The translations under genes were made by a program, and so were the position numbers. The notes under the pieces were generated by a model. It was not told the DNA's origin. It searched no databases and was given only the letters and a program-made list of their open reading frames with translations. Below are positions 1 to 64,000 of a DNA stretch of 64,000 nt, piece by piece. This DNA comes from Schmidtea nova (Eukaryota). The stretch spans positions 5,146,001-5,210,000 of the forward strand of contig CM097884.1 in the NCBI GenBank assembly GCA_044892505.1. The letters run 5' to 3'. Positions within the stretch are counted from its first letter, which is position 1; each line of letters opens with the position of its first letter.

Positions 1-1152
1 GAAATTAATTTCAACAATTTTCCGCAAAATCAAATTAATATTTTTACATAATATTTCATAAAACTTTAAATAATTTATTTTTAATCAAAACTTTTCTTTT
101 GAATTAAAGTTTATTCTAATTTGATTTAATTTGTTACATTTTCGATCAAAATTGTTTTCTTTTATATATTTTCAAATTTTTAAGATAAAATCGCAACCAT
201 GTTTTCTGAAAACATGCTAAATTTCCACAACTGAGGTTTTATGTCATGAATGCGATCTCCATGTGCATATTCAATGTGTTTTTTGTCTATTCTAGCTTTT
301 CAGACGTGTTTCTTTTAACCACTTTGGTTTTACTTGATGTTTTGGTTAAAGGACTTTAAATTCGAATCTTGCGCGCTCTCTACTTGTTAATGCGATTTTG
401 TCTACTTTAATTCTTAGGCGTGTTTTCATTTAACTACTTTGGTTTTAATTGATGTTTTGGTTAAATTAGAATCTTGCGCACTCTCTACTGGCTCTATTAT
501 CGTTTTATTTAAACAATATTTAGTTTTTGCCCAACAAACAAATGGATAAGTATTCGTAATCAGTGAGCGTCGAAAATTCGAAACTATGATTGACTGAATA
601 TCTCCGATAGAAGGTTTAATGCCCATTTATCCCTTCTTCAACAATTTATCCATAAACATTCAATAAGATTTTAATCGGTAATTATCCATCTACTAATATC
701 CATCAGTCTTGTTATGCATTCAATGGTTGAGAAAACAGTTCATTAATACAGAAAATTTTATTGAAAATACACGAAAATTTATCGAAAATGAAGACGAATC
801 ACAACGAACAAAAATGACAAACAAAATCACAATATCACAAGAAGGTTACGTCTATGGTTTCTATCGATTCCTTGCGCAATTGTTCCAACAAGTGCGCTTT
901 TTGGCGGCGTTTTCGCTGAGCCCTCACACCTTTGCTGAGCTTCCAGCGCTTGGCCTTTTCTGGTTGAGGAGATGCTAATATTTCCTCCTCGACCCTCACT
1001 GGGAACAATTCCTGTGTGGGCATAGATATTTTTGGCAGGACAGCAGAAATTATACCACTTTCTGACTGCAGCTTTGCTATCATAGTTTCCTGCTCTTGAA
1101 TGGTCATCCGGCAGGCACGCAATCTCATAACATATTCCGTTGTTTGCTGCAG

Positions 1153-4145
1153 CAATATTGAATAACTGATGGTTCTTATTAATTATCCTAAACTGTGGGA
1201 AAGTATATATCTTATTATTTAAATAACAATCAAGATACAACTGGTGTGTTAGTCCAGTATCTTTCATGCTAATCCCCTTAGTCCTCATACACGCGTCGTC
1301 TCCCATCAAACTATAACATTTCGATCTAAGAAACACCCACTCTTCATACAAAAGCCCTTTATTCTAGTCTTTGAATTTACCAATGACAGAATCAAGGCTT
1401 TTACTGTATAAAGGATAATGTGGGTCATAATTAGAAGTGTCCAGCAAGCAATCATTTATCATAGCCGGTGAAAGACTGTTAAGACTACAGTTTTTTTACC
1501 TCAAGAAAAAAGGAATCAGTATCTCCAGCAACGATGTTAATTTCACAGTTGAAGTCATCACGATAGTTTTGTAACTCTTCATACAAAAACTGGTATATTT
1601 GAAGTTTGGATAAATCCAGTACAGTTTGACCGATGTAGCTGGGTCTATCCAAACATACTGATTCCTTTCACAGCAAAACAGAAATAACGTCATTGTCAAT
1701 TTTAATGGTATTTTTAAATGTAGGTTTAGATGCGTATGTTTAAAAGTTTTTGTGTGGAATTACACAAACGCAAATTTAATCGTTTTACAGATTTTCAACA
1801 GTCTCGCCGTAAAGACTGTTGCTAAATAATTTATAAAAGTTTTTATCTAATTTATTTGTCGGCGCTGCTCGTAACACCGTATTTGTATTGATATAATTTT
1901 CAAAATTTTATCTTGTGTGAATTTTATTGCCCTATGCACATATGTTATATTTACACCTATTTTAATAAATAGTTGCAGAAGCCTGCAACGAAAAACGTAG
2001 TTCCTCTTTGGATAATGCGTAATCTCAACCTTTGAACCGGGTGCACACATCTTTTCAGCGGCAACGGGAAGATCATCCAGATTGTCGTGAATTGACGTCA
2101 GTATCTCTAAATCCATTTCTATGGTATAACCACAATGAAGTGCATCTAAATTTACCGTTGTGCACTCAACAATTATTTCATCAAATAAGTGGCCACCTGT
2201 GACCCATTCAAAATTTGCACAAGGCAAGGATTGACTTAAAGTCCAACCATATAAGTTATTTATGTCAATATATAGGAATGCCGTATCCGGGCTAGTTTTG
2301 ACATAATGTTTATTGAAAAACGTTAGCCCGCGACGAATACCGCCCTTGAAAAAGTTATAAATCTCCATATCGGTGAGGAGCTCAATTGGAGAGTTTAAAG
2401 TTAATAATGCCGAATTCCACGACATGCCGGGAATTCCTAAAAGATTTAATGGCTCAAGCCTATTATGTTTAATGGACTTTACCCGAAATTGCTGAAAATA
2501 ATCAGCCAAAAGAAAGACATCGAGCTTTAAATAAACCATCATGTAATTAGAAAGTGAATTACATAATGTTTCAAATTCATTGTGCTGCTGCGTATTCTAC
2601 TGGTGTAACATGTTTCCAGATAGGAGGTAATGATAAAGTCGATCTTAAAACTTCCAATGAAGTAGCTGCATCATAAGGAGAGATACTCTTGGCTGTTCTT
2701 ATTGTGTCGCGAAATTCTGATTGAGTCAATGGTAAAGAAGTCAAAGTTTTGACCGCATTACTTAAAGACTCGCTCACAAATTGATACGAGTGGATAAACT
2801 TAGCTGTTAATGTGTCAATATAAGCAAAAAGACTTAAAACCTTTTCGCTAGTTTACGGAATACAACTTATATTCCAAGTATTATATTTGGAAAGACCGTA
2901 TTTTAAATCAGGGTGTAGATCATACCCCTTTTAATTATGAAAGATGACAAGAAGGGTATGTCTAATCTGTCTGGATTTATTGCAAGAAGAAAATGCAGCT
3001 CCAAGAAATATACCGGAAAAATGGTCGTGATCGCAAACAGGGTTATTTAATAATTTTTTGCAGAAGTAACAAGTTGTGCTGTTGTCAAAAGATAATTGTT
3101 GGGTGGCTGTAATTACCATTTTCTTTTGATAATTTTTAAAAAAATATGGCGTCACGATATATTTGCTTATGGATTCAATTTCATTAAGAAATCGATCGAC
3201 ACAATCTAAACCGAAGAAAGATTTATATATTTAAACTCCAATAAAATTATTAATATGAAGGAGACCGGTGAAATAGGTAAATGTTTCTAAAAGTACCTTG
3301 TGTCTTTAGGTAAGGCAATGTGTATAAGGTGGTACCCAACTGATTTTTTTACAAAGATCCCTATGTCTATTAAAAGCCTCATCATTCCTAAAACCGTTTA
3401 AACATCGAGAACACTACTGACTACAAATCTTAACTGGTGTAATTGAGCTTTTTCGACAATTTAGAAATCTATTTAGGTCTGTAATGGCAAGATAATGATA
3501 AAAAGTTTTATTTTCTAAAAGTAGTAAATTTATAGTTATTCCTCCAACTATCTTACTACGATAAATAATATCTAAAGGGGTGTTTCAATACTACATCATC
3601 ATTACCAACAGAAATATCTATCAATGCCTTTTCATCATATGTAAAAATATTGATACTATAGCCAGTGTTTTGTCACTCAAATTTACTTATATTAGCCAGT
3701 TTCATGGGCATGTCATTTGGGTCATAATTTAATTGTGTAATATCATAAGAAGTAGGACGATTTCTATATTGTCTGTCTATGGTGTCATATTTTATAATAG
3801 ATAAAAAACTATAAAGAAAACAAAAGTCGTCATTATTAACTACATTTACAAGAGAACTTTAATTTTTTATAGATCTTGAGGTTTCTATAAAATTACTGCC
3901 ACTCAACCTACTTATTTCGCAAAAATTTAGTCAGAACAAAGCTTATATATTCAATTTTGAAGATAGTCCAATTGCTCCCTTTCTCATTTACTTTAACAAT
4001 TTTTTCATTTAAATTAGCAATACTTTCATCAATGAAGGTATCACTCCAAACTCTGGCAGAATTCGAGATGACGGAAGATTGTAATTCATCATCCTTCTCA
4101 AATTCTACCTTCAGACAGAATTGAATTTTAACTGATTTTAATTTA

Positions 4146-4150
<5 letters not shown>
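1153..4150 (-). pseudogene. Polinton/Maverick (adintovirus-type) protein-primed family B DNA polymerase, disrupted by stops and frameshifts
   Basis: Manual translation across frames gives, in order: GSNFIET..SLVNVVNNDDFCFLYSFL (~3900-3800); INLLLLENKTFYHYLAITDL; endonuclease VII-like insert CYFCKKLLNNPVCDHDHFSGIFLGAAF; YLKLDVFLLADYF; GGIRRGLT; LYIDINNLYGW; catalytic GDTDS (~1513-1527); DTSNYDPHYPLYSKSLDSVIGKFKD*; EEWVFLRSKCYS; KGIS. The N-terminus abuts a (TA)n tract and similarity ends at ~1153. Confidence 0.88.

Positions 4151-4231
<81 letters not shown>
4150..4231. repeat. (TA)n microsatellite
   Basis: Direct reading, about 40 units. Confidence 0.95.
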
Positions 4232-4233
<2 letters not shown>

Positions 4234-4275
4234 ATTTAGATAATAAAATATACGTTACAGATACCGTTTTTAAAA

Positions 4276-4945
4276 TTAAATTATAACATGTGTGTCGTTC
4301 AAGCCAGAATTAACTTCGACTACCCTATGTTCAATTTGAAAATTATTATTATTATTATTATTATTATTGTTTGAACCATTAAAGACACATGATTTGAAAA
4401 ACATTTTATTCCTATCAAACAATTTGTCCTTCAAAACAGCATCAATTCTCTTTACAAAGTATTCAAACCAAATAGATTCCATTGCCGAATAAGCAACCAA
4501 TCGGCCTCCAAATGTTTCATTTTTAGCAAATAAGTGAGCAACTCGAGTTTGTTATCAATAAATTGTTGTTTGTAATGAACATTACGTAAAAGAATAGAAA
4601 AATTCTCTCTGTGATTTGTTTGGCTATTGATTTGAAACTCAGAAAACCAGCGCGCTTCAGGGATTTGGATATCGTTATTGAGCTTGAATATTAAGCACTG
4701 CTCTGAATACAAACTCCCATGCGATAAGAGGAGTTCGACAATATCCTGCTCAGCGATCGGAAAACTAGCTAAAGAAAAGGTTTGAGGTCCAAATTGCTGT
4801 GGAATATAAAATTTAGATGATATAATTTGATATGTTGCATAAATGTCATAATATTTTATTGGAAATAGAACAAATCGCTTCTCGTTTGATATCAATAATG
4901 GCTCATTTCTGTCTAATATTTCAGCTCGTCGCTCTTTCGCAAAAT
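4276..4945 (-). pseudogene. Highly diverged ribonucleotide reductase small subunit (R2/RRM2-like), intronless, one frameshift
   Basis: NEPLLISNEKRFVLFPIKYYDIY resembles R2 EPLL.ENPRRFVIFPIEYHDIW. IQIPEARWFSEFQ resembles VQITEARCFYGFQ. After a frameshift near 4530-4560, KNETFGGRLVAYSAMESIWF resembles EATYGERVVAFAAVEGIFF. The C-terminal half is not alignable. Confidence 0.75.
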
Positions 4946-4949
4946 ATTA

Positions 4950-7900
4950 AAAAAACTCCAAACCGATACCGAAACACAAAAACATCTCCCAACTTCCAAA
5001 AATTGCATCGATAAAAAACCATAACTCCTTCATTCATAATAATCCTAAATCAATTCAATCTTCAATAACAATTAAACCAAAAATATACAACAAGCCATGC
5101 GCACACAAGCGCCAACGACACCACAATTCATGCGCAGACATGGGCCGAAACATTCCCCCCTTGATCCCTTCTAGCGGATCAACCGACCAATTTAGCTCTA
5201 GAGGGCAAACCTTGCTTATAGGTCTCATTATCTCATTTCCTCTGCTAAGAATCCTTAACACCCGCACCTTTCCATCTTCTTCAGGACAGACTTCCGCTAC
5301 TCGTCCAAGCTTCCATGATTTTTTACATAATCCGTTTTCCAATAACCAGATCAAGTCCCCGGTTTTTAAATTTTTCCCTTCTTTTGCCAATTTCTTCCTA
5401 TTCCTCCATCCAAGAACAATCTCTTATCTCCATCGCCCCCAAAACTTCTCGCTCAAATCCTGAATCATCTTCCACCGCTTTTTTATGCCAGTTCCCATAA
5501 GTTCTATTTTTTTCTCGCTAAATCTTTTATAACCGGGCTTGACGAAGTGATTCGGCGTCAATATTTCTTCTTCTTCCGGATCCTCACTCATAGTTGTCAG
5601 TGGTCTATTGTTAACCATATCTTCCGCCTCAGCAATGACGGTTTGCAGCTCTTCGTCAGTCAACTCAGCAACTCCAGTAATAGCTAATAAAGCCTTTTTC
5701 GCTTCCTTAACTAATATCTCGAACATCGCCCCAAAGTGTGATGCACTGGGAGGGTTAAAAATCCATTTTATCCTATCATTTTTGAGCCCCTTTTGGATTG
5801 AGTACGTATCAATCTCCACTTTCTCAATTTCACTCGGGGCTCCTACAAAATTCGTCCCGTTATCAGACAAGACTAACATGGGTGTTCCACGACGTGCGAA
5901 ACTTTTGAATGCACTGATGAAACTCTCTGTGTCCAGATGGATCTCCAAGTGGACCGCTCTTGTCACGAGGCAGGTAAATAAACAAAAATAACGCTTCGCC
6001 CTTCGATTTCCACGTCCCCTTATGACCGTTGTTATTGGTCCTGCGTAATCCACCGCAACCTTTTTAAACGCCTCCAGAGGCTCATTCACTCTAAATCCAG
6101 GGAGTGGCTCCATAATCTGTTCCAGTGTCTTGGCTCTCCCTTTTTGACAATTCACACATTCTTTCCTTATCCTTTTAATCAATTGTCGTTCCCCCACAAT
6201 CCAATACCTTTCGTTGACTTTTGACATCAAATACTCCGTTCCACCGTAGTGCTTCAATGACTGGTGTATCTCACCCGACTTTTCCCTGAGAGTATTAGTG
6301 GATACTTCGTCGCCGGATCCATCCAAGTTGCATTTGCCAAACGACTCCCACCCTACATCATTCCGTCATCCCAAATGTTGGGGCATAACGATTTCAATGT
6401 GTTTTTCGTTCCCACAAACTTACCCCTCTGAATGTCTTCCCATTCTTCAGAAAACTCAATTTTTTGATCTTCACGAATCAATGTGACCTCCGCATCCTCA
6501 ATTTCTTCACTTGTAAGTGCCCCATTTTTTCGTTTTGTTTTTTCTTGTTTAATATCTTCAATGAATCTGTTCAGACTAGCTCTTGTACGGACCAGTCTTC
6601 TCCATTTGGAGTAGGTTTTCGGGTCTAAGCAACTCGTTTTCCAAGCTGACTCTATATCATCTCTTCTCGTAATAAGGAAAAATCTCTGTATCCAATTCTG
6701 ATTCTTGGTCTCCTGCGCTCGTTTATTCTCCCAATTTGGTCAACTATCCTCCTCCCCTTGCAGAAACTTTGGCCCTTCAAACCATACCTTGGAATCTCTT
6801 AGTTCTTCTGCTCTCATTCCTCTTGATAGCAAATCTGCGACGTTTTCTTTCGTCGGTACATACCTCTACTGCGGTCTTCTCGTTGACCTTTGAATTTCCT
6901 CGATTCGGTTCGCAACAAATACCTTGCAATAACGCCCTAACTGCGTTATCCAGTACAAGACATCTTCACTATCCGTCCAGAAGGTGATATCTTACACATT
7001 TGTCTTCAAACATTGTGATACCTTTAGCCCTAATTTCACTCCCAATTCCGCCGCCAATAGTTCCAATCGCGGAATGCTCTCTACCTTAATTGGTGCTACT
7101 CTGGATTTGGCTGCGATTAGGTTAGTTCTCACGTCTCCCACTTTACTCTCTCTGACGTAAGTTTCGGCCCCGTATGCGCATTTTGAAGCGTCAACAAAAA
7201 TGTGGATCTTCCATTCATTTTTTGTATCTCCAATTAAATATCTTTCACATCTGATTTCGTTTAAAATCGCAAATTCTTTCAGCCAACTTTCGACCTTCCT
7301 CAACAGATTTGGTGGCAACAATTCATGCTAATCTGTACCAGCTAGCCAAATCTCTTGCATCAACAACTTACCTCTAATCAGAAAACTTCCAGCAAATCCC
7401 AAAGGATCAAAGATTCTGGCTAAACGACTAAGAAATCCTCGTTTCGAGAGACATTGTTGATTTGGGGGTTTGACGTCGTAACCAAACTTATCCTCTGCCG
7501 CAACCCAAACCAGTCCCAGGGTTTTTACTGCCACCTTGTTTTCCTCATTCAAACTTAAGAGCTTTGGTATCCTCTCCATAGGAAGTTTCTAATACCTTTT
7601 TGTCATTAGTGAGCCATTTATTCGTAACCATTTCTGCCTTTTCCCAAATACTAATAATTTCATCCTTGATCCTGATCACTTCCTCGACCGATTGAAAAGA
7701 ATCCATCGTATCATCCATGTACGTGGATTCTATTATTGTTTCTGCCGCTCTCGGAAACCATTCTCGAAATCTCTCAGCATTTCGTTTGGTGACTAACTGC
7801 ACCAGAAACGGAGATATGTTTAGTCCGAAGACTAGCCGTTCAAATTCAAAACCCTCAGTTTTTCCATCTTCATTCCAAATAAATCTTAAATATTTTCTAT

Positions 7901-9845
7901 CCTCTTGATTCACCTTTATCTGGAGGTACATTTTTTGTATATCACAAGCAATCGCCACTGGATGTTTTCTGAATCGTAATAATATCTCAAATAAATCATT
8001 TTGTAGCTTTGGCCCTTGTTCAATAGCATCATTTAAATTAATACCATTATTTTTCGCTGCTGCATCAAAGATTATTCTAATCTTGGTTGTCTCCTTGTCC
8101 ATTTTTATCACAGGAAAATGTGGCAGCCACCACTTTGTCTCACAAAATTCCTTCTCTGCCAACAACCTGATATACCCTTTTCGCACGTAGTCATTGAGCA
8201 CCTCTTTGTAGCTTTCTTTTAACCTACCGTCTTTCGCCAACCGATTGCCTAGACTCCTCAAACGCTTTTCCGCCATTTTCATATTATCTTGAAGTTGATA
8301 CTTGTTCACCCTCCATAACAAGCTAACCGTGAACCTTCCATCCTCGCACGACATACCTTCGATCGCCTTTTGCATTAATATTTCTTCACTCTGGCTGAAC
8401 TGATTCTTTTCAACGTGTCTCCTCAATTTCCCAAAATTGCCGCATCTGGTCTTCCAATCTCTCTGTTTTTCAAAAATAGCTCTGGACAAAATGGGAGTGT
8501 CGTGGAGCTTGATCCCTATTGACCTTGCCCAGACATGTCCACCCGAGAGGCGTCAGTCTTGCAACTGGCTCATCCCTCATCCTTCATTAGAACATCTATC
8601 TGCGGTCTTTCCCCAAGAATCGTGAATCGAATGTCCTTTAGGTGCTCCCAGTTATACGCCACCTTTGCCAATTGCATGCATTTAAGTCCCTGGTGACGCT
8701 TTTAACGAATAGGGTCTTAAAGTTGACTTTCACCTTGTTGTTATTGCTTGCCAATATCTCATCTATCGGCTTTGTTCCTAACATTTTCGATTCCCCCCCG
8801 ATCACGCCCACTGGCATATTTTTCCATAGTCCCCCAGCCTCTAGTTTCTGTGCAGCCCAATCGCTAATGTAACTAACATTACTTGCATCGTCCAGCAATG
8901 CATTTACTCTTATCCTCTTTCCCTTCGATTCTAACACAATAGGTATTGTCCTGAGACTTATGTAACCGATATCATTTAACCTTCAAGTTGCAACTAACCG
9001 AGTGGTATGCGTTTGCGGTTTTTGGTTGCTGTCCCCTGCCAATTCCTTCATTCTTCAAATATGTAGCAAACTATGATGATTTCCTCCACATTCTTTTTCC
9101 TTACAAAATCCTGGTCTGGTGCATTCTCTCACTCCATGTCCTTTTCTTAAGCAACTATAACATAATCTCCACTCTTGAACTCCCTTTCTCCTGTCATTTA
9201 CTGATAATAGTTTGAATTTTGGGCATTGATCCAGATAATGCGCACCCTGACATTTAAAACACATCAACCTGCTTTGATCTTGTTGCATAATTATTCCTAC
9301 CTTACCTTTACTTGAGTTTTGTTTTACCTCATTGCCAGAGTTCGTAAAGTGTGAGTACCTTCTATTGTCAATCTTTTCGGAAGTCTTGAAGTTTTTCTTC
9401 CCGTACTGCCAATTAGAATCATTTTCACGACCAAAACCATATAATATTTCATTTGTCGATCGCGTAAGGTCAGCTTCATTTTGCAACCACTTCTTAAATT
9501 GTGTTATTGATTCCTCACCTTCCTCTTTCGTTTGCTCTCTTTTCCATCGAATAAGTAGAGAAGCTGGTAATTTCTTTAACAATTGTTGCAAGAGACAGCC
9601 TCTCTGTAAGTCCTCTTCTCTTCCGATTGCTTTAAACCGTATCTCCATGGATTCCAACAATCCAACGAAAATATCCAAGTCTTTTATTTCTCCTTCGCGA
9701 ACCGGCCGAAATTTATCTACTGTCTCTAACATAGTCAGGTAACTTCGTTCTTCACCTCCGTAACGCCGTTTCAATTTCTCTTTCTCCATTTAGTAACCTT
9801 CGGCGGTATAACCTAGTGTATCTATCATTCGTAGAGGTTCAACTA
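4950..9845 (-). mobile_element. BEL/Pao LTR retrotransposon, 5'-truncated and decayed
   Basis: Domain order: gag (DUF1759-like ..LKRRYGG, three Cys/His knuckles, 9055-9845), protease (LLDDAS, 8638-8990), RT (WWLPHFPV, RIIFDA, YMDD, 7545-8489), RNase H (FVDASKCAYGA, RLELLAA), integrase (HHCC, SDNGTNF, 5424-6326), C-terminal DUF5641-like region. PPT AAGGGGGGAA is followed by TGTTTCGG (3' LTR start at 5152). The distal LTR end is approximate. Confidence 0.92.
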
Positions 9846-10130
9846 ACAAGTCAAAAAATCAAAAAACATTTAAAAATAATGAAAATTGAAAAAGTTTTAA
9901 AAAATGCTTATTTTGCGATGAGTCATAATTTTCTTTTGATGAGTCATCGATTAATCATCGATTGGTAAAAAAAATTTAAAAATTAGAAATTTTTCGAAAA
10001 AACAATATATGAGTTATCGATGAGTCAAAAATTTTTCTACCCCCGGAGATGGGGTGTCTTTGTTTAAAATATTTCCTCCCGCGCAATGAATCATCATGTC
10101 TTTGTTCCCGGCTCCACACATATAACTACT
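9845..10130. mobile_element. Polinton/Maverick terminus and subterminal region
   Basis: Reverse complement of the end reads AGTAGTTATATGTGTGGAGCCGGGAACAAAGACATGATGATTCA, homologous to the TIR at 27873 (AGTAGGTAGAAGTGTGGAGCCGGAAACAAAGACATTATGACTCA). It shares the TGAGTCA repeats and the CCCC..GGGG motif. It interrupts a gypsy gag at 10130/10131. Confidence 0.8.
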
Positions 10131-11046
10131 CTCATACACCTTATTTTTTGGCAATATCTTCTCACGTGTTCAGGGTACCCCACGCATAACATTCAATCAC
10201 CTTTCTCTGCAAATGTGGACACTGGCTTTTAATATGTCCTCATCTTCCACGTGTAAAACATGTAACTGCCTTCCTTGTTATGCAATCTCTACTCAAATGT
10301 CCTACCTTGTGAAATGTCCAACATTTGTTCTTATTTCTATTCGGTCTTTCTTCTCGATATTCTCGAGGCTCGTTATTATCTTATTACAATATTTCTTGTT
10401 TGATTTGTAACCGCGTCTCTGTAACATCTTGTTATATTCGGTTCTGTCTTTCTTTCTCTCACTTCATAGATCTCTTCTGCAACTATACGAGATTCGTGTA
10501 ACTTCTTGATTTTTTTCTTCCCTTTCATTGTTCCTTTTGTGTCACTTAAACACAGTTCTCGCTTCGAAGTCTTCTCGTATGCACAGTGTACCAGCATTTA
10601 TTCTGTTAGGCTTTCCTTATTTAACTCATGCCTCAATATTTTATCAACTTTCTCGTTTATGGTAGAAAATATTTTTCGGACTCTTCGCTCGTCTGTCTAT
10701 AGAACAGAGCCGATAGTAAATCCTCTGCCAACGTTGTTTTTTTGACGAATGCCTTCCGCAATCTTTCTTTATAGCATTTAATATTTGTATAAACTCCTGT
10801 ATCTATTTCTCTAATACTTTTGTCGATCAGTAATTTGACCATCACTTCTTGTTTTGAAGCAGGCATTTTAAATACTTTAAAATATTTATCACATTTTTTA
10901 ATGAATTTCTCAATATCATCTTCCCTATAAAAATAGCTCGGAAATAGCTTCTTTATGAAGTATGCCATTGACGTGGTCGACATATTAGATGTTGATAGAA
11001 CATCTTCTAAATTATTTTCTAAATTAGGTTGAGAAGTTGAAGTCAT
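10131..11046 (-). mobile_element. Ty3/gypsy gag remnant with CCHC zinc knuckles
   Basis: ORF 10657-11046 (DDIEKFIKKCDKYF..) and downstream knuckles CFTRGR*GHIKSQCP and CYAWG../EHVRRYC; cut at 10130 by the Polinton end. Confidence 0.7.
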
Positions 11047-11651
11047 AATTCCAAGTTTTTATTTTACGAAATATTATTTAATTTTCAAACAAATTTTCAG
11101 CCTTGAACAAAATATTTTCAAAACAATTTATAAATTTTAAAATGTATAAAATTATTTATAAAATTATAATTTATTAAAATTTAATTATTTATTTCATCTC
11201 TTTAAATTACAAACTTTAAAAATAAAAATTACAAATTATAAAAATTTAAATACACATCAATTATAACAGTTATTTTAAAACTTATTAAAAAAACTTTTTT
11301 AAAACTTTTTAAAACTTATTATTAAAAGTGGGAACCACTTTTTCGAAAATGTTGCCTAAAATTTGACTTTTGTTGACAATGATTGTGATGCTTGGTTTTG
11401 TGTTTATTATGTGTTCATTATCTGTAAGTAACATAATTTTATATTAAACCAAATATTTTCGTAGTCTACAGAGTAATAGCGAAATTTGTGATTAAAATGC
11501 TATAATAACATTTATATATATTAAAAATCTTAATATAATATTTTGTTTTAATTATCTTATTTAATTATATTGCTTTATTAAGTTTTGTTTTTTCCCTATT
11601 TTTATCTTGAAAATTTAACTTAAATTCATGTATCAAGTCTATTAAGTTTGA

Positions 11652-13566
11652 TGTATAAATGGTGATCGGAGAAAAAGTGACACCAAATTTCACAGTGATT
11701 AATATCATTGCGTTATCAATGTGCTAAAGTGATTTTGATCGATAAATCAGACATATTTATGATATACTAAGGGACTAAAAACGTGCAGAGAACCTTTTAT
11801 CGGTCACCCTAGAACCCGTTGTGACATTCGGTCAATCATAGTTTCGGATATTTCGAAATGTAGTCGTCGGAAAAGAAGTAGTGATTGAAAGTTCACTGAA
11901 AGACTATTTAACACTTCTTAAAAATTGAAGCCTCACTTTTAGTTGACTTAGATGTAAAAGTTTCCTATAGTACCGATAGATTTGTGCTAGCCTATTTGCC
12001 TATCATTATTCAATGGAGGCTAAAGAGATCAGCTCAAATATGTTGAACAATCATAAAAAATTTTGACCAAATTTGAAACAGTTTCTAAATAAAATTAATT
12101 CATTCCATGAAAGGCACATTTACACTTTTGGTTATAAATTATATACAAAGGAAAATGTGGAACTTATCGATCTGAATAAGCATTCTTTGGGGCCGAGAAT
12201 TATATCAAAAGATTATTTCATGAAAAAGAGTGCTAATTTAAAGTCGTTATTTTTACGAGGTGACAACATGATGTGTAATATCGATGACCGGATTAATTTG
12301 TGAAATAACGTTCCAAATTACATTTATGTTTAACCACACACGTTTTCCCCGGAAACCGGTGACAATAATGTTCCATATAAAAAGAAAGATTCATTAATTA
12401 CAGACAACTAATTATAATAAAACATGTCTCGAAGAAACAAATTTTAATAGAAGTTAATCTGAAAACGAACAGGCTGAAAGTTTATCTGTTAATGAAATCA
12501 AGGATCTCCATCAGTCTTGAATATTTTGAAAGAAATCTACAAAATATTCTATTGTGAAATTGATGGAAACTCAATCGATTCTGTATATTATATAACGCAA
12601 CAGCTGCCAGATATCAAGACAATTATGACAGACATGAGCATTATTCTGAAAGCATTTTTTCGTGATTTTTTGAGCATTTTCTTAATTTCTTCAAGCTTAT
12701 TCCTAAGCGCTACGGGGAATCATTCAATAAACTACTTTATCTATGTAAATATGATAACTTTATTATCCACCAACAAGTAATTCAATGTATTTAATCTCAT
12801 AGCAAAAGCTGAGCCGGAATATATTTCCAAAATTCCTGGCACGCTGATACAAATCGTTTTGAATACAGTTATTAAATTCGATCCTAAGATAGCTCAAAAC
12901 AATCTCATAATCCTAAACTGATTGCGGATTGATGACAGACAAATGTAGATATATCTATTTAGTTGTACAAAAGATTTCAGGCTGAAATTAACTAAAGAGA
13001 TCAAAATGTCAAATGACAGTGAATGCTAGATCCACGTAAGTTAATTAAAATTAGAAATCACTAACAATAGAGAGGCATGGAAAGAAATCACAAAATTATT
13101 TCATGGGTCATTGGAAAGGATTATGCACCAAAAATGAAAGCAGTCAATACAAAAACATTAAGGTTAGTGGAAATCCGATTTTTATAAGAAACACGAAATG
13201 CCAAAAGAATATTCATCAATAGAAGACGATCAAAATCTATTATTGATAATGGAAGACATGTTGAAGTGGAAGAGGAAATGTAAGGAAATACAAATTGACG
13301 AAATAATAAATAGAATATTATTTATTGATTGAGAATATGGTACATCAGAAGATCGAACAATGGTCCCAATGTCAGTTACAATAAGGAAATATGCACATAA
13401 AATTATTAAAAACTTACGAAAAAACTGTGCGAGATACTAAAGTAAAAATATCTTTTAATAATTAAAGACTTAAAAATAATAAAAAAGCCGGTAATTTGTG
13501 TATGCTGTCATTAAATATTTCCTATTCATAAATTATTTCAGCTTTTAGATCTCCGATCATTATACG
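11652..13566 (+). mobile_element. Decayed DNA transposon of unassigned family (imperfect terminal inverted repeats)
   Basis: Left end GTATAAATGGTGATCGGAGA versus right-end reverse complement GTATAATGATCGGAGA. Interior has broken coding-like frames but no diagnostic motif was recognised. Confidence 0.3.
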
Positions 13567-13939
13567 TAGATCCATCGTAAAAAGTCAGTGCAATTTATTT
13601 CCTCGGTATTAGTTTTATTTTCATTCAAATTATCTAAATTAATATTCAAATAAAATAAAGAGAATAATTTATTAAACATCATAGTAAAATCACGATCGAA
13701 ATATCGTTAAGAAACGGAGATAGGAACAAAATTAAATTTAGAATAAATTCTAGTGTTTAAATCAATCAATAAACAAGCAAAAAACAATATAACCACCAAA
13801 ATGACTTTTAGGGCTCATTCGGGATTAGAAATTGTTTGCAGTGTTAAAATAACACCAAAAGAAGTCGTACAATGAAGTGTGAGGACAGTGAATAACTTCA
13901 AAATGTATTTAAATTATTTCTTTTTGAAAATGTGCTGGG

Positions 13940-14430
13940 AAGACAATGGATAGCATTTAAATGATTAACACCCAAGTTGAAAAGTTAAACTAAAGAACAA
14001 TGGTTAACACTAAAATTAAAAATTGAAGAAGGAAAATAAATGGCACCAGTGAAAAATTGAAGTTGAATGACAATAGATAACATCCAAAGTGAAATTTAAG
14101 CAACAGACAAGAAATAACATCAAAATTGGAAAAATGCATTATATTTCAGTTTTTAACATCTAAATTGAAAATAAGGTATATTGCAGTGAATGACAACACA
14201 AGTAAAAATTTTAGTTGTATTTATATGAAATACATTAAAAGTGGGGAAATGTGTGATATTGCAATAATAAAGATCAAAAGTGAAAATATGCGTCGTATGA
14301 CAATGGATAACATCAAAAGTGGAAAACACGAACTGTTTTAAAACGAATAACACCCGTTAAAAAATTAAGCAGAACAATGAAAAACATCCAAGGAGAAATT
14401 GAAGGAAAAGGACAATGATTAATATCTACT
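13940..14430. repeat. Degenerate minisatellite built on GACAATGGATAACATC-like motifs
   Basis: Recurrent variants gacaatggatagcatt, gaacaatggttaacac, gacaatagataacatc, gacaatggataacatc, gaacaatgaaaaacatc, gacaatgattaatatc. Confidence 0.5.
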
Positions 14431-14985
14431 GCAATATTATTTATCTTCCATCATCTATTTTTTCTATTTAATATACTAGCTATGTTTTTCCAATTAAATT
14501 TTCATGCGGTCCTTCATAAGTAAATTCGAGCTACACTTTTGCAGTTATTCTACCTACTGTATTGGTGCTGGTACTATGCTTTACTTTGTATTATTTGTGT
14601 TTTCATGAAAGCAGACAGATGTGTACACTCCAGAACAAAGACATATGACGCCATCGATGAGTCATAGTCTATCAAAATCAAGTGACCCCCTTCCGCTGGG
14701 TTACTTTTTTGTACAGCCCAATAATCTTTTTACACACATGAAGAGTCATCAAATATTATTTTGTATTTTAAGGTCATTTTAAGGACAAACCACGAGGTAA
14801 TCTTAAGGTCAAGGTTATGAAAAAGAAAAAAGAAGTGCATGAAAAAAATAATATCAAATATTAATCAAGTTAGATATTTAAATTAACTGGTGTTTTAATA
14901 ATTGATTATTTGTCACTTTATAAAATTTTACTTGAAATAAATCTATGAAAGAATTGCAGTCTCTTAAAACCGAGTTTTATTTAAC

Positions 14986-14996
14986 TGGCGACCACG
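14986..14996 (+). promoter_or_regulatory. Primer binding site TGGCGACCACG (probably tRNA-Arg)
   Basis: Overlaps the last base of the 5' LTR. The identical PBS occurs on the minus strand at 42934-42944. The tRNA identity is inferred from complementarity to a CGTGGTCGCCA 3' end. Confidence 0.7.
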
Positions 14997-17726
14997 CCGA
15001 AAATCAGAATGTCAATGCAGTTTCGAAATCAACAAATACGTTAATGGAATGCCTACCAAAATCATGCCAAGATATGCTCACGCTGAACTTCATACGATAT
15101 GATGGACGAGGATCGAAAGAAGCAGAAGAATGGCTGTTGACAAATGGACAGCGATTGTAAAGCATTTTTGATGTGTTATTAGTGGCAGAAGTTAAGACAT
15201 TGTGGGGAAACGTCAGAGAAACAGAAACCACAGATGTGAAAGCCAAAACTTGGTTTTTAAATACTTTCACAATTACGAAGTCAATAACTGACAAAATCAG
15301 AGGGTTGGCAGTTCTGGAACAGGAAGATGATGAACGTTTTGCAGCTTTTGAGATTCGATTAAGGAAAGCTTTAGCTGAAGTTATAAATTCAGGATGATCA
15401 GAAGAAGATAGTGTTCAAGATCTCATCGCAAATAAAGCACGCGATGCAAAATTGAGGGAGATATTATTGACGAAACCAGAAACAAAAATTGAAGAAACGA
15501 GATCATTGACGAAGATTTTTGAGAGTAACCAAAATGGAAATAATTAAACTGAATTTATTAAAGCAATTGGTAATAGAACATATGCCAGCGTGATTGAGGG
15601 AGGGCAAATGAGAATTCAACAGAATACTCAAGATACCAGACCTACACCATCACAAAGAAGACTATCAGAAGATCCATTTAGTCATCACAGACCAAGAAGA
15701 GACGAACATCCGATAGTATTCGAAGAAAATAACCGCGGTCGACGAGAACAATTCCCAAAAGAACAATTTTTGATAAACGTGAGAATCCAAGATGGCTCAG
15801 AAAGGAAACTGCCAACAATTTCCATGAAGGATATAGCAAGAAGAATTTATAACGAAAGTAGAGGACTACCACAAGCACCGGCTCCAAAATTAACAGTAGG
15901 TGATTGTTTTTGCTGACACAAAAGATACGACACAAAAGATATGAGTGCCCACTGCCAAATAAATGCCTGATATGTGGTAAGTAGGGATACGGATTTCGAG
16001 ATTGTTTTTCGTTACGGAAAGAGGTTCCCCGTCGATATCAAAGAATAGCGTGCAAAGAAGAAGAAGATTCCAAATCTGAAAGAAGAGATTACACCGAAAA
16101 CAGCCAAGATTTCAGAATGGCTCACAGCGATATGGAAGATAGATACAATTTTCCTGAAAAATATACTACATTGAGAGAAGACGAAAAAACATCAGCAACT
16201 CCATGGGTTTCATTTCGTCGGTGGAGTCAAGACAATAAATTATGAAAGAAGAAAAGAACGATGAAGAGACGAGGCAGAAGAAGAGATGTATCAGACGAAG
16301 GATGGAAGAAGTTGGAGTAAGAAAATGTTGAATAATACAGAAGTAGATATGTTATGGGACTCTGGAGCATCAGTAACAGTCATGAGCAAGAATTTGTGGG
16401 TGATAATAGGCAAAGCACACCTTCAACGTACTACAATATTATTGTATTTTCAACTGGATATATCGGCCAAATGGTATCAGAAGACCAAAATTATCACAGT
16501 AGTGGTTGTAAAAGAGATCAAGCCCGAATTCATAGGGGGTATTGATACAATGAAAGAGTTTGGAGTTAAGTTAGTGAAGATCAATAATGATCAATAAAGA
16601 AACCTCATACATAAACAAAATCCACACTGATGAAGAAAGAATTAATAAAACACTGATGGCGATAGCAAGTGAGGATAATAAAGACATTGAAGGAATGATC
16701 AGGAAATACGGAAAATCTTTATGGCGTCGAAATTTGATCTGGGATTTACAAATTTAGTTCGACATGAAATGCGGATAACAGAAGGCCCAATAATGCAACA
16801 TCCTCGACGTCAACCAATGCACATGGAGAAAAAGATTAAAGAACTGATAAAAGAATTAATAAAATCAAATGTTATTCAGTGTTGCAAGAGTCCTTGGAAT
16901 TCACTGTTAGTTATAGTACGGCAGAAAGATGGATCCATCAGGATGTGTGTAGACTATCGTGGATTGAATGCCATTAGAGAAAAGGAATCATTTCCTATGC
17001 CTAAAACCAAATTCTTACTAGACTGTCTTGCACATGCAAAGATATTTTCGTCAATTGATTTAGGCCAGGCGTACTATCAAATAGAGTTGGCCTCAGAAAT
17101 TCAAGAAATGACTGCATTCAGTACAAGAGAAGAACAATTTGCTTTAACAGACTACCGTTTGGCCTAGCAACAGCCCCTGCGACATTACAGAGACTGATGC
17201 ACAAATTACTAAAAGGAGTGCTTTTCAAAGGACTAGTTGTTTATTTAGATGATATTCTGATTTATGGGAAAAGTCAAAAAGACCACGATGAGCTACTAGG
17301 GGAAATATTTAGAAGAATTCAATGGCAGGACTGAAGATAAGTCCAGAAAAATGCGAATTCAATAAAACAGAATTGTGTTTTCTTGGGCACACAGTTAACG
17401 AGAAGGGTATTCAGACAAACAGAAAGAAAGTTGAAGAGATCGAGAAAGCAGAAATACCAAAATGTTCAAAGCGATTAAGATCGTTTCTCGGATTAAGGAA
17501 CTACTATAGAAGATCAATTAAAGACTGCCAAAATTGCAGAACCACTATATGCCGCAACATCTGGATGCGATAAAGATATAATTTGGACTAAAGAATGCAA
17601 TGAGAGTTTCCAAACACTGAAGGAACGGTGCAGTTTTGAGCCAACTTAAAGAATAAGGAGAAGAATCTGTTATAGCTTATGGTTCGAGACATATGCATCA
17701 CATGAAAAGGGTTACTGTGTAACCAG

Positions 17727-18626
17727 TGTTAGGGATGGACCTTATGTCCTAATTATAATTCAACTTTAGGAATAAAATACACTAAATAGTTAGAATAAAA
17801 AATAGAAATATAAAATTACTAAAATTAGGGAAAATATTTAAATAATAAAAATATAATATAAATAGAATTTTATAGTAACTAAAAATAAAATAAATAAAAA
17901 TTTAGCAATTTAAAATTATTAATATTGTTTTAATATATTATTTTAATATAAATAAGGTCAGCAAGACCAGTGGCGGATATTATAAAAATATTTGATTGAC
18001 ATTTAAGTGATTCTGACATTTAACAAACAAGGTATATTACTTGTGTTTGTATTTTGTGAAGGGAATAAATCGAAGGGAATAAATCGATAGAAATCGCCTA
18101 TAAAAAGAAAAGAAAATTCAACAAGGAGAGACGAAAAAACAGAGTGGAGTTCAAGAAATTATCCAGCGATTTTATAAAGCCAACCAAGTGTTAGTACTTG
18201 TGTCGGATCTTGGAATTCAAGAAGCTTTGTAAAGCTATTAAGAAGATATTTAAAAGCTCCTAGCAGCAGTAAGCATCTATTGCGTTTGTTATTTTAAATA
18301 GTTTAAAATTAAAAGTAAGCCAACAGTTTGACTTGTTGTGTTTACTGGGGTTGTGCCTAATTTACTCTTACTTACCCTTCTGTTTAATCCAAACGGTGTG
18401 AGCTTATAGTACCACCGGTTTCTTTTTCTCTTAGCGGAATTTAATACCATTTTGTTGTAACGCTTTTCAAATTTGTACACATCACAAAAATTAATTAAAG
18501 ATATTAATTGAACACAACCTTTTTGATAATTATTGATATTCATATACTTATTTGTTTACTTAATTATTTATTTAAATAATTATTATTTTTGGAGTCAGAC
18601 CTGTGTTAAGGTCGAGATATCCCCAA

Positions 18627-18712
<86 letters not shown>

Positions 18713-18724
18713 ACTATCTTAACA
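17727..18724. mobile_element. Solo LTR (998 bp) inserted in the gypsy RNase H
   Basis: TGTTAG...CTTAACA termini with 4-bp TSD CCAG (17723-17726, 18725-18728). Removing it restores the codons C-V-T-R-K-E. It contains a (TA)n tract and a GGAGTCAGA motif near its end. Confidence 0.8.
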
Positions 18725-19043
18725 CCAGGAAAGAACTGCTCTCTGTACATGAGTATGTCATACATTTTAGAGAATATCTTTACAGAAAGAAATTCATAAT
18801 TCGCACAGACCACAAAGCATTGGTTTTCATGAACACTACAAAAACACCAATCAGTCCCAGTTTCAAACATGGTTAGCTAACCTGTCTGAATATGATTTTG
18901 AACTAAAATATCGGAAAGGTGAAGAACATTTGAATGCAGATGGGCTATCAAGATTAAAAAGTATGATTTATTCCCAGTGTCAAACAAGACATGAAGATGC
19001 CAAGGAAGGAAAGTCAAAAATCACACATATATATATATATATA

Positions 19044-20023
19044 TGTAAAGTATGTTATTATATGTAAATACGACGCAGTATCTTGTGTGTGAAGAAATGT
19101 TGTAGTGCCCGAGAGAGTCTTGCGGTAATTGTGTGCAGACACTCGGGGTGTATGCTATGCTATGCGTAAACACTATAAACAAAATGATACGTTATTATAA
19201 AAATTTATTATTTGAATTATTTAACTCTAACACAAAAATCACAATGCAATTATTTTGTGAACTGTCGGATCACAAAACGATCAATAGATTGTTCGGTTTC
19301 TACTTTATATTTGATAGTTTATTGCGATAGGATTGTGTGATGATAGTTGTGGTTGTTGTAGATTTTTGTATTAGATTTTTGTGAACGATCTGACCCCAAA
19401 TCGAACAATAATTTGGTTAGCTTTTGCTTTAATATCAGATTGAATTCGCAAACCGAACAATAAATTGTTTAGTTTTTGCTTTAATATCGGATTAGGATAT
19501 TTGATAGTTTATTGCGAAGGGATGGTAGGATGATAGTTGTTGTTGTGGTATCAATCTTTACTGTGATTCTTTTATTTGGATTTAGTAAAAGATCTGAGGT
19601 CTTTTAATTGATATTCTGTACCAGCGTAGATCCTGAGTTAATTTAGTTTTAGGATTTGTTTGCAAATTTCAGTAATTCCCCGATGTAGCCAAGTGAATTA
19701 GTTTTTTAATTCTTTGTTCGTTGACAGGATAATTTAATATTTTATCTTTTTTAAAAAATCAATTTTTTAATTTCAAATCTTCTATTGTCTTTTTTTTATT
19801 TCCATGCAATTTCTATAGTTTACGGGTTTCCTATAGAAATTGCTTATTCGATTTTACTTTAAATTTTATTTGAATATTAATTATTGCCATTTTCATGCCA
19901 CAATAAATATAATAAACATAGGGGGGAAACCACACAAGGGGGAACCCAAAATCAAAGCGATTTAAAACATTATGACAAATATAAATAATAATCAAGATAA
20001 AAACAATAATAAAATACGACATT

Positions 20024-20027
<4 letters not shown>
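19044..20027. mobile_element. Solo LTR-like insertion (984 bp) flanked by (TA)n
   Basis: TGTAAAG...TTAACA termini. Gypsy pol frame stops at ~19025 and resumes at ~20056. Internal direct repeats at 19300-19540. Confidence 0.7.
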
Positions 20028-20058
<31 letters not shown>

Positions 20059-21782
20059 CCAAAGAACAGAAGCTATCGAAAAAGTATTGAAGCAACAGCA
20101 GAAGAACATTAGGTTTCGATAGTTACGAGAGATATAAGAAAATGGATGCGCACGGGATAAAAAGAATTGTTTCCCATTTAACGTAAAAAATACACGAATT
20201 GATGGAGGATTAATAACAGTAGAAAAGAACGAAAATATTTTGATGTTAGTTCCAGAAACCTTTGTAAGCTTATTAACAACAACCCTACATAAAGAATTAT
20301 GTCATATTGGAGTTAAGAAACTATTCTAATATATGGAAAAGATATTTAATTGGCCGAAGATGAAAGAAACAATTCAGCTCTGTTTACAATGTTGCGATAT
20401 TTGCTCCAAGAGAAAGATTGATCAAACAAGAACCAAAGAAATATTTATCCCTAGATGTAGTTCTCAATTCCTAGAACAGATTGTTATGGATGTGGCCTAC
20501 ATGAAGAGAAACACTATTAAAAAAATATGTTAGTAATGGTGGACCGGTTTAGTTAATTGATTTCTTTGACCGCAATCACGAAGCAAAACGAAGGAACAAT
20601 TTTCAAAACGATACTTAACAGTTGGATCTATCGATTAGGAAAACCAAAGAGCATTTTAACAGATAGAGGACGCAATTTTGAAGGGAATTTTCTAAGACAG
20701 ACTACAGAAACTTGGAATCAAACAAGAATTCAGCTCACCTTACCAGCACCAATCAAATGAATTAGCCGAACGAGCCATACGAACGGTAAGAGATTTTATT
20801 ACAGTGACATTGGCAGGTGGATGTGAAGAAAGAAACTGGCATGAACTTCTACCTAGAATAGAGTTCAGTATAAATAGCAGCCGACAGAGTGCTACAGGTC
20901 TATCACCATTTGAGATAATTTATGGACGGAGTGTTAACCTACATTCAAACCTGAAACAAGCAGATATATCAAGAAGCGAATGGATAGAAGACGCAAGATA
21001 CAACTCGAGTAAAGCCGCAGACACTATGAGAGCTATTGATAAGGCAAAGAGAGGCACTCGTGTTTTTGAGGTGGGGGAGGAGGTACTCGTACGCAAAGAA
21101 TCGCAGAACAGACACAAGGATGGTATACAGTAAGATGGACCATATAAAATCATGAGATTTCTATCACCTCATCGAGTTAAACTACATTCGCAAGAAGGAA
21201 CGAAAGATAGAAGAATCGAGTGGCTGAAGAAGTGGAAAAGTTCTTAAGAAGGGGAGAGTTAGATATTTAAATTAACTGGTGCTTTAATAATTGATTATTT
21301 GGCACTTTTTATAAAATTTTAATTGAAATAAATCTATGAAAGAATTGCAGTCTCTTAAAACCGAGTTTGATTTAACTAATCATAATTATCTTTTTGTTTC
21401 ACCTTTAATCTTCGCAGTCCCTCCGATTTAAATTAAAAATTTTAATTTTGTTTAAATAAAAAAATTAAAATAAGATGAGTTTTTCAAATTTGTAATTAAA
21501 TAAATATATTAATTAATACTAGTAGCAACAGTAAAACGCCTTTCAACCAGGCCAATTCGCCCAACAATTCAAATTACTATTCCATCAAATATTTCTACCC
21601 AATTTCAAATTCAAATCCAAATTTTATAATATGCCTTGTCGTATTCAATAAAATTCAATCCATATTTGGTTTATTTTTCAATCATTAGCTTGCTATGTGT
21701 ATAGCTTCTATACGACAATATTTTTTAAATATTAATATTGCTGGTCTGTTGGCATAGATATTTCAACTGAGATTTCATTTGA

Positions 21783-23160
21783 TGTTATTATTAGGGCAAT
21801 CTCACCAACATAAAAATATTCAACCCGCTGATACCCATGATGTGTCCCTAATTACTCATCATGTTGGTAATGTATCTAGCGTTGTAGAATGATGAGGCAG
21901 GTGAGCAGCCTCGCGGCTACTATTCCCTCATTTATCTACGGGTCCACCACTGCTAGATAGGAAGCATGTGTGGTTTTATTTCGGTCCCAATTTATTAATA
22001 CGAGTTTAGTTACGTCTAGGGTTTATCTATTATCGTTTTTCCCTGGTCCCATTCAAATGAATTGTGTAAAGTTTATTATACCAACATTCCTTTATTTCTC
22101 ATACATCATAAGTAAAATCACGAGACGAAACCCTTAACTCAGTAACGTTTATTTAATTTAGAAAAACATCCGTATTGATGACGTTGAGGAGTTGTCTTTC
22201 CGTTAATCCAATCAGGAGATCGACCTCGATTCCGAGTCTCTCTGCATATGCCCTCCTTTCGCGGCGTCGTTTCACTCCTAAGCGATTTCTCCTTTTCGTA
22301 CGTGACGACCCTTCCGGTTTAGGTGCTGTGTTTGGCATTTCTCTAATAGGAGAGAAGTTTTCCTCTGTCTGAGTTTTACTATTCGTACACGTTGACGCCA
22401 CCCAACGATTAAAGGTACTGACGCGTATCAAGGGCCGTAATTGTTGTTCAACAAAATCTCGGGTCGATACTCGTAAATAATTATTTAACTCTAGCCGGAC
22501 TGCGGCGGTTTCTCTAGCTTGTTCCTCTAGAGCTCTCTCTGTCCTATATCGGTGTTGTTGAATATCCTTGACTCTTTCGGGGTGGAACCAGGTTGTCTTT
22601 AACATGTTTATTTCTGATTCCTGGCGCTTCAAATGACTTTCCAATACCTTCACTCGTTTCTATAGTAGGTGATTCTCGTTGGCGTTCGCGTTACCCGTAC
22701 TTTTATCCATCTAAAATTATAGTATTTGTAGATATTCGTCTATGACAGTTACGGTAAACGACCAATTCTCGTGTACCCTCGATTTAACCTCAATTACATT
22801 TAATTATTCAGATCTCATTTTTATTCCACTCCAGTCATTCGAACACTCATACAACATTCATCCCTCAACATTTAAAACTCGTGAAGTCAACAACTAATTT
22901 ATTTTCCGATGGCACCAGTATATCACACGTGTCTTTATATAGATTTGATCAGAACTCGACCCATTCCTGGTCGCACTCTCTATCCGCCTTCCGAGTACCA
23001 TCTGTTTCGAAATATTCGGAGCATGGTGTCCAACATAATTTTTCACTATAGATGAAAATTTCCCATAACCGTGTCTCTGGTATCCACTGATCTTGATCCA
23101 TGTTCATGTTTCCCGGCGAGTTCGAATAAGGACGTAATTTTTATTCGCGTTTTTTTTGCG
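21783..23160 (-). mobile_element. 3' fragment of an LTR retrotransposon (accessory ORF + PPT + ~304-bp LTR)
   Basis: On the minus strand a purine tract GAGAAATAAAGGAA precedes TGTTGG (22086) ... ATAACA (21783). The upstream region is GC-richer and coding-like; the distal boundary is approximate. Confidence 0.5.
22153..22710 (-). pseudogene. Accessory ORF of LTR element: coiled-coil protein with Arg-rich tail, one internal stop
   Basis: ATG at 22710 (MDKSTGNANANENHLL*KRVKVLE...) continues in frame into the 166-aa tracked ORF ending RTKRRNRLGVKRRRERRAYAERL... Confidence 0.5.
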
Positions 23161-23318
23161 TGGTTCACCTACTTGCTTTTTGATAAGTTTCTATTTCTAT
23201 TGTATTTTTATTTGCGCTTCGCTGCGTTTAGATTAATCATTTGTTTTGTGGTGATTCATTTTTAATTTGTTGTTTATTTTCACTGTTTATTTCAAGATAC
23301 TTTACTTATATTGCTTGG

Positions 23319-23391
23319 CCCAACAATATCAATAATTCCCATAATGGTAAGAGAAGATCAAAAAAGTTTTTAAACAAGTACACAATATTTC
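23319..23391 (-). repeat. Fragment of the Penelope-like pseudo-LTR family
   Basis: aatatcaataattcccataatggtaa..gatcaa..aaacaagtacacaatattt matches 46690-46755 and the reverse complement of 58985-59050. Confidence 0.65.
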
Positions 23392-24350
23392 AAAATATCA
23401 AATATTTAGAAAAATAAATGAATTATTTTTAAAATTAACTTTAATGAGGAAAAATGATTATTCAATTATTAAAATAAGCATGCACATAAAATTCTAAACT
23501 TTTTTATAATGTATTTAATTCACATTGTAAACAGAATGCGTGGGCGTAACATTGAAAATCAGTATAAGCAATATGCTGAAAATCAGATTATAAAAAACTC
23601 CTTGCTAACAGTCTTTGGTTAAAATTTTCTAATTACTCGCTCATCAGCCTACATCAGTTTACTATAATTACTCATTCTAGCGGATTATTTTGTAGAAGAT
23701 TGATCATTGTAAACTAAAACAAATAGGTTTTTTTTTGTGTAATTGTGAACGTCTATTTGTAATCTTTAATAAATATTTGAAGTGATATTTTTTTTGTTTA
23801 TTATTTTGTTAATTTGAATAATTCTCTAACTCAAATGATTTAAATTGAGTAAAACAGAGTTTTTTAAAAATGTTAAAAATATTTATGTGATGAAAAAAAT
23901 GTCATTTATGAAAATTACTTATACTAGAGATAAAATTGCTATTAATTTTAATGTGCTGTTAAAATCCAACTTGCATCAGTAAAAAAGGAAAATATTGTGA
24001 ATAACAATTCTAAAAAAAATACTCAAAAATTCGAAATGCCAAAACAGATTAAACCCAGTTACGGTAACAAAAGATGTAATACGTTAGGTGACCATCAATA
24101 TTATAGAATATACTATATTCAATATACAGTGTATATGACGACAAGCAATCACTAACAAAAATTTCATGAATACAAACTTAAGAAAATATTAATTTTAATT
24201 TAAAAGATAAAAATACTTATTTCATTCTTAAATTAACATGGCAAAAAAATATTCGTCGAAAAGACATAAATGAATACCAATTAGAAAATATTTGCTCGGA
24301 CAAAATGAATACCTGTAAATTTCTTGCCAATTTCATTTTTTAGTGTCAAA

Positions 24351-24380
24351 CTAGAAAATAAACCCCGTCTTGTCGGGGTG
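24351..24380 (-). mobile_element. Helitron 3' end (GC hairpin + CTAG)
   Basis: Minus strand reads ACCCCGACAAGACGGGGT-TTATTTT-CTAG|T. Confidence 0.55.
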
Positions 24381-25631
24381 TTTTTAATAGTTTAAATTAA
24401 GAGCAAACGTGTTATTTAACAATAGTATATGATGTTCTTGTCACTGTAAAAAAGATAATGCTTATTTTAAAATAAATAAATTAATGTTTTATTTTTTAAT
24501 AAAAGAATCTCAGTAATTTAAAAATAAATAGATTGGGGTTAATAAGATAGTTACATATATATTACAAATATTACATATTCAGGTTAGATAATTAACATAT
24601 GTGTACATATACATCGATATGTACATAAAAAACCTTTTTTAATTTTTGGATAATTTTGTTGGTCTACCCCTTAATAAAGTCCGCTCCAAATATTTTTGAT
24701 TATCATTATTTATTTATCTAGTTTCATCTAATAGTGATTTGGAATAAAAAATAAATATGCATATTACATATAATTTCTAATTTTTTTATTCTTTATTTTT
24801 ATTCTTACGTGTGGTCTTTTATCTTAATCACAAGTTGATTGGTGGTCGCAGAATTGTTTTCATGTGGTGCATATATAATATACATTGCACATGTTTGTCA
24901 TGTAGACTCCATTTGATTATCCAATTTTAATGAATTAACCCAATTTTCATTTAAATAAATAAATAAAAAATAAAATAATATTGAATAAAAATAATTATTA
25001 AATAAATAAATAGGAATTAATAAGAATAATTAATATAAATATAAATAAATTTGTATAATTAAATAAAATAATAAGGCAAAATTTATTTACAATAATTAAT
25101 TTATTAAATCTGCTTCTAACAAAATTATGTTTATTATTTATGGTACACTTTATTTATTAAATAATAAAAATTTTAAAAAATACTTAAGCAAAGAATTATT
25201 TTATTAGAATTAATTTTATTTATAATTTTTAACTACTTACAATTATAAGTAGTAATTTTTAAAAATAAAATTTAAAAAAATTTTTTTAATGCGACAGACA
25301 GAGACAGTCGCGAATTAGTATTATAGATAATTGAAAACTTCATTTTCAAATAGTTATATAACAGATATAGCAGGATTACACAAACATTAATGAAATTTGT
25401 TTACTAGATTACTTCGAATTTAAAGATATCAAACAAAAATTAGTAATAAATAATATTATTTTGGACTTATATATTTTCTGAACTTTAATAGGGGACACAT
25501 CTTAATGTCATTTCTATTACATAATTATATTATATTATTTAATTAAATGATTATGCAATAACATATATTAAAAATACAAATAACAAAAGACTAATACAAT
25601 ATAATTTCCATATAAAATATTGAACAATTAC

Positions 25632-26130
25632 AATCATAATTATTGCATGCATAATAATCTGATCCCATCAAACTTAGCAATTTGGTTCCTCCCTAAACAC
25701 ATTTAAAAATATTTAAAACATTTATTCCAAAATTTTTGATTATTTTTTCTATTATTGGTTTTAACATAAAAATAGTAATAATAATAATAATAATAACAAT
25801 TATATATATTCTACAGAAAACACGAGGGGTTTAAAGAAAGTTTATAATATTCTATTAATTTAGCCAAAGATGATTATAATCCAAGAGGATTACCAGATCA
25901 TTTATCCTAAAAACTATTCTAAAATATTTCAATGAGTTACCAGTTAGATTTTTGGAATCGACTTTAAATTATATAATAAATTATAATAAATTATATAATA
26001 AATTAAAGATTAAATTATATTAAAGAAAATTTTTTAATTCAACATTTAGTAATGATAAATGTTTTCTTTGCCCATAAAAAGTCAGTTTCTAATTTATATT
26101 TACCTGTCGTCAGGGTCGCATGTAGTGGCA
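25632..26130 (-). CDS. Candidate micro-exon chain of an unknown host gene (27, 21, 13, 61 nt)
   Basis: Exons 26104-26130, 25941-25961, 25894-25906 and 25632-25692 all have AG/GTAA boundaries and join in one open frame: ATTCDPDDSRFQKSNWINDLGGTKLLSLMGSDYYACNNYD. The model needs a 34-bp intron and was fitted by eye. Confidence 0.3.
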
Positions 26131-26357
26131 CTGTTCAATCATATATTAAATTACAAAAAATTAAAAATTGTTTTGTAAAAAGTTGTTGTTTTAAATTGTA
26201 AACAAAAAAAAGTTTGAAAAATTTGAAATAAAGATATTGACTCCATTTTAATTATTTTATTATGCAGAATTTTAAACCGAGTTTAACCATAATAGTTAAT
26301 AATAATTATTAAGTACTGTGATTATTTAATTCTGTAAATAAATTATTATTTCCATAA

Positions 26358-26789
26358 ATGTATCATGCAAAACGTTTGAACCATTTTGATAAGAATTTAG
26401 ATAAAGAGGACAAAATTCTTTGTCAATTTCTTTTGATAGAAATAAGAAACAATAATTACAGTTTCTTGTCAATATTTGAAGAACTCAAGCTTAAATACAA
26501 TGATCAAGATTCATTTTATCATTTATTGAATACTTTACATTTTCTCAATATAAATTTCCATTTCGTTGAACTGTGTTCTAACAATATTCCTATCAATTCC
26601 GATTATAATGATGAAAGAAAAAAGTTCATTGTCAAGCCATACAAAACTTGTACCGATAAAGAAATTGATTATTTATTAAAAAACATTTTCAAATTGAAAT
26701 ATGCATCATATTTAACATTACGAAAACTTTATCACATATTTGATTTTATTTCCAAAGAAAGGAATGATTTAATGAGAATTGATTTATGA
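26358..26789 (+). CDS. Orphan 143-aa ORF of unknown function
   Basis: ATG-initiated, stop-free 432 bp in extremely AT-rich DNA; no motif recognised. Confidence 0.4.
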   Translation: MYHAKRLNHFDKNLDKEDKILCQFLLIEIRNNNYSFLSIFEELKLKYNDQDSFYHLLNTLHFLNINFHFVELCSNNIPINSDYNDERKKFIVKPYKTCTDKEIDYLLKNIFKLKYASYLTLRKLYHIFDFISKERNDLMRIDL

Positions 26790-28019
26790 ATTTTGCAGTT
26801 GATAAGGAGTCGAATTCACGGCAAATGGATGTTCACGAGGAGTCGATGGCGAATACAATTTTCGAACGTTTCGCGAAGGCGCACTATGCCCGAAACGCTT
26901 CACCGGATTTACAATTTTGGGAGCCCTAGTCCAACAAATATTTGAGGCCCCATTTTGAAAAATAAAAAATATTTCTAAGTTTTTAAATTCAAAAATATAT
27001 TACAACTTTAATATAATTCAAGATTTTATTTCAATTTGTAAAAAATATTGTTTACAATCTACATAATCTTTTTTCTGTATTTTTCATCAACAAAATCGTT
27101 AACCAATGAATCAAAATCAATCGACTTCATTTTGTCAGCATTACTTGATAATAATGCAAAATTAGTTAACGTTTTTTGTGACAAAGTTGATCGCAAATCA
27201 TTTTTCGTTAATTTTAATTTTGAAAATGACCTCTCTCCAGAGCAGTTGGATATCATGAAACATGAAAATTCTCAGAACTATCTCGGTATTAGGAAATGCA
27301 GCCTCCATTTGTTTTTCTTTAATAAATTTGTTCAAATCCAAATGGGACAATTGAGGAGCTTGAGTATTGAAATGATCTTTCAAATAAAGATGAAGATGTT
27401 CGATTTCTGCGTATAAATTTTCGTCAATGTCTTCTGCGTAGTCTTCCCCCAGACGGTCAACACAAATCTTCAGTTTATCTTTATTGATTTTTGTGTCTTT
27501 TAAAAATCCAAATTTGTCATTCAATTCCATGTAGCATTGGGCTCTTTCTTTCAAATTTGTAGTGAGATCATTGATGATTTTTAAGAAAACATTTGTCTTA
27601 AACTCTTCACGTGGACTCAACTGGGTTTCTTCTGAGCGATTTTCACCTGAAAGCTCTTTTCTTTTACGTCGTCTCTTTTCTAAATAACCAGTGTCTGATA
27701 ACAGCAATTTAGCATCTTGTTCTATTAAATCGAAATTTTCAGTTATTCCAATAAGATAATCACCAAGAGATGAATAAAGTTCAGAACATGTATCCAGAGT
27801 AATAGTTACACTTTGCAATGATTTGGAAACTGCATTCATTCGTTGAAAAATTTGATACCACATTACTATTTGAGTAGGTAGAAGTGTGGAGCCGGAAACA
27901 AAGACATTATGACTCATCGATGACTCATAACAAAGAACCCCCCCCCCGGGGGGTTGGTAGGAATTTTTTTTATGACTCATCGCGATGACTCATCGATGAC
28001 GTCATCGATGACTCATTTC

Positions 28020-29220
28020 AAATTTGAATTTCCAAAGGTCAAACAAGGTCAAACCTTCAAACAAGGGTATCATTCGAAAGGTCTTGGAAAGGTCTATCCA
28101 ATGGTCATACCCTTGAAGGTTTATGGAGGGTCCTTGACCTTCGAAGGGTCAAAAACCTTCAACCTTTTTTAAACCTTATAATATATATATCAAACAAAAG
28201 GTAATTGAGAGGTAAGTAAGATGGTCATACCCTTGAAGGTCTATGGTGGGTGCTCAACCTTCAAAGGGTGCAAAACCTTCAACCTTTTTCAAACCTTGTG
28301 TGTAATACATCAAACAAAAGGTAATTGAGATGTGCACACAATGGTCATACCCTCGATGGTCTATGGTGGGTGCTCAACCTTCAAGGGGTCAAAAACCTTC
28401 AAACCTTATAAGTTATATATCAAACAAAAGGTAATTGTGAGATGTGTGTGTGTTACAATTTACAAAGGTAATTGAGAGGTAGGTATGCTGGTCATACCCT
28501 TGAAGGTGTATGGAGGGTCCTTGACCTTCGAAGGGTCAAAAACCTTCAACCTTTTTCAAACCTTATAATATATATATCAAACAAAAGGTAATTGAGAGGT
28601 AAGTAAGATGGTCATACCCTTGAAGGTCTATGGTGTGTGCTCAACCTTCAAGGGGTTAAAAACCTTCAAACCTTATAAGTTATATATCAAACAAAAGGTA
28701 ATTGAAATGTGCACACAATGGTCATACCTTCAAAGGTCATACCCTTGAAGGGTCCAAGGTTCAAATTTTTAAAACTATATAATATGTATATCAAACAAAA
28801 GGTAATTGAAGGGTGCACACAATGGTCATACCCTTAAGGGTCCAAGGTTCAAATTTTTAAAACTATATAATATGTATATCAAACAAAAGGTAATTGTGAG
28901 ATGTGTGTGCGTGTGTGTTACAATTTGCCAGAAGAGTGTGAGTGTGTGTGTTACAAATCCTTTTTTTCAAACCTTATAATATGTATATCAAACAAAAGGT
29001 AATTGAAATGTGCACACAATGGTCATACCTTCAAAGGTCATACCCTTGAAGGGTCCAAGGTTCAAATTTTTAAAACTATATAATATGTATATCAAACAAA
29101 AGGTAATTGTCAGATGAGTATGTGTGTGTTACAATTTGTCTGGCGAGTATGTTTGTGTGTGTGTGTTACAAATCCTTATTCAAACCTTATAATATACATA
29201 TCATTCGAAAGGTAATTATG
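28020..29220. repeat. Subterminal tandem array of ~100-130 bp units
   Basis: About 9-10 recurrences of TATCAAACAAAAGGTAATTG alternating with GGTCATACCCTTGAAGG and AAAACCTTCAA. Confidence 0.85.
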
Positions 29221-29388
29221 GTGTGTGTGCGTTATAATTTTTTCTATTTCCTACCTGAATTACAACAAAGACATTGCAATTCATGTGCAACGAAACAAAG
29301 ACATTGCAATCCATGTGCAACGAAACAAAGACTAATAAAACTTGTAATAATAATTTTTGCACACGTATCTTAGTGTTTAATAAGGATC

Positions 29389-29570
29389 ACAGTACACATT
29401 GAACGCGCGTGGAACGCGCGTTCTTCTCCTCTTGTTGTTTAAGACAAATAACAGTACGCATTGAACGCGCGTGGAACGCGCGTTCTTCTCCTCTTGTTGT
29501 TTAAGACAAATAACAGTACGCATTGAACGCGCGTGGAACGCACGTTCTTCTTCTCTTGTTGTTTAAGACA

Positions 29571-29572
<2 letters not shown>
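29389..29572. repeat. Three 62-bp tandem units, each with a CpG-rich hairpin
   Basis: Units start at 29389, 29451 and 29513; each contains GAACGCGCGT-GGA-ACGCGCGTTC (third copy has one mismatch). Confidence 0.9.
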
Positions 29573-29603
<31 letters not shown>

Positions 29604-29652
29604 TTATAAAAAATATAATAATAATAGAAACTTATAAAAAATATAATAATAA

Positions 29653-29698
<46 letters not shown>

Positions 29699-29936
29699 TT
29701 ATAAAAAATATAATAANNNNNNNNNNNNNNNNNNNNNNNNNNNNNNNNNNNNNNNNNNNNNNNNNNNNNNNNNNNNNNNNNNNNNNNNNNNNNNNNNNNN
29801 NNNNNNNNNNNNNNNNNNNNNNNNNNNNNNNNNNNNNNNNNNNNNNNNNNNNNNNNNNNNNNNNNNNNNNNNNNNNNNNNNNNNNNNNNNNNNNNNNNNN
29901 NNNNNNNNNNNNAATAATAATAGAAAATTATAAAAA

Positions 29937-29988
<52 letters not shown>

Positions 29989-30294
29989 TTATAAAAAATA
30001 TAATAANNNNNNNNNNNNNNNNNNNNNNNNNNNNNNNNNNNNNNNNNNNNNNNNNNNNNNNNNNNNNNNNNNNNNNNNNNNNNNNNNNNNNNNNNNNNNN
30101 NNNNNNNNNNNNNNNNNNNNNNNNNNNNNNNNNNNNNNNNNNNNNNNNNNNNNNNNAAACTTTTAAAAATATATAAATAGCATGCGAAAGATATTTGAGA
30201 TGTATGTATGTGTATATTTTCAAACCTTCAAGATGTCAAAATAAAATAATTAAACTACCACAACGTAATATATATTTATTTTCCTACCCATTTT

Positions 30295-30477
30295 GACATT
30301 GCAAAACAGATGCAAGTTAACAAAGACATTGCAAAACAGATGCAAGTTAACAAAGACATTGCAAAACAGATGCAAGTTAACAAAGACATTGCAAAACAGA
30401 TGCAAGTTAACAAAGACATTGCAAAACAGATGCAAGTTAACAAAGACATTGCAGTTGCAAGCCAAGTTAACAAAGAC
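30295..30477. repeat. 30-bp tandem array (5 perfect copies + 1 variant)
   Basis: Unit GACATTGCAAAACAGATGCAAGTTAACAAA. Confidence 0.95.
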
Positions 30478-30573
30478 AAGATGTCCAAAAAGACTAATTA
30501 TTAATCACAAAGTGCATTCTCTTAGCCAATGATAAAAATAAATTAAATGAAAATACATATATTTTGTATGACA

Positions 30574-31089
30574 TTATATGTATATCACATGATATTCATC
30601 AATATTAATACCACAAGACTCACACTTATCAATATTTTTTAAACATTTTGAACAAATAATGACATGTCCACAAGGTAAATATAAAATGCCAACTCTATTG
30701 ATATTACATATTGAACATGTGAGAAATCTTTGTTTGGTTTCTTCCAATTTCTTGGTTACATTTACCTCTAAAATATCCACATTCAGCATGAAAGTTCGAA
30801 TAATAGTACGATATTTTCCAAGTCGAAATTCCATACATGACCAGAAAATGGTATTCAAATTGAATTCAGTAGAATCGATATCATTAAGAATCATAATAAA
30901 ACTGGATAATTTCATCATGGATTTATCATATCCGAATGATTCTGTTAAACCAATTATTAATTTATTATTGAAGGATTTGAATAATTTTGAAAGAATGTCG
31001 ATATCGCATTTCTCAATCGATGTTAAAAGGTCATCAAGTATTAAAAAGGATTGGATCCAATTGTCCAAAGTAATGAAATTATCTGTAAC
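30574..31089 (-). CDS. RING-HC (IAP-type C-terminal RING) E3 ligase-like gene, exon 2
   Basis: Open frame from acceptor AAACTAG|GTT to stop. The C-terminus CSICNINRVGILYLPCGHVIICSKCLKNIDKCESCGINIDEYHVIYI is a C3HC4 RING with an IAP-like hydrophobic tail. No BIR domain. Confidence 0.8.
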   Translation of the reverse strand, partial: VTDNFITLDNWIQSFLILDDLLTSIEKCDIDILSKLFKSFNNKLIIGLTESFGYDKSMMKLSSFIMILNDIDSTEFNLNTIFWSCMEFRLGKYRTIIRTFMLNVDILEVNVTKKLEETKQRFLTCSICNINRVGILYLPCGHVIICSKCLKNIDKCESCGINIDEYHVIYI

Positions 31090-31133
31090 CTAGTTTAAAA
31101 TAATTAATTTAAATATATATTTTTAAAACTAAC

Positions 31134-31160
31134 TTTATTTGTTTCTTTATTCATTTTCAT
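31134..31160 (-). CDS. RING gene, putative exon 1 (MKMNKETNK)
   Basis: ATG..AAA|GTTAGT donor, 44-bp AT-rich intron (31090-31133), phase 0, giving a ~180-aa protein. Confidence 0.55.
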
Positions 31161-31329
31161 CAATCAATACTATTTACAAGTTGTATTTATATTGCAAAAA
31201 TCAACCAATTTAATAACCAAACATTTTATTGACCAACCAATGATTGAAAGTTTTGCTAAACTGTTACATTGAAATGATGATAAGTGACATTGAAAATTAG
31301 GTAACAGTATATTTATTATTAGAAATATG

Positions 31330-34300
31330 TTCAAGTAATGAGCTTTTGCACATCAAAACCATCACAGAATAGGTTCTGCTACTAGTGTTCTGCTCGCAAT
31401 GTTCTGCTACTAAATGTTCTCTCACTATGACAAATACATGAAAAGTTATTATACTATTGAGATAATCACACATATTATTCTTAAATTATAGTACAAATAT
31501 ATCAAAAATATATGAAATATACATTACATACTTGAAATATTATCACAAAGTATCATTACATACATGAAATAACATTATACTATTGTGCAAATTACATACA
31601 AAATATCATCATACTGCAATTACATCGAAAATCACCAAAATTATACACAAAATATGAAAAGTACATAGAAATTCGTCACATATAAAAACATTACATATAT
31701 GAACTATTATCAAAAATACATACAAAATACATATAAATTTATCACACACGTACAAAATATCACCATACTATAGTGAATAAATATACATACAAAATGTCTG
31801 AAATACAAACATACATAAAATATCATCTTACTATAGTTTGATAACATAGAAATACATGAAATATCCTCAAAATACAGAAACTTTCACAGATATATAGATT
31901 CATCATACAAAATATCATATATAAGAAATATCATTACAGATTATCACATGCATGAAATATTATTATAGTGCAAATTACATAGAAAATAGCAAAGATACAT
32001 GAAATATCATCACAAAATACACATAAAATTATAGGAAATTTTCACACTAGAAATAATAATAATAATAATCATAAAAAGAATATTATCACGCCAGTACAAA
32101 ATTATACAGAATATTATCACATTGAACAAAAGCTTATCATATATATGAAATATTATTATACTTTTATGTAAACTACAAAGAAAAATACAAACATATACAC
32201 AAAATATTATCACATTATAGTGTCTAAACATTGCAAATACTCACAAAATATGTGAAATATGACCATAAAATATCAAAGAATCACAAAGAAAATATATAAA
32301 AGATTATCATATTTTTGTTTGATAACATAAAAATACATTGAAATACATAAAAAATTATTAAAATGCATACAAGTATCATTACATACATGAAATATCATTA
32401 CACAAAATGTTATAACGCATGAAATATTACCATACAAAATATCAAAAGTACATAGAAATAAATCCTATACACAAAGGATATCATTACATATATGAAATAT
32501 CATCATACTTTAATACAAATACAGACAAAATATTATCATGCTATATTCCAAATACACTTAATATTAAAATAGAAATATCATGCATACATACATACATATG
32601 AAAAGTGGTCATGTTATAGTCAGTCAAATGCATGAATTATTATCATACTAGTGTAAAATACATATATAATATCAAAAAATGTATCATACATACAAAGGAT
32701 ATCATCACAAAGTATCAATACATACATTAAATATCATCACACTATAGTACAATTAAATAGATAATCATCAAAATATACAGAAATTAATCAATTTCACAAC
32801 AATACTCATTAAAGAAATATCTACATACTTGTGCAATTACATAATAAATATACAGAAATACCAAAATTATATGAAATATCATCACAAATATCAACACATA
32901 TGAAATATTATCATACATACACAAAGAATATAATAACATATTTAGAAAATTATCACATACAAAATATCAAAAGTCCATTACACATATAATTTAACAGTAA
33001 TAAATGTTTAATTAATGAGCTTTTGCACATAAAAACCATCACAGAATAGGTTCTGCTACTAGGGTTCTGTTCGCAATGTTCAGCTAGCAATGTTCTGCTA
33101 CTGAATAAATTTGATGAAAATGTAACAATGTATTATGAATGGAAATAAATCTCAATCATTACAGTAAATTCTACTTTAAAATGAGGTTGAATGCATGAAA
33201 TGTCATTATTCTATAGTGATAATACATGAAATACTCTTTAGATACATGACTTTAGATGCATCAAATATTATCTTACTATAGTTTGATAACATAGAAAAAA
33301 TAAATAGAAATCATCAAAATTATACAAAATATTAAAAAAAAAATATTAAATTAAATATCATCATAAAGTACATAGAAAATCATCAAAAATACACAGAAAT
33401 TCATCAAATTCACAACAATAATCATTAAAGAAATATCTACGTACTAGTGTCATTACATAAAAAATATCTGAAAATTTAAGATATATCATCACAAATATCA
33501 ACACACATATGAAATATTATCATATACAAAGGATATAATCACATACAAAGGTTCATTACACATACAAAATATAATATATCAACATACCTTAATGTAACAG
33601 TAATAATTGTTCAAGTAATGAGCTGTTGCACATAAAAACCATCACAAAAGATGTTCTGATACTAGGGTTCTGCTACTAAATGTTCTGCTAGTCATGTTCT
33701 GCTACTGTAAAAAAATTAATGAAAGTTATATGAATGGAAATAAAACTATCATCATACTATAGTGCAAATACATTAAAATATTCACAAAATGATATTAGAT
33801 GCATCAAATATTATCTAACTATAGTTTGATAACATATTAAAAATAGATCATTTGAAATGTCATCACAAAATACATAGATATTCATGTACAAAATATCACA
33901 AAATATCACAAATACAATAGAAACACATATCAAATATATATGAAATGTCATCACAAAGTATCATTAAATATATGAAATATCATAATTCTACAGCGTAATT
34001 ACAAGAAAATCTCCACAAAATATCACAAATACAATAAAATTCATCAAAAATACATAGCAATTCATCAAACAACAAATATTCACATAATAATTCTCATTAA
34101 AAGTGTATCAGTAAATGTAATATGCTTTCACAATTTTTCTGTTACATTGATCGAAGCTCATATGCTAATGATTGTTATTTTAGTATATGTGTGAATAATA
34201 ATAAGCTTTTGCACATAAAAACCATCACAAAAGATGTTCTGTTACTAAAGGTTCTATCCGAAATGTTTTGCTAGTGGATAAATTTAATGAAAATTATACG

Positions 34301-34500
34301 AGTGACAATAAATTGTTAGAGTAAATTCTACATTAAAATGAAGAAAACCGATAGAAAATATTAATTGGTGAAAATATTAGAACAAATGATGCTGAATGAA
34401 TTGTAATAAATGTTCGAGTAATAAGCTTTGGCAGATAAAAACCATCACAGAATAGGTTCTGATTCTAAAGGTTCTGTTCGAAATGTTCTGCTAGCATGAA
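31330..34500. repeat. Low-complexity ATATCATCACAAAATAC-rich region punctuated by five copies of a conserved ~85-95 bp motif
   Basis: Motif TAATRAGCTTTTGCACATAAAAACCATCACA(G/A)AA..GTTCTG(CTACTAG) at ~31333, 33011, 33611, 34196 and 34414. Confidence 0.8.
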
Positions 34501-34834
34501 ATTAATATCATAAAATTATAGTCTGTGACAAAATAATATGTTGAAATAGTTATTGGAAATATATAGTCTGTGACAAAATAATGATTGGAAATATATAGTT
34601 TGTGACAAAATAATAATTATTGGAAATACGCGCAAATAAATAAATTAAAATAATATCAAACTGTACATCATAGTTTTAATTTCTTGTAAAAAACAATGCG
34701 GGTTATCAAAATTCATGTTCTAAATAAAATTTTACAATTTAAAATACCACAACGTAAAATATTTATAAAGTACCACAACGTAATAAAAGTTGGTATATAT
34801 CTATTACAATTTTATAAGTAATTCATTTTAAACC

Positions 34835-35059
34835 ATGAATTCTGAACACTATAATGATAATCAAGTTAAAGAACCTATTTCAGTAAATGGAGTTTCGATG
34901 CCTGAAAGTCCTAAACTTTCAAGTAAACGTACAAGTAAATTTATATTTATTTTTATAAAGTTATTTTTATAATATTTATTAGAAAAATATAAAGAAATTA
35001 ACAGTCCAATTGAAGAATTACAGAACCTAATAAATTCTTACTTGGACTCTTTGTTATGA
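34835..35059 (+). pseudogene. Spliced Polinton gene truncated by the right TIR
   Basis: Exon 34835-34934 (MNSEHYNDNQVKEPISVNGVSMPESPKLSSKRT), 48-bp GT-AG intron, then an in-frame exon (KYKEINSPIEELQNLINSYLDS) that runs into the TIR at 35048 and stops. Confidence 0.55.
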
Positions 35060-37189
35060 GTCATCGATGAGTCATAATGTCTTTGTTTCCGGCTCCACAC
35101 TTCTACCTACTTATTTGTAAGGCAAATTCAAAAGGTTCCACTTTCGATAGTAAATTGCCAGCCTCAGCTCTTGCTTTCGTTTCAAAACTTTCACTCTCAT
35201 TGATTGTGAGCAATGCTTCCATCAATTTGTCGTAGTTCTGCTGAATGGATTTGACCGAGTCAGCATGAGCGCTCCATCGAGTATTCGATAGTGATTTCAA
35301 TGAACTACTTGCCAATTGTCCCAAAATACTCCATCGCTTTGTAGAAACAGAGAAAAAATTGTAGAGTTCATGAACAATACCGAGAAACTTAATTCCTTCG
35401 ATGCAACAGTCCACAGCAGCCTCTCCCACTAAGTTAAGAGAATGACCTGAACATGGCAAGAATTTCGCCAGCTCATTGAGTTTCAAAATTTTAGTTTTCA
35501 TGCCTATATATTTTCCAGTCATATTTCTCGCGTTATTATAAGACTGGCTTCTGCAGTTGCTGATTTCCAAGTTCAATCTTTCGTCTAAAAAGCCAACGGT
35601 TACATTTGCTAAATTTTCCCTTATGTGATTATCGATGTGGATGTAGTTGACAAATCTTTCGATTGGCTCATTAGAAGTTTGATCAATGTACCTCAAGATC
35701 ACACATAGTTGATCTTTGTGGCTCACATCAGGTGTCGAGTCTACTGATAATCCATAATACTTTGATTTTAGAACATCATCGCTGATTGATTGCAAAACTT
35801 TTCTCGCTCAACTCCTCACATGTAGTCTTTGAGAGGTAATTTGTTTTTCCAGAACCGTTGTCACCATAATTTTTTATGGGTTCGGCCAAAAAAGGATCAA
35901 ACTGTGAAATCAACTCGAGCAGACCAATAAAATTCCAGTTGCTCTCAGCCCCAAATTTTTCATTTGAACCTCTAAAAGCTAAGTTTCTTTCAATCAATGT
36001 TCAAATTACAGCCGTGACTCTTCTTAGAACCTCTCTCCAGTAGTTTTTATCTTTGCGAATTTCGTTTAGAAGTTGATCCTTTAAAACGTTGTTATTTTTT
36101 TCTGTGAAAGTATGCTAAAGAAGCTTTTCTGTGGTCCGATGAGTTCTCATGGCCTTGAATTGATGCCACAGAATTTTTCCAATCTTTAAATCCCGTTGAA
36201 GCTAAGGCAAATTTTGAGGCTTCAAAAAGTTTGCAGACAAAACAGAATACACAACCCAACGCTGGTGAATATATGAGCCATTCTCTATTAAACGTTTCAC
36301 CGTTCACTTTTTTCCCCACAAACAAGCTTTTTGAGCAATATCGATCGCGATCTTGATACGTCATTATAGAGGATTTAAAGTCATTATCTGCATTTTGACA
36401 TGTTGACGGACCGCTCTCTATCCAAAATTGTATTTCCTCAGCTGAAAGGTTATCCCAAAGTCCTGGATCACTTTTTCTATTCAATGGCAAATCTTTTTGA
36501 ATATCCGTCTCTTCATCGAGTTCTGATTGTTCGTTTAAAGTTTGAGTCACCTTGATTGAGTCCTCTAAAAGACCCGATAAACTAGCTTCTTCACTTATGC
36601 CAAAGTTTGTAAAATTAGCTGAAGTTGATGAATTAGCATGAGATTCGGTTTCAACAGACAACTATCGAGATTTCGATGTTTCTTAATGTTTTTTCTATTT
36701 CTGCTTTTTTCTTTCTTTTTGCAGCTCCACTTTCATAAGTTCTTAAGGAGCTTCTTCCCATTTCTGGTTGAAATTTTTTTTTCTCGGAGAAATTAACTTA
36801 ATATATTTTAATTTTAAGATGAAAATTTTATCAATGAAAATATTAAAATCACTATGAAATAATTATATTGCAAATCGATTGATATTAAAAATATTTTTCA
36901 TACTACTCAAAATTATTTTGGGGCCCCTTATTTTGCGGGGCCCCTAGGCCATGGCCTAGTCGGCCTGCCTGTAAATCCGGCCCTGTCTGTCGTGTATTCT
37001 ATAGAAAAGTAAAATAATCTTTTTTAGTTGTTTTAATAATAAATAGAAGTTGATATATTTATTTCTAATTACTTTTTTTAAATAGAAAAAGAATTAGTTT
37101 GTTCATTTCACTTTACTATCTACAAGATAGAAGATTTTTAAAACTTCATTTGATCCCAATAGTGTTCCTTGGGTAAAGAAATTGGCTTA

Positions 37190-37790
37190 CTAGATGTTGG
37201 AAAGGTCCCCTGATCTTGAATGCAAAGCTTTTGAGAAATGACATTGATGAAAAGATTAAAAAATCATTAAAAACTGAATAGGAGAAGACTTGTGCAAACG
37301 ACATTTTCTAAAGCAGGCATTAGTGGAATTTCAAGAACTGCGCGCTGCTGTATCCAACAAGATATAACTCAAGTAACAGATAATATTAATACTACCAAAT
37401 AAACAACATCAGGTGTAAAGGATGGTGATGGCAAATACATATACAAAGTTGAATTTCTCCAACACAATTTCCTGACGAGTGCCTAGAAGATTTTGTATTC
37501 TTCATAAAATAGATATTCTTGTTCGTATGAGTTGACAATACAACGGGTGTTATGTCATCTTTTAGCTGTATTGTACGACAATAAACTTGTTGGGCCACCT
37601 AATACTCCTGGTGGATTGAAAATAAATTCTGAGCAGTACTATATATTCTTATTATGTAAGTTTTTTACAGTGATAAAATTTACTTCATTTGGCTTAAAGG
37701 AAAAGTTTGTCTTAATAAAGGACAATGTTCATCCACATGCACAAAGGCATACAAAAGAATTTATTACCGAAAAGTATAGGGACTGATTAT
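37190..37790 (+). mobile_element. Tc1/mariner-superfamily transposase remnants
   Basis: Degenerate ..AVLYDNKLVGPPNTPGGLKINSEQY..KDNVHPHA and an SPDLN-like stretch near 37205. Confidence 0.45.
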
Positions 37791-38506
37791 TGTTTTGCTC
37801 TAACAAAATCTTTTGGAAAGCTAATGGGATATTTTAAAATTCCAAATATGTTCTTCCTTTTATAGTTCGTCAAATTTGTGGGGCTTGACATTATTTTGTT
37901 TTTCCATTTTCGCCTCTCGCATTCTCCACAACTCCTGCCTATCCTGACAGCTAACGAGATATGCCAAACTTCCTTTTTTGTTATTCCGACCTTTCTCCTA
38001 CAATCCTATTATCTCTGACTGTTGAGATATGAAATTTCCTCTTGTTTTTGTTTTTTTTCAATTTTGGAATTTTTCTCCCTTTTTATACTTCTTAATTAGG
38101 GATGACCTTTTCTTGCGAATCTTTCTATTTCTATTATTTTGTTGCCATCTTCTCACTTCTCACTTTTTGCTCTTCCTTCTTTCTTCTTTCAAAACATCAC
38201 ATCAATTACCCTGTCCATCTTCCCCCAATAATTTTAATTATTTGTGATAATATTTAATTTATTATTTAGGTATCCTCAACATTATAAATTATTATTATTA
38301 TTATTATTTATTATTATTATTATTATTATTATCATTATTATCACCATTATTATCANNNNNNNNNNNNNNNNNNNNNNNNNNNNNNNNNNNNNNNNNNNNN
38401 NNNNNNNNNNNNNNNNNNNNNNNNNNNNNNNNNNNNNNNNNNNNNNNNNNNNNNNNNNNNNNNNNNNNNNNNNNNNNNNNNNNNNNNNNNNNNNNNNNNN
38501 NNNNNN

Positions 38507-38720
38507 TCATAATGATGACTATAGATCCAAATTTTTTTTATAAACTAACACAATATTTCGACAAAGCCTTTATCAAGTGATAAAGGCTGTGCCGAAATAT
38601 TGTGTTATTGTTTATAAAAAAAATTTTGATCTATAGTCATCATTATGAGAATTATTGATAATAATAATAAAAAAAGATCAAAGGTGAAAAAAGATAATTA
38701 TGATATTATTATTATTATTA
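38507..38720. mobile_element. Head-to-head (inverted) pair of Penelope-like pseudo-LTRs forming a palindrome
   Basis: ~70-bp arms around ..CCTTTATCA AG TGATAAAGG..; the right arm continues as the pLTR seen at 58021-58160. Confidence 0.75.
38548..38579 (-). ncRNA. Minimal type I hammerhead ribozyme motif (U3-A8 variant)
   Basis: Minus strand CAC-TTGATAA-A-GGC-TTT-GTC-GAA-ATAT-T-GTG. Confidence 0.55.
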
Positions 38721-38812
38721 CAAGATTAAAAAAAATTATTTATTGTATATTATTTTAAATCTTTTTAAATTACAAAATAATGAAAGCAATGTGCTTAATC
38801 CAAATAATTTAA

Positions 38813-38893
38813 CACGTTGACGGACAGTATTAAAATTACAGCATTAAAATTACTTGAACTTGACGGCTATAGACGCAACTGTCCGTCAACGTG
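38813..38893. mobile_element. 81-bp piggyBac-type MITE
   Basis: Perfect 16-bp TIR CACGTTGACGGACAGT, TTAA on both sides (38809-38812, 38894-38897). Confidence 0.8.
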
Positions 38894-39413
38894 TTAATTA
38901 TATCGGAAATTTATACTTTCAATTTGTAATAAAATTTACAAATTTGATAATATAACTGAATATAATCTTTACTAAATATTTTAGTTCTATTTTAGTAATT
39001 GGAACTAAATGTTTACAAAATGCAAGCGCTCTCCATAATGTACAGTCAAAGTGTTAGTCACATTGTTTTTGGTAACACTTCAAGATTGACAACAGATTTA
39101 CGGCATTTCGCAGACTAAAGATATACAAATGTGAAAATGTGGTGTTTCTGTACAGAATAAATAATTGACTAATCAAGGCAAATTTCACACTTCAATACTT
39201 GTTCTTTCATTCACTAATAAAAAAAAAAAATTATATTTTTTCAGCATTTGAAATATAATCAGAATTCGACTTATTATTATTATTATTATTATTATTATTC
39301 TTATTCTTATTATGACCATTGTGATTTAGTTTTACCTTATATTTCATAAGAACAGGCTAGTTAACGATGGCGCCTGTAACTAAGGTAACAAGTTATCACG
39401 ACTGGGTAATGAG

Positions 39414-42400
39414 TAGGGCCCGGCAAAAAATGCATTTATAACGTAAAAAAAGCAGTTATGAAAATAAAAAAGCAGTTATGAAAATAAAAAAGCAGTTATG
39501 AATTATTTTTTTAATCAAATTTTTTTGAGTTAAAATAAACTGAAAAGAATTTCGGAATATTTGCTTTTTTGATTTTCTATGTTTTTCAACAACATCTTTT
39601 TTATGATAACTGACTTCTACGCAACAAATATTACAATAAAGCGTTGAATCTGGTCCAAGAACGAATTCGTTTTTGTATTTGTTGATAAAATACTGGATTT
39701 TTGCAAAATTTGATTTTTTATATTTCATTTGGGCAAATTTCTTATAAAAATAAAATTGCAATTTTTATTACGAAATGATTTAATTTAAAAGTGAAGATCT
39801 GATAGAAATACAGTGTGTTTAAACAACACTATAAATTAAATAATTATAATTTTTTGTATTTTAATAGTAACTATCTTAATATCAGACATCAAGAATAATA
39901 ATATTTATTTTAAAAACAACTCCTTCTTGTTGCTTATTTAAACAACACTGTTTTTAAATAATAATTACATTACTTTCCCCTCCTCAACTTTGATGCCGTC
40001 TCTTCAGCCACCCTACCCGTCTAGATCGACTAGAATCCGGAAATTGTAGCTCAACTTTGTGTTCCGACAAAAATCTAACAATCTTATATGGTCCATCGTA
40101 TTGTATGTCATTCTTATTCCTTCTGTGTGGCTCCCGTTGAACCAATACTTCCTCCCCCACTTCAAAAGAACGTTTACATCTTCGATCTTTTTCTAAAATT
40201 CTCATTCTATCAGTCGCTAACTTAGCATTCTGAAACACTTTCTCGTCAACTCTTTGGCCTTTGATCTCTGATCCTTGTCCATTGGCATGAAGTGACACTT
40301 TCCGTCCATACACAATCTCAAATGGAGAATATTTAGTTGCGCTTTGAAACGTCGCATTGATGCTGAATTCCACCCTTGGAAGTATCTCGCACCATTCATA
40401 TCGCCTGTTGCTACTAAGAATTGAAGTCACCAGTAGATCTCTCATCGTGCGAATTACTCTTTCTACCAATCCATTTGATTGATGTTGATATGGTGCTGAG
40501 AATTCTTGACGAATCCCTAAAACTTCGAATTTCTCTTTCATATATCTGCCTTCAAAATTTTTTCCTCTGTCTGAAAGAATGCTTTCTGGCTTTCCATATT
40601 TATAAATCCAATTATGAAGTATAATCCGGAATATCGTCATTTCGTCTTGCTTCTCTGTCGCAGTTAGACATACTAATTTACTGAACCGATCTATTATGAC
40701 AACCACATATCTCTTTCCGGACCATGTCTTTTCCATGTGTGCTACATCAACTACGATTTGTTCCAGAAACCCGTTACTACTGCGTGGAATAAAAAGTTCT
40801 TTCGTTCTTCCTTGATCTATTTTCCTTCTCGCACATATACTACATTCTTTTACAACGCGTCTTACTGTTTCACACATCTTTGGCCAGAAAAAACTATTTT
40901 CCATGTAATGAAAAACTTTTTTCCCCCCACATGGCATAATTTTTCATGAATCTTCTTAACCAGTTGTTTTTGATGGCTCTCTGGAACTGCTACTAAATCA
41001 TTGGATTCTCTCTCTACGGTAATTAGGTCATCGTTGATCTTCAATCTGTCTTTGTGAGCATATAGGAAAGATTTCTTGAAAAAATCTTCTTCCTCATTCA
41101 AAAATTCATTGATATAATTCCATGCTCCTTGAAACCCCTTGTCCTTCTTTTGTTCTTCCATAATTTTCATCATGGTGCCAGTTTTTTGTATCAAATTAAT
41201 ATATCGTGCCCTAGCTCTTTCCTTCTTCGGCTCTTCGTGTTGTGTTTGACATTGTGCGCACAACATTCCTCCAATTCTCGACAATTCATCGGCATTCCCA
41301 TGTTCTACTCCTTTCCGATACTGCAATTTAAAATTATATTCTGATAAGTTCACCATCCATGTTTGGAATTGTGGACTTATCGCTTTCTTCATAAATACAA
41401 GCTCCTTGTGGTCGGTTCTCGCTATGAACTCCTTCCCATATAAGTATTGACGAAAATAAGTAACATACTCATGCAATGCCAGCAATTCCTTTCTGGTCAC
41501 ACAGTACCCTTTTTCGTGTGCTGTGAGATGTCTCGACCCATACACTATTACTACTTCTTTACCTTCCTCTGTGATTTGACTCAGAACGGCACCTACCACT
41601 TCAAAACAATCATTCGTATCTAAGACAAATACCCTGTCCATCCTAGGGTAATCCAGTATAGGTGTTTTCATCAGAGCTTCTTTTAAATTCTCGAAACTTG
41701 TTTCACATTTTTGAGCCCATTGTAAGGTCTTATCACACCCCGTTGATGCTGCATATAGTAGTGCTGCCAGACGCGCATAATCTTTGACGAATCTTCGATA
41801 ATAATTCGTTAGTCCCAAAAATGAGCGTAGTTGTTTCGCACATTTTGGTCTTGTAGCTTCCCTAATCACCCGTATCTTTTCTTCGTTAGTTTGAATATCG
41901 AACTCACTCACGGTATGCCCTAAAAATATTAACTTATCTTTGTAGATCTTACATTTCTCCGAATTTATCTTCACGCCAATATTTCTGATTCTTTCAAAAA
42001 CTTCTTTTAGCCGGCTGTCATGTTCCGATTTATCCTTCCCGTATATGAGGATGTTATCTAAATATACCACCGCCCCATTAAAAAGAATACCTTCTAACAT
42101 AGTATTCATGAATCTCTGAAATGTAGCTCGAGCTGTTGTCAATCCAAACGGTAATCGCACAAAATAGAACTGTCCGCTTTTTGTACTAAACGCGGTTTTC
42201 TCCTGTGACTCTGCTGCCAATGCCACTTGATAATATGCTTGACCCAGATCCAATGATGAGAAAAACTTCGCTCCGGCCAAGCATTCCAGTAGCTATGTGA
42301 TATTCGGCATCGGAAAAGATTCCTTCTCTGTCAGACTATTTAGACTCCGATAATCGGCACACATTCTAATCGATCCGTCTTTCTTTCCTACTATGACTAA

Positions 42401-43236
42401 TGGTGCGTTCCATGGACTCTGACATCGCCTGATCACCCTTGCTTCTACTAACTTTTGTATTATGTCATCTACCTTCCGTTCCAGATGCATCGGTTGTCGT
42501 CGTGGATATTGCATCACAGGATTACAAGTCGTTTTAATTTTATGTACTACCGTCGTGGTATATCCTAAATCGAATTTGTTTGCCATAAATATTGAAGCAA
42601 AATCCGTGATTGATTTCTCGAGCTCGATAATTTCCTCTTTCAGCAAGTCTGTTTTCGCTTTTAATAGTCGGTCTTTGTCGTTGATGTTTGTCTTGATCTC
42701 ATTGTCTTCAATACTTTCACTTCCACCAGTTGTATGCCGAACGCTTTCATTGTATCTACTCCACCAAAAAATCCTGGTCGAATATCCCTCATAACAACAA
42801 TACATATGTTCCTCTGTTTTTGGTTCCATTTCGCCTCTACCATCGTACGTCCCAGTGGTCTTTTACTTCCTGGAAAAACGCCACAAATCGTCAAATCTCT
42901 TGCATCTACGTGTTTTAACTGCGTTAATTTTGTCGTGGTCGCCAGTAACTATCTTAATATCAGACATCAAGAATAATAATATTTATTTTAAAAACAACTG
43001 CTTCTTGTTGTTTATTTAAACAACATTGTTTTTTAATAATCATTACATTACTTTAATACATTAAAGTTTTCCAAAAATATATATTATAGTATCAATTATT
43101 ATTTTTATTTATTAATTATTATTTTACTAAATAATTCTATAAAAAACTTTATTTTTGCACTTATATGAATTGTTAAAAAAAAGCATTTATAGCATTTATG
43201 AATAAAAAAAGCAAAAAATAACATTGCCGGGCCCTA
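39414..43236 (-). mobile_element. Internally deleted hAT-type element hosting a gypsy insertion
   Basis: 13-bp TIR TAGGGCCCGGCAA; 8-bp TSD GTAATGAG/GTAATGAA; residual N-terminal zinc finger (LYCNICCVEVSYHKKDVVEKHRKSKK). Confidence 0.8.
39866..43052 (-). mobile_element. Gag-less Ty3/gypsy element with 109-bp AG..CT LTRs
   Basis: LTRs 39866-39974 and 42944-43052 (AGTAA...TTACT); TSD TTAAT; PBS TGGCGACCACG; PPT GAGGAGGGGAA; half protease, RT (YLDN), RNase H and integrase (GPY) with about one stop and two frameshifts. Confidence 0.92.
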
Positions 43237-44240
43237 GTAATGAAAAATATATCAAAGGGATTATTTATAGTATTAGTAATACTCATATCGCAATGCAAAT
43301 TCATTTAAAAGCCAGTTGTAACAATTCACCACTGCATTACATTGACATTTTCTCCACATGATCCGTTCATTATGATTTATTCAAATTGTACAATGATTAT
43401 ATAATACATGCTTAATTTATTCATCCCAAAAAAGGTTTTCATTAAGATTATTTTTATAAGTTGAATAAGTATGTGAGAAGAAAGTAATTTATTATCGCGA
43501 AAAAAATTTTCTAGTTTAAACGAGTTCGAGTGCAATTGTATTTTTATTGTTAATATTGTCAATAATCCAAATTAATAATTTCTTATTGCTTTTTACATTC
43601 GAAGAAGTATATTGTTACATTCATTTAGTATAAACAATAAATAATACGATACATTTTGAAAACCCAAAAAAATAATCTCAATGGTCATTATCCGTTAGGT
43701 ATTCAAGCACCGCGCATATGGCCAAAAATAGGAAATCAGGCATAAATTTGAAAATTAGTTTTATTAGGAAGATGCGAATACACAAGAACACTACCTCTCC
43801 GTTTGGGTATATATTTGCGTGTGTTTCGAATTTTTCATTAATTTTGAAAAATGGCGGTTAAGATTGTTATAATTTTTAAATTTTTTTGCAGTTTTTAAAC
43901 AAATTCTGAGCGGAGAATGGGTCATCGAATTTTGATAATATTTCATGCGTTGGATGTGCAATGAGATTTGTGTAACATTGATTCAAAGAACAATTTGAAA
44001 TTTGAAATCCCAACATTTAAAAATAAATTTTAAAATTTAATATTTTTTAATAATTTTTGATGAACTAGAATAAAACATTTTTCTCTGTAAAGATAGCAAT
44101 TTCAAAAATCTACAATTATTTTCAGATTTTTATTTAAGTAAATTTCAATTAATTTAAAATTTTTAATCTTTTAAGAACCTTTGGGGGTTTTTATGATCCA
44201 AATCGATATTGCTAAAATTTAACATTATTTGGATGATATA

Positions 44241-45951
44241 CTCCGGCCTACATAAAGTCTCCAGATAGGCAGTTATTTACATATTGTAGTTTATAATGAA
44301 CAGCAATGGGAACAAATGTCACAAATACACACGAATACTGAATGTCTGTGAGAGAGTTAGTACTTTGTTATATTACCTTTCATCTGGAAAAGTCGGCGCA
44401 CTCGTTTAGGCATCGTATTGACTACTTTTGCCCGGAAATCAGGGGAGATGTGTGACCATTCCTCATGCAGATGCGTTTCCAGTTTGGAGGCGTTACGGGT
44501 AATGGGAATCCTTTTGCGAACTCGTCTACCAATGACGTCCCACAGAAACTCAATAGGATTCAGATAAGGGCTTTGTAGAACAGAATCCAAAACGTTGATG
44601 TTGTGCTGCAGAAAGAATTCATTCATAATGTGCGAAGTATGGATTGGTGCAATATCCTGTTGGAAAATGAGCCCCTCAATTTCTGGGAGAAAGGGAACAA
44701 GCTCATTTTCCAGAATGACACGGACATCATGTGATTACTGTACTTCACTAGAGGGCCAGTTCCACGATCTGAGAAAAGACTCCAAAACATGATGGAGTCT
44801 CCTCCATATTTCACAGTTGGCTGATTGCAGTTCTCCTACATGACGCCAGCAGAATTGCTGTCCATTAGATTTGAAAAGAGTGAAACGTGATTCATCACTC
44901 CAAATGACTGAGCGCAATTGTTCTGCGGCAACACTTCAATCGACGACGAATTGTTTCTGTAATCAAAGGCTTCCTTGCGCAGTATCTGCCATAGAAACCA
45001 TGAAAATGTAACACGCGACGAATGGTGCACATGCTGGCATGCTCAGAGTCAGTGTTAAATGTGGACACTAACTTGGACAGGAGGAACTGACGATGAGCCA
45101 CCACAAGTCGTTGTGTACGGTTGCTCAGAAGTTTAGCGCTGCCTGAACGTTGCTGGCGGTACTTCCTCAGGAAGTAGTTAATAGTTCCTTTGGGATGGCC
45201 AGTCAATGTAGAAGTTTCACTCAAGAAGTTTCCACAAAGGTAACATCCGTAAATAATACCTTTCTGAAAGTCTGTAAGCTCTCTCTGAGTAGCCGTATTC
45301 TAAGAAATAACAATCCTTCATTAACATGACTCACTGTTATCACTGTTGTGTGTCCGGTGTCATATAAAAACTATCACGATTTATCCATGAAATTAGGCAA
45401 AATTCACAATTGCAAATCAACCATCTCTGCCCTTGCAATTGGATCTTTTGGGACATGGGACAATATGAATGAATCGATCTTGAAGAAAATAGGGCTAAAC
45501 AAAACCGAAATCAGAATGCTTTCAAGGAAATGTGCCATCAGTGCAACAATTGCTAACTATCACATTTACCGTGAACACATGTCCGGTAACAATTAATTCA
45601 AAAACCAACCTTAAAAAACTTTAAACGATAAAGAGTGAGAGTGCTCTTCTTATAGCCTTAATTGGCTCCTTGGTCTTATTTAAAGTCCATGTGTTATTAA
45701 ATAAACCTTTCATTTTTTTATATTCTAAGAAAGTGACAATCCTTCATCAACATGACTCACTGTCATCACTGTTGTGTCTGGTGTGAGTAATCATATTATG
45801 TGTGTGAGTGCGTGTGTACATGTGCGCATGCTGCATGTTGAAGGTGTTGTGATCTTTGTTCCCATTGCTGTTCATATTTGCACTGCAGACGTTCATTATA
45901 TACTCCAATATGTAAATAACTGCTTGACTGGAGACTTTTGGTAGGCCGGGG
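44241..45951 (-). mobile_element. Tc1-like transposon, decayed
   Basis: ~90-bp imperfect TIRs (CTCCGGCCTACATAAAGTCTCCAG / CCCCGGCCTACCAAAAGTCTCCAG) flanked by TA; motifs VIWSDESRF, QDIAPIH, SPYLNPIEFLWD. Confidence 0.85.
45361..45720 (+). mobile_element. 3' fragment of an RLE-type (R2/NeSL-like) non-LTR retrotransposon
   Basis: KNYHDLSMKL..LAIGSFGTWDNMNESILKKIGL..IYREHM* resembles the C-terminus of restriction-like endonuclease elements; AATAAA near the 3' end; flanked by a ~64-bp direct duplication. Confidence 0.7.
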
Positions 45952-46059
45952 TAGATCATTGGTCACCAATTACTTTGTGCCGTGGTCAGTTTATATAATA
46001 TATCCAAAAAATATTATTACCTCCAAACCGTGGTCCGCCAATCGGTGATACATGTTTTA

Positions 46060-46090
46060 AGTAGGAGGATAAGTCAGATCTGCACCACTA

Positions 46091-46180
<90 letters not shown>

Positions 46181-46270
46181 CGCAATCATTATGTAATGAA
46201 TGAGTTTTAAATAGCACTCATGGTTATGTAATTATTGTGTACCATTTTTTCGGCCCTTACCATAGCATAT
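46060..46270 (-). repeat. LTR-like dispersed repeat with central (TA)n, inverted homologue of 49080-49240
   Basis: Reverse complement GGTAGTGGTGCAGATCTGACTTATCCTCCTACT versus GGTTAGTGGTTCAGACCTGACATATCCTCCTAGT; the other ends also align (TGCTATG..GGCCG). Confidence 0.55.
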
Positions 46271-46469
46271 AAGATTCGAAGTAATAATTACGTTATCGAT
46301 GTCAGGGTCATTTGGGGTCAAGGTTATTTTGAGGCCAAGATCATTTTTTTGCTTTAAATTAAAATATTTTAGAGGAATTTTAGAATTTTACCGCTGTTTT
46401 GTTTAGATAAAGTAGATTATTGGCGCAATTTAAAAAAAAGCCTTATAATTAATATTTTACGTGTGGCAT

Positions 46470-46625
46470 TCGAAGCCCTCCCTGGTCGTTGGCAGAAGTG
46501 TGTCGATGCCGGAGGTAATTGGTTTGAGAAGTAATGGTATTGGTGTTGATAAAAATTTAGTCGTAGTTTCTTGCTTTTACTTTTTTCTGGGGTAGGCCGG
46601 AAACTTTTTGACCGCACCACGTATA
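46470..46625 (+). mobile_element. Mariner 3' end fragment
   Basis: LPGRWQKCVDAGGNWFEK* followed by TIR ..GGCCGGAAACTTTTTGACCGCACCACGTA. Confidence 0.75.
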
Positions 46626-46649
46626 AGCATTATTATTTTATTTAATATT

Positions 46650-47400
46650 ATTTTTTATAATTATTTTTATTAACATTATTTTTATTATTAATATCAATAA
46701 TTCCCATAATGGTAAAACTATAGATCAATTTTTTTAAAACAAGTACACAACATTTTGGTACAGCCTTTATCAAGTGTGTTTCAATCGTTCTATTAACTTA
46801 ATCTTAAATACTAACCTTAATTATTTATTTTATTTTTTATAATGATTTTATTGGATAAAATAAGTTTATTTTAATTTACTTTTTAAACATGATTTTTTTG
46901 TGCGAATTGAATGTTGAAGGACGGTTTGTATCTTTTGAGGTAACAAGTCTCGGAATCCCTCTTGTAAAATTTGGCATTTTGTTTCTTCATATTTTTTGTT
47001 TCTATTTTTTTTTCTATAGATGAAGTTGTTTTATGTACTTTTTCCCAGTGTTCGTAAAAATTTACTGGTTTTATTTTTAGTATATATTAAGTCGGGTGCG
47101 AAGAGTTTTATGTGTTTTTCCTATGTAAGTAGCGTCACATTTTTGATAAGAAAGTTTATATACTATATTTTTGGAAAAGTAAAAGCATCTGGTTGTGGAA
47201 CGGCAAAGACATTTATGTTTGGAGATGTTGGATATTAGTGGCTTTCAGAGTTGTAGTTTGGAACGGTGCAGAAGTTATGAAAATAGGACAGGTGTGGATA
47301 GGCAAATCTGTTTGGTTAAAAATATTGGTGATTTTTCGCAACTGTTCTTTAGCTTTCTCCTAGCAGTTTCCGGTGTTATTTTCTCGAAAGATTTGCCAAA
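46650..47400 (-). mobile_element. Penelope-like element 3' fragment (GIY-YIG + pLTR)
   Basis: Minus-strand KNIVYKLSYQKCDATYIGKTHKTLRTRL; inverted homologue of 58380-59070; mutated hammerhead motif at 46745-46778. Confidence 0.8.
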
Positions 47401-47418
47401 TTCAACTTGTTTTTTCGG

Positions 47419-49015
47419 TTAGTTTAAGAAGTTGTAGATACTTTTAATTGGGCTAAGACACAGAGTTATCTGCTTTACTTTGCAGCTTTCTCCAATGACC
47501 AAGTTCAATCGATGACTGAAGCAATGTACGTAAGTAACTAAAGGAAATTGATGGCGAACTATTGCCGAAACGCCTAATTTCTCTCCACTCATCACTATTG
47601 CTCCATCTAAGCCAATTCCTCGACACTTTTCCATTCGTAGCTTCATCGTTTTTGCTCCGCTTAACAATGAGTCAGTAAGTCCTTTGTCAGTGACATCGCC
47701 CAAATCTGTGAGCATTAAAACGCTTCAACAATATTTCCGTCATCAATGTCGATGAAATGGAGTCCAATCGACATTTGTTCTATTCCGGAAACATCCAATG
47801 ACTCGTCGGCAAGAATAGAGAAGAATTCAGACTTTTTCACTTTCTGAAGAATCTTCGTCAACGCAATCACATTCATTATGACGATTATTTCGTTCTGCAT
47901 TGTACTACTTAAGTAGGTAGCATTTTTCGGCGAACTTTCTAATGCATTCCGGAAAAACTCGTCCCTCGAAGCAAGAAGTCTAATCAGATTTCTGAAGTTT
48001 CCGTCGTTGAAGATCTCACCAGAATCTCTGTGTCCTCGGAACGGTAACGACTGTCGAGCGAGATAATTGATGGTGTCAAAAATTCCTTTCAAAAGAACAA
48101 AATTCTGCTTTCGTTCAAGTTCTTTCTGCCTCGTCAACAGTCTTTCAATGGTTATTTCAGGATTTTTGTTGATAACATGAAGAGTTTTTGCTGTTTTAAT
48201 TGATCGTAAATGGTACGGCGCTTTTGCATGGTCAGTGAAAGTTTCCCGGCACTTTTGGTAATTCTTGAAAGGTGTATTGACAAGCAGTGATCCAACTTGA
48301 TCTCCGATCGCAAAGAAAAATCAAAATTTGCAGTAAAATCCACCTCCTGCAACCGAGTAAATCAGCCAATCAAACTCGCCCAACCAGTGATAACTAAATT
48401 TCCGCTTCGTTGAACCTTTCATTACTGTTGGGAAACTAAAGTGATTTGGAGGATTCTTAAGCTTGCACAAAGCATCTATTTTTTCGTTGTCATTTAATTG
48501 AGATCGCCGATAAGACTATATCATCATCTGGGTTTTGACAAGCGCTGCGTTCCTCGTTCTGTTCATTTTCTTCCTCTTTGTCTGCCACTGGTAAATCGAC
48601 GTTATGTCCAGAATCGTTTTTCTCTGTAACAACTTTTGGTGTCTTAGCAAAAAAACTGGAAAGCGAACTTTTATGATGTCTCTTCATAGCTTTAAATCAA
48701 TTAAATAATTAAATATTCAATACAAGTGAAGAGAGAAAATATAGTTACTGTTTGCTAAACAATGACGAAATATGAGACTAATTTAATCGAACACTAACTT
48801 AATATTGTACAATTATGAGGCCTTTATTGAACTTTGAAAATTTGAATAGGTGAAATCCGTTAGGACAATCATCAACCTCAAAAATTTCAGAAGTTTCTTA
48901 GCTCAATTTAATGTCTTATTAAAGGAGAGTTTTGCCAAAACCCTAGCGATTTCAATCATTTCGTCTGGAAAGCAAGGGTGCAAATGTACCCTTGCACCCC
49001 CTGGCTACGCACTTG
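47419..49015 (-). mobile_element. hAT transposon 5' half (ZMYM1/52-kDa repressor-like)
   Basis: Terminus CAAGTGCGTAGCCAGGGGG at 49015; LPFRGH, GNFRNL, FFSILADESLDVSGIEQMSI, GLDGA, YVHCFSHRLNL; truncated by the PLE. Confidence 0.85.
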
Positions 49016-49079
49016 AACCTGACCTCGATCAATCAACGATCTTGCTATTTATTGTGTAATTATGATGCCATAGCTTGCG

Positions 49080-49240
49080 TGCTATGTGACAGGCCGTAAA
49101 GTATTATGTAATAACTACATAACAATGTATATTGTATCACCCCCGAACAGTATATAATAGCTATGTAATCATGTAACAGGTGATTATATAATATACACCT
49201 GTGTGGTTAGTGGTTCAGACCTGACATATCCTCCTAGTGT
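49080..49240 (+). repeat. LTR-like dispersed repeat, homologue of 46060-46270
   Basis: See 46060-46270; no TSD found. Confidence 0.5.
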
Positions 49241-49894
49241 TATATAATAAGATATATAGTGATATATAATCAGAACTTCACTTGCTTATAAACGTTAAAT
49301 AAGAAATTAAAATATTTTTGCCATTTCTACTCGACACAATCCTTTATAGTTTGGTGATGATAATTTTCAAATGTGTACAAAAATTTAAAAATAAAAAGAA
49401 TCTTATTTTAACTGCTATTTTTATATCTTCATGAAAAAATTCTAAACACATAAAAAACAAATATCTAGGATAGAGTTCTCGTACACTCACATGCGCCAAC
49501 TTTCAAAATTAAAAAATACGTGACTGATATTAAATATTAATGTTTTAATACAAGTTATAAATTTATAACTTTTAAGTGTCTTATTTCAAAATAAAAGAAA
49601 TTCGGGAGTCTAAGAATTTTTCGGCCTTACTACGTATATAGATTTTAAAAATAGTTTAAATGAGTTTGCAATATTTTTCTTTGATATTCGATTAGAGATC
49701 ATACTGAGATCGTTAGGCAAATATTTGGAATAACGTCTTTCTGCCCTTAAAGATAAGTTTGATAAAGTTGGTAATCAAGTACAAGTGTGCCTAGGACATT
49801 CGAAAACATTAATTAGAATGCGGAGCACACTCTCATATTAAATTCGTATAAATTAACCGAGATAATCAATTTATAAATCATTCTTAAAAGTACA

Positions 49895-50059
49895 TTACTC
49901 TTTTTCCTTGCTTAACAAACTAAAGTCCTTTGAATGTTCATTTTTCTGCATGGCCCAAGTCTGCAATTCCCCGGAACCGAATATAAGATAGAAAATTGCG
50001 CCTGTCACGTAGATAATGGAGCACACGAAGAACACGATTCTCCAACTGTTTACGTCATT
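49895..50059 (-). CDS. slc17: SLC17-family transporter, terminal coding exon
   Basis: TTTAG|NDVNSWRIVFFVCSIIYVTGAIFYLIFGSGELQTWAMQ...KEKE*; W..VF and SGELQ.WA motifs of SLC17; phase 0 matches the previous exon. Confidence 0.9.
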   Translation of the reverse strand, partial: NDVNSWRIVFFVCSIIYVTGAIFYLIFGSGELQTWAMQKNEHSKDFSLLSKEKE

Positions 50060-50689
50060 CTAAATTAACCGAAATATACAATCAATCAAAGAATTGCAAT
50101 TTGACGTTTTTATTGTGTATGTAACGTAAATATTTTATACAAATCAAATGGAAATTTTACAGCTTGAAAACTTTATTCAATTTATTGCATAAATATTTTA
50201 GAGGTCAAATTGTTCAATGGAATTGGACAGAATTCGTAGAAATCGATATTTTAATTATTCTTTTATAAATCCTTGATAATAAACCAAATAAAAAAAATGA
50301 GCTACTAAAAGCTAAAATTTTTCTTTTTCTCACTTTTAATCTTTAATTTACGATTTTGTTTATTTTAATTCTTTCAAACTATAGATCAAAATGTTTTCAA
50401 TTTAACGCGAATTTTTATCTATAATAAGCAATACCACTATTCAGAAGCACAATCAAATTTTATAAAAGACAAGAAAAGGTATTCATTGACCACTTAACTT
50501 ATCAATTAAAAATGAAGACAATAAAAAATCATTTTTTTTACATTTACATTATTATTATTATGAGTTATTATTAAAATGAAAAAATACATGTAATTTCATT
50601 AATTTATTATATAAAATATAAAATAATTTTATAATATAAAATAAAATAAAAATATGTATATTATTACATAATATAATTTGCTATGTAAC

Positions 50690-50902
50690 AATGTCTGTCT
50701 GTTCGGATGTAACGCTTTTAAAGGGCGCTGATTGACCGATTTTTCAAACGGAAAACTTGCAAATTCTTACACATGCGTTTGACTATGATTGTTTTGATGA
50801 CTCAATAGCATTCACCCAAAATATTATTGAGAACTTTTGAATTTAATTTTTGGTTTAGATAAATTTTGAAAACGTTCGTCATTTTTGACGGGATATCGCT
50901 AG
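50690..50902 (+). mobile_element. Short non-autonomous Helitron
   Basis: TGTCTGTCTGTTCGG..GACCGATTT 5' region; 3' hairpin CGTCA-TTTT-TGACG followed by CTAG|T. Confidence 0.6.
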
Positions 50903-51970
50903 TATATACTAAAAAAGTATCACTTTTTCAGCATAAGATTATCATGAAAATAAATTTGCATAACCAGAAATTTAATAACATTAAATAAATTCAGTAGTGC
51001 CCATGTTAATCCCAGATACTCGATAAAATGGAATTTTTACTAAATTAAAATTTATCTTTATATCTTCTATAAAAAGGAACCCATAAAAACAAGTTTTAAT
51101 GTAACTCTTTCTTTTTCTCATGTTCTCGGTTAATTTTACTGTTGTTTCATTGTTTGGTAGTTTCTTGGCAACAGTAAATTGAAAAATCACATTGTTTCAA
51201 AATTTTTCAATTTTTCAATGGAATAATTTATGGGCCACCACGAGTCTGCTCGCAAATTTTCAGATCGATTGGATATCGGGAAGTGGGTAAAAATCGATCC
51301 AAGGTTTGACAAGAAAACAAACAGAAATTGGAAGTTAAAAGAAAGAGTTAAAAAAACTATTGGATTGGCCAATAATAAGAAATATTGGGATTTAAAGTAA
51401 TAAATTAAAACAATTTTTTTCAAATAAAATTTTTTATTATATTATTTAATTATTTTGATCCTTGAATTTTTTTCTATCTTGTAGGAGGCTTTACCTCCTT
51501 CCAAGGATTTGCAGTTTTTGTCGGCAAAAAAAATCTTGAAATAGAAATTTTGTAAGCTTCTAGATAAGGGGCCACGTTAAAAATTCTTTCTGCAGTTTGT
51601 ACTGAATTTTACTTTTGCAAAAATTAAAAAAATTCATTAACAAGTGATAATGCTTATTTTCAAATTATAAAATTTAAACTTGATTTATTCACTTTCATTT
51701 CTAAATTTAATTTCCTTTCTAAACTACTTTTGTTCATTGTTCACAGTTCTGTTAAAGAAAACCTCGGGAAATCTGCTAACTAAAATCTACTAACTAAAAA
51801 AGCGTTAGCTATCAAAGAAATATAAGCACTTTCATCGGGGATATTTAACAGCGAATATTTATTACCAACCATAAGAAATTTGCTCCATTCCAAAGACAAA
51901 TCTTTGTAGATGTAATTGAAGGAACTTTATTTGAAATAAAAACAGTTAAAAATAAAAACTAAAAATTTAC

Positions 51971-52212
51971 ATTTTTGGTAACCGCTCCAACAAAATAGGA
52001 GGAAAAGAATCCGGTAAATGCCCCGAGTGTATTAGTGAGTCCGAAAAGAAGACCGGCATATTGTGGAGCGATATCCACATGATTGACAAAAGCACCTACG
52101 AAAAGTGCAGACGTAGCAGACAATCCGATAGTTAGCAAAAGAACTGCCAGATATCGACTTTCGCATTTGAGATAGGCAAGAATTATGACTACCAAGCCGG
52201 GCGTCAACATGC
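51971..52212 (-). CDS. slc17: SLC17-family transporter, internal exon
   Basis: CCAG|GC ATG..NHVDIAPQYAGLLFGLTNT..VTKN|GTAAA; 242 nt, phases consistent with neighbours. Confidence 0.92.
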
Positions 52213-53030
52213 CTGGAATTACAAATTATTACTTATATCACTGATTTGCACAATCTTGAAATTCAAAAATCAATATGAACAAAAAGGAAATACGAAAATT
52301 AGACATTTAATTTAATTTTTTATTTCTTTTGATTATTTTAGATTTGTAAAATATTTTAAATTCTTCACCATTAATAGATTACTTTCAATTTTTTTCTCTG
52401 CATTTTCATAAGACAATTTATCAATAAATTCTACAAATTCAAAGTATACACAAATTTTTAGCACAGCCATTATTAATTTTACGTTTTTTAAATAAATAAT
52501 AAATAAACAATATATAACCATTTATTATATTTTAGATAAATTTAAAAGAAACAAAAACTTGTTTGCAATTATATAAGTCCTAAATATTAATGAAACAGGA
52601 ATTTTTTTATAAAAAAAGATTTGAAATCTTGGTAATAAATTTTAAAATTCGTTTTGTAAACATTTGCATTTAATTTCGGCCATTTCGACTGTGCCACCTT
52701 TTTACTCTTTCCAGTGATCATATAATTGCCGGATTTGTATGCTTTTTTAAAGTTTATTTCAAAAGTGTTATGTTTCATATAACAGTTAGATTCTAACTAA
52801 TAAGCTTCAAGTTTTTTAAACGAAAAATCGAGCTTTTAAAAGAAAAAAGTACTAGAATTATATGAAATTAAAAAAAAGATTTAATAGCGCATTTTCAAAA
52901 TATTTCGATAATTTTTTTTAAAATTGGACATGTACGCAATGTTTATATTTATGAATGGTCTAACCGATCGTAGCGAGACGAAGAAGCACTGAAAAAATTA
53001 AATATTAAAGTACAAAGTATAATTTAAATG

Positions 53031-53845
53031 TGTTGGGATTACTATTAAAACCATAAAAGTAAAATCCAAATGCAATAAATAAAGTGCAAATCAAAAAAAA
53101 TATCAAGATAATTAAAAATGCAAAAATTAATTAAAATTTATCAAAAACCATAAAATAATATTCATGGAGGAAATGGGTATAGTTGAACGAAAAATCAAAA
53201 GACGAATCCGATAATAATAATAAAAATTGATTGAGGGGTCCCCATAGAAGGTTATATTGAAAAAGCAAATTAATTAAAATTAATCATTTGCTCAATGGGA
53301 AGCCCAAGTGATGAGGAAAACTTGGAGCACAGAAAAACCCGAGAGATCATAGGTGGGAAATCGCACAAAACAATTAAAGATAAAACCCACCCGGGCGCTA
53401 GTGAGGGATGGACAATTTAATTTGTTATTGTACAAAGATTTCCTAGATATTTTATATAATTATCTACTCGATAATGGTATTAAAAGAGCGCGAAAAAGAA
53501 ACGAGCCGCTAGTTGGTCGAAAAGAGTCCAGATAAATTATTGTGTTGAGGAACTTTAAAGGAGGTAAAAAGCAATTATAATAAAACTTTATTCAATTTAA
53601 CGTAGCAGAAAAGGAGATTACCCCTTGGGTTGTCTGACTTAACGTTAAAATAAATTAAATAATGAAAGAAAGTGCAAACTATTGGAAAATTGTAAATTGT
53701 TATGATTTAATAAATTGGAATAAAAGACGAATTTAATTTGTTGTGACATTTAAATAAAAATTTTCTGTGTTGCGCATTATTGATCTTGATATAAATAAAA
53801 GGACACGGGGAGTCAGAATTTGAACCCATTTGAAATAACCCAACA
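53031..53845. mobile_element. Solo LTR (815 bp) in SLC17 intron
   Basis: TGTTGGG...CCCAACA termini, GGAGTCAGA motif near the end as in 17727-18724; TSD imperfect (AATG/AATA). Confidence 0.55.
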
Positions 53846-54551
53846 AATACTTTTAGCGAAATGAGAAGCAGTGTTGTATTTCATTTTTAAATTTGCATTT
53901 TACAAAAAAAAACCTTTTTTTTACAGTTAAAAATTTATTGTTACATCTCGGTTATCGTTTGNNNNNNNNNNNNNNNNNNNNNNNNNNNNNNNNNNNNNNN
54001 NNNNNNNNNNNNNNNNNNNNNNNNNNNNNNNNNNNNNNNNNNNNNNNNNNNNNNNNNNNNNNNNNNNNNNNNNNNNNNNNNNNNNNNNNNNNNNNNNNNN
54101 NNNNNNNNNNNNNNAAACAAAAGATAACCGAGATGTAACAATAATATAATGTATAAATATATAATTTCGTGTTAAATAAACAAATGAAAAGAAAAATAAA
54201 GTGAAAAGAATACAATTTTACTTATTTTTTAAAATATATTTCTCTTGAACAAAAAAAAAATTTAAAATATGCTAATTTTCTTTGAAAAGAATTTATAGAA
54301 TAAATTCCTATTTATAAAAATAAAACCAGCAAACTATTAAATTATGTAAAAATAAATATAATTTGACACAACAGTAACAGAATGCTGAAAAACCCCAAAA
54401 GAAAGTGAGAGTTAAATAAAAAATCCAACTACAATAAGTGATTTTTACTAATAAAGTTAGCAAAAGACTGGCATTCAAAACCCGGCTGACTGAGATTCGG
54501 AAAAATGATGAGCAATATAACGAAATAGAAAATACAAGAGGAAATTGTTAC

Positions 54552-54684
54552 CTATGCAATTCATTAATTTACGTATTCTTGTTACTGAGAGAATTTTTCG
54601 CTTCTGAAAAATATCACAGAGTATTGCAAAACATATTTGGCCAATACCCATCCCAATATATGGAGCTGCCGAAACGAATCCATT
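54552..54684 (-). CDS. slc17: SLC17-family transporter, internal exon
   Basis: TTTAG|NGFVSAAPYIGMG..RIRKLMNCI G|GTAAC; 133 nt. Confidence 0.9.
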
Positions 54685-54734
54685 CTAAATACACCGAATG
54701 TGATTAAAAATTATATCCACATTAGACAGCTAAC

Positions 54735-54884
54735 TTGAGACAAGTTGAATTTCAGCACTTCTTTCATATAGGTAGGGGTGCTCGTTATGAATGTATACCC
54801 ATTCCAGTCAAACGTGATATTTATTACGGCAATTGCCCAAAACGGTTTTGAAGTAGCAATTGACTTCCATGGCAAATCACACAT
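54735..54884 (-). CDS. slc17: SLC17-family transporter, most 5' exon confidently found
   Basis: GACAG|MCDLPWKSIATSKPFWAI..TPTYMKEVLKFNLSQ|GTTAG; 150 nt; 50-bp intron to the next exon. Upstream exons were not located. Confidence 0.9.
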
Positions 54885-55287
54885 CTGTCAAATATTTTTA
54901 TTAACAATTTATATACAATTTAAAACTATTCACAAATAAAATATTTAGAAAATGTTACTTATTATTCTAGCAAAGGAGTCCGTCACTAAACAATAGAGTA
55001 AGCCCTAAGATATTTATTTTAATAAAAGGTTAGACTTTCTTGTAAAAAGAATCCAATTTATTAGCATTATTCATATATCTTAGACATCACTAGTGATGTC
55101 AAGGCTGGGTACGTTTTACTAGATATGGTTTTATGGCGTTCGTCTGAATATTTGTGTCTCTTCCCGCAAATCGGCATTAATCTGGGTGGATTACACCATT
55201 GTCATTTCCAATAAATATATGTTGTGTACACTGAGCATATTCATATATTAATAATTATCATTAAAAGTAAAAGATTATATGCTATAT

Positions 55288-55515
55288 CAAGGCTGGTCAA
55301 CCCAAATTGCACCAATGGCCGTACATAAATAAGAATAATAGGAAAACTTTGCTCTAATCATTCTTTCTGGCTTTATAAATAATTTTTGTACTTTTCATTT
55401 TTTATGATAAATTTGAGGGGACAACTAGATGTTAAACGAAAACATGTAATGAACGAACAACAAAATATATTGGTATGGTTATAAATATAAGAGTGCCGTG
55501 GGTTGGCCACTCCTG
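55288..55515. mobile_element. 228-bp hAT-type MITE
   Basis: Imperfect TIR CAAGGCTGGTCAACCC / GGGTTGGCCACTCCTG with exact 8-bp TSD TGCTATAT. Confidence 0.85.
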
Positions 55516-55639
55516 TGCTATATAATTTTCATCTATTTAAATTTAATTCTTGTTTTGAACTGCCTCCAATGATGCCAGTAAAACCACCAACTATTTTAAA
55601 TTTTAAAGTTGAGCAGATAAAATAAATATTTTATCCCTT

Positions 55640-57700
55640 AACGATAAAATTATAAATGAGTGGTGATGATGAAGGAAATACGTTAGCTAGTTGTAGCAGC
55701 ATGTCTACGGACAACCCACTTCATCAAAATGCCAAGCCATAGTATCAGCAGGCTTCCTATGAGGAATGGATGACAGAAAGCGAACTGAAGGACTAGATAA
55801 AGTCGGATTCTGGTAACCCTTATGCTGGGATTTGTTCTGTCTGTCCATGTACATTAATTAATGACAATGAAAATGTATCATTTACACACAAAACCACATA
55901 AAAGCACATGAAAAAGGTCAGAACCAAAAGTCTGAAAATTAACAAGGTTTTTAGCATATTGAATGAACTTTGTCTTCAAGACAAAGATAGTGTTTACAGC
56001 TTTCATGACAGATTAATGCGCCAACTGATCATTTTACAACAATGCTCATTTTAAGATGCTTGAACTAATAAAAATTTGTAAAAATCAAAAGTTTTTTATA
56101 ATCATCATTGAAAATACATATCTGTACGAGTCAGAAATTAGAAATTTTAGTGAGATTTTGAGACAAAAAACAAGATAAGTAGGTGATTCGCTGTTAGACA
56201 TCACTAGACTGAACAATGTGGAAGGTTTTCACTTGTTTACAGCCGTTAAGAAGTTTTCGTACAATTGTAATCCAGCGGGGTAATTTCATAGGTTTGCAAC
56301 AGAAAAATGTGCCTCTGTGATGAGAGCTGCAAATGTTTTCAAGCACAGCGGAAGAAAAAGATTCCACGTGTATTTATCCTTGGCTGTGTTTGCCATTCGT
56401 TTAAATTTTGAGTAAATTCTGTCAACAAACGACTATCATCTTGTTTTGAAGTTTTCATAAAATATGTCTACTTCGATTTCATGTAGTAGTAAAAATAATT
56501 CCAGTTCTATTTATTACAAGATGCAGTTCAGGCCCAGAAACATAAAGTGTTGAGTTTGTATGGAACGCGTTAGTTGTCCCATGAAGCAGTCCTTGAGAGG
56601 ATCCTCGAACAATGGAATGTTCTGCAATTATATTTCCAATCTGACGCTTCAGTGGACAAGGTGGACTGCGGAGTAAATCCTGCAAACAATGAACAGTATT
56701 GACACGAATCACTTGTTATTATTTACCAGCAGCATACGGAATGAAATAAACGTTAAAGTGTATACAAGTATAACGAAAGAGTATTGTTTACTTCTCAGTC
56801 TGTCTATTAAACAGGAATTATTGCAGTATTCAAATTCCTGCCAACCTTGATCCATTGATGTACAAAACACTAGAACACATTGAGCTGGGTGGAAGATGGG
56901 AAGCAGTTATTCCGACAACCGTTAGCAGATGATGAATACCAGTTTCATAAGGCAGTATTGACATTCTTAATATAACTTTGTACTCAAATGCGACTCAGGT
57001 TTCCAGTTAATCAAAACAGTGTTCTGGCGTAAATACAGCTGTTAGATAAAAATACGAATTCTCGAAATGATGAAACGTCCTATAATTCGATTAGCAGCAC
57101 AGTTCCCAAGAGTTGTTGCAGTAGGGAACCTTGATCCTCTGTCTGATCAATGGCGAAATACCAAAAAGATCTTGGACATTTGATGGATGAGGATCTGTGT
57201 GCATTCTAAATGGGATTGCTACAAATAGCAGATGCTAATAACCAAAGAGGATTTATTGTTTTATAGACCTGAAGTGCACACTTATGTCACTTCCGCAATC
57301 CTCAGCTTGCATTTAACGAGTATCCTCAAAGGTTAACATAGCTAAAACCAAACAATCCAACAAGCCTTTGTGTGAAACAGTTTCCAGTTGAATACTAGTC
57401 CAGCAAGTAGCTGCCAAAGATGAAGTTGGTTTTAAGTTTAATACTAGCAAAATACGTACGTCAAGGACGTTGTCGACTGTGATATGTAAAGACTATTGAA
57501 TTCCATAATTCTCAAATTAAACGTTGTCAATTCCAGCATGTAATTTTAATGAAGATGAAAAAGTAGTTTTTCCTAAAAGCGCAACAAAATTACAGTAATT
57601 TATCCATGAGTTTCTAAATGCAGTTTAATTCTAACTAGAAATTGACTGCATTTACCTTTGAGCTGACAGCCCATTTCTCATATAATTACGGTAACTTCCT
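55640..57700 (+). mobile_element. Heavily decayed hAT transposase (ZNF862-like)
   Basis: EEWMTESELKD*IK..GICSVC; CVCHSF; LPQSSACI*RVSSKVNIAKTKQ; many stops; boundaries approximate. Confidence 0.6.
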
Positions 57701-58019
57701 CCAGAACCCATGTTATGAAACTATAAATATTTTGCTAAATTTTATTTCATTAAAACTTTAGATTATCCATTAGATTATCCTTATAAATTTATAATTGAAA
57801 ATTTTCACTCAATAAAATTTTACATTAAAAGCTNNNNNNNNNNNNNNNNNNNNNNNNNNNNNNNNNNNNNNNNNNNNNNNNNNNNNNNNNNNNNNNNNNN
57901 NNNNNNNNNNNNNNNNNNNNNNNNNNNNNNNNNNNNNNNNNNNNNNNNNNNNNNNNNNNNNNNNNNNNNNNNNNNNNNGACTTTAGATCAAAATTTACAC
58001 AAAATTTACATCAAAATAC

Positions 58020-58052
58020 ACACTTGATAAAGGCTGTGCCGAAATATTGTGT
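58020..58052 (+). ncRNA. Minimal type I hammerhead ribozyme motif (U3-A8 variant), best-preserved copy
   Basis: ACAC-TTGATAA-A-GGC-TGT-GCC-GAA-ATAT-T-GTGT: stem I ACAC/GTGT, stem II GGC/GCC, palindromic ATAT in place of stem III. Confidence 0.65.
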
Positions 58053-58963
58053 TATTGTTTATAAAAAAAAATTTTGATCTATAGTCATTATGAGAATTAT
58101 TGATAATAATAATAAAAAAAGATCAAAGGTGAAAAAAGATAATTATGATATTATTATTATTAATCTTAGATATGTTGTGTGTTTGCTATTGTTATTGTGT
58201 TTCTGGCGTTTCTTATTGTTGCGTTTATTGTGGTATGGTTCGTTAAGGAAGTATTTTTTACAAATTTGTAAAAAGAATTTGTAAAAAATACTTCCTTAAC
58301 GAACCATACCACAATAAACGCAACAATAAGAAACGCGAGAAACACAATAACAATAACAAACACACAAAATATCTAAGATTACATTTCTTAAATGACACTA
58401 CAGCCAAAAAAATCAGAAACATTTTTAAGCAAACAAATTTGCCTATCCACATCCGTCCAACGTTCATAACCTCCGCACCGTTAAAATCACAACTCCGAAA
58501 GCCACCAATTTCCAATATCTCCAAACATAAATGTCTTTGCCGTTCCACAACCCGATGCTTTTGCTTTTCAAAAAATATAGTACATAAACTTTCTTGTCAA
58601 TAATGTGACGCTACTTACATAGGAGAAACACATTGAACTTTTCGAACTCGACTTAATGAACAAATTAAAAACAAAACCAGTAATAATTACGAACACCGGG
58701 AAAAAGTACATAAAATAACTCCATCTATAGAAGAAACAAAATGACAGATTCTACAAGAGGGATTCAAAAATTCATTACAAAGATTAGCTTCAGAGACTTT
58801 TTGCATCAAAAAATACAAACTGTCCATCAACATTCAATTCGCACAAAAAATCGTGTTTAAAAAAAAATTAAAATAAATTTTTTTTCATCCAATAAAATCA
58901 TTATAAAATATAAAATAATTAAGGTTAGTATTTAGGATTAAGTTAATATAACGATTGTAATAC

Positions 58964-58996
58964 ACACTTGATAAAGGCTGTGTCAAAATATTGTGT
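58964..58996 (+). ncRNA. Hammerhead motif, probably inactivated (G12 to A)
   Basis: ACAC-TTGATAA-A-GGC-TGT-GTC-AAA-ATAT-T-GTGT. Confidence 0.45.
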
Positions 58997-59100
58997 ACTT
59001 ATTTAAAGGAATTTAGATCCATAGTCTTACCATTATGGTAATTATTGATATTAATATTAAAAAAGATCAGTGAAACAAAAAGATAATAATAATAATAATA

Positions 59101-59147
<47 letters not shown>

Positions 59148-59639
59148 TATTATTATTATTATAAAATGGTGATTCCCTGGTAGCAGCATTAAGTATTAAA
59201 TTAATTAATAAATAAGTAACAAAATAAGTCTTTGCTGCAAAAATAATATTATTAAGTGAGAAAATTTTCGATTATAAAATAATCCTCATCAATCTCTAAT
59301 TCGTCATATAACTGGTATCTTCATTCATTCTACTGTTTCCTTTTTCTTGAATTATCTTCCTTTTCATTGGATGTTAATCTGATTAATATAAATTTTAAAT
59401 TGTTTCTAAATGTTTTTTGTTAAAAATTTATTATAATTATTATAATTATTATTATATCTGAATTCAAATCATTGAGCTAAGTTCTAAATATTCAAAAAAA
59501 AGTGTTGATAACAATATTATATATAATGTTTATATATTTTCAAGCATTTAAAACTACATCGTGACAGTTTAAATTATTGGATCATTTATTTAGTATATAT
59601 TATTAAGTTGTCCGGAATTAAATGTCCGAATAATATATA

Positions 59640-61107
59640 CTTCCTCCGTCCCATAATAATAGTAGCACTTGGTGAATTTAATTTGTCCCATAATAACAGT
59701 AGCAAAGGAAAATTATTATCAAAAAATTAGATATAATTAAACAATACATTAAAAATATTACTAGTAATTAGGATTATTATTTTAAGTGTTCAGATAGTTT
59801 CTGCATTTTTCAATAATTTCCTCACTGCATTTTAAACTTGTAGGTAGGATCCCTAGGCTGCGAAGCTTTCCTTTCCCTATATGCGTGAGCTTTAAATTAT
59901 TGGAACCAAGGTTCTACATTGCTTCCACCATAACTTGTTGAAGAGACAGAAACGTATTATATACTATTTCGGAAGCAATATTATGAAATACTGTATTTAC
60001 TGCTTTTATCTATTCATCCGTATAATTGACCGAGACTTTATGCTGTAGTGAGTATATTGAGGTAAAAAACAAGTCCAACACATTAAAGTCGGGACTGTTT
60101 GGTAGCTGTGATTTCATTTGTATTTCCCATCCATCACAAAATCCGTCCTCTAAGAGTAGCGGATCTAAGAGTAGCGGTTTCGCGTTATCCTGTTGAATAA
60201 ATATGCGGTAATATCTTGATCCTCTTGGCCATTTTTTGCGAATTATTGGTATTATATTCTCAAAAAGCATTTTCCGTATCTCTGTACTCATAACAGATTC
60301 TATAGACTTTGTAATAAGTGTTCCTTTTGTTCGGTTCTTACTGTTTCGTTGAGCCGGCGTTCTCGTAACAAATTGCCATATGTCATTTTTTCAGTCGAAA
60401 AAACATTATTTGCGTGGATCCCATCTGGAGCGAGCTACTGCTGCCATAAACATAACCTTTGATATAAATCTCTTACTTTTGCACGTTCCATGAAGAGTTC
60501 CTTTGTCTAAAAGCATATAATAATATCGCTTGCATTTTTTCAAGTAGAACCACTTTTCATCAATATGAATAGAATTCTTAAAATCCATAAACTTTTCATC
60601 CGGATGTACTTTTAACAGGCAAAATTCTACACGATATTTCTTATTCTTTTCTGTAAGAAATGGTTTGATAATGCTTAAAACTCGTTTTATGGCTTTTCCT
60701 TTTTTCAAAATTCTTGTGATGCATCAAGAACTGGACAATCGCAACTCGATCTTTGTTCGAAAACTCCATTTTCTTCCTATTACCGTTACAATGGGTTGAT
60801 ATTCAACCGAAATAAAATAATTGATTTCGATCAGCGGATGAAATATGAAAGAGTTATAATTCGCAATACTAGGTTAGCTAAAACAAATGACAGATGAGTC
60901 AAAACAAATGACAGATGAGTCAAAACAAATGACAGATGAGTCAAAACAAATGACAGATGAGTCAAAACAAATGACAGATGCCATGGAACATTGATTTTGA
61001 TAGAAGGATTCACAAATCTGCACTACAATATAACTTACAGCTACATACGTCAATACTTCCCGATTTAATATTTACTTGCTATTATTATTATTATGGGACG
61101 GAGGTAG
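59640..61107 (-). mobile_element. Stowaway/DD39D (plant-mariner-like) transposon, decayed
   Basis: TIR CT(T/A)CCTCCGTCCCATAATAAT with TA TSD; IHIDEKWFY, KSKRFISKVMFMAAVAR, IFIQQDNAKP, QLPNSPDFNVLDL. Confidence 0.85.
60880..60980. repeat. 21-bp tandem repeat
   Basis: AAAACAAATGACAGATGAGTC x4 plus a partial fifth copy. Confidence 0.95.
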
Positions 61108-64000
61108 TAATATTTTAAATAATCATAACATTTTTATATAAAACGTATTTCTTTATTTTAAAGTTCACTAGAAAACGCTTATTTCAAAATCAAATATTAA
61201 ATAAGATTTATAATGATTTAGTTACTGTAAATTTGATTTTCAAATAGAAATGTACAAGTTAGAAATTCATGATTTGAGACTTCTCCATTTACATGAGTGG
61301 AAATCGAAGAAAATTTCATTTGAGGCGGAAAGGAATATTAATAATGCTTTTGGGAGCGATACAGTTATTGAAAGAACTATTAGGCGTTGGTTTAACAAAT
61401 TTGTTGACAGAGAAATTGATATAAAAAATATGCCTCGTGGTAGACCCAATATCAAGCTGTCGGAGGAATATTTACGTGAAGCTGCTTCTCAAAATTCAAC
61501 AAAATCTCTTCCAGAACTTGCTATAGATCTTTCTGTCTCAAATACAACCGTTCAAGACAATTCAAAGACAATTGGTGTGGTCAAAAAGCTTCAAAAATAG
61601 GTTCCACATGAATTGACTGTATTGCAGAGATTAAGCAGATTACAAACTTGCTTATTTCTTCAAGCACGACATCGAAAGTCATCTTTTCTTAATAATATTA
61701 TTACCTGCGATGAAAAATGGATTCAATATGATAGTCGTAAGCGGTCAGGAGAACGATTGGATAAACATCAATGCCCAAATCAGTTTCCTAAACCCGAACT
61801 TCGTCAAAAAGAAAGTCATGCTCTCAGTCTGGTGGTCTAAGTATGGTGTAATACATTATTGTTTTCTGAAAATAAGTACAACAATCAATTCGGAACGATA
61901 CTGTGTAGAACTAGAAAAAGTGCATGAAAAACTCACCATTAGCAACCCTGTAATTGTTAATACAAAAGGTCTAATTATTCTGCATGATAACGCTAGGGCT
62001 CACGTACCGAAAGTCACTGTAAAAAATTACACGACTTAGGATTTGAAGTTTTACCTCATCCACCTTACTCGCCCAATCTATCACCATCTGATTTTTACTT
62101 ATTTAAACATTTAAGTCTTTATATCAAGGGCAGGAAGTTCAAAGATTTGGAGGAGATAAAATCGACAGTTATCACTTTCTTGGACTTCAGACATGAGACT
62201 TTTTTTAAAGAAAGTATAGAAAAGCTCCCGCAACGATGGTAACAGTGTATTAATGTTGATGGATCATATTTTGATTAAATACTAAATGTTAAAATATATT
62301 TGTACGTCTTTTTAATTATGATCAATTTAGCGGACATTTCATTCCGGACAACCTAATAAATGAGATACATCAAGAATTAGTTTTTTATTTTACTATAGAA
62401 ATTATTTGATTTGATTTAAATTCAAAATATACCGAAAAAATTGGAATGTAAGAGAAAATATTTAATGAACCTTTTCTTATTTTTTGGTCATGCATTAATT
62501 ATACATAAAAACAATTTAATAATATTTTAATTTTGAAAACTCGCAGCTCATGAAAACAAATGTGATCTATGTGAAAATTTGTTACGAATCTCGAATAATT
62601 TAATTAATGAGATTCGCTCGACGGCGCAGAATGTTATGACGACCGCCACAATTGTTTACAAGAATAACATCTAGCACTTCGCCAAAACACAGCAATAGGT
62701 CGGTATGGCTTTAATTAGCCAAATTATGTTTTAATAGCCAAAATATGCTTAGTATTCCGTCCTATGTCTACAATCTTTTTCAATCTATCGCCAAAAGTTA
62801 TTGAAACCTTCAATGTAAACTTCTGTTTTCTTTAAAAAAAATTATCTACATTTTCGACGCTGATGCTCAGTAAAAACTTACTTATGTACTATGAGGATCA
62901 CCGGCAATATCATTATTATATTAATTATATATGTTTGTTTAAATGAGTTGAAATAAAGGTTCTCTTATCAAATAAATCACTTTTAATGCTGGCAACTGGG
63001 TAATAAACTTTACTTATTATGCTGGCATTGAACGTGCTAAAATGAAAAATAGTAAAGAAAACCTGATATTCAAAGATTTTAAAGTTTAAATCAATTTTTA
63101 AAATTATTCTACAAACAACTTTATAATTTGCAGCCTTTATAATTATTAAATATAAATAAATAATGACATTATTAATCAAAATCAATTATAAAAATCAGAA
63201 TAGCAGTTTTAAGTGTCATTGTTGTACTGCCAAAGTTATTGATGAATCAATTTTGACTCACCGATGGACATTTAAAGCACATATTTCTTAAACATTGGTA
63301 AACCATGGTAACAACTAAAGCTCTTCGATGTCAATCAAGTTTCTCTAAAAAGGCAGTTACTAGTAAATTAACGGTTAATCACTTGAGTTTCATGCTAATT
63401 TCATGACCATAAAATATTATTTGATACAATCATCTTATTGGTGATCAGATGCAAATAATAGCAATATGGCATATTAAATTAAAGGGTAACCTCAATCTAG
63501 ATTATATACGCTAAGTAAATTTCAAAGTGTAATCATAAGGAGAATTGGCATCAGCTGCTGATAAAAATTATGCTAAACATCAGTTTCGCTTTAAAACATG
63601 GTTAAATTATTGTCCGACCAAGTCGTTTCCCTACGATTATAGAGCTCTACCAGACGCAATAAAAATATAAACAGACCAAGGTCACAGTGTAATTCAAAAC
63701 TTATATACAAGTTCCATCATCAACGGGCATCAACTGGATCCGGTCTTACAAACGTAACTTAGAAATTATTCCCAGTTGCGCTTTTCATTCTGTTTCCTTC
63801 GACAGAGCTCACAAATGTTTAAGACAGTTGTATTCATCAAGAAAACTGAACGAATTTCCTACAAATACCGCTATACTGAAATATCTTTCATATTGCGATC
63901 GTTTTATCATGACAACTACTTTATAGAACTACGATTCAAATATATCAACAATCTCATTTTTAATAGATACAGGTTTATATTTATCAAGTCTAACTTCGAA

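Follow-up and report, generated by a model that had tools for sequence, protein, structure and literature searches.

Layout of the locus

A stretch of 64,000 nucleotides of Schmidtea nova DNA (the window) was analysed. The features at its left end, with one element further right for comparison, were as follows.

1-536, no strand: arm of a dispersed repeat unrelated to the Polinton (82% inverted match to L001:39-562, and matches to many other loci)
537-1158, no strand: second unrelated repeat (matches to its family stop at about 1158; pPolB relatives match only from 1154-1159)
About 1155-4367, minus strand: Polinton pPolB pseudogene, without the N-terminal part and the last C-terminal motif
4341-4367, no strand: (AAT)n poly-Asn tract in pPolB and BEL insertion site (pPolB of relative F runs on beyond it)
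4368-5152, minus strand: BEL/Pao 3' LTR, 785 bp, TG...CA (dispersed copies with the same ends are 88-95% identical)
4420-4938, minus strand: spliced fragment of a host R2 paralog (divergent ribonucleotide-reductase R2), with the frame broken once in this copy
5153-5165, minus strand: polypurine tract, a purine run adjoining the TG of the LTR
5153-9851, minus strand: decayed BEL/Pao internal region (3' part of gag, protease, RT, RNase H region, integrase)
9852-10130, minus strand: Polinton terminal inverted repeat (TIR) of 279 bases, of the pPolB subfamily, joined to the BEL gag by deletion
10131-11287, minus strand: gypsy 5' LTR and gag, cut at 10130 (86% over 1158 bases to L061)
27873-35111, no strand: 7.2-kb non-autonomous Polinton derivative, for comparison only (identical 64-bp TIRs, TATTTG on both sides)

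At 1155-10130 a dead Polinton copy is split by a BEL/Pao element that has a spliced host R2 fragment in its LTR. The original prediction had read 1-10130 as part of one Polinton invaded by a BEL element. The remnant and the invasion were both found, and 1-536 and 537-1158 proved to be unrelated repeats.

The Polinton remnant

The predicted pPolB pseudogene was present on the minus strand, and eight alignments with a neighbouring copy gave 13 stops and 6 frame changes. Its nucleotide identity was 84-87% to the closest relatives and 76-81% to neighbouring complete copies. Relatives of this Polinton numbered in the thousands, and pPolB frames about 1,400 residues long were numerous elsewhere. The C-terminal half of one relative matched DNA_pol_B_2 (PF03175) in Pfam with E 1.3e-10. 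An endonuclease VII-like domain, which a passage of 10.1101/2023.08.22.554363 describes for one nematode pPolB class, was also detected by Pfam in pPolB of relatives. An OTU domain, which marks the pPolB N-terminus in adintoviruses (Starrett et al., PMC8502044), gave no Pfam match in pPolB of two relatives, and a PDB sequence search with the pPolB of one relative returned no hits.

The family carries pPolB, integrase, an A32-like ATPase, an adenain-like protease and a capsid-like protein, and its other copies have AG..CT termini and 6-bp target-site duplications. When 12 Polinton core proteins were searched against the window, pPolB was the sole match; integrase, ATPase and capsid genes were present in the neighbours. 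The adenain-like protease (PF00770), which was outside this query set, was found in two complete neighbours, and its place is deleted in the window. In complete copies the core genes sit on the upstream side of pPolB, corresponding to the rightward direction in the window. Thus, the core genes were missing through deletion and were not located leftwards, where they had been predicted. The expected place of the pPolB 3' end and the left Polinton arm was occupied by the second repeat (537-1158). A left TIR preceded by CTCATA had also been expected on that side, together with the rest of the gypsy gag. The 120 kb left flank contained four left-facing termini, of which 0/4 had CTCATA, and the rest of the gypsy was absent from it. 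A pattern search for the left TIR gave 8 hits, none on the contig of the window.

The terminus ended with AG..CT at 10130 and was homologous to the TIR at 27873 (87% over 46 bases), as predicted. Its start was corrected from 9845 to 9852 because the BEL gag match extends to 9851. The terminus indeed cuts a gypsy gag: the gypsy element at L061 runs on into gag-pol past the cut point, and the remainder in the window was not found. Alignment with 17 other termini supported a link to this pPolB subfamily, in line with the prediction, with both ends of locus G as the two best matches (scores 304 and 269; the others at most 223). The pPolB of locus G was 87-89% identical to that of the window. The window copy had further been proposed as a relative of the helper of the 7.2-kb derivative, and this proposal failed. 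The ends of the derivative scored only 124 and 101 against the window terminus, it did not match locus G at the thresholds used, and its subterminal repeats were common to L068, a different Polinton, and not to locus G. The derivative fits better with another Polinton subfamily.

One end of the window copy was found, and a second TIR and a 6-bp target-site duplication were not. The terminus at 9852-10130 may instead come from another copy of this subfamily, or from a derivative of it, moved beside the BEL element by a larger deletion, and we consider this rather unlikely. The same approximately 300 bases occur at both ends of the subfamily, the surrounding region is a nest of Polintons, and no target-site duplication links pPolB and terminus. 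However, orientation and subfamily agree with one copy and one deletion. This alternative bears on the Polinton part only, which is real but ordinary, with a broken pPolB and one terminus.

The BEL/Pao element and its captured R2 fragment

Of six full solo copies of the LTR, four were flanked by 5-bp repeats, two of these four lying in unique DNA. Element M began and ended with an LTR of the window type, and its two LTRs were 98.2% identical. The primer site and both LTRs were present in the relatives K, M, N and O. The internal region of the window was 91% identical to element K over 4.9 kb. The 5' 3.5 kb of K was missing, and the 5' LTR, primer site, leader and ubiquitin-Gag junction were deleted. 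The region contained 9 stops and several frameshifts. Pfam placed the domains in the expected BEL/Pao order: DUF1759 Gag, RVT_1, Integrase_H2C2 and DUF5641. The RT was under amino-acid constraint (shared changes 0.12 vs private 0.55, p 0.002), and the best outside relatives of Gag were 31-34% identical. A tRNA scan of the window found none. The BEL element would have inserted itself at the poly-Asn tract of the pPolB gene, and a single deletion afterwards could have removed its 5' 3.5 kb along with the Polinton capsid, protease, integrase and ATPase genes.

A co-oriented R2-like gene had been predicted upstream of pPolB. The frame was found at 4452-4946, inside the BEL LTR and not as a Polinton gene. 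It matched PF00268 with E 1e-5, under the curated cut-off, and human RRM2B with E 5e-13. The piece covered profile positions 1-111 of 281 with a sub-threshold score and is not a full-length domain. It contained the end of exon 1, exon 2 and 44-48 bases of exon 3, and was 92.6% identical to the intron-bearing host paralog L082. Both GT..AG introns of L082 (about 51 and 48 bases) were absent from the LTR copies, which meant that the R2 piece was derived from mRNA. It is of spliced host origin and lies inside the BEL LTR. R2 as Polinton cargo was rejected, since the piece has BEL LTR ends and R2 was absent in 8/8 close pPolB relatives, as it was in both complete neighbours. The canonical host R2 gene, which sits elsewhere (L081), was rejected as the donor with no nucleotide match and 36% identity over 36 residues. 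An R2-ankyrin fusion was also rejected because the ankyrin-looking words were diverged R2 sequence, found in host L082 too.

Host captures and the common reading frame

The BEL family was large, with 1,592 exact primer-site matches, and its LTRs contained a variety of captured host coding pieces. Pieces from 16 or more host protein (Pfam) families lay in the LTR frames, a tally for part of which only the through-frame, which crosses the primer site, was submitted to Pfam. The cargo drew heavily on chaperone, ubiquitin-system and cell-cycle genes. L082 was the single donor for which splicing was proven. A second spliced donor was not demonstrated: the candidate for the lysyl-tRNA-synthetase-like LTR type, L141 (87%), lacks an ordinary intron across the captured stretch, and its comparison with the LTR showed an in-frame 51-base gap bounded by GT..AG within coding sequence and a 9-base insertion. 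A search of sequencing runs listed no RNA run with the family's sequence. It did list four contig runs from one study, of uncertain kind, that contain this sequence, with GT..AG ends at 0/15 joints viewed of 25, and neither result has a bearing on expression.

The captures shared a common frame. The longest open frame was the frame of the primer site at 38/40 evenly picked sites and at 22/24 sites found by similarity. At least 100 codons were open at 31/40 sites in the through-frame, compared with 0 and 1 in the other two frames. The 600 bases upstream of the primer site contained 131 stops in the through-frame vs 518 and 855 in the others over the 40 sites, which represent fewer than 40 independent events because the sampled copies are kin. 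This frame typically passed Hsp70/Hsp90 pieces and then ubiquitin directly before Gag, and was stop-free from primer site to Gag at 9/40 sites.

Ubiquitin stood right before several diverged Gag types. Of the 23 downstream frames with at least 410 open codons, 17 were scanned and all 17 contained it, and LRGG was immediately 5' of Gag in 23/27 copies near the window's family. The last ubiquitin ended in GG in 28/33 cases, ahead of at least 5 different Gag starts. The di-glycine was present in 17/24 upstream ubiquitin remnants, and this difference was not significant (p 0.32), nor was that in constraint on the last ubiquitin (0.25 vs 0.40, p 0.37). In the R2 copies, the deficit of shared stops was marginal (1/67 vs 12/132, p 0.064). 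Translation in the BEL family likely follows a single long frame that runs from host-derived LTR sequence through the primer site into ubiquitin, which host deubiquitinases would cut to release Gag-Pol.

Discussion

We assign a probability of about 0.72 to the joint reading, in which a dead Polinton contains a BEL element with a spliced R2 piece, whose family would use a long LTR-ubiquitin-Gag frame cut by host deubiquitinases. During copying of the R/U5 end and the leader, RT would switch to a co-packaged host mRNA, and the template-switched piece would then be copied into both LTRs. Because ubiquitin precedes Gag, the sequence upstream would be disposable; hence, selection would act on the frame only, keeping it open into Gag and not preserving the captured protein. 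Gag is likely freed by a cut at the ubiquitin, so that captured pieces could persist when the frame is kept. With slightly better than even confidence, we propose that the BEL/Pao LTR and leader might form a standing exon-shuffling device, with a ubiquitin cut site, spliced in-frame host pieces, LTR-internal translation and hundreds of promoter-bearing chimeric fragments scattered as solo LTRs.

It is unlikely that the captures, though real, share a frame that serves RNA stability or translation efficiency by avoiding early stops, with ubiquitin as an uncleaved passenger. Ubiquitin mRNA is abundant, each leader contained several ubiquitin pieces, and the di-glycine and constraint tests were not significant. 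However, the last module before Gag was ubiquitin in all long frames scanned, across diverged Gag types and with a GG ending even where the preceding residues differed, while the other leader cargo varied. It is more doubtful still that the captures are kept for an effect of their own, either as protein (dominant-negative or chaperone-like) or as RNA camouflage, in which small-RNA silencing would hurt host genes. The enrichment of the cargo fits this idea, and some LTR types were multiplied (790 candidates of the R2 type, about 22 near-full copies of the lysyl-tRNA-synthetase-like type). However, the captures were arbitrary fragments and fusions, and camouflage by itself predicts no single frame. 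The R2 piece was free of amino-acid constraint in its shared changes (ratio 0.93, compared with 0.50 for private changes). A single autonomous Polinton, with 1-10130 as its right part carrying an R2 gene and with its left TIR, target-site duplication and core genes lying beyond this part to the left, is barely tenable: pPolB and terminus are genuine and of one subfamily and the R2-like frame is oriented like pPolB, but it is already refuted for R2, host-mRNA-derived in the BEL LTR and found in 0/8 pPolB relatives, and for the leftward prediction, by complete copies in which the core genes flank pPolB on the opposite side and by 120 kb without the left TIR with CTCATA or the gypsy continuation.

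The Polinton remnant is of little importance, and it is the retrotransposon that matters. If the joint reading is true, translation that starts in the LTR, crosses the primer site and relies on ubiquitin to release Gag would be a new mode of retroelement polyprotein expression and a close parallel to ubiquitin capture by pestiviruses. It would also account for an autonomous element that tolerates constant gene capture. The captures would offer a large natural series for measuring mRNA co-packaging and template-switch joining, and could give rise to chimeric genes and to conflict, through small RNAs, with essential genes of the host. Such LTRs are liable to be mis-annotated as host paralogs or, as in this window, as viral cargo genes.

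No description of LTR capture or of a ubiquitin-Gag design was found in the literature covered, which comprised listings, the starts of abstracts and some passages, with Repbase, subscription journals and supplements outside its scope. Non-standard or coding sequence within LTRs is known from Cassandra elements, which carry 5S RNA there, and from the retroviral LTR genes MMTV sag and HIV nef. These have one fixed component per family, whereas the BEL family has an exchangeable in-frame patchwork of host pieces. The Polinton part resembled Polinton/Maverick elements and adintoviruses, as proposed by Starrett et al. (PMC8502044), in family gene set, AG..CT termini and 6-bp duplications, and differed in that the window copy retains only a broken pPolB and one terminus. 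The BEL/Pao element agreed with a survey of such elements (PMC3118150) in its DUF1759 Gag, RT, DUF5641 integrase, LTR, primer site, polypurine tract and 5-bp duplications. It differed in that its frame appears to begin in the LTR on host-derived sequence and to cross the primer site into ubiquitin-Gag. The word ubiquitin did not occur in the main text of this survey. Its references include a Repbase report about a planarian BEL family, which is possibly relevant to novelty. A weak search found a ubiquitin domain in none of five outside Gag-Pol relatives.

The uptake of partial, spliced and sometimes chimeric mRNA pieces by template switching is described by Tan et al. (PMC5131818) as LTR-mediated retroposition, with Pao BATUMI and BEL18_AG among the elements involved. 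In those systems, a retrocopy takes the place of some of the internal ORF sequence, giving non-autonomous chimeras. In contrast, the family in the window has its pieces in the LTR and leader, keeps gag-pol and maintains one frame. Ubiquitin is documented as a host-cut processing signal in pestiviruses (PMC8310069). Cytopathic pestiviruses are similar to the BEL family in that captured host ubiquitin precedes a viral protein and is itself preceded by further host sequence. They are RNA viruses with sporadic captures, and the cleavage demonstrated in them is what we infer for the BEL family.

Polinton remnant and its terminus

Positions 1 to 10130 had been predicted to be the right part of one Polinton that included an R2 gene. 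The features left of the BEL element were as follows.

1-536: unrelated repeat
537-1158: unrelated repeat
about 4367 to 1155, minus strand: pPolB pseudogene (alignment to a neighbouring copy)

Aligned with the neighbouring copy, the pseudogene had 13 stops, 6 frame changes and no last C-terminal motif. The C-terminal half of a pPolB relative matched Pfam DNA_pol_B_2, as well as Atlas clusters with this domain in 25-37% of members. The terminus ending at 10130 matched 46 bases of the TIR at 27873 with 87% identity. Its start, at 9852, adjoined the end of the BEL gag match, and the neighbouring gypsy gag ran on beyond 10131 in its relatives. The pseudogene, terminus and gag cut at 10130 noted earlier were confirmed. 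When 17 other termini were compared, the top two for the window terminus were both ends of locus G (L073-L075), whose pPolB was 87-89% identical to that of the window. This likeness indicated that the terminus belongs with the window's pPolB, as proposed. Locus G was itself a 6.9-kb derivative with both TIRs, most of pPolB and no other core genes, and its deletion directly abutted the inner boundary of a TIR, as in the window.

The core genes had been expected further left. Two complete neighbours showed the family's gene order, with pPolB close to one end and the genes for protease, capsid, integrase and ATPase upstream, which is rightwards in the window. Only pPolB was matched when 12 Polinton core proteins were searched against the window; therefore the other core genes were deleted and do not lie further left. 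The simplest reading was that pPolB and the terminus are one copy with one deletion. No target-site duplication links pPolB and the terminus, and the terminus may instead come from a second Polinton copy. On the one-copy reading, the predicted single Polinton stood for these two parts but not for the repeats at 1-1158. The window Polinton is a dead copy of an already known kind of element and a possible adintovirus as described in PMC8502044.

Left flank and helper question

A left TIR after CTCATA and the rest of the gypsy element had also been predicted to the left. Four left-facing termini were found in 120 kb of left flank, none preceded by CTCATA, and no gypsy gag-pol continuation was found there. 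A genome-wide pattern search for the left terminus gave 8 matches, 0 on the window's contig. In the flank (L069-L002), at least six Polinton copies were clustered, some within others, and two of them were complete (18.3 and 15.6 kb, with 6-bp duplications). A Polinton-encoded TATA-binding-protein-like ORF (L003:1117-1608, plus strand; Pfam TBP, E 1.6e-13) lay head to head with the ATPase. At L007-L008, a single long palindrome made up most of a 10.6-kb Polinton derivative, whose flanks were inverted and not direct.

The 7.2-kb derivative was flanked on both sides by TATTTG and split a hAT-like transposase gene (DUF4371; 27198-27872 and 35112-36661). It did not match locus G at the thresholds used but matched subterminal repeats of another Polinton, L068, at 68-81%, and the remnant's proposed kinship with its helper was not supported. 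The genome's Polinton load was very large, with 29,242 first-look candidates for one pPolB piece. Most of the 150 scored stood in frames open for about 1,400 residues and scored nearly alike, a pattern that suggests a recent Polinton burst. In a genome with many long open pPolB frames, the decayed window copy is a poor helper candidate. Two more gypsy-like elements bounded by direct repeats were observed at 39866-43054 and 14868-21377.

R2 piece in a BEL LTR

The frame at 4452-4946 resembled ribonucleotide reductase R2, as predicted, but it lay in a BEL LTR, and 0 of 8 close pPolB relatives carried the sequence. The R2-like genome search gave 790 candidates, of which 150 were scored. The best matches aligned to 4368-5152 with common TG..CA ends. 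Flanking 5-bp repeats were found in 4 of 6 full solo LTR copies (2 of these in unique DNA), and a polypurine tract was located at 5153. Element M, a relative of the window's BEL element, had R2-type LTRs at both ends, 98.2% identical. The R2-bearing LTR was inserted in an (AAT)n tract within pPolB; the BEL family mostly adjoined (AAT)n or (TA)n tracts (L104-L119), including the pPolB poly-Asn tract (4341-4367).

The host held a canonical R2 (L081) and a second, diverged locus, L082, which was 92.6% identical to the LTR piece. Two GT..AG introns of L082, of about 51 and 48 bases, were absent from the LTR copies; the piece therefore derives from a spliced mRNA. The captured source was the strongly diverged, intron-bearing paralog (L082:3500-4515) and not the canonical gene. 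A lysyl-tRNA-synthetase-like donor candidate was likewise a diverged paralog; a double-domain frame of 1,102 residues lay next to it (L141).

Host pieces and ubiquitin across the family

Other LTRs were carried by elements that shared 91-93% identity with the window's BEL internal region. Their sense frames matched Pfam families for RNA polymerase large subunit, HECT ligase, class II tRNA synthetase, APC2, chaperonin, enolase, dual-specificity phosphatase, ABC transporter and helicase. The frame running through the primer site was the longest open frame upstream at 22 of 24 sites. Since these sites came from similarity to the window, a second sample was drawn with an exact 18-base primer-site pattern (1,592 genome matches; control pattern, 0). 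Among the first 100 matches listed, two series were taken at steps of five, one starting at number 1 and the other at number 4, giving 40 sites. Site 53 replaced 54 to avoid a tandem duplicate and was taken with wider flanks because of a nearby R2-type match.

At 38 of the 40 sites the primer-site frame was the longest, and at 31 it was open for at least 100 codons, against 0 and 1 for the other frames. Stops in the 600 bases upstream numbered 131, against 518 and 855. Three LTR frames under 60 residues were left out; 21 of the other 37 matched 9 Pfam families, adding FHA, ThiF, SAM decarboxylase, RING, Dcc1 and FKBP, for a total of 16 host families across the two samples. Two host genes were fused in frame inside one LTR (L113, L134, L169), such as chaperonin with HECT or with a dual-specificity phosphatase piece. 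Elements at L059, L060 and L080 shared gag with the window as far as the protease (8864) but not pol; gag and pol modules recombine within the family.

Downstream of the primer site, 23 of 40 frames were open for at least 410 codons. Ubiquitin was found in all 17 of these that were scanned, Hsp90 in 11, Hsp70 in 4, and 7 reached the Gag domain DUF1759. In 23 of 27 copies LRGG stood immediately ahead of Gag, and the last ubiquitin ended in GG in 28 of 33, ahead of at least five different Gag starts. No stop separated primer site and Gag in 9 of 40, and most long frames had a methionine close to their start. The window's own copy had lost its 5' part with the ubiquitin-Gag region.

Proposed mechanism

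During copying of the 5' end and leader, reverse transcriptase would change template to a host mRNA packaged alongside the element, and the captured piece would thereby come to lie in each of the two LTRs and in solo LTRs as well. Translation probably begins within the LTR. Cleavage by host deubiquitinases behind the last ubiquitin would release Gag-Pol, and captures would then survive if the frame were kept. Such host cleavage has been shown for ubiquitin insertions in pestiviruses (PMC8310069). For shared changes, the ratio was 0.93 in the R2 piece (private, 0.50; no constraint) and 0.12 in RT (private, 0.55; p 0.002; constrained), in line with survival by frame-keeping. Counting against the mechanism, the stop deficit in R2 copies was marginal (p 0.064), and neither constraint on the last ubiquitin (p 0.37) nor retention of its di-glycine relative to an upstream-remnant control (p 0.32) was significant. 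The sampled copies were related, so sites were not independent events, and spliced origin was shown for one donor, the R2 paralog. Sequence evidence for LTR capture and the ubiquitin-Gag design was strong; the mechanism is a prediction.

Comparison with known elements

A weak search found a ubiquitin domain in 0 of 5 outside Gag-Pol relatives. The literature search, with Repbase, subscription journals and supplements outside its scope, found no description of the design. In the portions consulted, a BEL/Pao survey did not mention ubiquitin (PMC3118150), a giant-element review described other cargo (PMC6431247), and mRNA capture by LTR elements was already known, there replacing internal ORFs (PMC5131818).

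Follow-up and report, generated by a model that had tools for sequence, protein, structure and literature searches.

What is a fragment of R2, the small subunit of ribonucleotide reductase (RNR), doing beside a Polinton polymerase gene in a planarian genome? In the 64,000-nucleotide stretch of Schmidtea nova DNA analyzed here (the window), two overlapping minus-strand frames, 4452-4946 and 4276-4551, code for an R2-like piece, which a preliminary description had read as a pseudo-enzymatic R2 carried as Polinton cargo. The homology to R2 is real, as the frame 4452-4946(-) matches PF00268 with an E-value of 1e-5, under the curated cut-off, and human RRM2B with an E-value of 5e-13. The piece is a defective copy, made from a spliced host mRNA, and it lies within the long terminal repeat (LTR) of a BEL/Pao retrotransposon, where it is a dead passenger. 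Our main reading, to which we assign a probability of about 0.7, joins this origin to a role for the parent gene, which likely encodes a non-catalytic beta-prime subunit predicted to dimerize with, and likely to stabilize, the catalytic R2. The features of the locus are as follows.

1847..4340, minus strand: fragmented Polinton/Maverick PolB remnant, host of the LTR insertion and a bystander; 73-81% DNA identity over 2501-4359 to other PolB copies
4341..4367, no strand: (AAT)n tract at the insertion site, matching the poly-Asn region of the PolB N-terminus
4368..5152, minus strand: 3' LTR of the BEL/Pao retrotransposon, 785 bp, TG...CA, holding the R2-like piece; extent shared with other copies
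4420..4938, minus strand: partial retrocopy of the spliced host pseudo-R2 mRNA, covering the parent CDS from nt 36 to about nt 600
near 4465: 48-nt internal deletion in the retrocopy
near 4523: frameshift in the retrocopy
near 4925: exon 1/2 junction in the retrocopy
5153..5171, minus strand: polypurine tract immediately before the LTR, read from the sequence
5172..9800, minus strand: decayed BEL/Pao internal region with gag (DUF1759), RT, Pao peptidase A17, integrase, and DUF5641

The DNA of the window retrocopy is 92.8% identical to nt 36-506 of the parent; it ends at about 4420, and the 3' half of the parent gene is missing from it. Among the LTR copies that reach the exon 1/2 junction, 24/26 cross it without a gap or intron. 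Several changes listed in the preliminary description were confirmed, namely the single frameshift, the Glu to Gln replacement (QTNH), and the replacement of the radical Tyr by Phe, the latter two being inherited from the parent gene. The proposed Asp to His change, on the other hand, was a misalignment: the 'HG' of the window corresponds to 'YW' in the parent and is peculiar to the window copy, and the true Asp site aligns to Ser/Asn next to a 3-residue gap. Likewise, the second ExxH, described as not alignable, can be aligned in the parent, where it reads D-K-x-x-Y. The view of the window copy as a functional gene is unsupported because this copy is truncated and frameshifted and the LTR copies evolve nearly neutrally. 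The idea of a repurposed ferritin-fold protein with a long history as an open frame does not hold for this copy; it does hold for an intron-containing host gene that is conserved in S. mediterranea.

This intact gene came out of a Pfam search of the genome, which found a canonical R2 on C3 (L031, G000:C3) and a divergent full-length R2-like gene on C2; R1 is present in the same genome as one gene, in two matches. The gene on C2 (G000:C2), the parent, encodes 282 aa in four exons separated by three GT-AG introns (51, 56, and 59 nt). The 3' half of the gene exists in one copy (of 39 matches, 1 is full-length). Reads from four sequencing runs cover introns 2 and 3 without a break, as reads from DNA would, and so speak neither for nor against expression. 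The S. mediterranea ortholog, Smed-rrm2b-1 (AFJ24826, I1ZIH2), has the same length and the same residue losses, and 232/282 residues (82%) are identical without gaps. In print and in its annotation it figures as a normal beta subunit of RNR; in a literature search covering open-access papers, we found no paper noting the lost ligands or calling planarian rrm2b-1 inactive, nor any report of an animal beta-prime, and PMC11410931 contains no passage on RRM2. The parent start codon is directly preceded by tandem repeats of about 555 bp (L033:1-1290).

By its sequence, the parent is a pseudoenzyme. Compared with the iron ligands of human RRM2B, the Asp is lost, the first Glu is Gln, the His (His121) and the next Glu (Glu166) are kept, the last Glu is Lys, and the last His is Tyr, while the radical Tyr is Phe. 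This intact gene keeps two of six ligands. In both species the protein stops at ENPFK, short of both the pathway Tyr and the tail that binds R1. Among the marks of a catalytic class Ia R2, the full ligand set, the radical Tyr, and these two C-terminal features are absent. The C-terminal tail of R2 is what binds R1, according to the available text of PMC3824934; because it is missing here, the suggestion that the protein acts as an R1-binding decoy is unlikely. The ferritin-like R2 fold is intact. The parent matches PF00268 with an E-value of 7e-31, and its structure model, built on an alignment rich in canonical R2s, has a pLDDT of 88.5 and superposes on human R2 with a TM of 0.78-0.81. Identity is 25-30% to canonical R2s and about 24% to its own catalytic partner. 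We ran profile searches against two collections, one of 5.8 billion proteins, from which 7,995 candidates were scored, and one of 1.84 billion representatives. Before scores dropped to generic R2s, they yielded only three family members: AFJ24826 and two proteins without a name (45-51% identity, or 48-51% by a second estimate), which keep the residue-loss pattern of the parent. An Atlas search returned generic R2 clusters only, and a PDB search with the helix E-F piece gave no match.

A ligand-deficient R2 paralog is found beside a catalytic R2 and R1 in one genome, which is the Rnr4-type arrangement, and a beta-prime in a beta/beta-prime heterodimer is the predicted and, in our judgment, best reading for the parent. 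Our reference set comprises 230 canonical R2s, all collected through their similarity to the very sequences under comparison, and 135 alignment columns are at least 90% conserved in it. The catalytic planarian R2 deviates in 15 of the 135, and the motifs RFVxxP and EARC are lost from it. The pseudo-R2 retains 12/15 of these columns as against 33/120 of the others (Fisher p 1e-4); another count gave 11/14. We also picked out nine departure positions post hoc. The two catalytic proteins from planarians differ at all nine and the pseudo-R2s at none, while 229 of the 230 references differ at two or fewer, the remaining one being a truncated sequence. Six of the 15 departures fall inside the predicted dimer interface, but neither this enrichment (p 0.10) nor the retention of interface residues by the pseudo-R2 (p 0.39) is significant. 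A complex model of AFJ24744 with AFJ24826 scored 0.92, with the best of three controls at 0.36; this mark was reached by 51/78 solved and 2/108 mismatched pairs. Such a pass is expected because R2 dimers have been solved, and it indicates likeness rather than binding, as close cousins pass too. Contacts agree at 94% or more between model runs, the partner pLDDT is at least 82, and among the best contacts the arm of the pseudo-R2 (35-37) touches residues 106-126 of the catalytic protein. In the mechanism we propose, beta (the catalytic R2) would keep the di-iron/tyrosyl site and the R1-binding tail, and beta-prime (the pseudo-R2) would supply the N-terminal arm and helix residues that beta lost, dimerizing with it and likely stabilizing it.

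The N-termini of the two proteins also differ: the catalytic planarian R2 (L031, P0148) starts with 'MEILL' and has no N-terminal extension, and the pseudo-R2 keeps 24 N-terminal residues with an LSDITN motif. We take this motif to resemble a destruction box.

In vivo data come from S. mediterranea. In the available text of an RNAi screen (Hubert et al. 2015, PMC4603911), 'loss of stem cells' is the score both for rrm2b-1 knockdown and for rrm2b-2 knockdown; the phospho-H3 (PH3) check covers rrm2b-2 only, and the rrm2b-1 result comes from one screen. Gene 3978 is rrm2b-1 there, and WISH shows neoblasts. The first 400 nt of the rrm2b-1 EST (supplement 1 of that paper), translated by eye, match AFJ24826 residues 11-140 at 129/130 positions. 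Judging from E-value and name, rrm2b-2 would be the canonical AFJ24744; RRM2-2 is the gene dealt with in the accessible parts of PMC5293490 and PMC4494696. Cross-silencing is unlikely because the two paralogous CDS, with S. nova as a proxy, share no exact word longer than 10 nt. The parent is a real pseudoenzyme and probably an essential one.

It could be essential in another way than by supporting the catalytic R2, for example as an inhibitor, a localization anchor, or a partner of an unrelated protein, and this is the alternative that we take most seriously, although we consider it unlikely. The missing R1-binding tail and the non-significant interface enrichment fit such a role, as does a divergence from canonical R2s that is far larger than that of Rnr4 from Rnr2 (55% identity). 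The WISH data of PMC4603911, in the part available, also list CNS expression for rrm2b-1 but not for rrm2b-2. Against it, both genes fall into the same RNAi class, the pseudo-R2 keeps residues that its catalytic paralog lost, and the R2 fold is preserved.

The beta-prime reading has known parallels. Like Rnr4 of Saccharomyces cerevisiae (beta-prime, Y4), the parent is an R2 paralog without a full set of iron ligands, and its model superposes on yeast 1sms with a TM of 0.82. However, Rnr4 lacks three ligands, whereas the parent lacks four plus the radical Tyr, and Rnr4 carries the R1-binding C-terminal tail, of which the parent has none. Rnr4 is nevertheless needed, and it stabilizes the di-iron center of Rnr2 in the heterodimer (PMC2704937, PMC3824934, available text). 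It is 55% identical to Rnr2, as opposed to about 24% for the parent and its partner, and it arose at the yeast genome duplication (PMC2704937, available text). The relation between the two would be one of analogy rather than orthology, because RNR4 is a product of that whole-genome duplication; our trees were built without Rnr4. The available text on the apicomplexan R2_e2/PfR4 describes a further non-canonical second R2, reported in an alpha2-beta-beta-prime complex, with Tyr replaced by Phe in some members and the C-terminal Tyr absent. It differs in keeping most functional residues and the R1-binding C-terminal motif, whereas the parent has no tail, and it is reported there from Apicomplexa only. 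Among the literature searched, a non-catalytic beta-prime is described only in yeast and Apicomplexa.

A planarian stem-cell gene taken as an ordinary RNR subunit is thus a pseudoenzyme by sequence, and stem cells reportedly die when it is knocked down. Should it prove to be a beta-prime, an animal would have arrived independently at the yeast arrangement, and at a more extreme version that lacks the R1-binding tail; half-of-sites use and R2 cofactor assembly would then become testable with two small proteins and RNAi. A fuller picture, to which we give somewhat less than even odds, is that the planarian RNR small subunit is obligate and fully partitioned between a beta with the cofactor and the sole R1 tail and a tail-less beta-prime with the dimer arm that beta lost, stem cells needing both. 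This would be the first animal beta-prime, and it would let asymmetric radical transfer be tested in a natural system with one tail and one radical. It would possibly be part of a wider unrecognized family of ligand-less R2s that includes chytrid fungi.

Analyses of the origin of the parent gave a mixed outcome. The intron after helix F has the same position and phase in the parent and in the canonical R2 gene, which favors a duplication in the flatworm line; the tree that includes chytrids points elsewhere. In quick trees with some rows left out, a planarian clade was not rejected without chytrids (AU p 0.88; 26 rows, no P0004), and it was borderline rejected when two chytrid degenerate R2s were added (AU p 0.049; 21 rows), the pseudo-R2 then joining them by long branches (support 94, unstarred). 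Ligand-less R2s were seen in four chytrid fungi (P0005, P0007, P0008, P0088). The same pattern occurs in many unnamed proteins, 25/71 of the long representatives, with an acidic Phe-ending tail in 12/25; the chytrid and unnamed proteins are possibly an unrecognized beta-prime family.

We then consider the LTR-borne copies. A total of 790 genome candidates was found for the R2-like repeat, and 150/150 of those scored match it (identity 68-100%), which puts the number of R2-bearing LTRs at 150 or more. On the parent CDS the copies start at nt 36 and reach to about nt 460-600, with 86-94% identity. At the 22 codons that differ between the parent and S. mediterranea, the copies agree with the parent in 842 cases and with S. 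mediterranea in 103, and have some other residue in 191; because parent residues are favored, the capture would be later than the split of the two species. The host mRNA would have been captured by template switching during reverse transcription and then amplified with the LTR.

The window copy itself is an ordinary LTR gene capture, notable only for its location in the LTR and its hundreds of copies. LTR-mediated retroposition of spliced mRNA pieces by template switching is known (Tan et al. 2016, PMC5131818; maize Bs1), and the available text of PMC5131818 includes capture by a Pao element and chimeras of several genes. The retrocopies described there lie between LTR parts in few copies, whereas the piece described here is inside the LTR itself in at least 150. 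Such hundreds of copies will confuse RRM2 annotation and read mapping in the S. nova genome. At about 90% identity to the mRNA of an essential gene, they are also a possible source of cross-targeting piRNAs.

That the piece serves the retrotransposon, whether by acting as an RNA element or by being translated as a leader that reads on in frame into captured genes and gag, seems quite improbable. One copy does have a 980-aa frame running from the LTR through the PBS and HSP70 and ubiquitin pieces into gag, the copy number is high, and pN/pS is 0.76 among copies and 0.84 for private changes. These ratios, slightly under 1, are compatible with weak constraint, and they come from copies chosen as best protein matches, a sample biased towards open frames. 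Nevertheless, stops occur in 17/53 copies, frameshifts in 14/53, and private stop changes number 11; the Phe125 position varies freely (L in 28, F in 21, I in 4), and the window copy is a broken 3' LTR.

It is very unlikely that the parent is catalytically active with a different cofactor, as an R2c or R2lox variant. The replacement of Tyr by Phe at the radical site recalls R2c, but those proteins keep all carboxylate and His ligands (PMC3824934, available text) and have Glu as the first ligand, whereas the parent has lost four of six ligands, one of them to Lys, and has neither the full carboxylate set nor the Glu.

As for the carrier, the LTR unit of the window opens with TGTTTC straight after the polypurine tract and closes in CA; neither a 5' LTR nor a primer-binding site (PBS) of this element was found within the window. 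Other elements have LTR pairs (L045 and L046, 98.1% and 99.0% identity), and among 53 distinct copies the 5' motif was found in 34/53, the 3' motif in 51/53, and the PBS in 6/53, polypurine tracts being read by eye. Target duplications of 5 bp were flagged in 16/53 copies, mostly uninformative inside AAT arrays; clear ones outside microsatellites are those of L011, L027, and L068, plus L009 by eye, and some copies are solo with 5-bp target duplications. The element inserted into the poly-Asn AAT tract of a decayed PolB gene. Polinton cargo is scarcely credible: the R2 piece does lie directly upstream of the PolB fragments on the same strand, but it is bounded by the TG...CA termini after a polypurine tract, the PolB flank is common to 0/29 other R2-piece loci (shared sequence begins at the AAT tract or at 4368), and tblastn searches for R2 at 11 other PolB loci and in six Polinton neighborhoods of 20 kb came back empty.

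The Polinton family itself is very large and young, with 20,421 first-look candidates and copies 95-99% alike (L089-L101). Its PolB is 1,370 aa long, matched no Pfam polymerase family, and is accompanied in other copies by A32-type ATPase and integrase-chromodomain ORFs.

A Penelope-type or SINE-type carrier, suggested by the AAT flanks and neighboring GIY-YIG elements, was ruled out by the TG...CA ends, PBS, polypurine tract, and target duplications. Penelope-like elements ending in AAT tails do adjoin several LTR copies (L010, L023, L007), and both kinds of element favor AAT arrays. The ends of these Penelope-like elements bear what we take to be a hammerhead-like motif.

Non-autonomous relatives (L046:7059-9998(-); L045:5758-6960(-); L024, L025, L044, L062) contain strings of captured mRNAs fused in frame to gag. 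HSP70 and ubiquitin pieces were identified there by Pfam, and HSP90-, ABCD-, and glutathione-reductase-like pieces are presumably also among the captured mRNAs. Ubiquitin often stands directly before gag, where it could act as a cleavage signal. In one LTR subfamily (L029:1309-2232(-), L060, L061), a Cys-rich frame without a Pfam match, presumably RING/IBR-like, is fused upstream of the R2 piece. Elsewhere in the window, 28077-29580 and 30265-34500 are tandem arrays with units of about 110, 62, and 30 bp as well as longer degenerate units.

What the first reader, a model, noticed from the sequence alone, without database searches (positions are those of the whole stretch)
27873..35111. Non-autonomous Polinton/Maverick mini-element carrying its own cargo gene
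Seen: perfect 64-bp AG..CT TIRs, an exact 6-bp TSD, precise interruption of a hAT transposase codon run, no core Polinton genes in the sequenced interior, multiple repeat arrays and one apparently intact RING gene. Established: 6-bp TSD plus AG..CT ends are the Polinton signature, and autonomous copies are typically 15-25 kb with PolB and integrase. Inference: TIR identity and the TSD at the short right end indicate the deleted form integrated as a unit, i.e. a satellite or defective element mobilised in trans, with a related PolB-bearing copy in the same window. This is the strongest candidate in the window for an undescribed helper/satellite system.
Basis: partly seen in the sequence, partly recalled or inferred. 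Interest (0 to 1): 0.85.

Follow-up and report, generated by a model that had tools for sequence, protein, structure and literature searches.

The report
Gene-poor Maverick-like insertion with RING gene
A 7.2-kb mobile element with Maverick/Polinton-type ends but no polymerase, integrase or capsid genes sits precisely inside an old hAT transposon and carries one small IAP-type RING ubiquitin-ligase gene. It is most likely a non-autonomous relative of a known kind of virus-like transposon, not a new kind of system.

Summary
Perfect 64-nt inverted ends lie at 27873-27936 and 35048-35111, flanked by an exact 6-bp duplication (TATTTG). The two flanks of the host hAT reading frame stay in phase. 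A related, uninterrupted hAT copy from a public read assembly runs straight through the site with one copy of the hexamer, which proves a precise insertion.

The read interior (about 6.9 kb) holds tandem arrays, a (TAA)n minisatellite that contains both N gaps, an A-rich repetitive block and one gene. That gene is a 164-codon exon for an IAP-type RING protein with about 15 small relatives in public data. No core Maverick gene is present.

The ends start AGTAG, close to the published Maverick end motif (AGT)2. Two more termini of the same design lie in the window, at 10130 and 14610. The first starts AGTAGT and lies 7 kb from a decayed protein-primed PolB, with a BEL/Pao fragment between them.

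A non-autonomous Maverick-like element is the best reading (about 0.55). Movement in trans as a unit is untested, because no other copy could be searched. The PolB copy is broken and only distantly related, so it is not the helper. PolB-lacking Polinton derivatives are already reported, so this is a new member of a known kind.

The parts
27867..27872 (.). Left copy of the 6-bp target-site duplication (TATTTG)
   Evidence: An empty site with a single hexamer is seen in L003.
27873..27936 (+). Left terminal inverted repeat, 64 nt, starting AGTAGG. It contains one AACAAAGACATT motif and two ATGACTCAT nonamers.
27937..28099 (+). Left subterminal region, absent from the right end: a C10/G6 palindrome, a T-run, three more ATGACTCAT nonamers and one TGACGTCA. 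It is homologous to the termini at 10130 and 14610.
28100..29217 (.). Nested tandem arrays with periods of about 104-267 nt
29264..29332 (+). 30-nt repeat, 2.3 copies. Each unit begins with the TIR motif AACAAAGACATT.
29389..29575 (.). 62-nt repeat, 3 copies, 96% alike
29573..30156 (.). (TAA)n-bearing minisatellite holding both assembly gaps (29717-29912 and 30007-30156). Gap content and true length are unknown.
30295..30478 (+). 30-nt repeat, 5-6 copies, each with AACAAAGACATT. It belongs to the same repeat family as 29264-29332 and lies just 3' of the RING gene.
30574..31089 (-). Main exon of the RING gene. The ORF listed by the tool is 30574-31068. Homology to P0001 extends to 31089, directly after an AG. 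The product has six helices and a C-terminal IAP-type RING.
31134..31160 (-). Candidate first mini-exon (ATG plus 8 codons), followed by a hand-read 44-nt GT..AG intron (31090-31133). Not predicted by any tool and not shown to be shared by relatives.
   Evidence: my reading; low confidence
31161..35047 (.). A-rich, internally repetitive non-coding block. It holds about five copies of a ~95-nt module with a 14-15-nt triple repeat and a ~630-nt higher-order repeat. No ORF has a family match.
35048..35111 (-). Right terminal inverted repeat, 64 nt, ending CCTACT. The inner junction at 35047/35048 has none of the subterminal motifs seen at the left end.
35112..35117 (.). Right copy of the target-site duplication (TATTTG)
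27043..27866 (-). Host hAT copy, part downstream of the insertion. Relatives carry Dimer_Tnp_hAT.
35118..36661 (-). Host hAT copy, part upstream of the insertion (DUF4371; weak zf-C17orf113-type finger)
9860..10130 (-). Related terminus, starting AGTAGT. It is 87% identical to the element's end over 45 nt and has the same order of subterminal motifs over about 110-230 nt. The inner bound is approximate.
14610..14780 (+). More diverged related terminus, starting AGCAGA. It has the same motif order: GAACAAAGACAT, ATCGATGAGTCAT, a C-run/G-run and a T-run.
827..3155 (-). [quoted passage not shown] It has at least four interruptions: at least three frame changes and at least one in-frame stop.
   Evidence: relatives carry PF03175; weak support; count from the ORF table
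5055..9850 (-). BEL/Pao retroelement fragment lying between the 10130 terminus and the PolB remnant. It is 5'-truncated, has no LTRs in the window, and its pol is split into at least six ORF pieces.

Best explanation
The block 27873-35111 is a non-autonomous member of a Maverick/Polinton-like family of virus-like DNA transposons.

Shown:
- It entered a hAT copy as a discrete unit with two matching ends and made a 6-bp duplication.
- Its ends start with the AGT-type motif of Mavericks.
- It encodes nothing that could replicate or integrate it.
- Its only gene is a small IAP-type RING protein.

Inferred:
- The 6-bp staggered joining was done by a retrovirus-like (rve) integrase supplied by another element.
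- The terminal AGT(AG) repeat and the first tens of bases are the cis signals for that integrase and, if the element is copied like its relatives, for a protein-primed polymerase.
- The family's ends were once longer than 64 nt. The left end still carries the family's subterminal module (a C/G palindrome and a cluster of ATGASTCAT nonamers that read like bZIP AP-1/CRE sites), while the right end kept only 64 nt.
- The loss of core genes predates this insertion. The ends and TSD are still perfect, yet 6.9 kb of interior holds no trace of a core gene.
- The RING protein is probably a working E3 ubiquitin ligase expressed from its own local promoter. Whether it serves the element or is a passenger is unknown.
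For: Ends and insertion:
- Perfect 64-nt TIRs and an exact 6-bp TSD.
- An empty site in a 93-95% identical hAT copy.

Fit to the Maverick signature:
- Published Maverick signature: 6-bp TSD and end motifs (AGT)2//(ACT)2 or (AG)3//(CT)3.
- This element starts AGTAGG, and the related terminus at 10130 starts AGTAGT.

Family design:
- The left subterminal design is shared by three termini.
- All 10 ATGASTCAT nonamers of the 64 kb lie within about 210 nt of a terminus, against 0.86 expected.
- AACAAAGACATT is 9-fold enriched and confined to the termini and two internal arrays.
- A pPolB remnant lies on the same strand 7 kb inside the 10130 terminus; its relatives carry PF03175.

Interior:
- No core gene among the interior ORFs.
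- No RNA family or tRNA.

RING gene:
- zf-C3HC4_3, E = 1.9e-9.
- 50% identity over the full length to P0001, and about 15 small full-length relatives with invariant Cys/His positions.
- Confident model, pLDDT 94.6.
- The RING superposes on cIAP2, XIAP, cIAP1 and IDOL RINGs at 1.0-1.7 A and on the RINGs of viral IAPs.
Against: - Only one copy with this structure is known, and no other copy could be searched.
- The TIR is 64 nt, below the 100-1000 nt given for Polintons.
- No terminus is seen joined directly to a Maverick gene. A BEL/Pao fragment without LTRs abuts the 10130 terminus, and the left end of that element was not found.
- No Maverick-type integrase, capsid, ATPase or protease was found among the window ORFs that were scanned.
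- The interior shares nothing with the PolB-bearing region, even at protein level.
- Two gaps of estimated length lie inside the element.
- The RING ORF has no ATG of its own, and the splice model is hand-read.
Confidence: 0.55

Rival explanations
1. A full-length Maverick integrated here and was gutted afterwards. Internal deletions, tandem-repeat expansion and sequence replacement removed the core genes and the inner part of the right TIR. On this reading it is a one-off relic, never mobilised in its present form.
For: - Only one copy is known.
- The ends are asymmetric, with the right arm cut to 64 nt while the left keeps the family's subterminal module. That is the scar an internal deletion leaves.
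- The window shows other heavily rearranged Maverick-like remnants.
Against: - The ends (64/64) and TSD (6/6) are still perfect, so little time has passed.
- Even so, no fragment of any core gene survives in 6.9 kb.
- The interior is not a simple deletion product. It is about 7 kb of unrelated arrays plus a conserved, open RING exon.
Confidence: 0.2
2. It is a non-autonomous element of another integrase- or transposase-driven DNA transposon group that also makes 6-bp duplications (Ginger2/TDD-like or an undescribed group). On this reading the nearness of a PolB remnant to a related terminus is coincidence in a TE-dense region.
For: - Ginger2 elements make 6-bp AT-rich duplications.
- The window is packed with unrelated TEs.
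- The terminus at 10130 abuts a retroelement fragment, not a Maverick gene.
- The TIR is shorter than usual for Polintons.
Against: - Ginger termini follow TGTNR and the Ginger2 target is RTATAY. Here the ends are AGTAG and the TSD is TATTTG.
- The AGT-repeat end motif with a 6-bp TSD is what is published for Mavericks.
- The only polymerase- or transposase-type gene on the inner side of a related terminus that is not part of an identified retroelement is a pPolB.
Confidence: 0.15
3. The element is not gene-poor: the assembly gaps (or a collapsed or mis-scaffolded interior) hide the core module, so the 'mini-element' is an assembly artefact of a full-length copy.
For: Two gaps of estimated length lie inside the element, and their content is unknown.
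Against: - Both gaps sit inside one minisatellite array, and each begins after the same 27-nt string, the usual reason for a short unresolved stretch.
- The five gaps of the window have different lengths (145-196), which suggests estimates from spanning evidence and not fixed placeholders.
- The two flanks belong to one empty site, and a 30-nt repeat family lies on both sides of the gaps.
Confidence: 0.07

Closest known systems
Autonomous Polintons/Mavericks (Kapitonov & Jurka 2006; Pritham et al. 2007; Barreat & Katzourakis 2021, PMC8097293)
   Same: A 6-bp target-site duplication, terminal inverted repeats and an AGT-type terminal repeat motif. A related terminus lies near a protein-primed PolB.
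   Different: The element is 7.2 kb, not 15-25 kb. It has no pPolB, integrase, protease, ATPase or capsid genes in the read sequence. Its TIR is 64 nt against 100-1000 nt.
polB-lacking polinton-related insertions carrying LINE cargo in Pieris mannii (preprint 10.1101/2025.02.07.637071)
   Same: A Polinton-derived insertion that lacks polB, carries foreign cargo and still behaves as a discrete insertion. The 10130 terminus abutting a BEL/Pao fragment is a similar picture.
   Different: Those were defined by presence/absence polymorphism across genomes, whereas mobility here is only inferred from one insertion. The cargo here is a RING gene plus repeat arrays, and no core gene at all is seen.
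Non-autonomous Polinton families as filed in repeat libraries, and Tlr1 elements 'sometimes viewed as non-autonomous polintons' (PMC5499653)
   Same: The concept of Polinton-type ends without the replication and integration genes. That repeat libraries hold such entries is my recollection, not a test.
   Different: No library entry could be compared. Tlr1 elements are large and gene-rich, unlike this element.
Ginger2/TDD cut-and-paste transposons (PMC2836005)
   Same: A 6-bp AT-rich duplication made by an integrase-like transposase.
   Different: Ginger2 has termini TGTNR and target RTATAY. Here the ends are AGTAG and the TSD is TATTTG.
IAP-family RING E3 ligases (cIAP1/2, XIAP) and the IAPs and RING proteins of large DNA viruses of invertebrates
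   Same: A C-terminal zf-C3HC4_3 RING ending a few residues before the stop. It superposes at 1.0-1.4 A on cIAP2 and XIAP RINGs. One family relative has a BIR domain. Viral IAP RINGs also match.
   Different: This protein has no BIR domain. Its six-helix N-terminal domain matches no Pfam family and no structure.
Virophage or satellite with helper (for example Mavirus-type relations)
   Same: It works like these only in the general sense of a small replicon that depends on a larger relative's machinery.
   Different: No evidence of packaging, of a helper or of more than one copy. This is an analogy, not membership.

Membership tests
Polinton/Maverick (cis features) | 6-bp target-site duplication | tested here: met
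   TATTTG lies on both sides. A related uninterrupted hAT copy has a single hexamer at the site.
Polinton/Maverick (cis features) | Terminal inverted repeats with a short terminal tandem repeat of the AGT/AG type: 5'-(AGT)2//(ACT)2-3' or (AG)3//(CT)3 | tested here: met
   The element has AGTAGG...CCTACT (5 of 6 positions of (AGT)2). The related terminus at 10130 is AGTAGT exactly, and the one at 14610 is AGCAGA. The motif is as published for vertebrate Mavericks.
Polinton/Maverick (cis features) | Long TIRs (100-1000 nt) | tested here: not met
   The TIR is 64 nt. The left end's further ~150 nt match other termini of the family, so the right arm may be shortened.
Polinton/Maverick (autonomous element) | [quoted passage not shown] | tested here: not met
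   None in the read interior. A decayed one lies elsewhere in the window, near a related terminus.
Polinton/Maverick (autonomous element) | Retrovirus-like integrase without the N-terminal H2C2 finger | tested here: not met
   None in the element. The integrases found in the window carry Integrase_H2C2 and belong to LTR elements.
Polinton/Maverick (autonomous element) | Capsid, packaging ATPase and adenain-like protease module | tested here: not met
   No such family among the ORFs scanned. Capsid proteins are poorly covered by Pfam, so absence outside the element is weak evidence.
Non-autonomous (trans-mobilised) derivative | Shares its termini with an autonomous element of the same genome | tested here: inconclusive
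   It shares 87% over 45 nt, and the motif order over about 110 nt, with a terminus lying 7 kb from a broken pPolB. No intact partner is in the window.
Non-autonomous (trans-mobilised) derivative | Several copies with the same internal structure at different sites with different TSDs | not testable with these tools
   No search of this genome is on hand. The junction 32-mer gave 0 hits in metagenome contigs. Exact-protein look-ups and the protein search found no second copy, but the genome itself does not seem to be in those collections.
Ginger2/TDD | Termini TGTNR; 6-bp target RTATAY | tested here: not met
   The ends are AGTAG. The TSD is TATTTG (reverse complement CAAATA), which does not fit RTATAY.
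LTR retrotransposon or solo LTR | Direct long terminal repeats, TG..CA ends | tested here: not met
   The end repeats are inverted, not direct. The terminal sequence occurs only twice in the element, and the ends are AG..CT.
IAP family (cargo protein) | At least one BIR domain | tested here: not met
   Pfam finds only the RING. One of 19 family members has a BIR domain.
IAP-type RING E3 ligases (cargo protein) | C-terminal C3HC4 RING of the zf-C3HC4_3 type with all zinc ligands | tested here: met
   E = 1.9e-9. C118, C121, C133, H135, C139 and C142 are invariant, and C149 and C152 nearly so. Structural matches to cIAP2, XIAP and cIAP1. Ligase activity itself was not tested.

The most novel reading that the evidence does not exclude
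The element is a true satellite of a resident Maverick. It is a stripped replicon that keeps only the terminal origin and integration signals, plus a left-end module of transcription-factor-like sites. A helper copies, perhaps packages, and integrates it. It keeps its own IAP-type RING ubiquitin ligase because that protein acts on the host or on the helper to the satellite's benefit. This would be an animal-genome counterpart of virophage or satellite relations.
Probability: 0.1. Interest if true: 0.75.

Novelty: new member of a known kind. Interest (0 to 1): 0.4.

Why it matters
Mavericks/Polintons are treated as self-sufficient, virus-like giants, and little is written about their dependent derivatives. 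This is a clean, recently inserted, gene-poor copy with exact boundaries. It shows which cis sequences may be enough for integration: 64 nt at one end. It also points to a conserved subterminal module (a C/G palindrome plus ATGASTCAT nonamers) as a candidate regulatory or origin element. In addition it adds a small, previously unnamed family of RING proteins with a novel helical domain.

If many copies exist, the element would be a handle on helper dependence in this class. If it is unique, it is just one more decayed insertion.

Tried and rejected
1. LTR-retroelement origin. The related terminus at 10130 is followed by BEL/Pao genes, so I tested whether the family is a retroelement. No direct repeats flank that fragment, its gag is cut off at the 5' side, and the element's repeats are inverted. 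Rejected.

2. BEL/Pao as a simple nested insertion into a Maverick. It has no LTRs on either side, so this stays unexplained.

3. Other end of the 10130 and 14610 elements. Searches with the termini, with relaxed matching and with TSD-plus-end patterns found nothing.

4. Similarity between the element's interior and the PolB-bearing region or the other remnants. None at DNA or protein level.

5. A paralogous hAT in the window as an empty site. It is too distant. The Logan copy served instead.

6. More copies elsewhere. The junction 32-mer in metagenome contigs gave 0 hits. Exact look-ups of the RING ORF and of a subterminal ORF found nothing on record. P0001 has no contig on record.

7. Genomic context of RING relatives. 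They lie on four short or uninformative contigs with no Maverick genes beside them.

8. PolB pieces. Pfam, PHROGs and PDB sequence searches gave only weak or no hits. The identification rests on relatives that carry PF03175.

9. RNA genes. Rfam and tRNA scans found none.

10. Kapitonov & Jurka 2006 is not held in the library, so statements about non-autonomous Polintons in repeat libraries are my recollection.

11. The N-terminal domain of the RING protein was not folded or searched on its own. The whole-model searches matched only the RING.

12. The joined-exon translation of the RING gene model was left out, because the intron is hand-read and neither tool-predicted nor shared with relatives. 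Only the main exon was searched, by reference.

Full report
**1. The observation**

The two arms 27873-27936 and 35048-35111 are 64 nt long and 100% complementary, with 7111 nt between them. The 64-mer occurs nowhere else in the window, and no shuffle produced a match. The hexamer TATTTG lies immediately outside both arms, at 27867-27872 and 35112-35117. The element begins AGTAGG and ends CCTACT.

On the minus strand an ORF runs into the element from each side. The element plus one hexamer is 7245 nt, a multiple of three, and the two ORFs share their phase. The host frame is therefore split without a shift (my arithmetic).

- The right piece carries DUF4371 (E = 2e-8).
- Relatives of the left piece carry the hAT dimerisation domain PF05699.
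- A further downstream ORF gives a weak hit to the same domain.

**2. Independent proof of a precise insertion**

One relative of the left piece is P0160, from a Logan assembly of run ERR2512125 (a 90% cluster of 29 sequences). It aligns residues 1-61 to the last 61 residues of the right host piece (92% identity) and residues 62-159 to the first 98 residues of the left piece (88%), with no gap.

Its contig L003 matches window 35753-35111 at 92.7% and 27872-27043 at 94.8%. The two matches overlap by 7 nt in L003. The alignment shows a single hexamer, CAAACA, where the window has CAAATA on both flanks in that orientation. This is an empty site in a paralogous or orthologous hAT copy. The boundaries and the 6-bp duplication are real.

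**3. The gaps**

- Gap 1 (29717-29912) and gap 2 (30007-30156) both start directly after the same 27-nt string of a (TAA)n-bearing minisatellite. The 94-nt island between them is another unit of that array.
- No coding run reaches either gap. The one 'ORF' across them is made of unread letters. The nearest real coding sequence, the RING exon, ends 418 nt to the right of gap 2.
- Both sides belong to one insertion: the two ends pair, the two flanks abut in the empty site, and a 30-nt repeat family lies on both sides (29264-29332 and 30295-30453).
- The five gaps of the window differ in length (145-196), as estimates do.
- What the gaps contain is unknown. I did not look it up in other copies.

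**4. Anatomy of the read interior, left to right**

- The TIR.
- A subterminal region with a C10/G6 palindrome, a T-run, three more ATGACTCAT nonamers and a TGACGTCA.
- Nested tandem arrays at 28100-29217.
- A 30-nt repeat, a 62-nt repeat, then the minisatellite with the gaps.
- A perfect 30-nt x 5.3 array.
- The RING exon on the minus strand.
- A 3.9-kb A-rich block with about five copies of a ~95-nt module and a ~630-nt higher-order repeat.
- The right TIR, joined directly to that block.

The 12-mer AACAAAGACATT of the TIR heads every unit of both 30-nt arrays. There are 12 matches in the window against 1.4 expected, all but two of them in the element or at the related terminus at 10130. No interior ORF of 40 codons or more resembles a polymerase, integrase, protease, ATPase or capsid protein. 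No Rfam family or tRNA is present.

**5. The RING gene**

The 164-codon ORF matches zf-C3HC4_3 (E = 1.9e-9).

- In 5.8 billion proteins, the word-based search found one relative: P0001, 198 aa, 50% identity over 99% of the query.
- A full HMMER scan of 1.84 billion representatives found 309 hits at E <= 1e-3. Most cover the RING only, but about 15 are small (150-200 aa) proteins that align over the whole length.
- In their alignment the zinc ligands are invariant or nearly so. All 19 sequences have the RING, one has a BIR domain, and none has a Pfam family for the N-terminal part.
- AlphaFold gives a confident model (pLDDT 94.6): six helices followed by the RING.
- Only the RING finds structural neighbours: cIAP2, IDOL, XIAP and cIAP1 at 1.0-1.7 A, and the IAPs and RING proteins of baculoviruses, iridoviruses, entomopoxviruses and giant viruses.

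The ORF starts with TTG. Homology to P0001 continues seven codons further upstream, to a codon that directly follows an AG, and a stop lies just beyond. Upstream I read an ATG plus eight codons, followed by GT (31134-31160), which would give a 44-nt GT..AG intron. No tool predicted this and I have no evidence that relatives share it. I therefore did not join the exons, and I searched the main exon alone.

The contexts of four relatives are short metagenome contigs, or a contig end beside a Gypsy-like polyprotein. None shows Maverick genes.

**6. Relatives of the ends inside the window**

Outside the element, the only non-microsatellite similarity is 10086-10130, on the minus strand: 87% over 45 nt and 91% over 34 nt. 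That terminus starts AGTAGT.

Alignment shows that it follows the element's left end beyond the 64-nt TIR: a second AACAAAGA, a C-run/G-run palindrome, a T-run, then ATGAGTCAT nonamers. A third, more diverged terminus of the same design starts at 14610 on the plus strand with AGCAGA. All ten ATGASTCAT nonamers of the 64 kb lie within about 210 nt of one of these four ends, against 0.86 expected. The family therefore has a conserved subterminal module, which the element's right end lacks. Both other termini have it, which mildly favours a family with longer TIRs and a shortened right arm here.

**7. What lies behind the related termini**

Left of 10130, on the minus strand:

- About 270 nt of terminus.
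- A BEL/Pao fragment (outer bounds about 5055-9850) with DUF1759, RVT_1, Peptidase_A17, Integrase_H2C2 and DUF5641. It is cut off at the 5' side, its pol is split into at least six ORF pieces, and it has no LTR anywhere in the first 24 kb.
- An ORF resembling the N-terminal third of the ribonucleotide reductase small subunit.
- A decayed protein-primed PolB (outer bounds about 827-3155). Five of the seven relatives of its largest piece carry PF03175. The flanking pieces have only weak support. I count at least four interruptions: at least three frame changes and at least one in-frame stop.

Right of 10130, another gag with CCHC knuckles is cut off exactly at the terminus, so 10130 is a true insertion boundary.

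However, its polymerase is broken, its terminus is a distant relative of the element's, and its continuity from terminus to polymerase is not shown. Behind 14610 lies a Gypsy-like element with 121-nt direct repeats and nothing Maverick-like. No integrase of the Maverick type was found in the window. Those present carry the H2C2 finger of LTR elements, which Maverick integrases lack according to PMC2836005.

**8. Comparison with known kinds**

- Vertebrate Mavericks have 6-bp TSDs and end motifs (AGT)2//(ACT)2 or (AG)3//(CT)3 (PMC8097293).
- Polintons are given as 15-20 kb with 100-1000-nt TIRs, and a 1-3-nt terminal tandem repeat is tied to protein-primed synthesis (PMC4196379).
- The element meets the TSD and end-motif criteria, fails the TIR-length criterion and has none of the genes. 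It is not an autonomous Polinton, but it has the cis signature of one.
- Ginger2 also makes 6-bp AT-rich duplications, but with TGTNR ends and an RTATAY target. Neither fits.
- polB-lacking Polinton-related insertions with LINE cargo are described in a 2026 preprint, and 'non-autonomous polintons' is an existing notion. From memory, repeat libraries hold non-autonomous Polinton entries, but I could not check this.

**9. Mechanism**

Shown: a discrete unit with two matching ends was joined into a hAT copy with a 6-bp stagger.

Inferred:
- The joining enzyme was an rve-type integrase made by another element.
- The terminal AGT(AG) repeat and adjacent bases serve as integrase site and, if copied like its relatives, as a protein-primed origin.
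- The ATGASTCAT/TGACGTCA cluster reads like bZIP (AP-1/CRE) sites and may act as a promoter, enhancer or origin auxiliary, as host-factor sites do in adenovirus ITRs. This is an analogy from general knowledge, not a test.

The argument that the short form integrated as such is indirect. The 64/64 ends and 6/6 TSD imply little time since insertion: if each base of each arm changes with probability d, the chance of no difference is about exp(-128d), which falls below 5% once d exceeds about 2.3%. Yet no remnant of a core gene survives. That favours, but does not prove, loss before insertion.

**10. Verdict**

- The best explanation (non-autonomous Maverick-like element with a RING gene) has a confidence of about 0.55.
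- Rivals: post-insertion decay 0.2, another 6-bp-TSD transposon group 0.15, hidden genes in the gaps 0.07.
- Novelty: new member of a known kind.
- Interest: 0.4.

Noticed in passing
window 9860-10130 (-) and 14610-14780 (+): Two further termini of the same family face away from each other across 4.5 kb of host-like DNA. One starts AGTAGT and the other AGCAGA. Neither has a findable partner end in the window.
   Followed up: partly
window 9918-9947, 14657-14665, 27909-28016, 35056-35075: All ten ATGASTCAT nonamers (perfect AP-1/GCN4-type palindromes) of the 64 kb lie within about 210 nt of a terminus of this family (0.86 expected). One TGACGTCA (CRE-type) sits among them at the element's left end.
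   Followed up: partly
window 4452-4895 (-): An ORF resembles the N-terminal third of the ribonucleotide reductase small subunit (Pfam E = 7.6e-6, below the family cut-off; PDB RRM2B E = 9e-10). It lies between the BEL/Pao fragment and the PolB remnant. It could be a host pseudogene or cargo of the Maverick remnant; this is not resolved.
   Followed up: partly
window 5055-9850 (-): A BEL/Pao fragment with all pol domains but no LTR on either side and a gag cut off at the 5' side. It is joined directly to the Maverick-like terminus. How this junction arose is unexplained.
   Followed up: partly
window 10140-11046 (-): A gag-like reading frame with two CCHC knuckles ends exactly at the 10130 terminus, so that terminus marks an insertion into another retroelement.
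   Followed up: no
window 12073-12303 (+): An ORF with an NIF (CTD-phosphatase-like) domain hit (E = 2.3e-5, above the family cut-off), probably an exon of a host gene.
   Followed up: no
window 14868-21377 (+) and 39984-42829 (-): Two Gypsy-like elements. The first has 121-nt direct repeats (95% alike) and broken genes. The second has long open RT-RNase H and integrase frames.
   Followed up: no
window 44357-45224 (-), 60010-62039, 47419-48137 (-): Tc1-like (HTH_Tnp_Tc3_2) fragments, mariner-like (HTH_48, Transposase_1) fragments and a second, distant DUF4371 hAT copy. The window is very TE-dense.
   Followed up: no
L004:131-1236 and L005, L001, L002:10001-10504: Relatives of the RING protein come from short metagenome contigs. 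One contig packs three small same-strand genes into 1.3 kb, which suggests a compact (possibly viral or protist) genome for some family members.
   Followed up: no
window 31327-31420, 33004-33096, 33600-33696, 34199-34298, 34403-34496: A ~95-nt module with a triple 14-15-nt repeat (GTTCTGCTACTAAAT type) occurs about five times. One copy lies about 200 nt upstream of the candidate start of the RING gene, so it may be promoter-related.
   Followed up: no
window 29690-29716 and 29980-30006; also 38282-38353: Both gaps of the element, and at least one other gap of the window, are bordered by (TAA)n-type simple repeats. The assembly breaks at this repeat class.
   Followed up: partly

Follow-up and report, generated by a model that had tools for sequence, protein, structure and literature searches.

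A spliced, BIR-less IAP-type RING gene on a foldback Polinton satellite of Schmidtea nova, with signs of selection in the copies that multiply

Non-autonomous mobile elements are expected to shed coding function. The window analysed here (the whole 64,000-nucleotide stretch of Schmidtea nova DNA: assembly GCA_044892505.1, contig CM097884.1, positions 5,146,001 to 5,210,000, forward strand) holds a RING gene first noted at 30574-31160, inside a small Polinton-like element, and the question raised by this locus is why such an element should have kept it. All coordinates below are window positions unless stated otherwise. The element was delimited as follows:

27867-27872, plus strand: left target-site duplication TATTTG, with an identical 6-mer at 35112-35117.
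27873-35111, no strand assigned: one-armed, RING-bearing non-autonomous Polinton of 7,239 bp with AG..CT ends.
27873-27936, plus strand: left terminal inverted repeat, 64 bp, perfect, starting with AGTAG (Polinton end type A).
27964-30478, plus strand: subterminal minisatellite arrays (120/104/62/30-bp units, AAT runs), partly common to autonomous Polintons.
31308-31427, no strand assigned: conserved upstream motif (family D13), repeated along the arm and also present in autonomous Polintons; a candidate regulatory site.
34835-35047, plus strand: beginning of the central second gene, which is cut short here (an exon of 100 nt, a phase-1 intron of 48 nt and 24 exon-2 codons).
35048-35111, minus strand: right terminal inverted repeat, 64 bp.
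35112-35117, plus strand: right target-site duplication TATTTG, matching the left copy.

These boundaries (27873-35111, 64-bp perfect terminal repeat, TATTTG duplication) bore out the mini-Polinton that the initial annotation had proposed. Its view of the carrier as a non-autonomous Polinton also held: the ends are of Polinton type and the core genes are missing, ORFs for polymerase B, integrase, ATPase and capsid being absent from the window element and from two-armed copies of the family without nested insertions. That the RING gene is the sole intact gene was correct for the window copy but not for the family, where a second spliced gene is whole in other copies. The window element sits inside a hAT transposase gene, with hAT pieces (DUF4371) on both sides. 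Elsewhere in the window, 827-3230 and 4452-4946 hold decayed pieces of a Polinton-type polymerase B together with part of a ribonucleotide reductase small subunit (PF00268, E 1e-5, short of the cut-off), and a 143-codon ORF, complete from ATG to stop and with no Pfam match, lies outside the element at 26358-26789 (plus strand).

The RING gene itself is read from the minus strand:

31134-31154, minus strand: exon 1, seven codons from a conserved ATG; this N-terminus is homologous and contiguous in an older Polinton family described below.
31090-31133, minus strand: intron, 44 nt, phase 0, GT-AG, with a variable (TA)n tract.
30574-31089, minus strand: exon 2, 171 codons and stop, encoding a helical N-terminal domain, a long pre-RING helix, a C3HC4 RING and an aromatic tail.

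The intron borders are AAA/GTTAGT ... CTAG/GTT, and exon 1 ends at 31134. Of 89 gene copies, 88 keep the ATG at 31154, whereas 52 have ACG at 31160, so the likely product is the 178-aa protein that starts at 31154; a common in-frame 12-nt duplication yields a 182-aa variant. The two-exon model first suggested (44-nt GT-AG intron, about 180 aa) was otherwise sound, its start being corrected from 31160 to 31154. The donor GT was retained in 75 and the acceptor AG in 85 of 89 copies, and most GT losses fell within a subfamily that is already dead. Among 86 copies, every exon-1 indel (55/55) was a multiple of three and most intron indels (48/58) were not. In the older sister family, exon 1 and exon 2 are contiguous and in frame in most copies, and two copies have an intron at the same place. 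The predicted splicing is backed beyond chance by comparison of genomic copies, since exon-1 indels keep the frame, intron indels do not, and the older family displays the junction. Alternative introns of 47, 122 and 135 nt were ruled out by donor quality, conservation and the old-family junction. A contig joint at the intron (four contig runs from one study, kind unknown, none with an exact 44-nt skip) corresponded to a genomic intronless old copy and is therefore uninformative on splicing today.

For the encoded protein, Pfam zf-C3HC4_3 was matched with E 2.1e-9 (37.5 bits against a cut-off of 27 bits), and a BIR domain was absent in the same Pfam scan. All eight zinc ligands are present (C125, C128, C140, H142, C146, C149, C156 and C159, exon-2 numbering), and the closest solved structures by sequence are the RINGs of cIAP2 and XIAP. 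An AlphaFold2 model built from a 26-row alignment reached pLDDT 90 (single-sequence prediction only 38) and has six helices, the last of which continues into the RING. In this predicted model, the RING and pre-RING helix superposed on cIAP1 (Z 9.1, rmsd 1.4, 62 residues), and the same portion also superposed on cIAP2, XIAP and IDOL. The penultimate residue of the C-terminal tail is aromatic in 21 of the 24 RING ends listed, and is Tyr in the element. Pfam, sequence and fold comparison thus agree with the proposal of a BIR-less IAP-type RING that has all eight ligands and an IAP-like tail.

The N-terminal domain gave a weak profile-profile match to the IAP UBA (probability 19%, E 0.0013, 47 columns; reversed control E 0.2) and its best structural matches, helical bundles at Z ≤6, were not clear ones; a new fold is not implied. 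The protein is predicted to resemble the C-terminal half of an IAP in its working, but it does not belong to the IAP family.

Two positions bear on catalysis. An arginine at the linchpin position is not universal among RING E3 ligases, XIAP being active without it, and the proline of the last CxxC pair bears on canonical RING activity. In the element RING, the linchpin position after the last Cys is Gly and not Arg, a position that varies across the family including the host paralogues, and the last CxxC pair lacks its customary Pro throughout the family. Canonical ligase activity may be weak because of these two features. According to the accessible part of PMC6349121, cIAP1 needs its linchpin Arg for activity, and also its tail Phe, which acts in trans in the dimer.

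The RING gene is repeated in at least 3,621 copies (exact matches to an internal 24-nt word in the 1.25-Gb genome), and the upstream motif has 3,327 exact matches. Seventy-eight of the first 100 motif matches form 39 outward-pointing pairs with a median gap of 7.7 kb. The usual element, about 15-17 kb long, is built of two 7-8-kb arms in inverted orientation that flank a centre of 0.3-1 kb; each arm has its own RING gene, and the arms are 95-99.7% alike in their main blocks. The one-armed form of the window copy was also found at L264. Twelve two-armed elements were checked, which are young copies because they were picked from the best protein matches: ten had a direct 6-bp duplication (one within a microsatellite), in another an end could not be located, and the pair L056/L058 had inverted flanks. 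An assembly artefact was ruled out by the direct (not inverted) 6-bp duplications, the unique centres and the arm differences of 0.3-5%. Changes private to an element occurred 39 times in both arms and 25 times in one arm, and 22 of 35 arm pairs were identical over the scored part, which argues that arms are copied from one another. At roughly 8 kb for each of at least 3,300-3,600 arms, the RING satellite is estimated at 27-30 Mb, roughly 2% of the 1.25-Gb genome: one host-type signalling gene has been multiplied some 350-fold over its host family.

Between the arms, in either orientation, lies the central second gene (e.g. L035:9634-9963), which is spliced and encodes a coiled-coil-like protein of about 92 aa. 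There were 2,350 candidates for this gene, with stops in three of the 150 best exon-2 matches; the ESM Atlas gave no family match. Further rearrangements were seen. One arm of a two-armed RING element (L051-L055) contains nested Polintons of full size, of which one has the element's own end type. In L043/L044, L049/L050, L056-L058 and L067, segments inverted internally, an inverted duplication of larger extent and a one-armed form that has been rearranged reflect more repeat recombination.

A second foldback family was encountered, with two 7-kb arms 99.9% alike, each carrying a long open, outward-pointing polymerase-B ORF, and with ends AGTAGGGAGAT. Its three members (G000:C2:401.69-401.71 Mb, C3:118.28-118.30 Mb and C1:287.92-287.94 Mb; L082/83, L086/87, L090/91) have a 6-bp duplication in two cases, and their centre resembles the subterminal minisatellite of the RING element. 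The foldback shape is general in this genome, since polymerase-only foldbacks are also present.

Two Polinton end types have 7,149 (23-nt end) and 3,452 exact genome matches, numbers that exceed the need of the RING arms. All seven elements of 17.5-19.3 kb that were sampled with these ends have the Polinton core genes as well as 6-bp duplications (exact in six); their polymerase family was called by PF03175, and further ORFs are presumably ATPase, integrase, capsid and TBP-like genes, from motif reading. The RING gene was absent from all seven when searched with a profile of the RING family. What the satellite has in common with the full-size Polintons amounts to 2.3 of 7.2 kb, made up of the ends, subterminal repeats and a short recurring motif. 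We infer that the satellite is mobilised in trans by the full-size Polintons.

Selection on the RING gene was assessed in 90 of the first 100 motif matches, from the first 31 Mb of C1 (55 elements). These copies were selected on an exact non-coding match, so that ORF state played no part. Scoring excluded the truncated copy altogether and, by masking, the 3' ends in three copies along with 10 nt around indels; changes were counted as distinct alleles against the window copy (allele counts, without a tree). By ORF state, 46 copies were intact, 39 broken, four missing a ligand and one truncated; seven of the eight ligands were scored by script and the eighth was unchanged in the intact copies by listing.

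Private changes comprised 32 synonymous, 101 missense and 11 stop changes (omega about 0.92). Changes common to at least two elements numbered 29/27/3 in the same order (omega 0.36, p 8e-5), and those common to at least three 20/12/1 (omega 0.23, p 3e-5); private and shared changes differed by Fisher's test (p 3e-5). Divergence at third codon positions (0.031) was about that of flanking non-coding DNA (0.026-0.037), against 0.009 at first and 0.013 at second positions. Since omega is about 0.92 for private and 0.23-0.36 for shared changes, insertions appear to decay neutrally while the multiplying lineages are constrained, which points to selection for the protein in the copies that multiply. 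The constraint is incomplete, as the omega of shared changes is not near zero. Retention of the gene by selection, which the initial annotation had supposed, is supported by the same contrast. As to its concern that other copies might be disrupted at neutral rates, inserted copies do decay (39/90 broken), as expected if insertions are dead on arrival, but the multiplying lineages are constrained.

The idea that the gene serves its own carrier element fared less well. A dead subfamily, with an early stop, a lost zinc ligand and mostly a broken donor, makes up 8 of the 55 sampled elements; because it has spread, the RING gene is not needed in cis. Together these patterns point to a RING product that is useful in trans and dispensable in cis.

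Relatives of the protein were sought in several databases. A word-based protein search yielded no match at E 0.001 among its 37 candidates. Eight matches at E ≤1e-10 that reach the N-terminal domain, all unnamed or hypothetical, came from a HMMER scan of 1.84 billion representatives; the ESM Atlas returned just RING clusters, under 0.9, and IMG/VR matches (18 loci) cover the RING part only. With one of the HMMER matches as query, ten divergent BIR-less host paralogues (173-186 aa, 35-41% identical) were found in the genome, mostly in two clusters on C2 (34.51-34.62 Mb and 81.15-82.15 Mb) and also at C1:571.7 Mb (L271-L278, L288, L293). They adjoin ordinary host genes and do not lie between Polinton ends (20 kb around eight loci), and no BIR-like exon is present within about 10 kb of these eight loci. 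Four of the ten have a candidate short phase-0 intron and the other six start at their own ATG; in two, the acceptor falls at the same codon and phase as in the element gene, counted from the conserved KSF motif. Among the six own-ATG paralogues, Lys replaces the Gly of PCGH in four, and Asp replaces the His ligand in one.

An older Polinton family accounts for 22 of 40 scored matches, at about 74% nucleotide identity to the element gene (L308-L337, e.g. G000:C1:6848050); its members are 78-85% identical to L307. Nine of the ten copies read have stops and the tenth is truncated. The RING gene lies beside the left end, with TBP-like, ATPase, integrase or capsid remains downstream in three copies. 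In most copies an in-frame deletion has removed the intron but spared the acceptor triplet, and two copies keep the intron; a gain of the intron within the satellite was dropped as an explanation, since these two old-family copies carry it.

In quick trees, the element and the old family join (SH-aLRT 97) within a group that includes the host paralogues (84-90). Intronless homologues on metagenomic Polinton-like contigs branch apart, although a single clade of all Polinton-borne RINGs was not rejected (p-AU 0.22). The initial annotation had pointed to the RING ligases of large DNA viruses for comparison; the closest relatives are the host multigene family and the older Polinton family, not the IAPs of large DNA viruses. 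Recent capture of a BIR-bearing IAP was ruled out, since the closest known sequences have no BIR and do not exceed 41% identity; no donor closer than that was found. A gene of the host family was likely captured as DNA with its intron and later moved from a full-size Polinton to the satellite. The reverse direction, domestication of an element gene by the host, is less likely; the direction from host to element rests mainly on the intron, because the single Polinton-RING clade is not rejected.

In three Polinton-like metagenome contigs (L240, L242, L244) the packaging ATPase is immediately preceded by a distant homologue without an intron (26-29%), and two others (L243, L246) carry a homologue in a different, TRAF-like gene context. 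The genome also contains a multi-copy 399-aa BIR-BIR-UBA-RING ORF next to a TRAF/MATH-like ORF, with flanks 96% alike (L295-L306; 1,295 BIR candidates, 150 scored), which is probably the IAP of a Burro-type retrotransposon.

The reading that we favour, with a probability of about 0.55, is that a host-captured, two-exon BIR-less RING gene on a Polinton satellite acts in trans as a dimeric ubiquitin ligase permissive for Polinton copying. The polymerase and integrase of same-ended full-size Polintons would copy and insert the satellite, and template switching during protein-primed strand-displacement copying would create the foldback, one arm being duplicated with its RING gene. Dimerisation of the RING would follow the cIAP pattern, through the pre-RING helix and the tail aromatic, and the choice of substrate would fall to the six-helix N-terminal domain; at a guess, the substrate is most probably a host factor that regulates cell death or element silencing. 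The dimeric E3 from satellite copies would act in trans to favour the Polinton DNA replicating in that cell. With the product shared within the cell, intact source copies would be favoured and broken copies could ride free.

The same RING could instead be an MDMX-like decoy that is itself hardly active as a ligase and that pairs with a host IAP, a paralogue or a Burro-type IAP to inhibit, stabilise or destroy it. The linchpin Gly, the absent Pro, the preserved tail aromatic and the lack of a BIR would all suit a decoy. A possible partner is at hand in the 399-aa ORF, which fits the Burro1 B-IAP as described in the available portions of PMC13465017 and PMC6431247. The linchpin residue, however, varies across the whole family, host paralogues included. 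XIAP, moreover, is active without Arg at that place, and we regard the decoy as unlikely.

That the gene is a passenger, once useful to the older full-size Polinton and neutral in the satellite, seems rather improbable, though the dead subfamily spreads, private changes are neutral, present autonomous Polintons manage without the gene and its older carriers are all decayed. The synonymous excess would then be left over, or result from few intact sources. However, the constrained changes separate current satellite subfamilies merely 2.5% apart and must have arisen within the satellite, all 55 exon-1 indels keep the frame, and copies other than those of the dead subfamily retain the start, the splice sites and the ligands.

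The trans-acting ligase could be carried one step further, to a division of labour in which autonomous Polintons lost the host-derived ligase and the foldback satellite supplies it as a public good, with cheaters; the ligase would act on the cell-death machinery, possibly on a rival retrotransposon's IAP in the same stem cells. This extension is speculative and we hold it to be improbable as a whole. Least probable by far is a benefit to the host, in which the amplified gene would be kept intact because it serves, say, stem-cell survival, a role reported for Burro1: the planarian precedent (available portion of PMC13465017), the host-type gene with its intron and the 46/90 intact copies speak for it, but selection at the level of the host cannot reach a single copy out of thousands, private changes evolve neutrally, and only the lineages that multiplied show constraint.

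A coding sequence that is constrained in multiplying lineages yet dispensable in cis would make a shared product and its cheaters measurable among mobile elements. It would also make the effects of Polinton accessory genes on the host cell, and the mode of Polinton replication, testable in a tractable animal: mirror arms of 7-8 kb, found also in polymerase-only foldbacks, are the footprint expected of template switching.

Compared with the RINGs of cIAP1/2, XIAP, BIRC7 and IDOL (PDB 6hpr, 3eb5, 4ic2, 4auq, 2yhn), the element protein is alike in C3HC4 spacing, pre-RING helix and aromatic tail (Z 8-9), but has no BIR, CARD, FERM or linchpin Arg, and carries a six-helix N-terminal domain with a weak UBA-like signal. 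With Polintons/Mavericks, as far as the accessible text of PMC8097293 describes them, the satellite shares AG..CT ends, a 6-bp duplication, a total of about 16 kb and accessory genes near the ends, but lacks polymerase, integrase and capsid and has its cargo gene doubled inside the arms. The terminal repeats of vertebrate Mavericks measure 46-1,447 bp in the same accessible text (Barreat and Katzourakis, 2021), against arms of 7-8 kb here. Maverick expansion has been described in Dugesia genomes (accessible part of 10.64898/2025.12.11.693146).

The nematode Maverick cargo genes wasp and krma are intron-bearing, probably host-derived and placed between the left end and the core module (Widen et al., 10.1101/2022.07.12.499685, accessible sections), and the older RING family is laid out alike; here, in contrast, the cargo is a RING protein and now rides on a non-autonomous foldback. 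The planarian Burro1 B-IAP is likewise an IAP-type RING gene amplified to high copy by a mobile element, but Burro1 is an LTR retrotransposon whose protein has BIR domains and is reported to be anti-apoptotic (PMC13465017 and PMC6431247, in their available portions), whereas the present gene is BIR-less, spliced and borne by a DNA satellite. Adintoviruses show that Polinton-type viruses also carry IAP-like accessory genes (IAP/Bcl2); a BIR-less spliced form or a satellite is not described in the portion of PMC8502044 compared, and its supplements may show such a gene. No report of a giant-foldback or RING-bearing non-autonomous Polinton was found in the literature covered, which includes part of PMC5499653 and lies outside Repbase and most subscription papers. 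Intron-bearing Maverick cargo and element-borne IAP genes are known already; what may be new, and we put this forward tentatively, is a cargo ligase gene with measured constraint on a foldback Polinton satellite.
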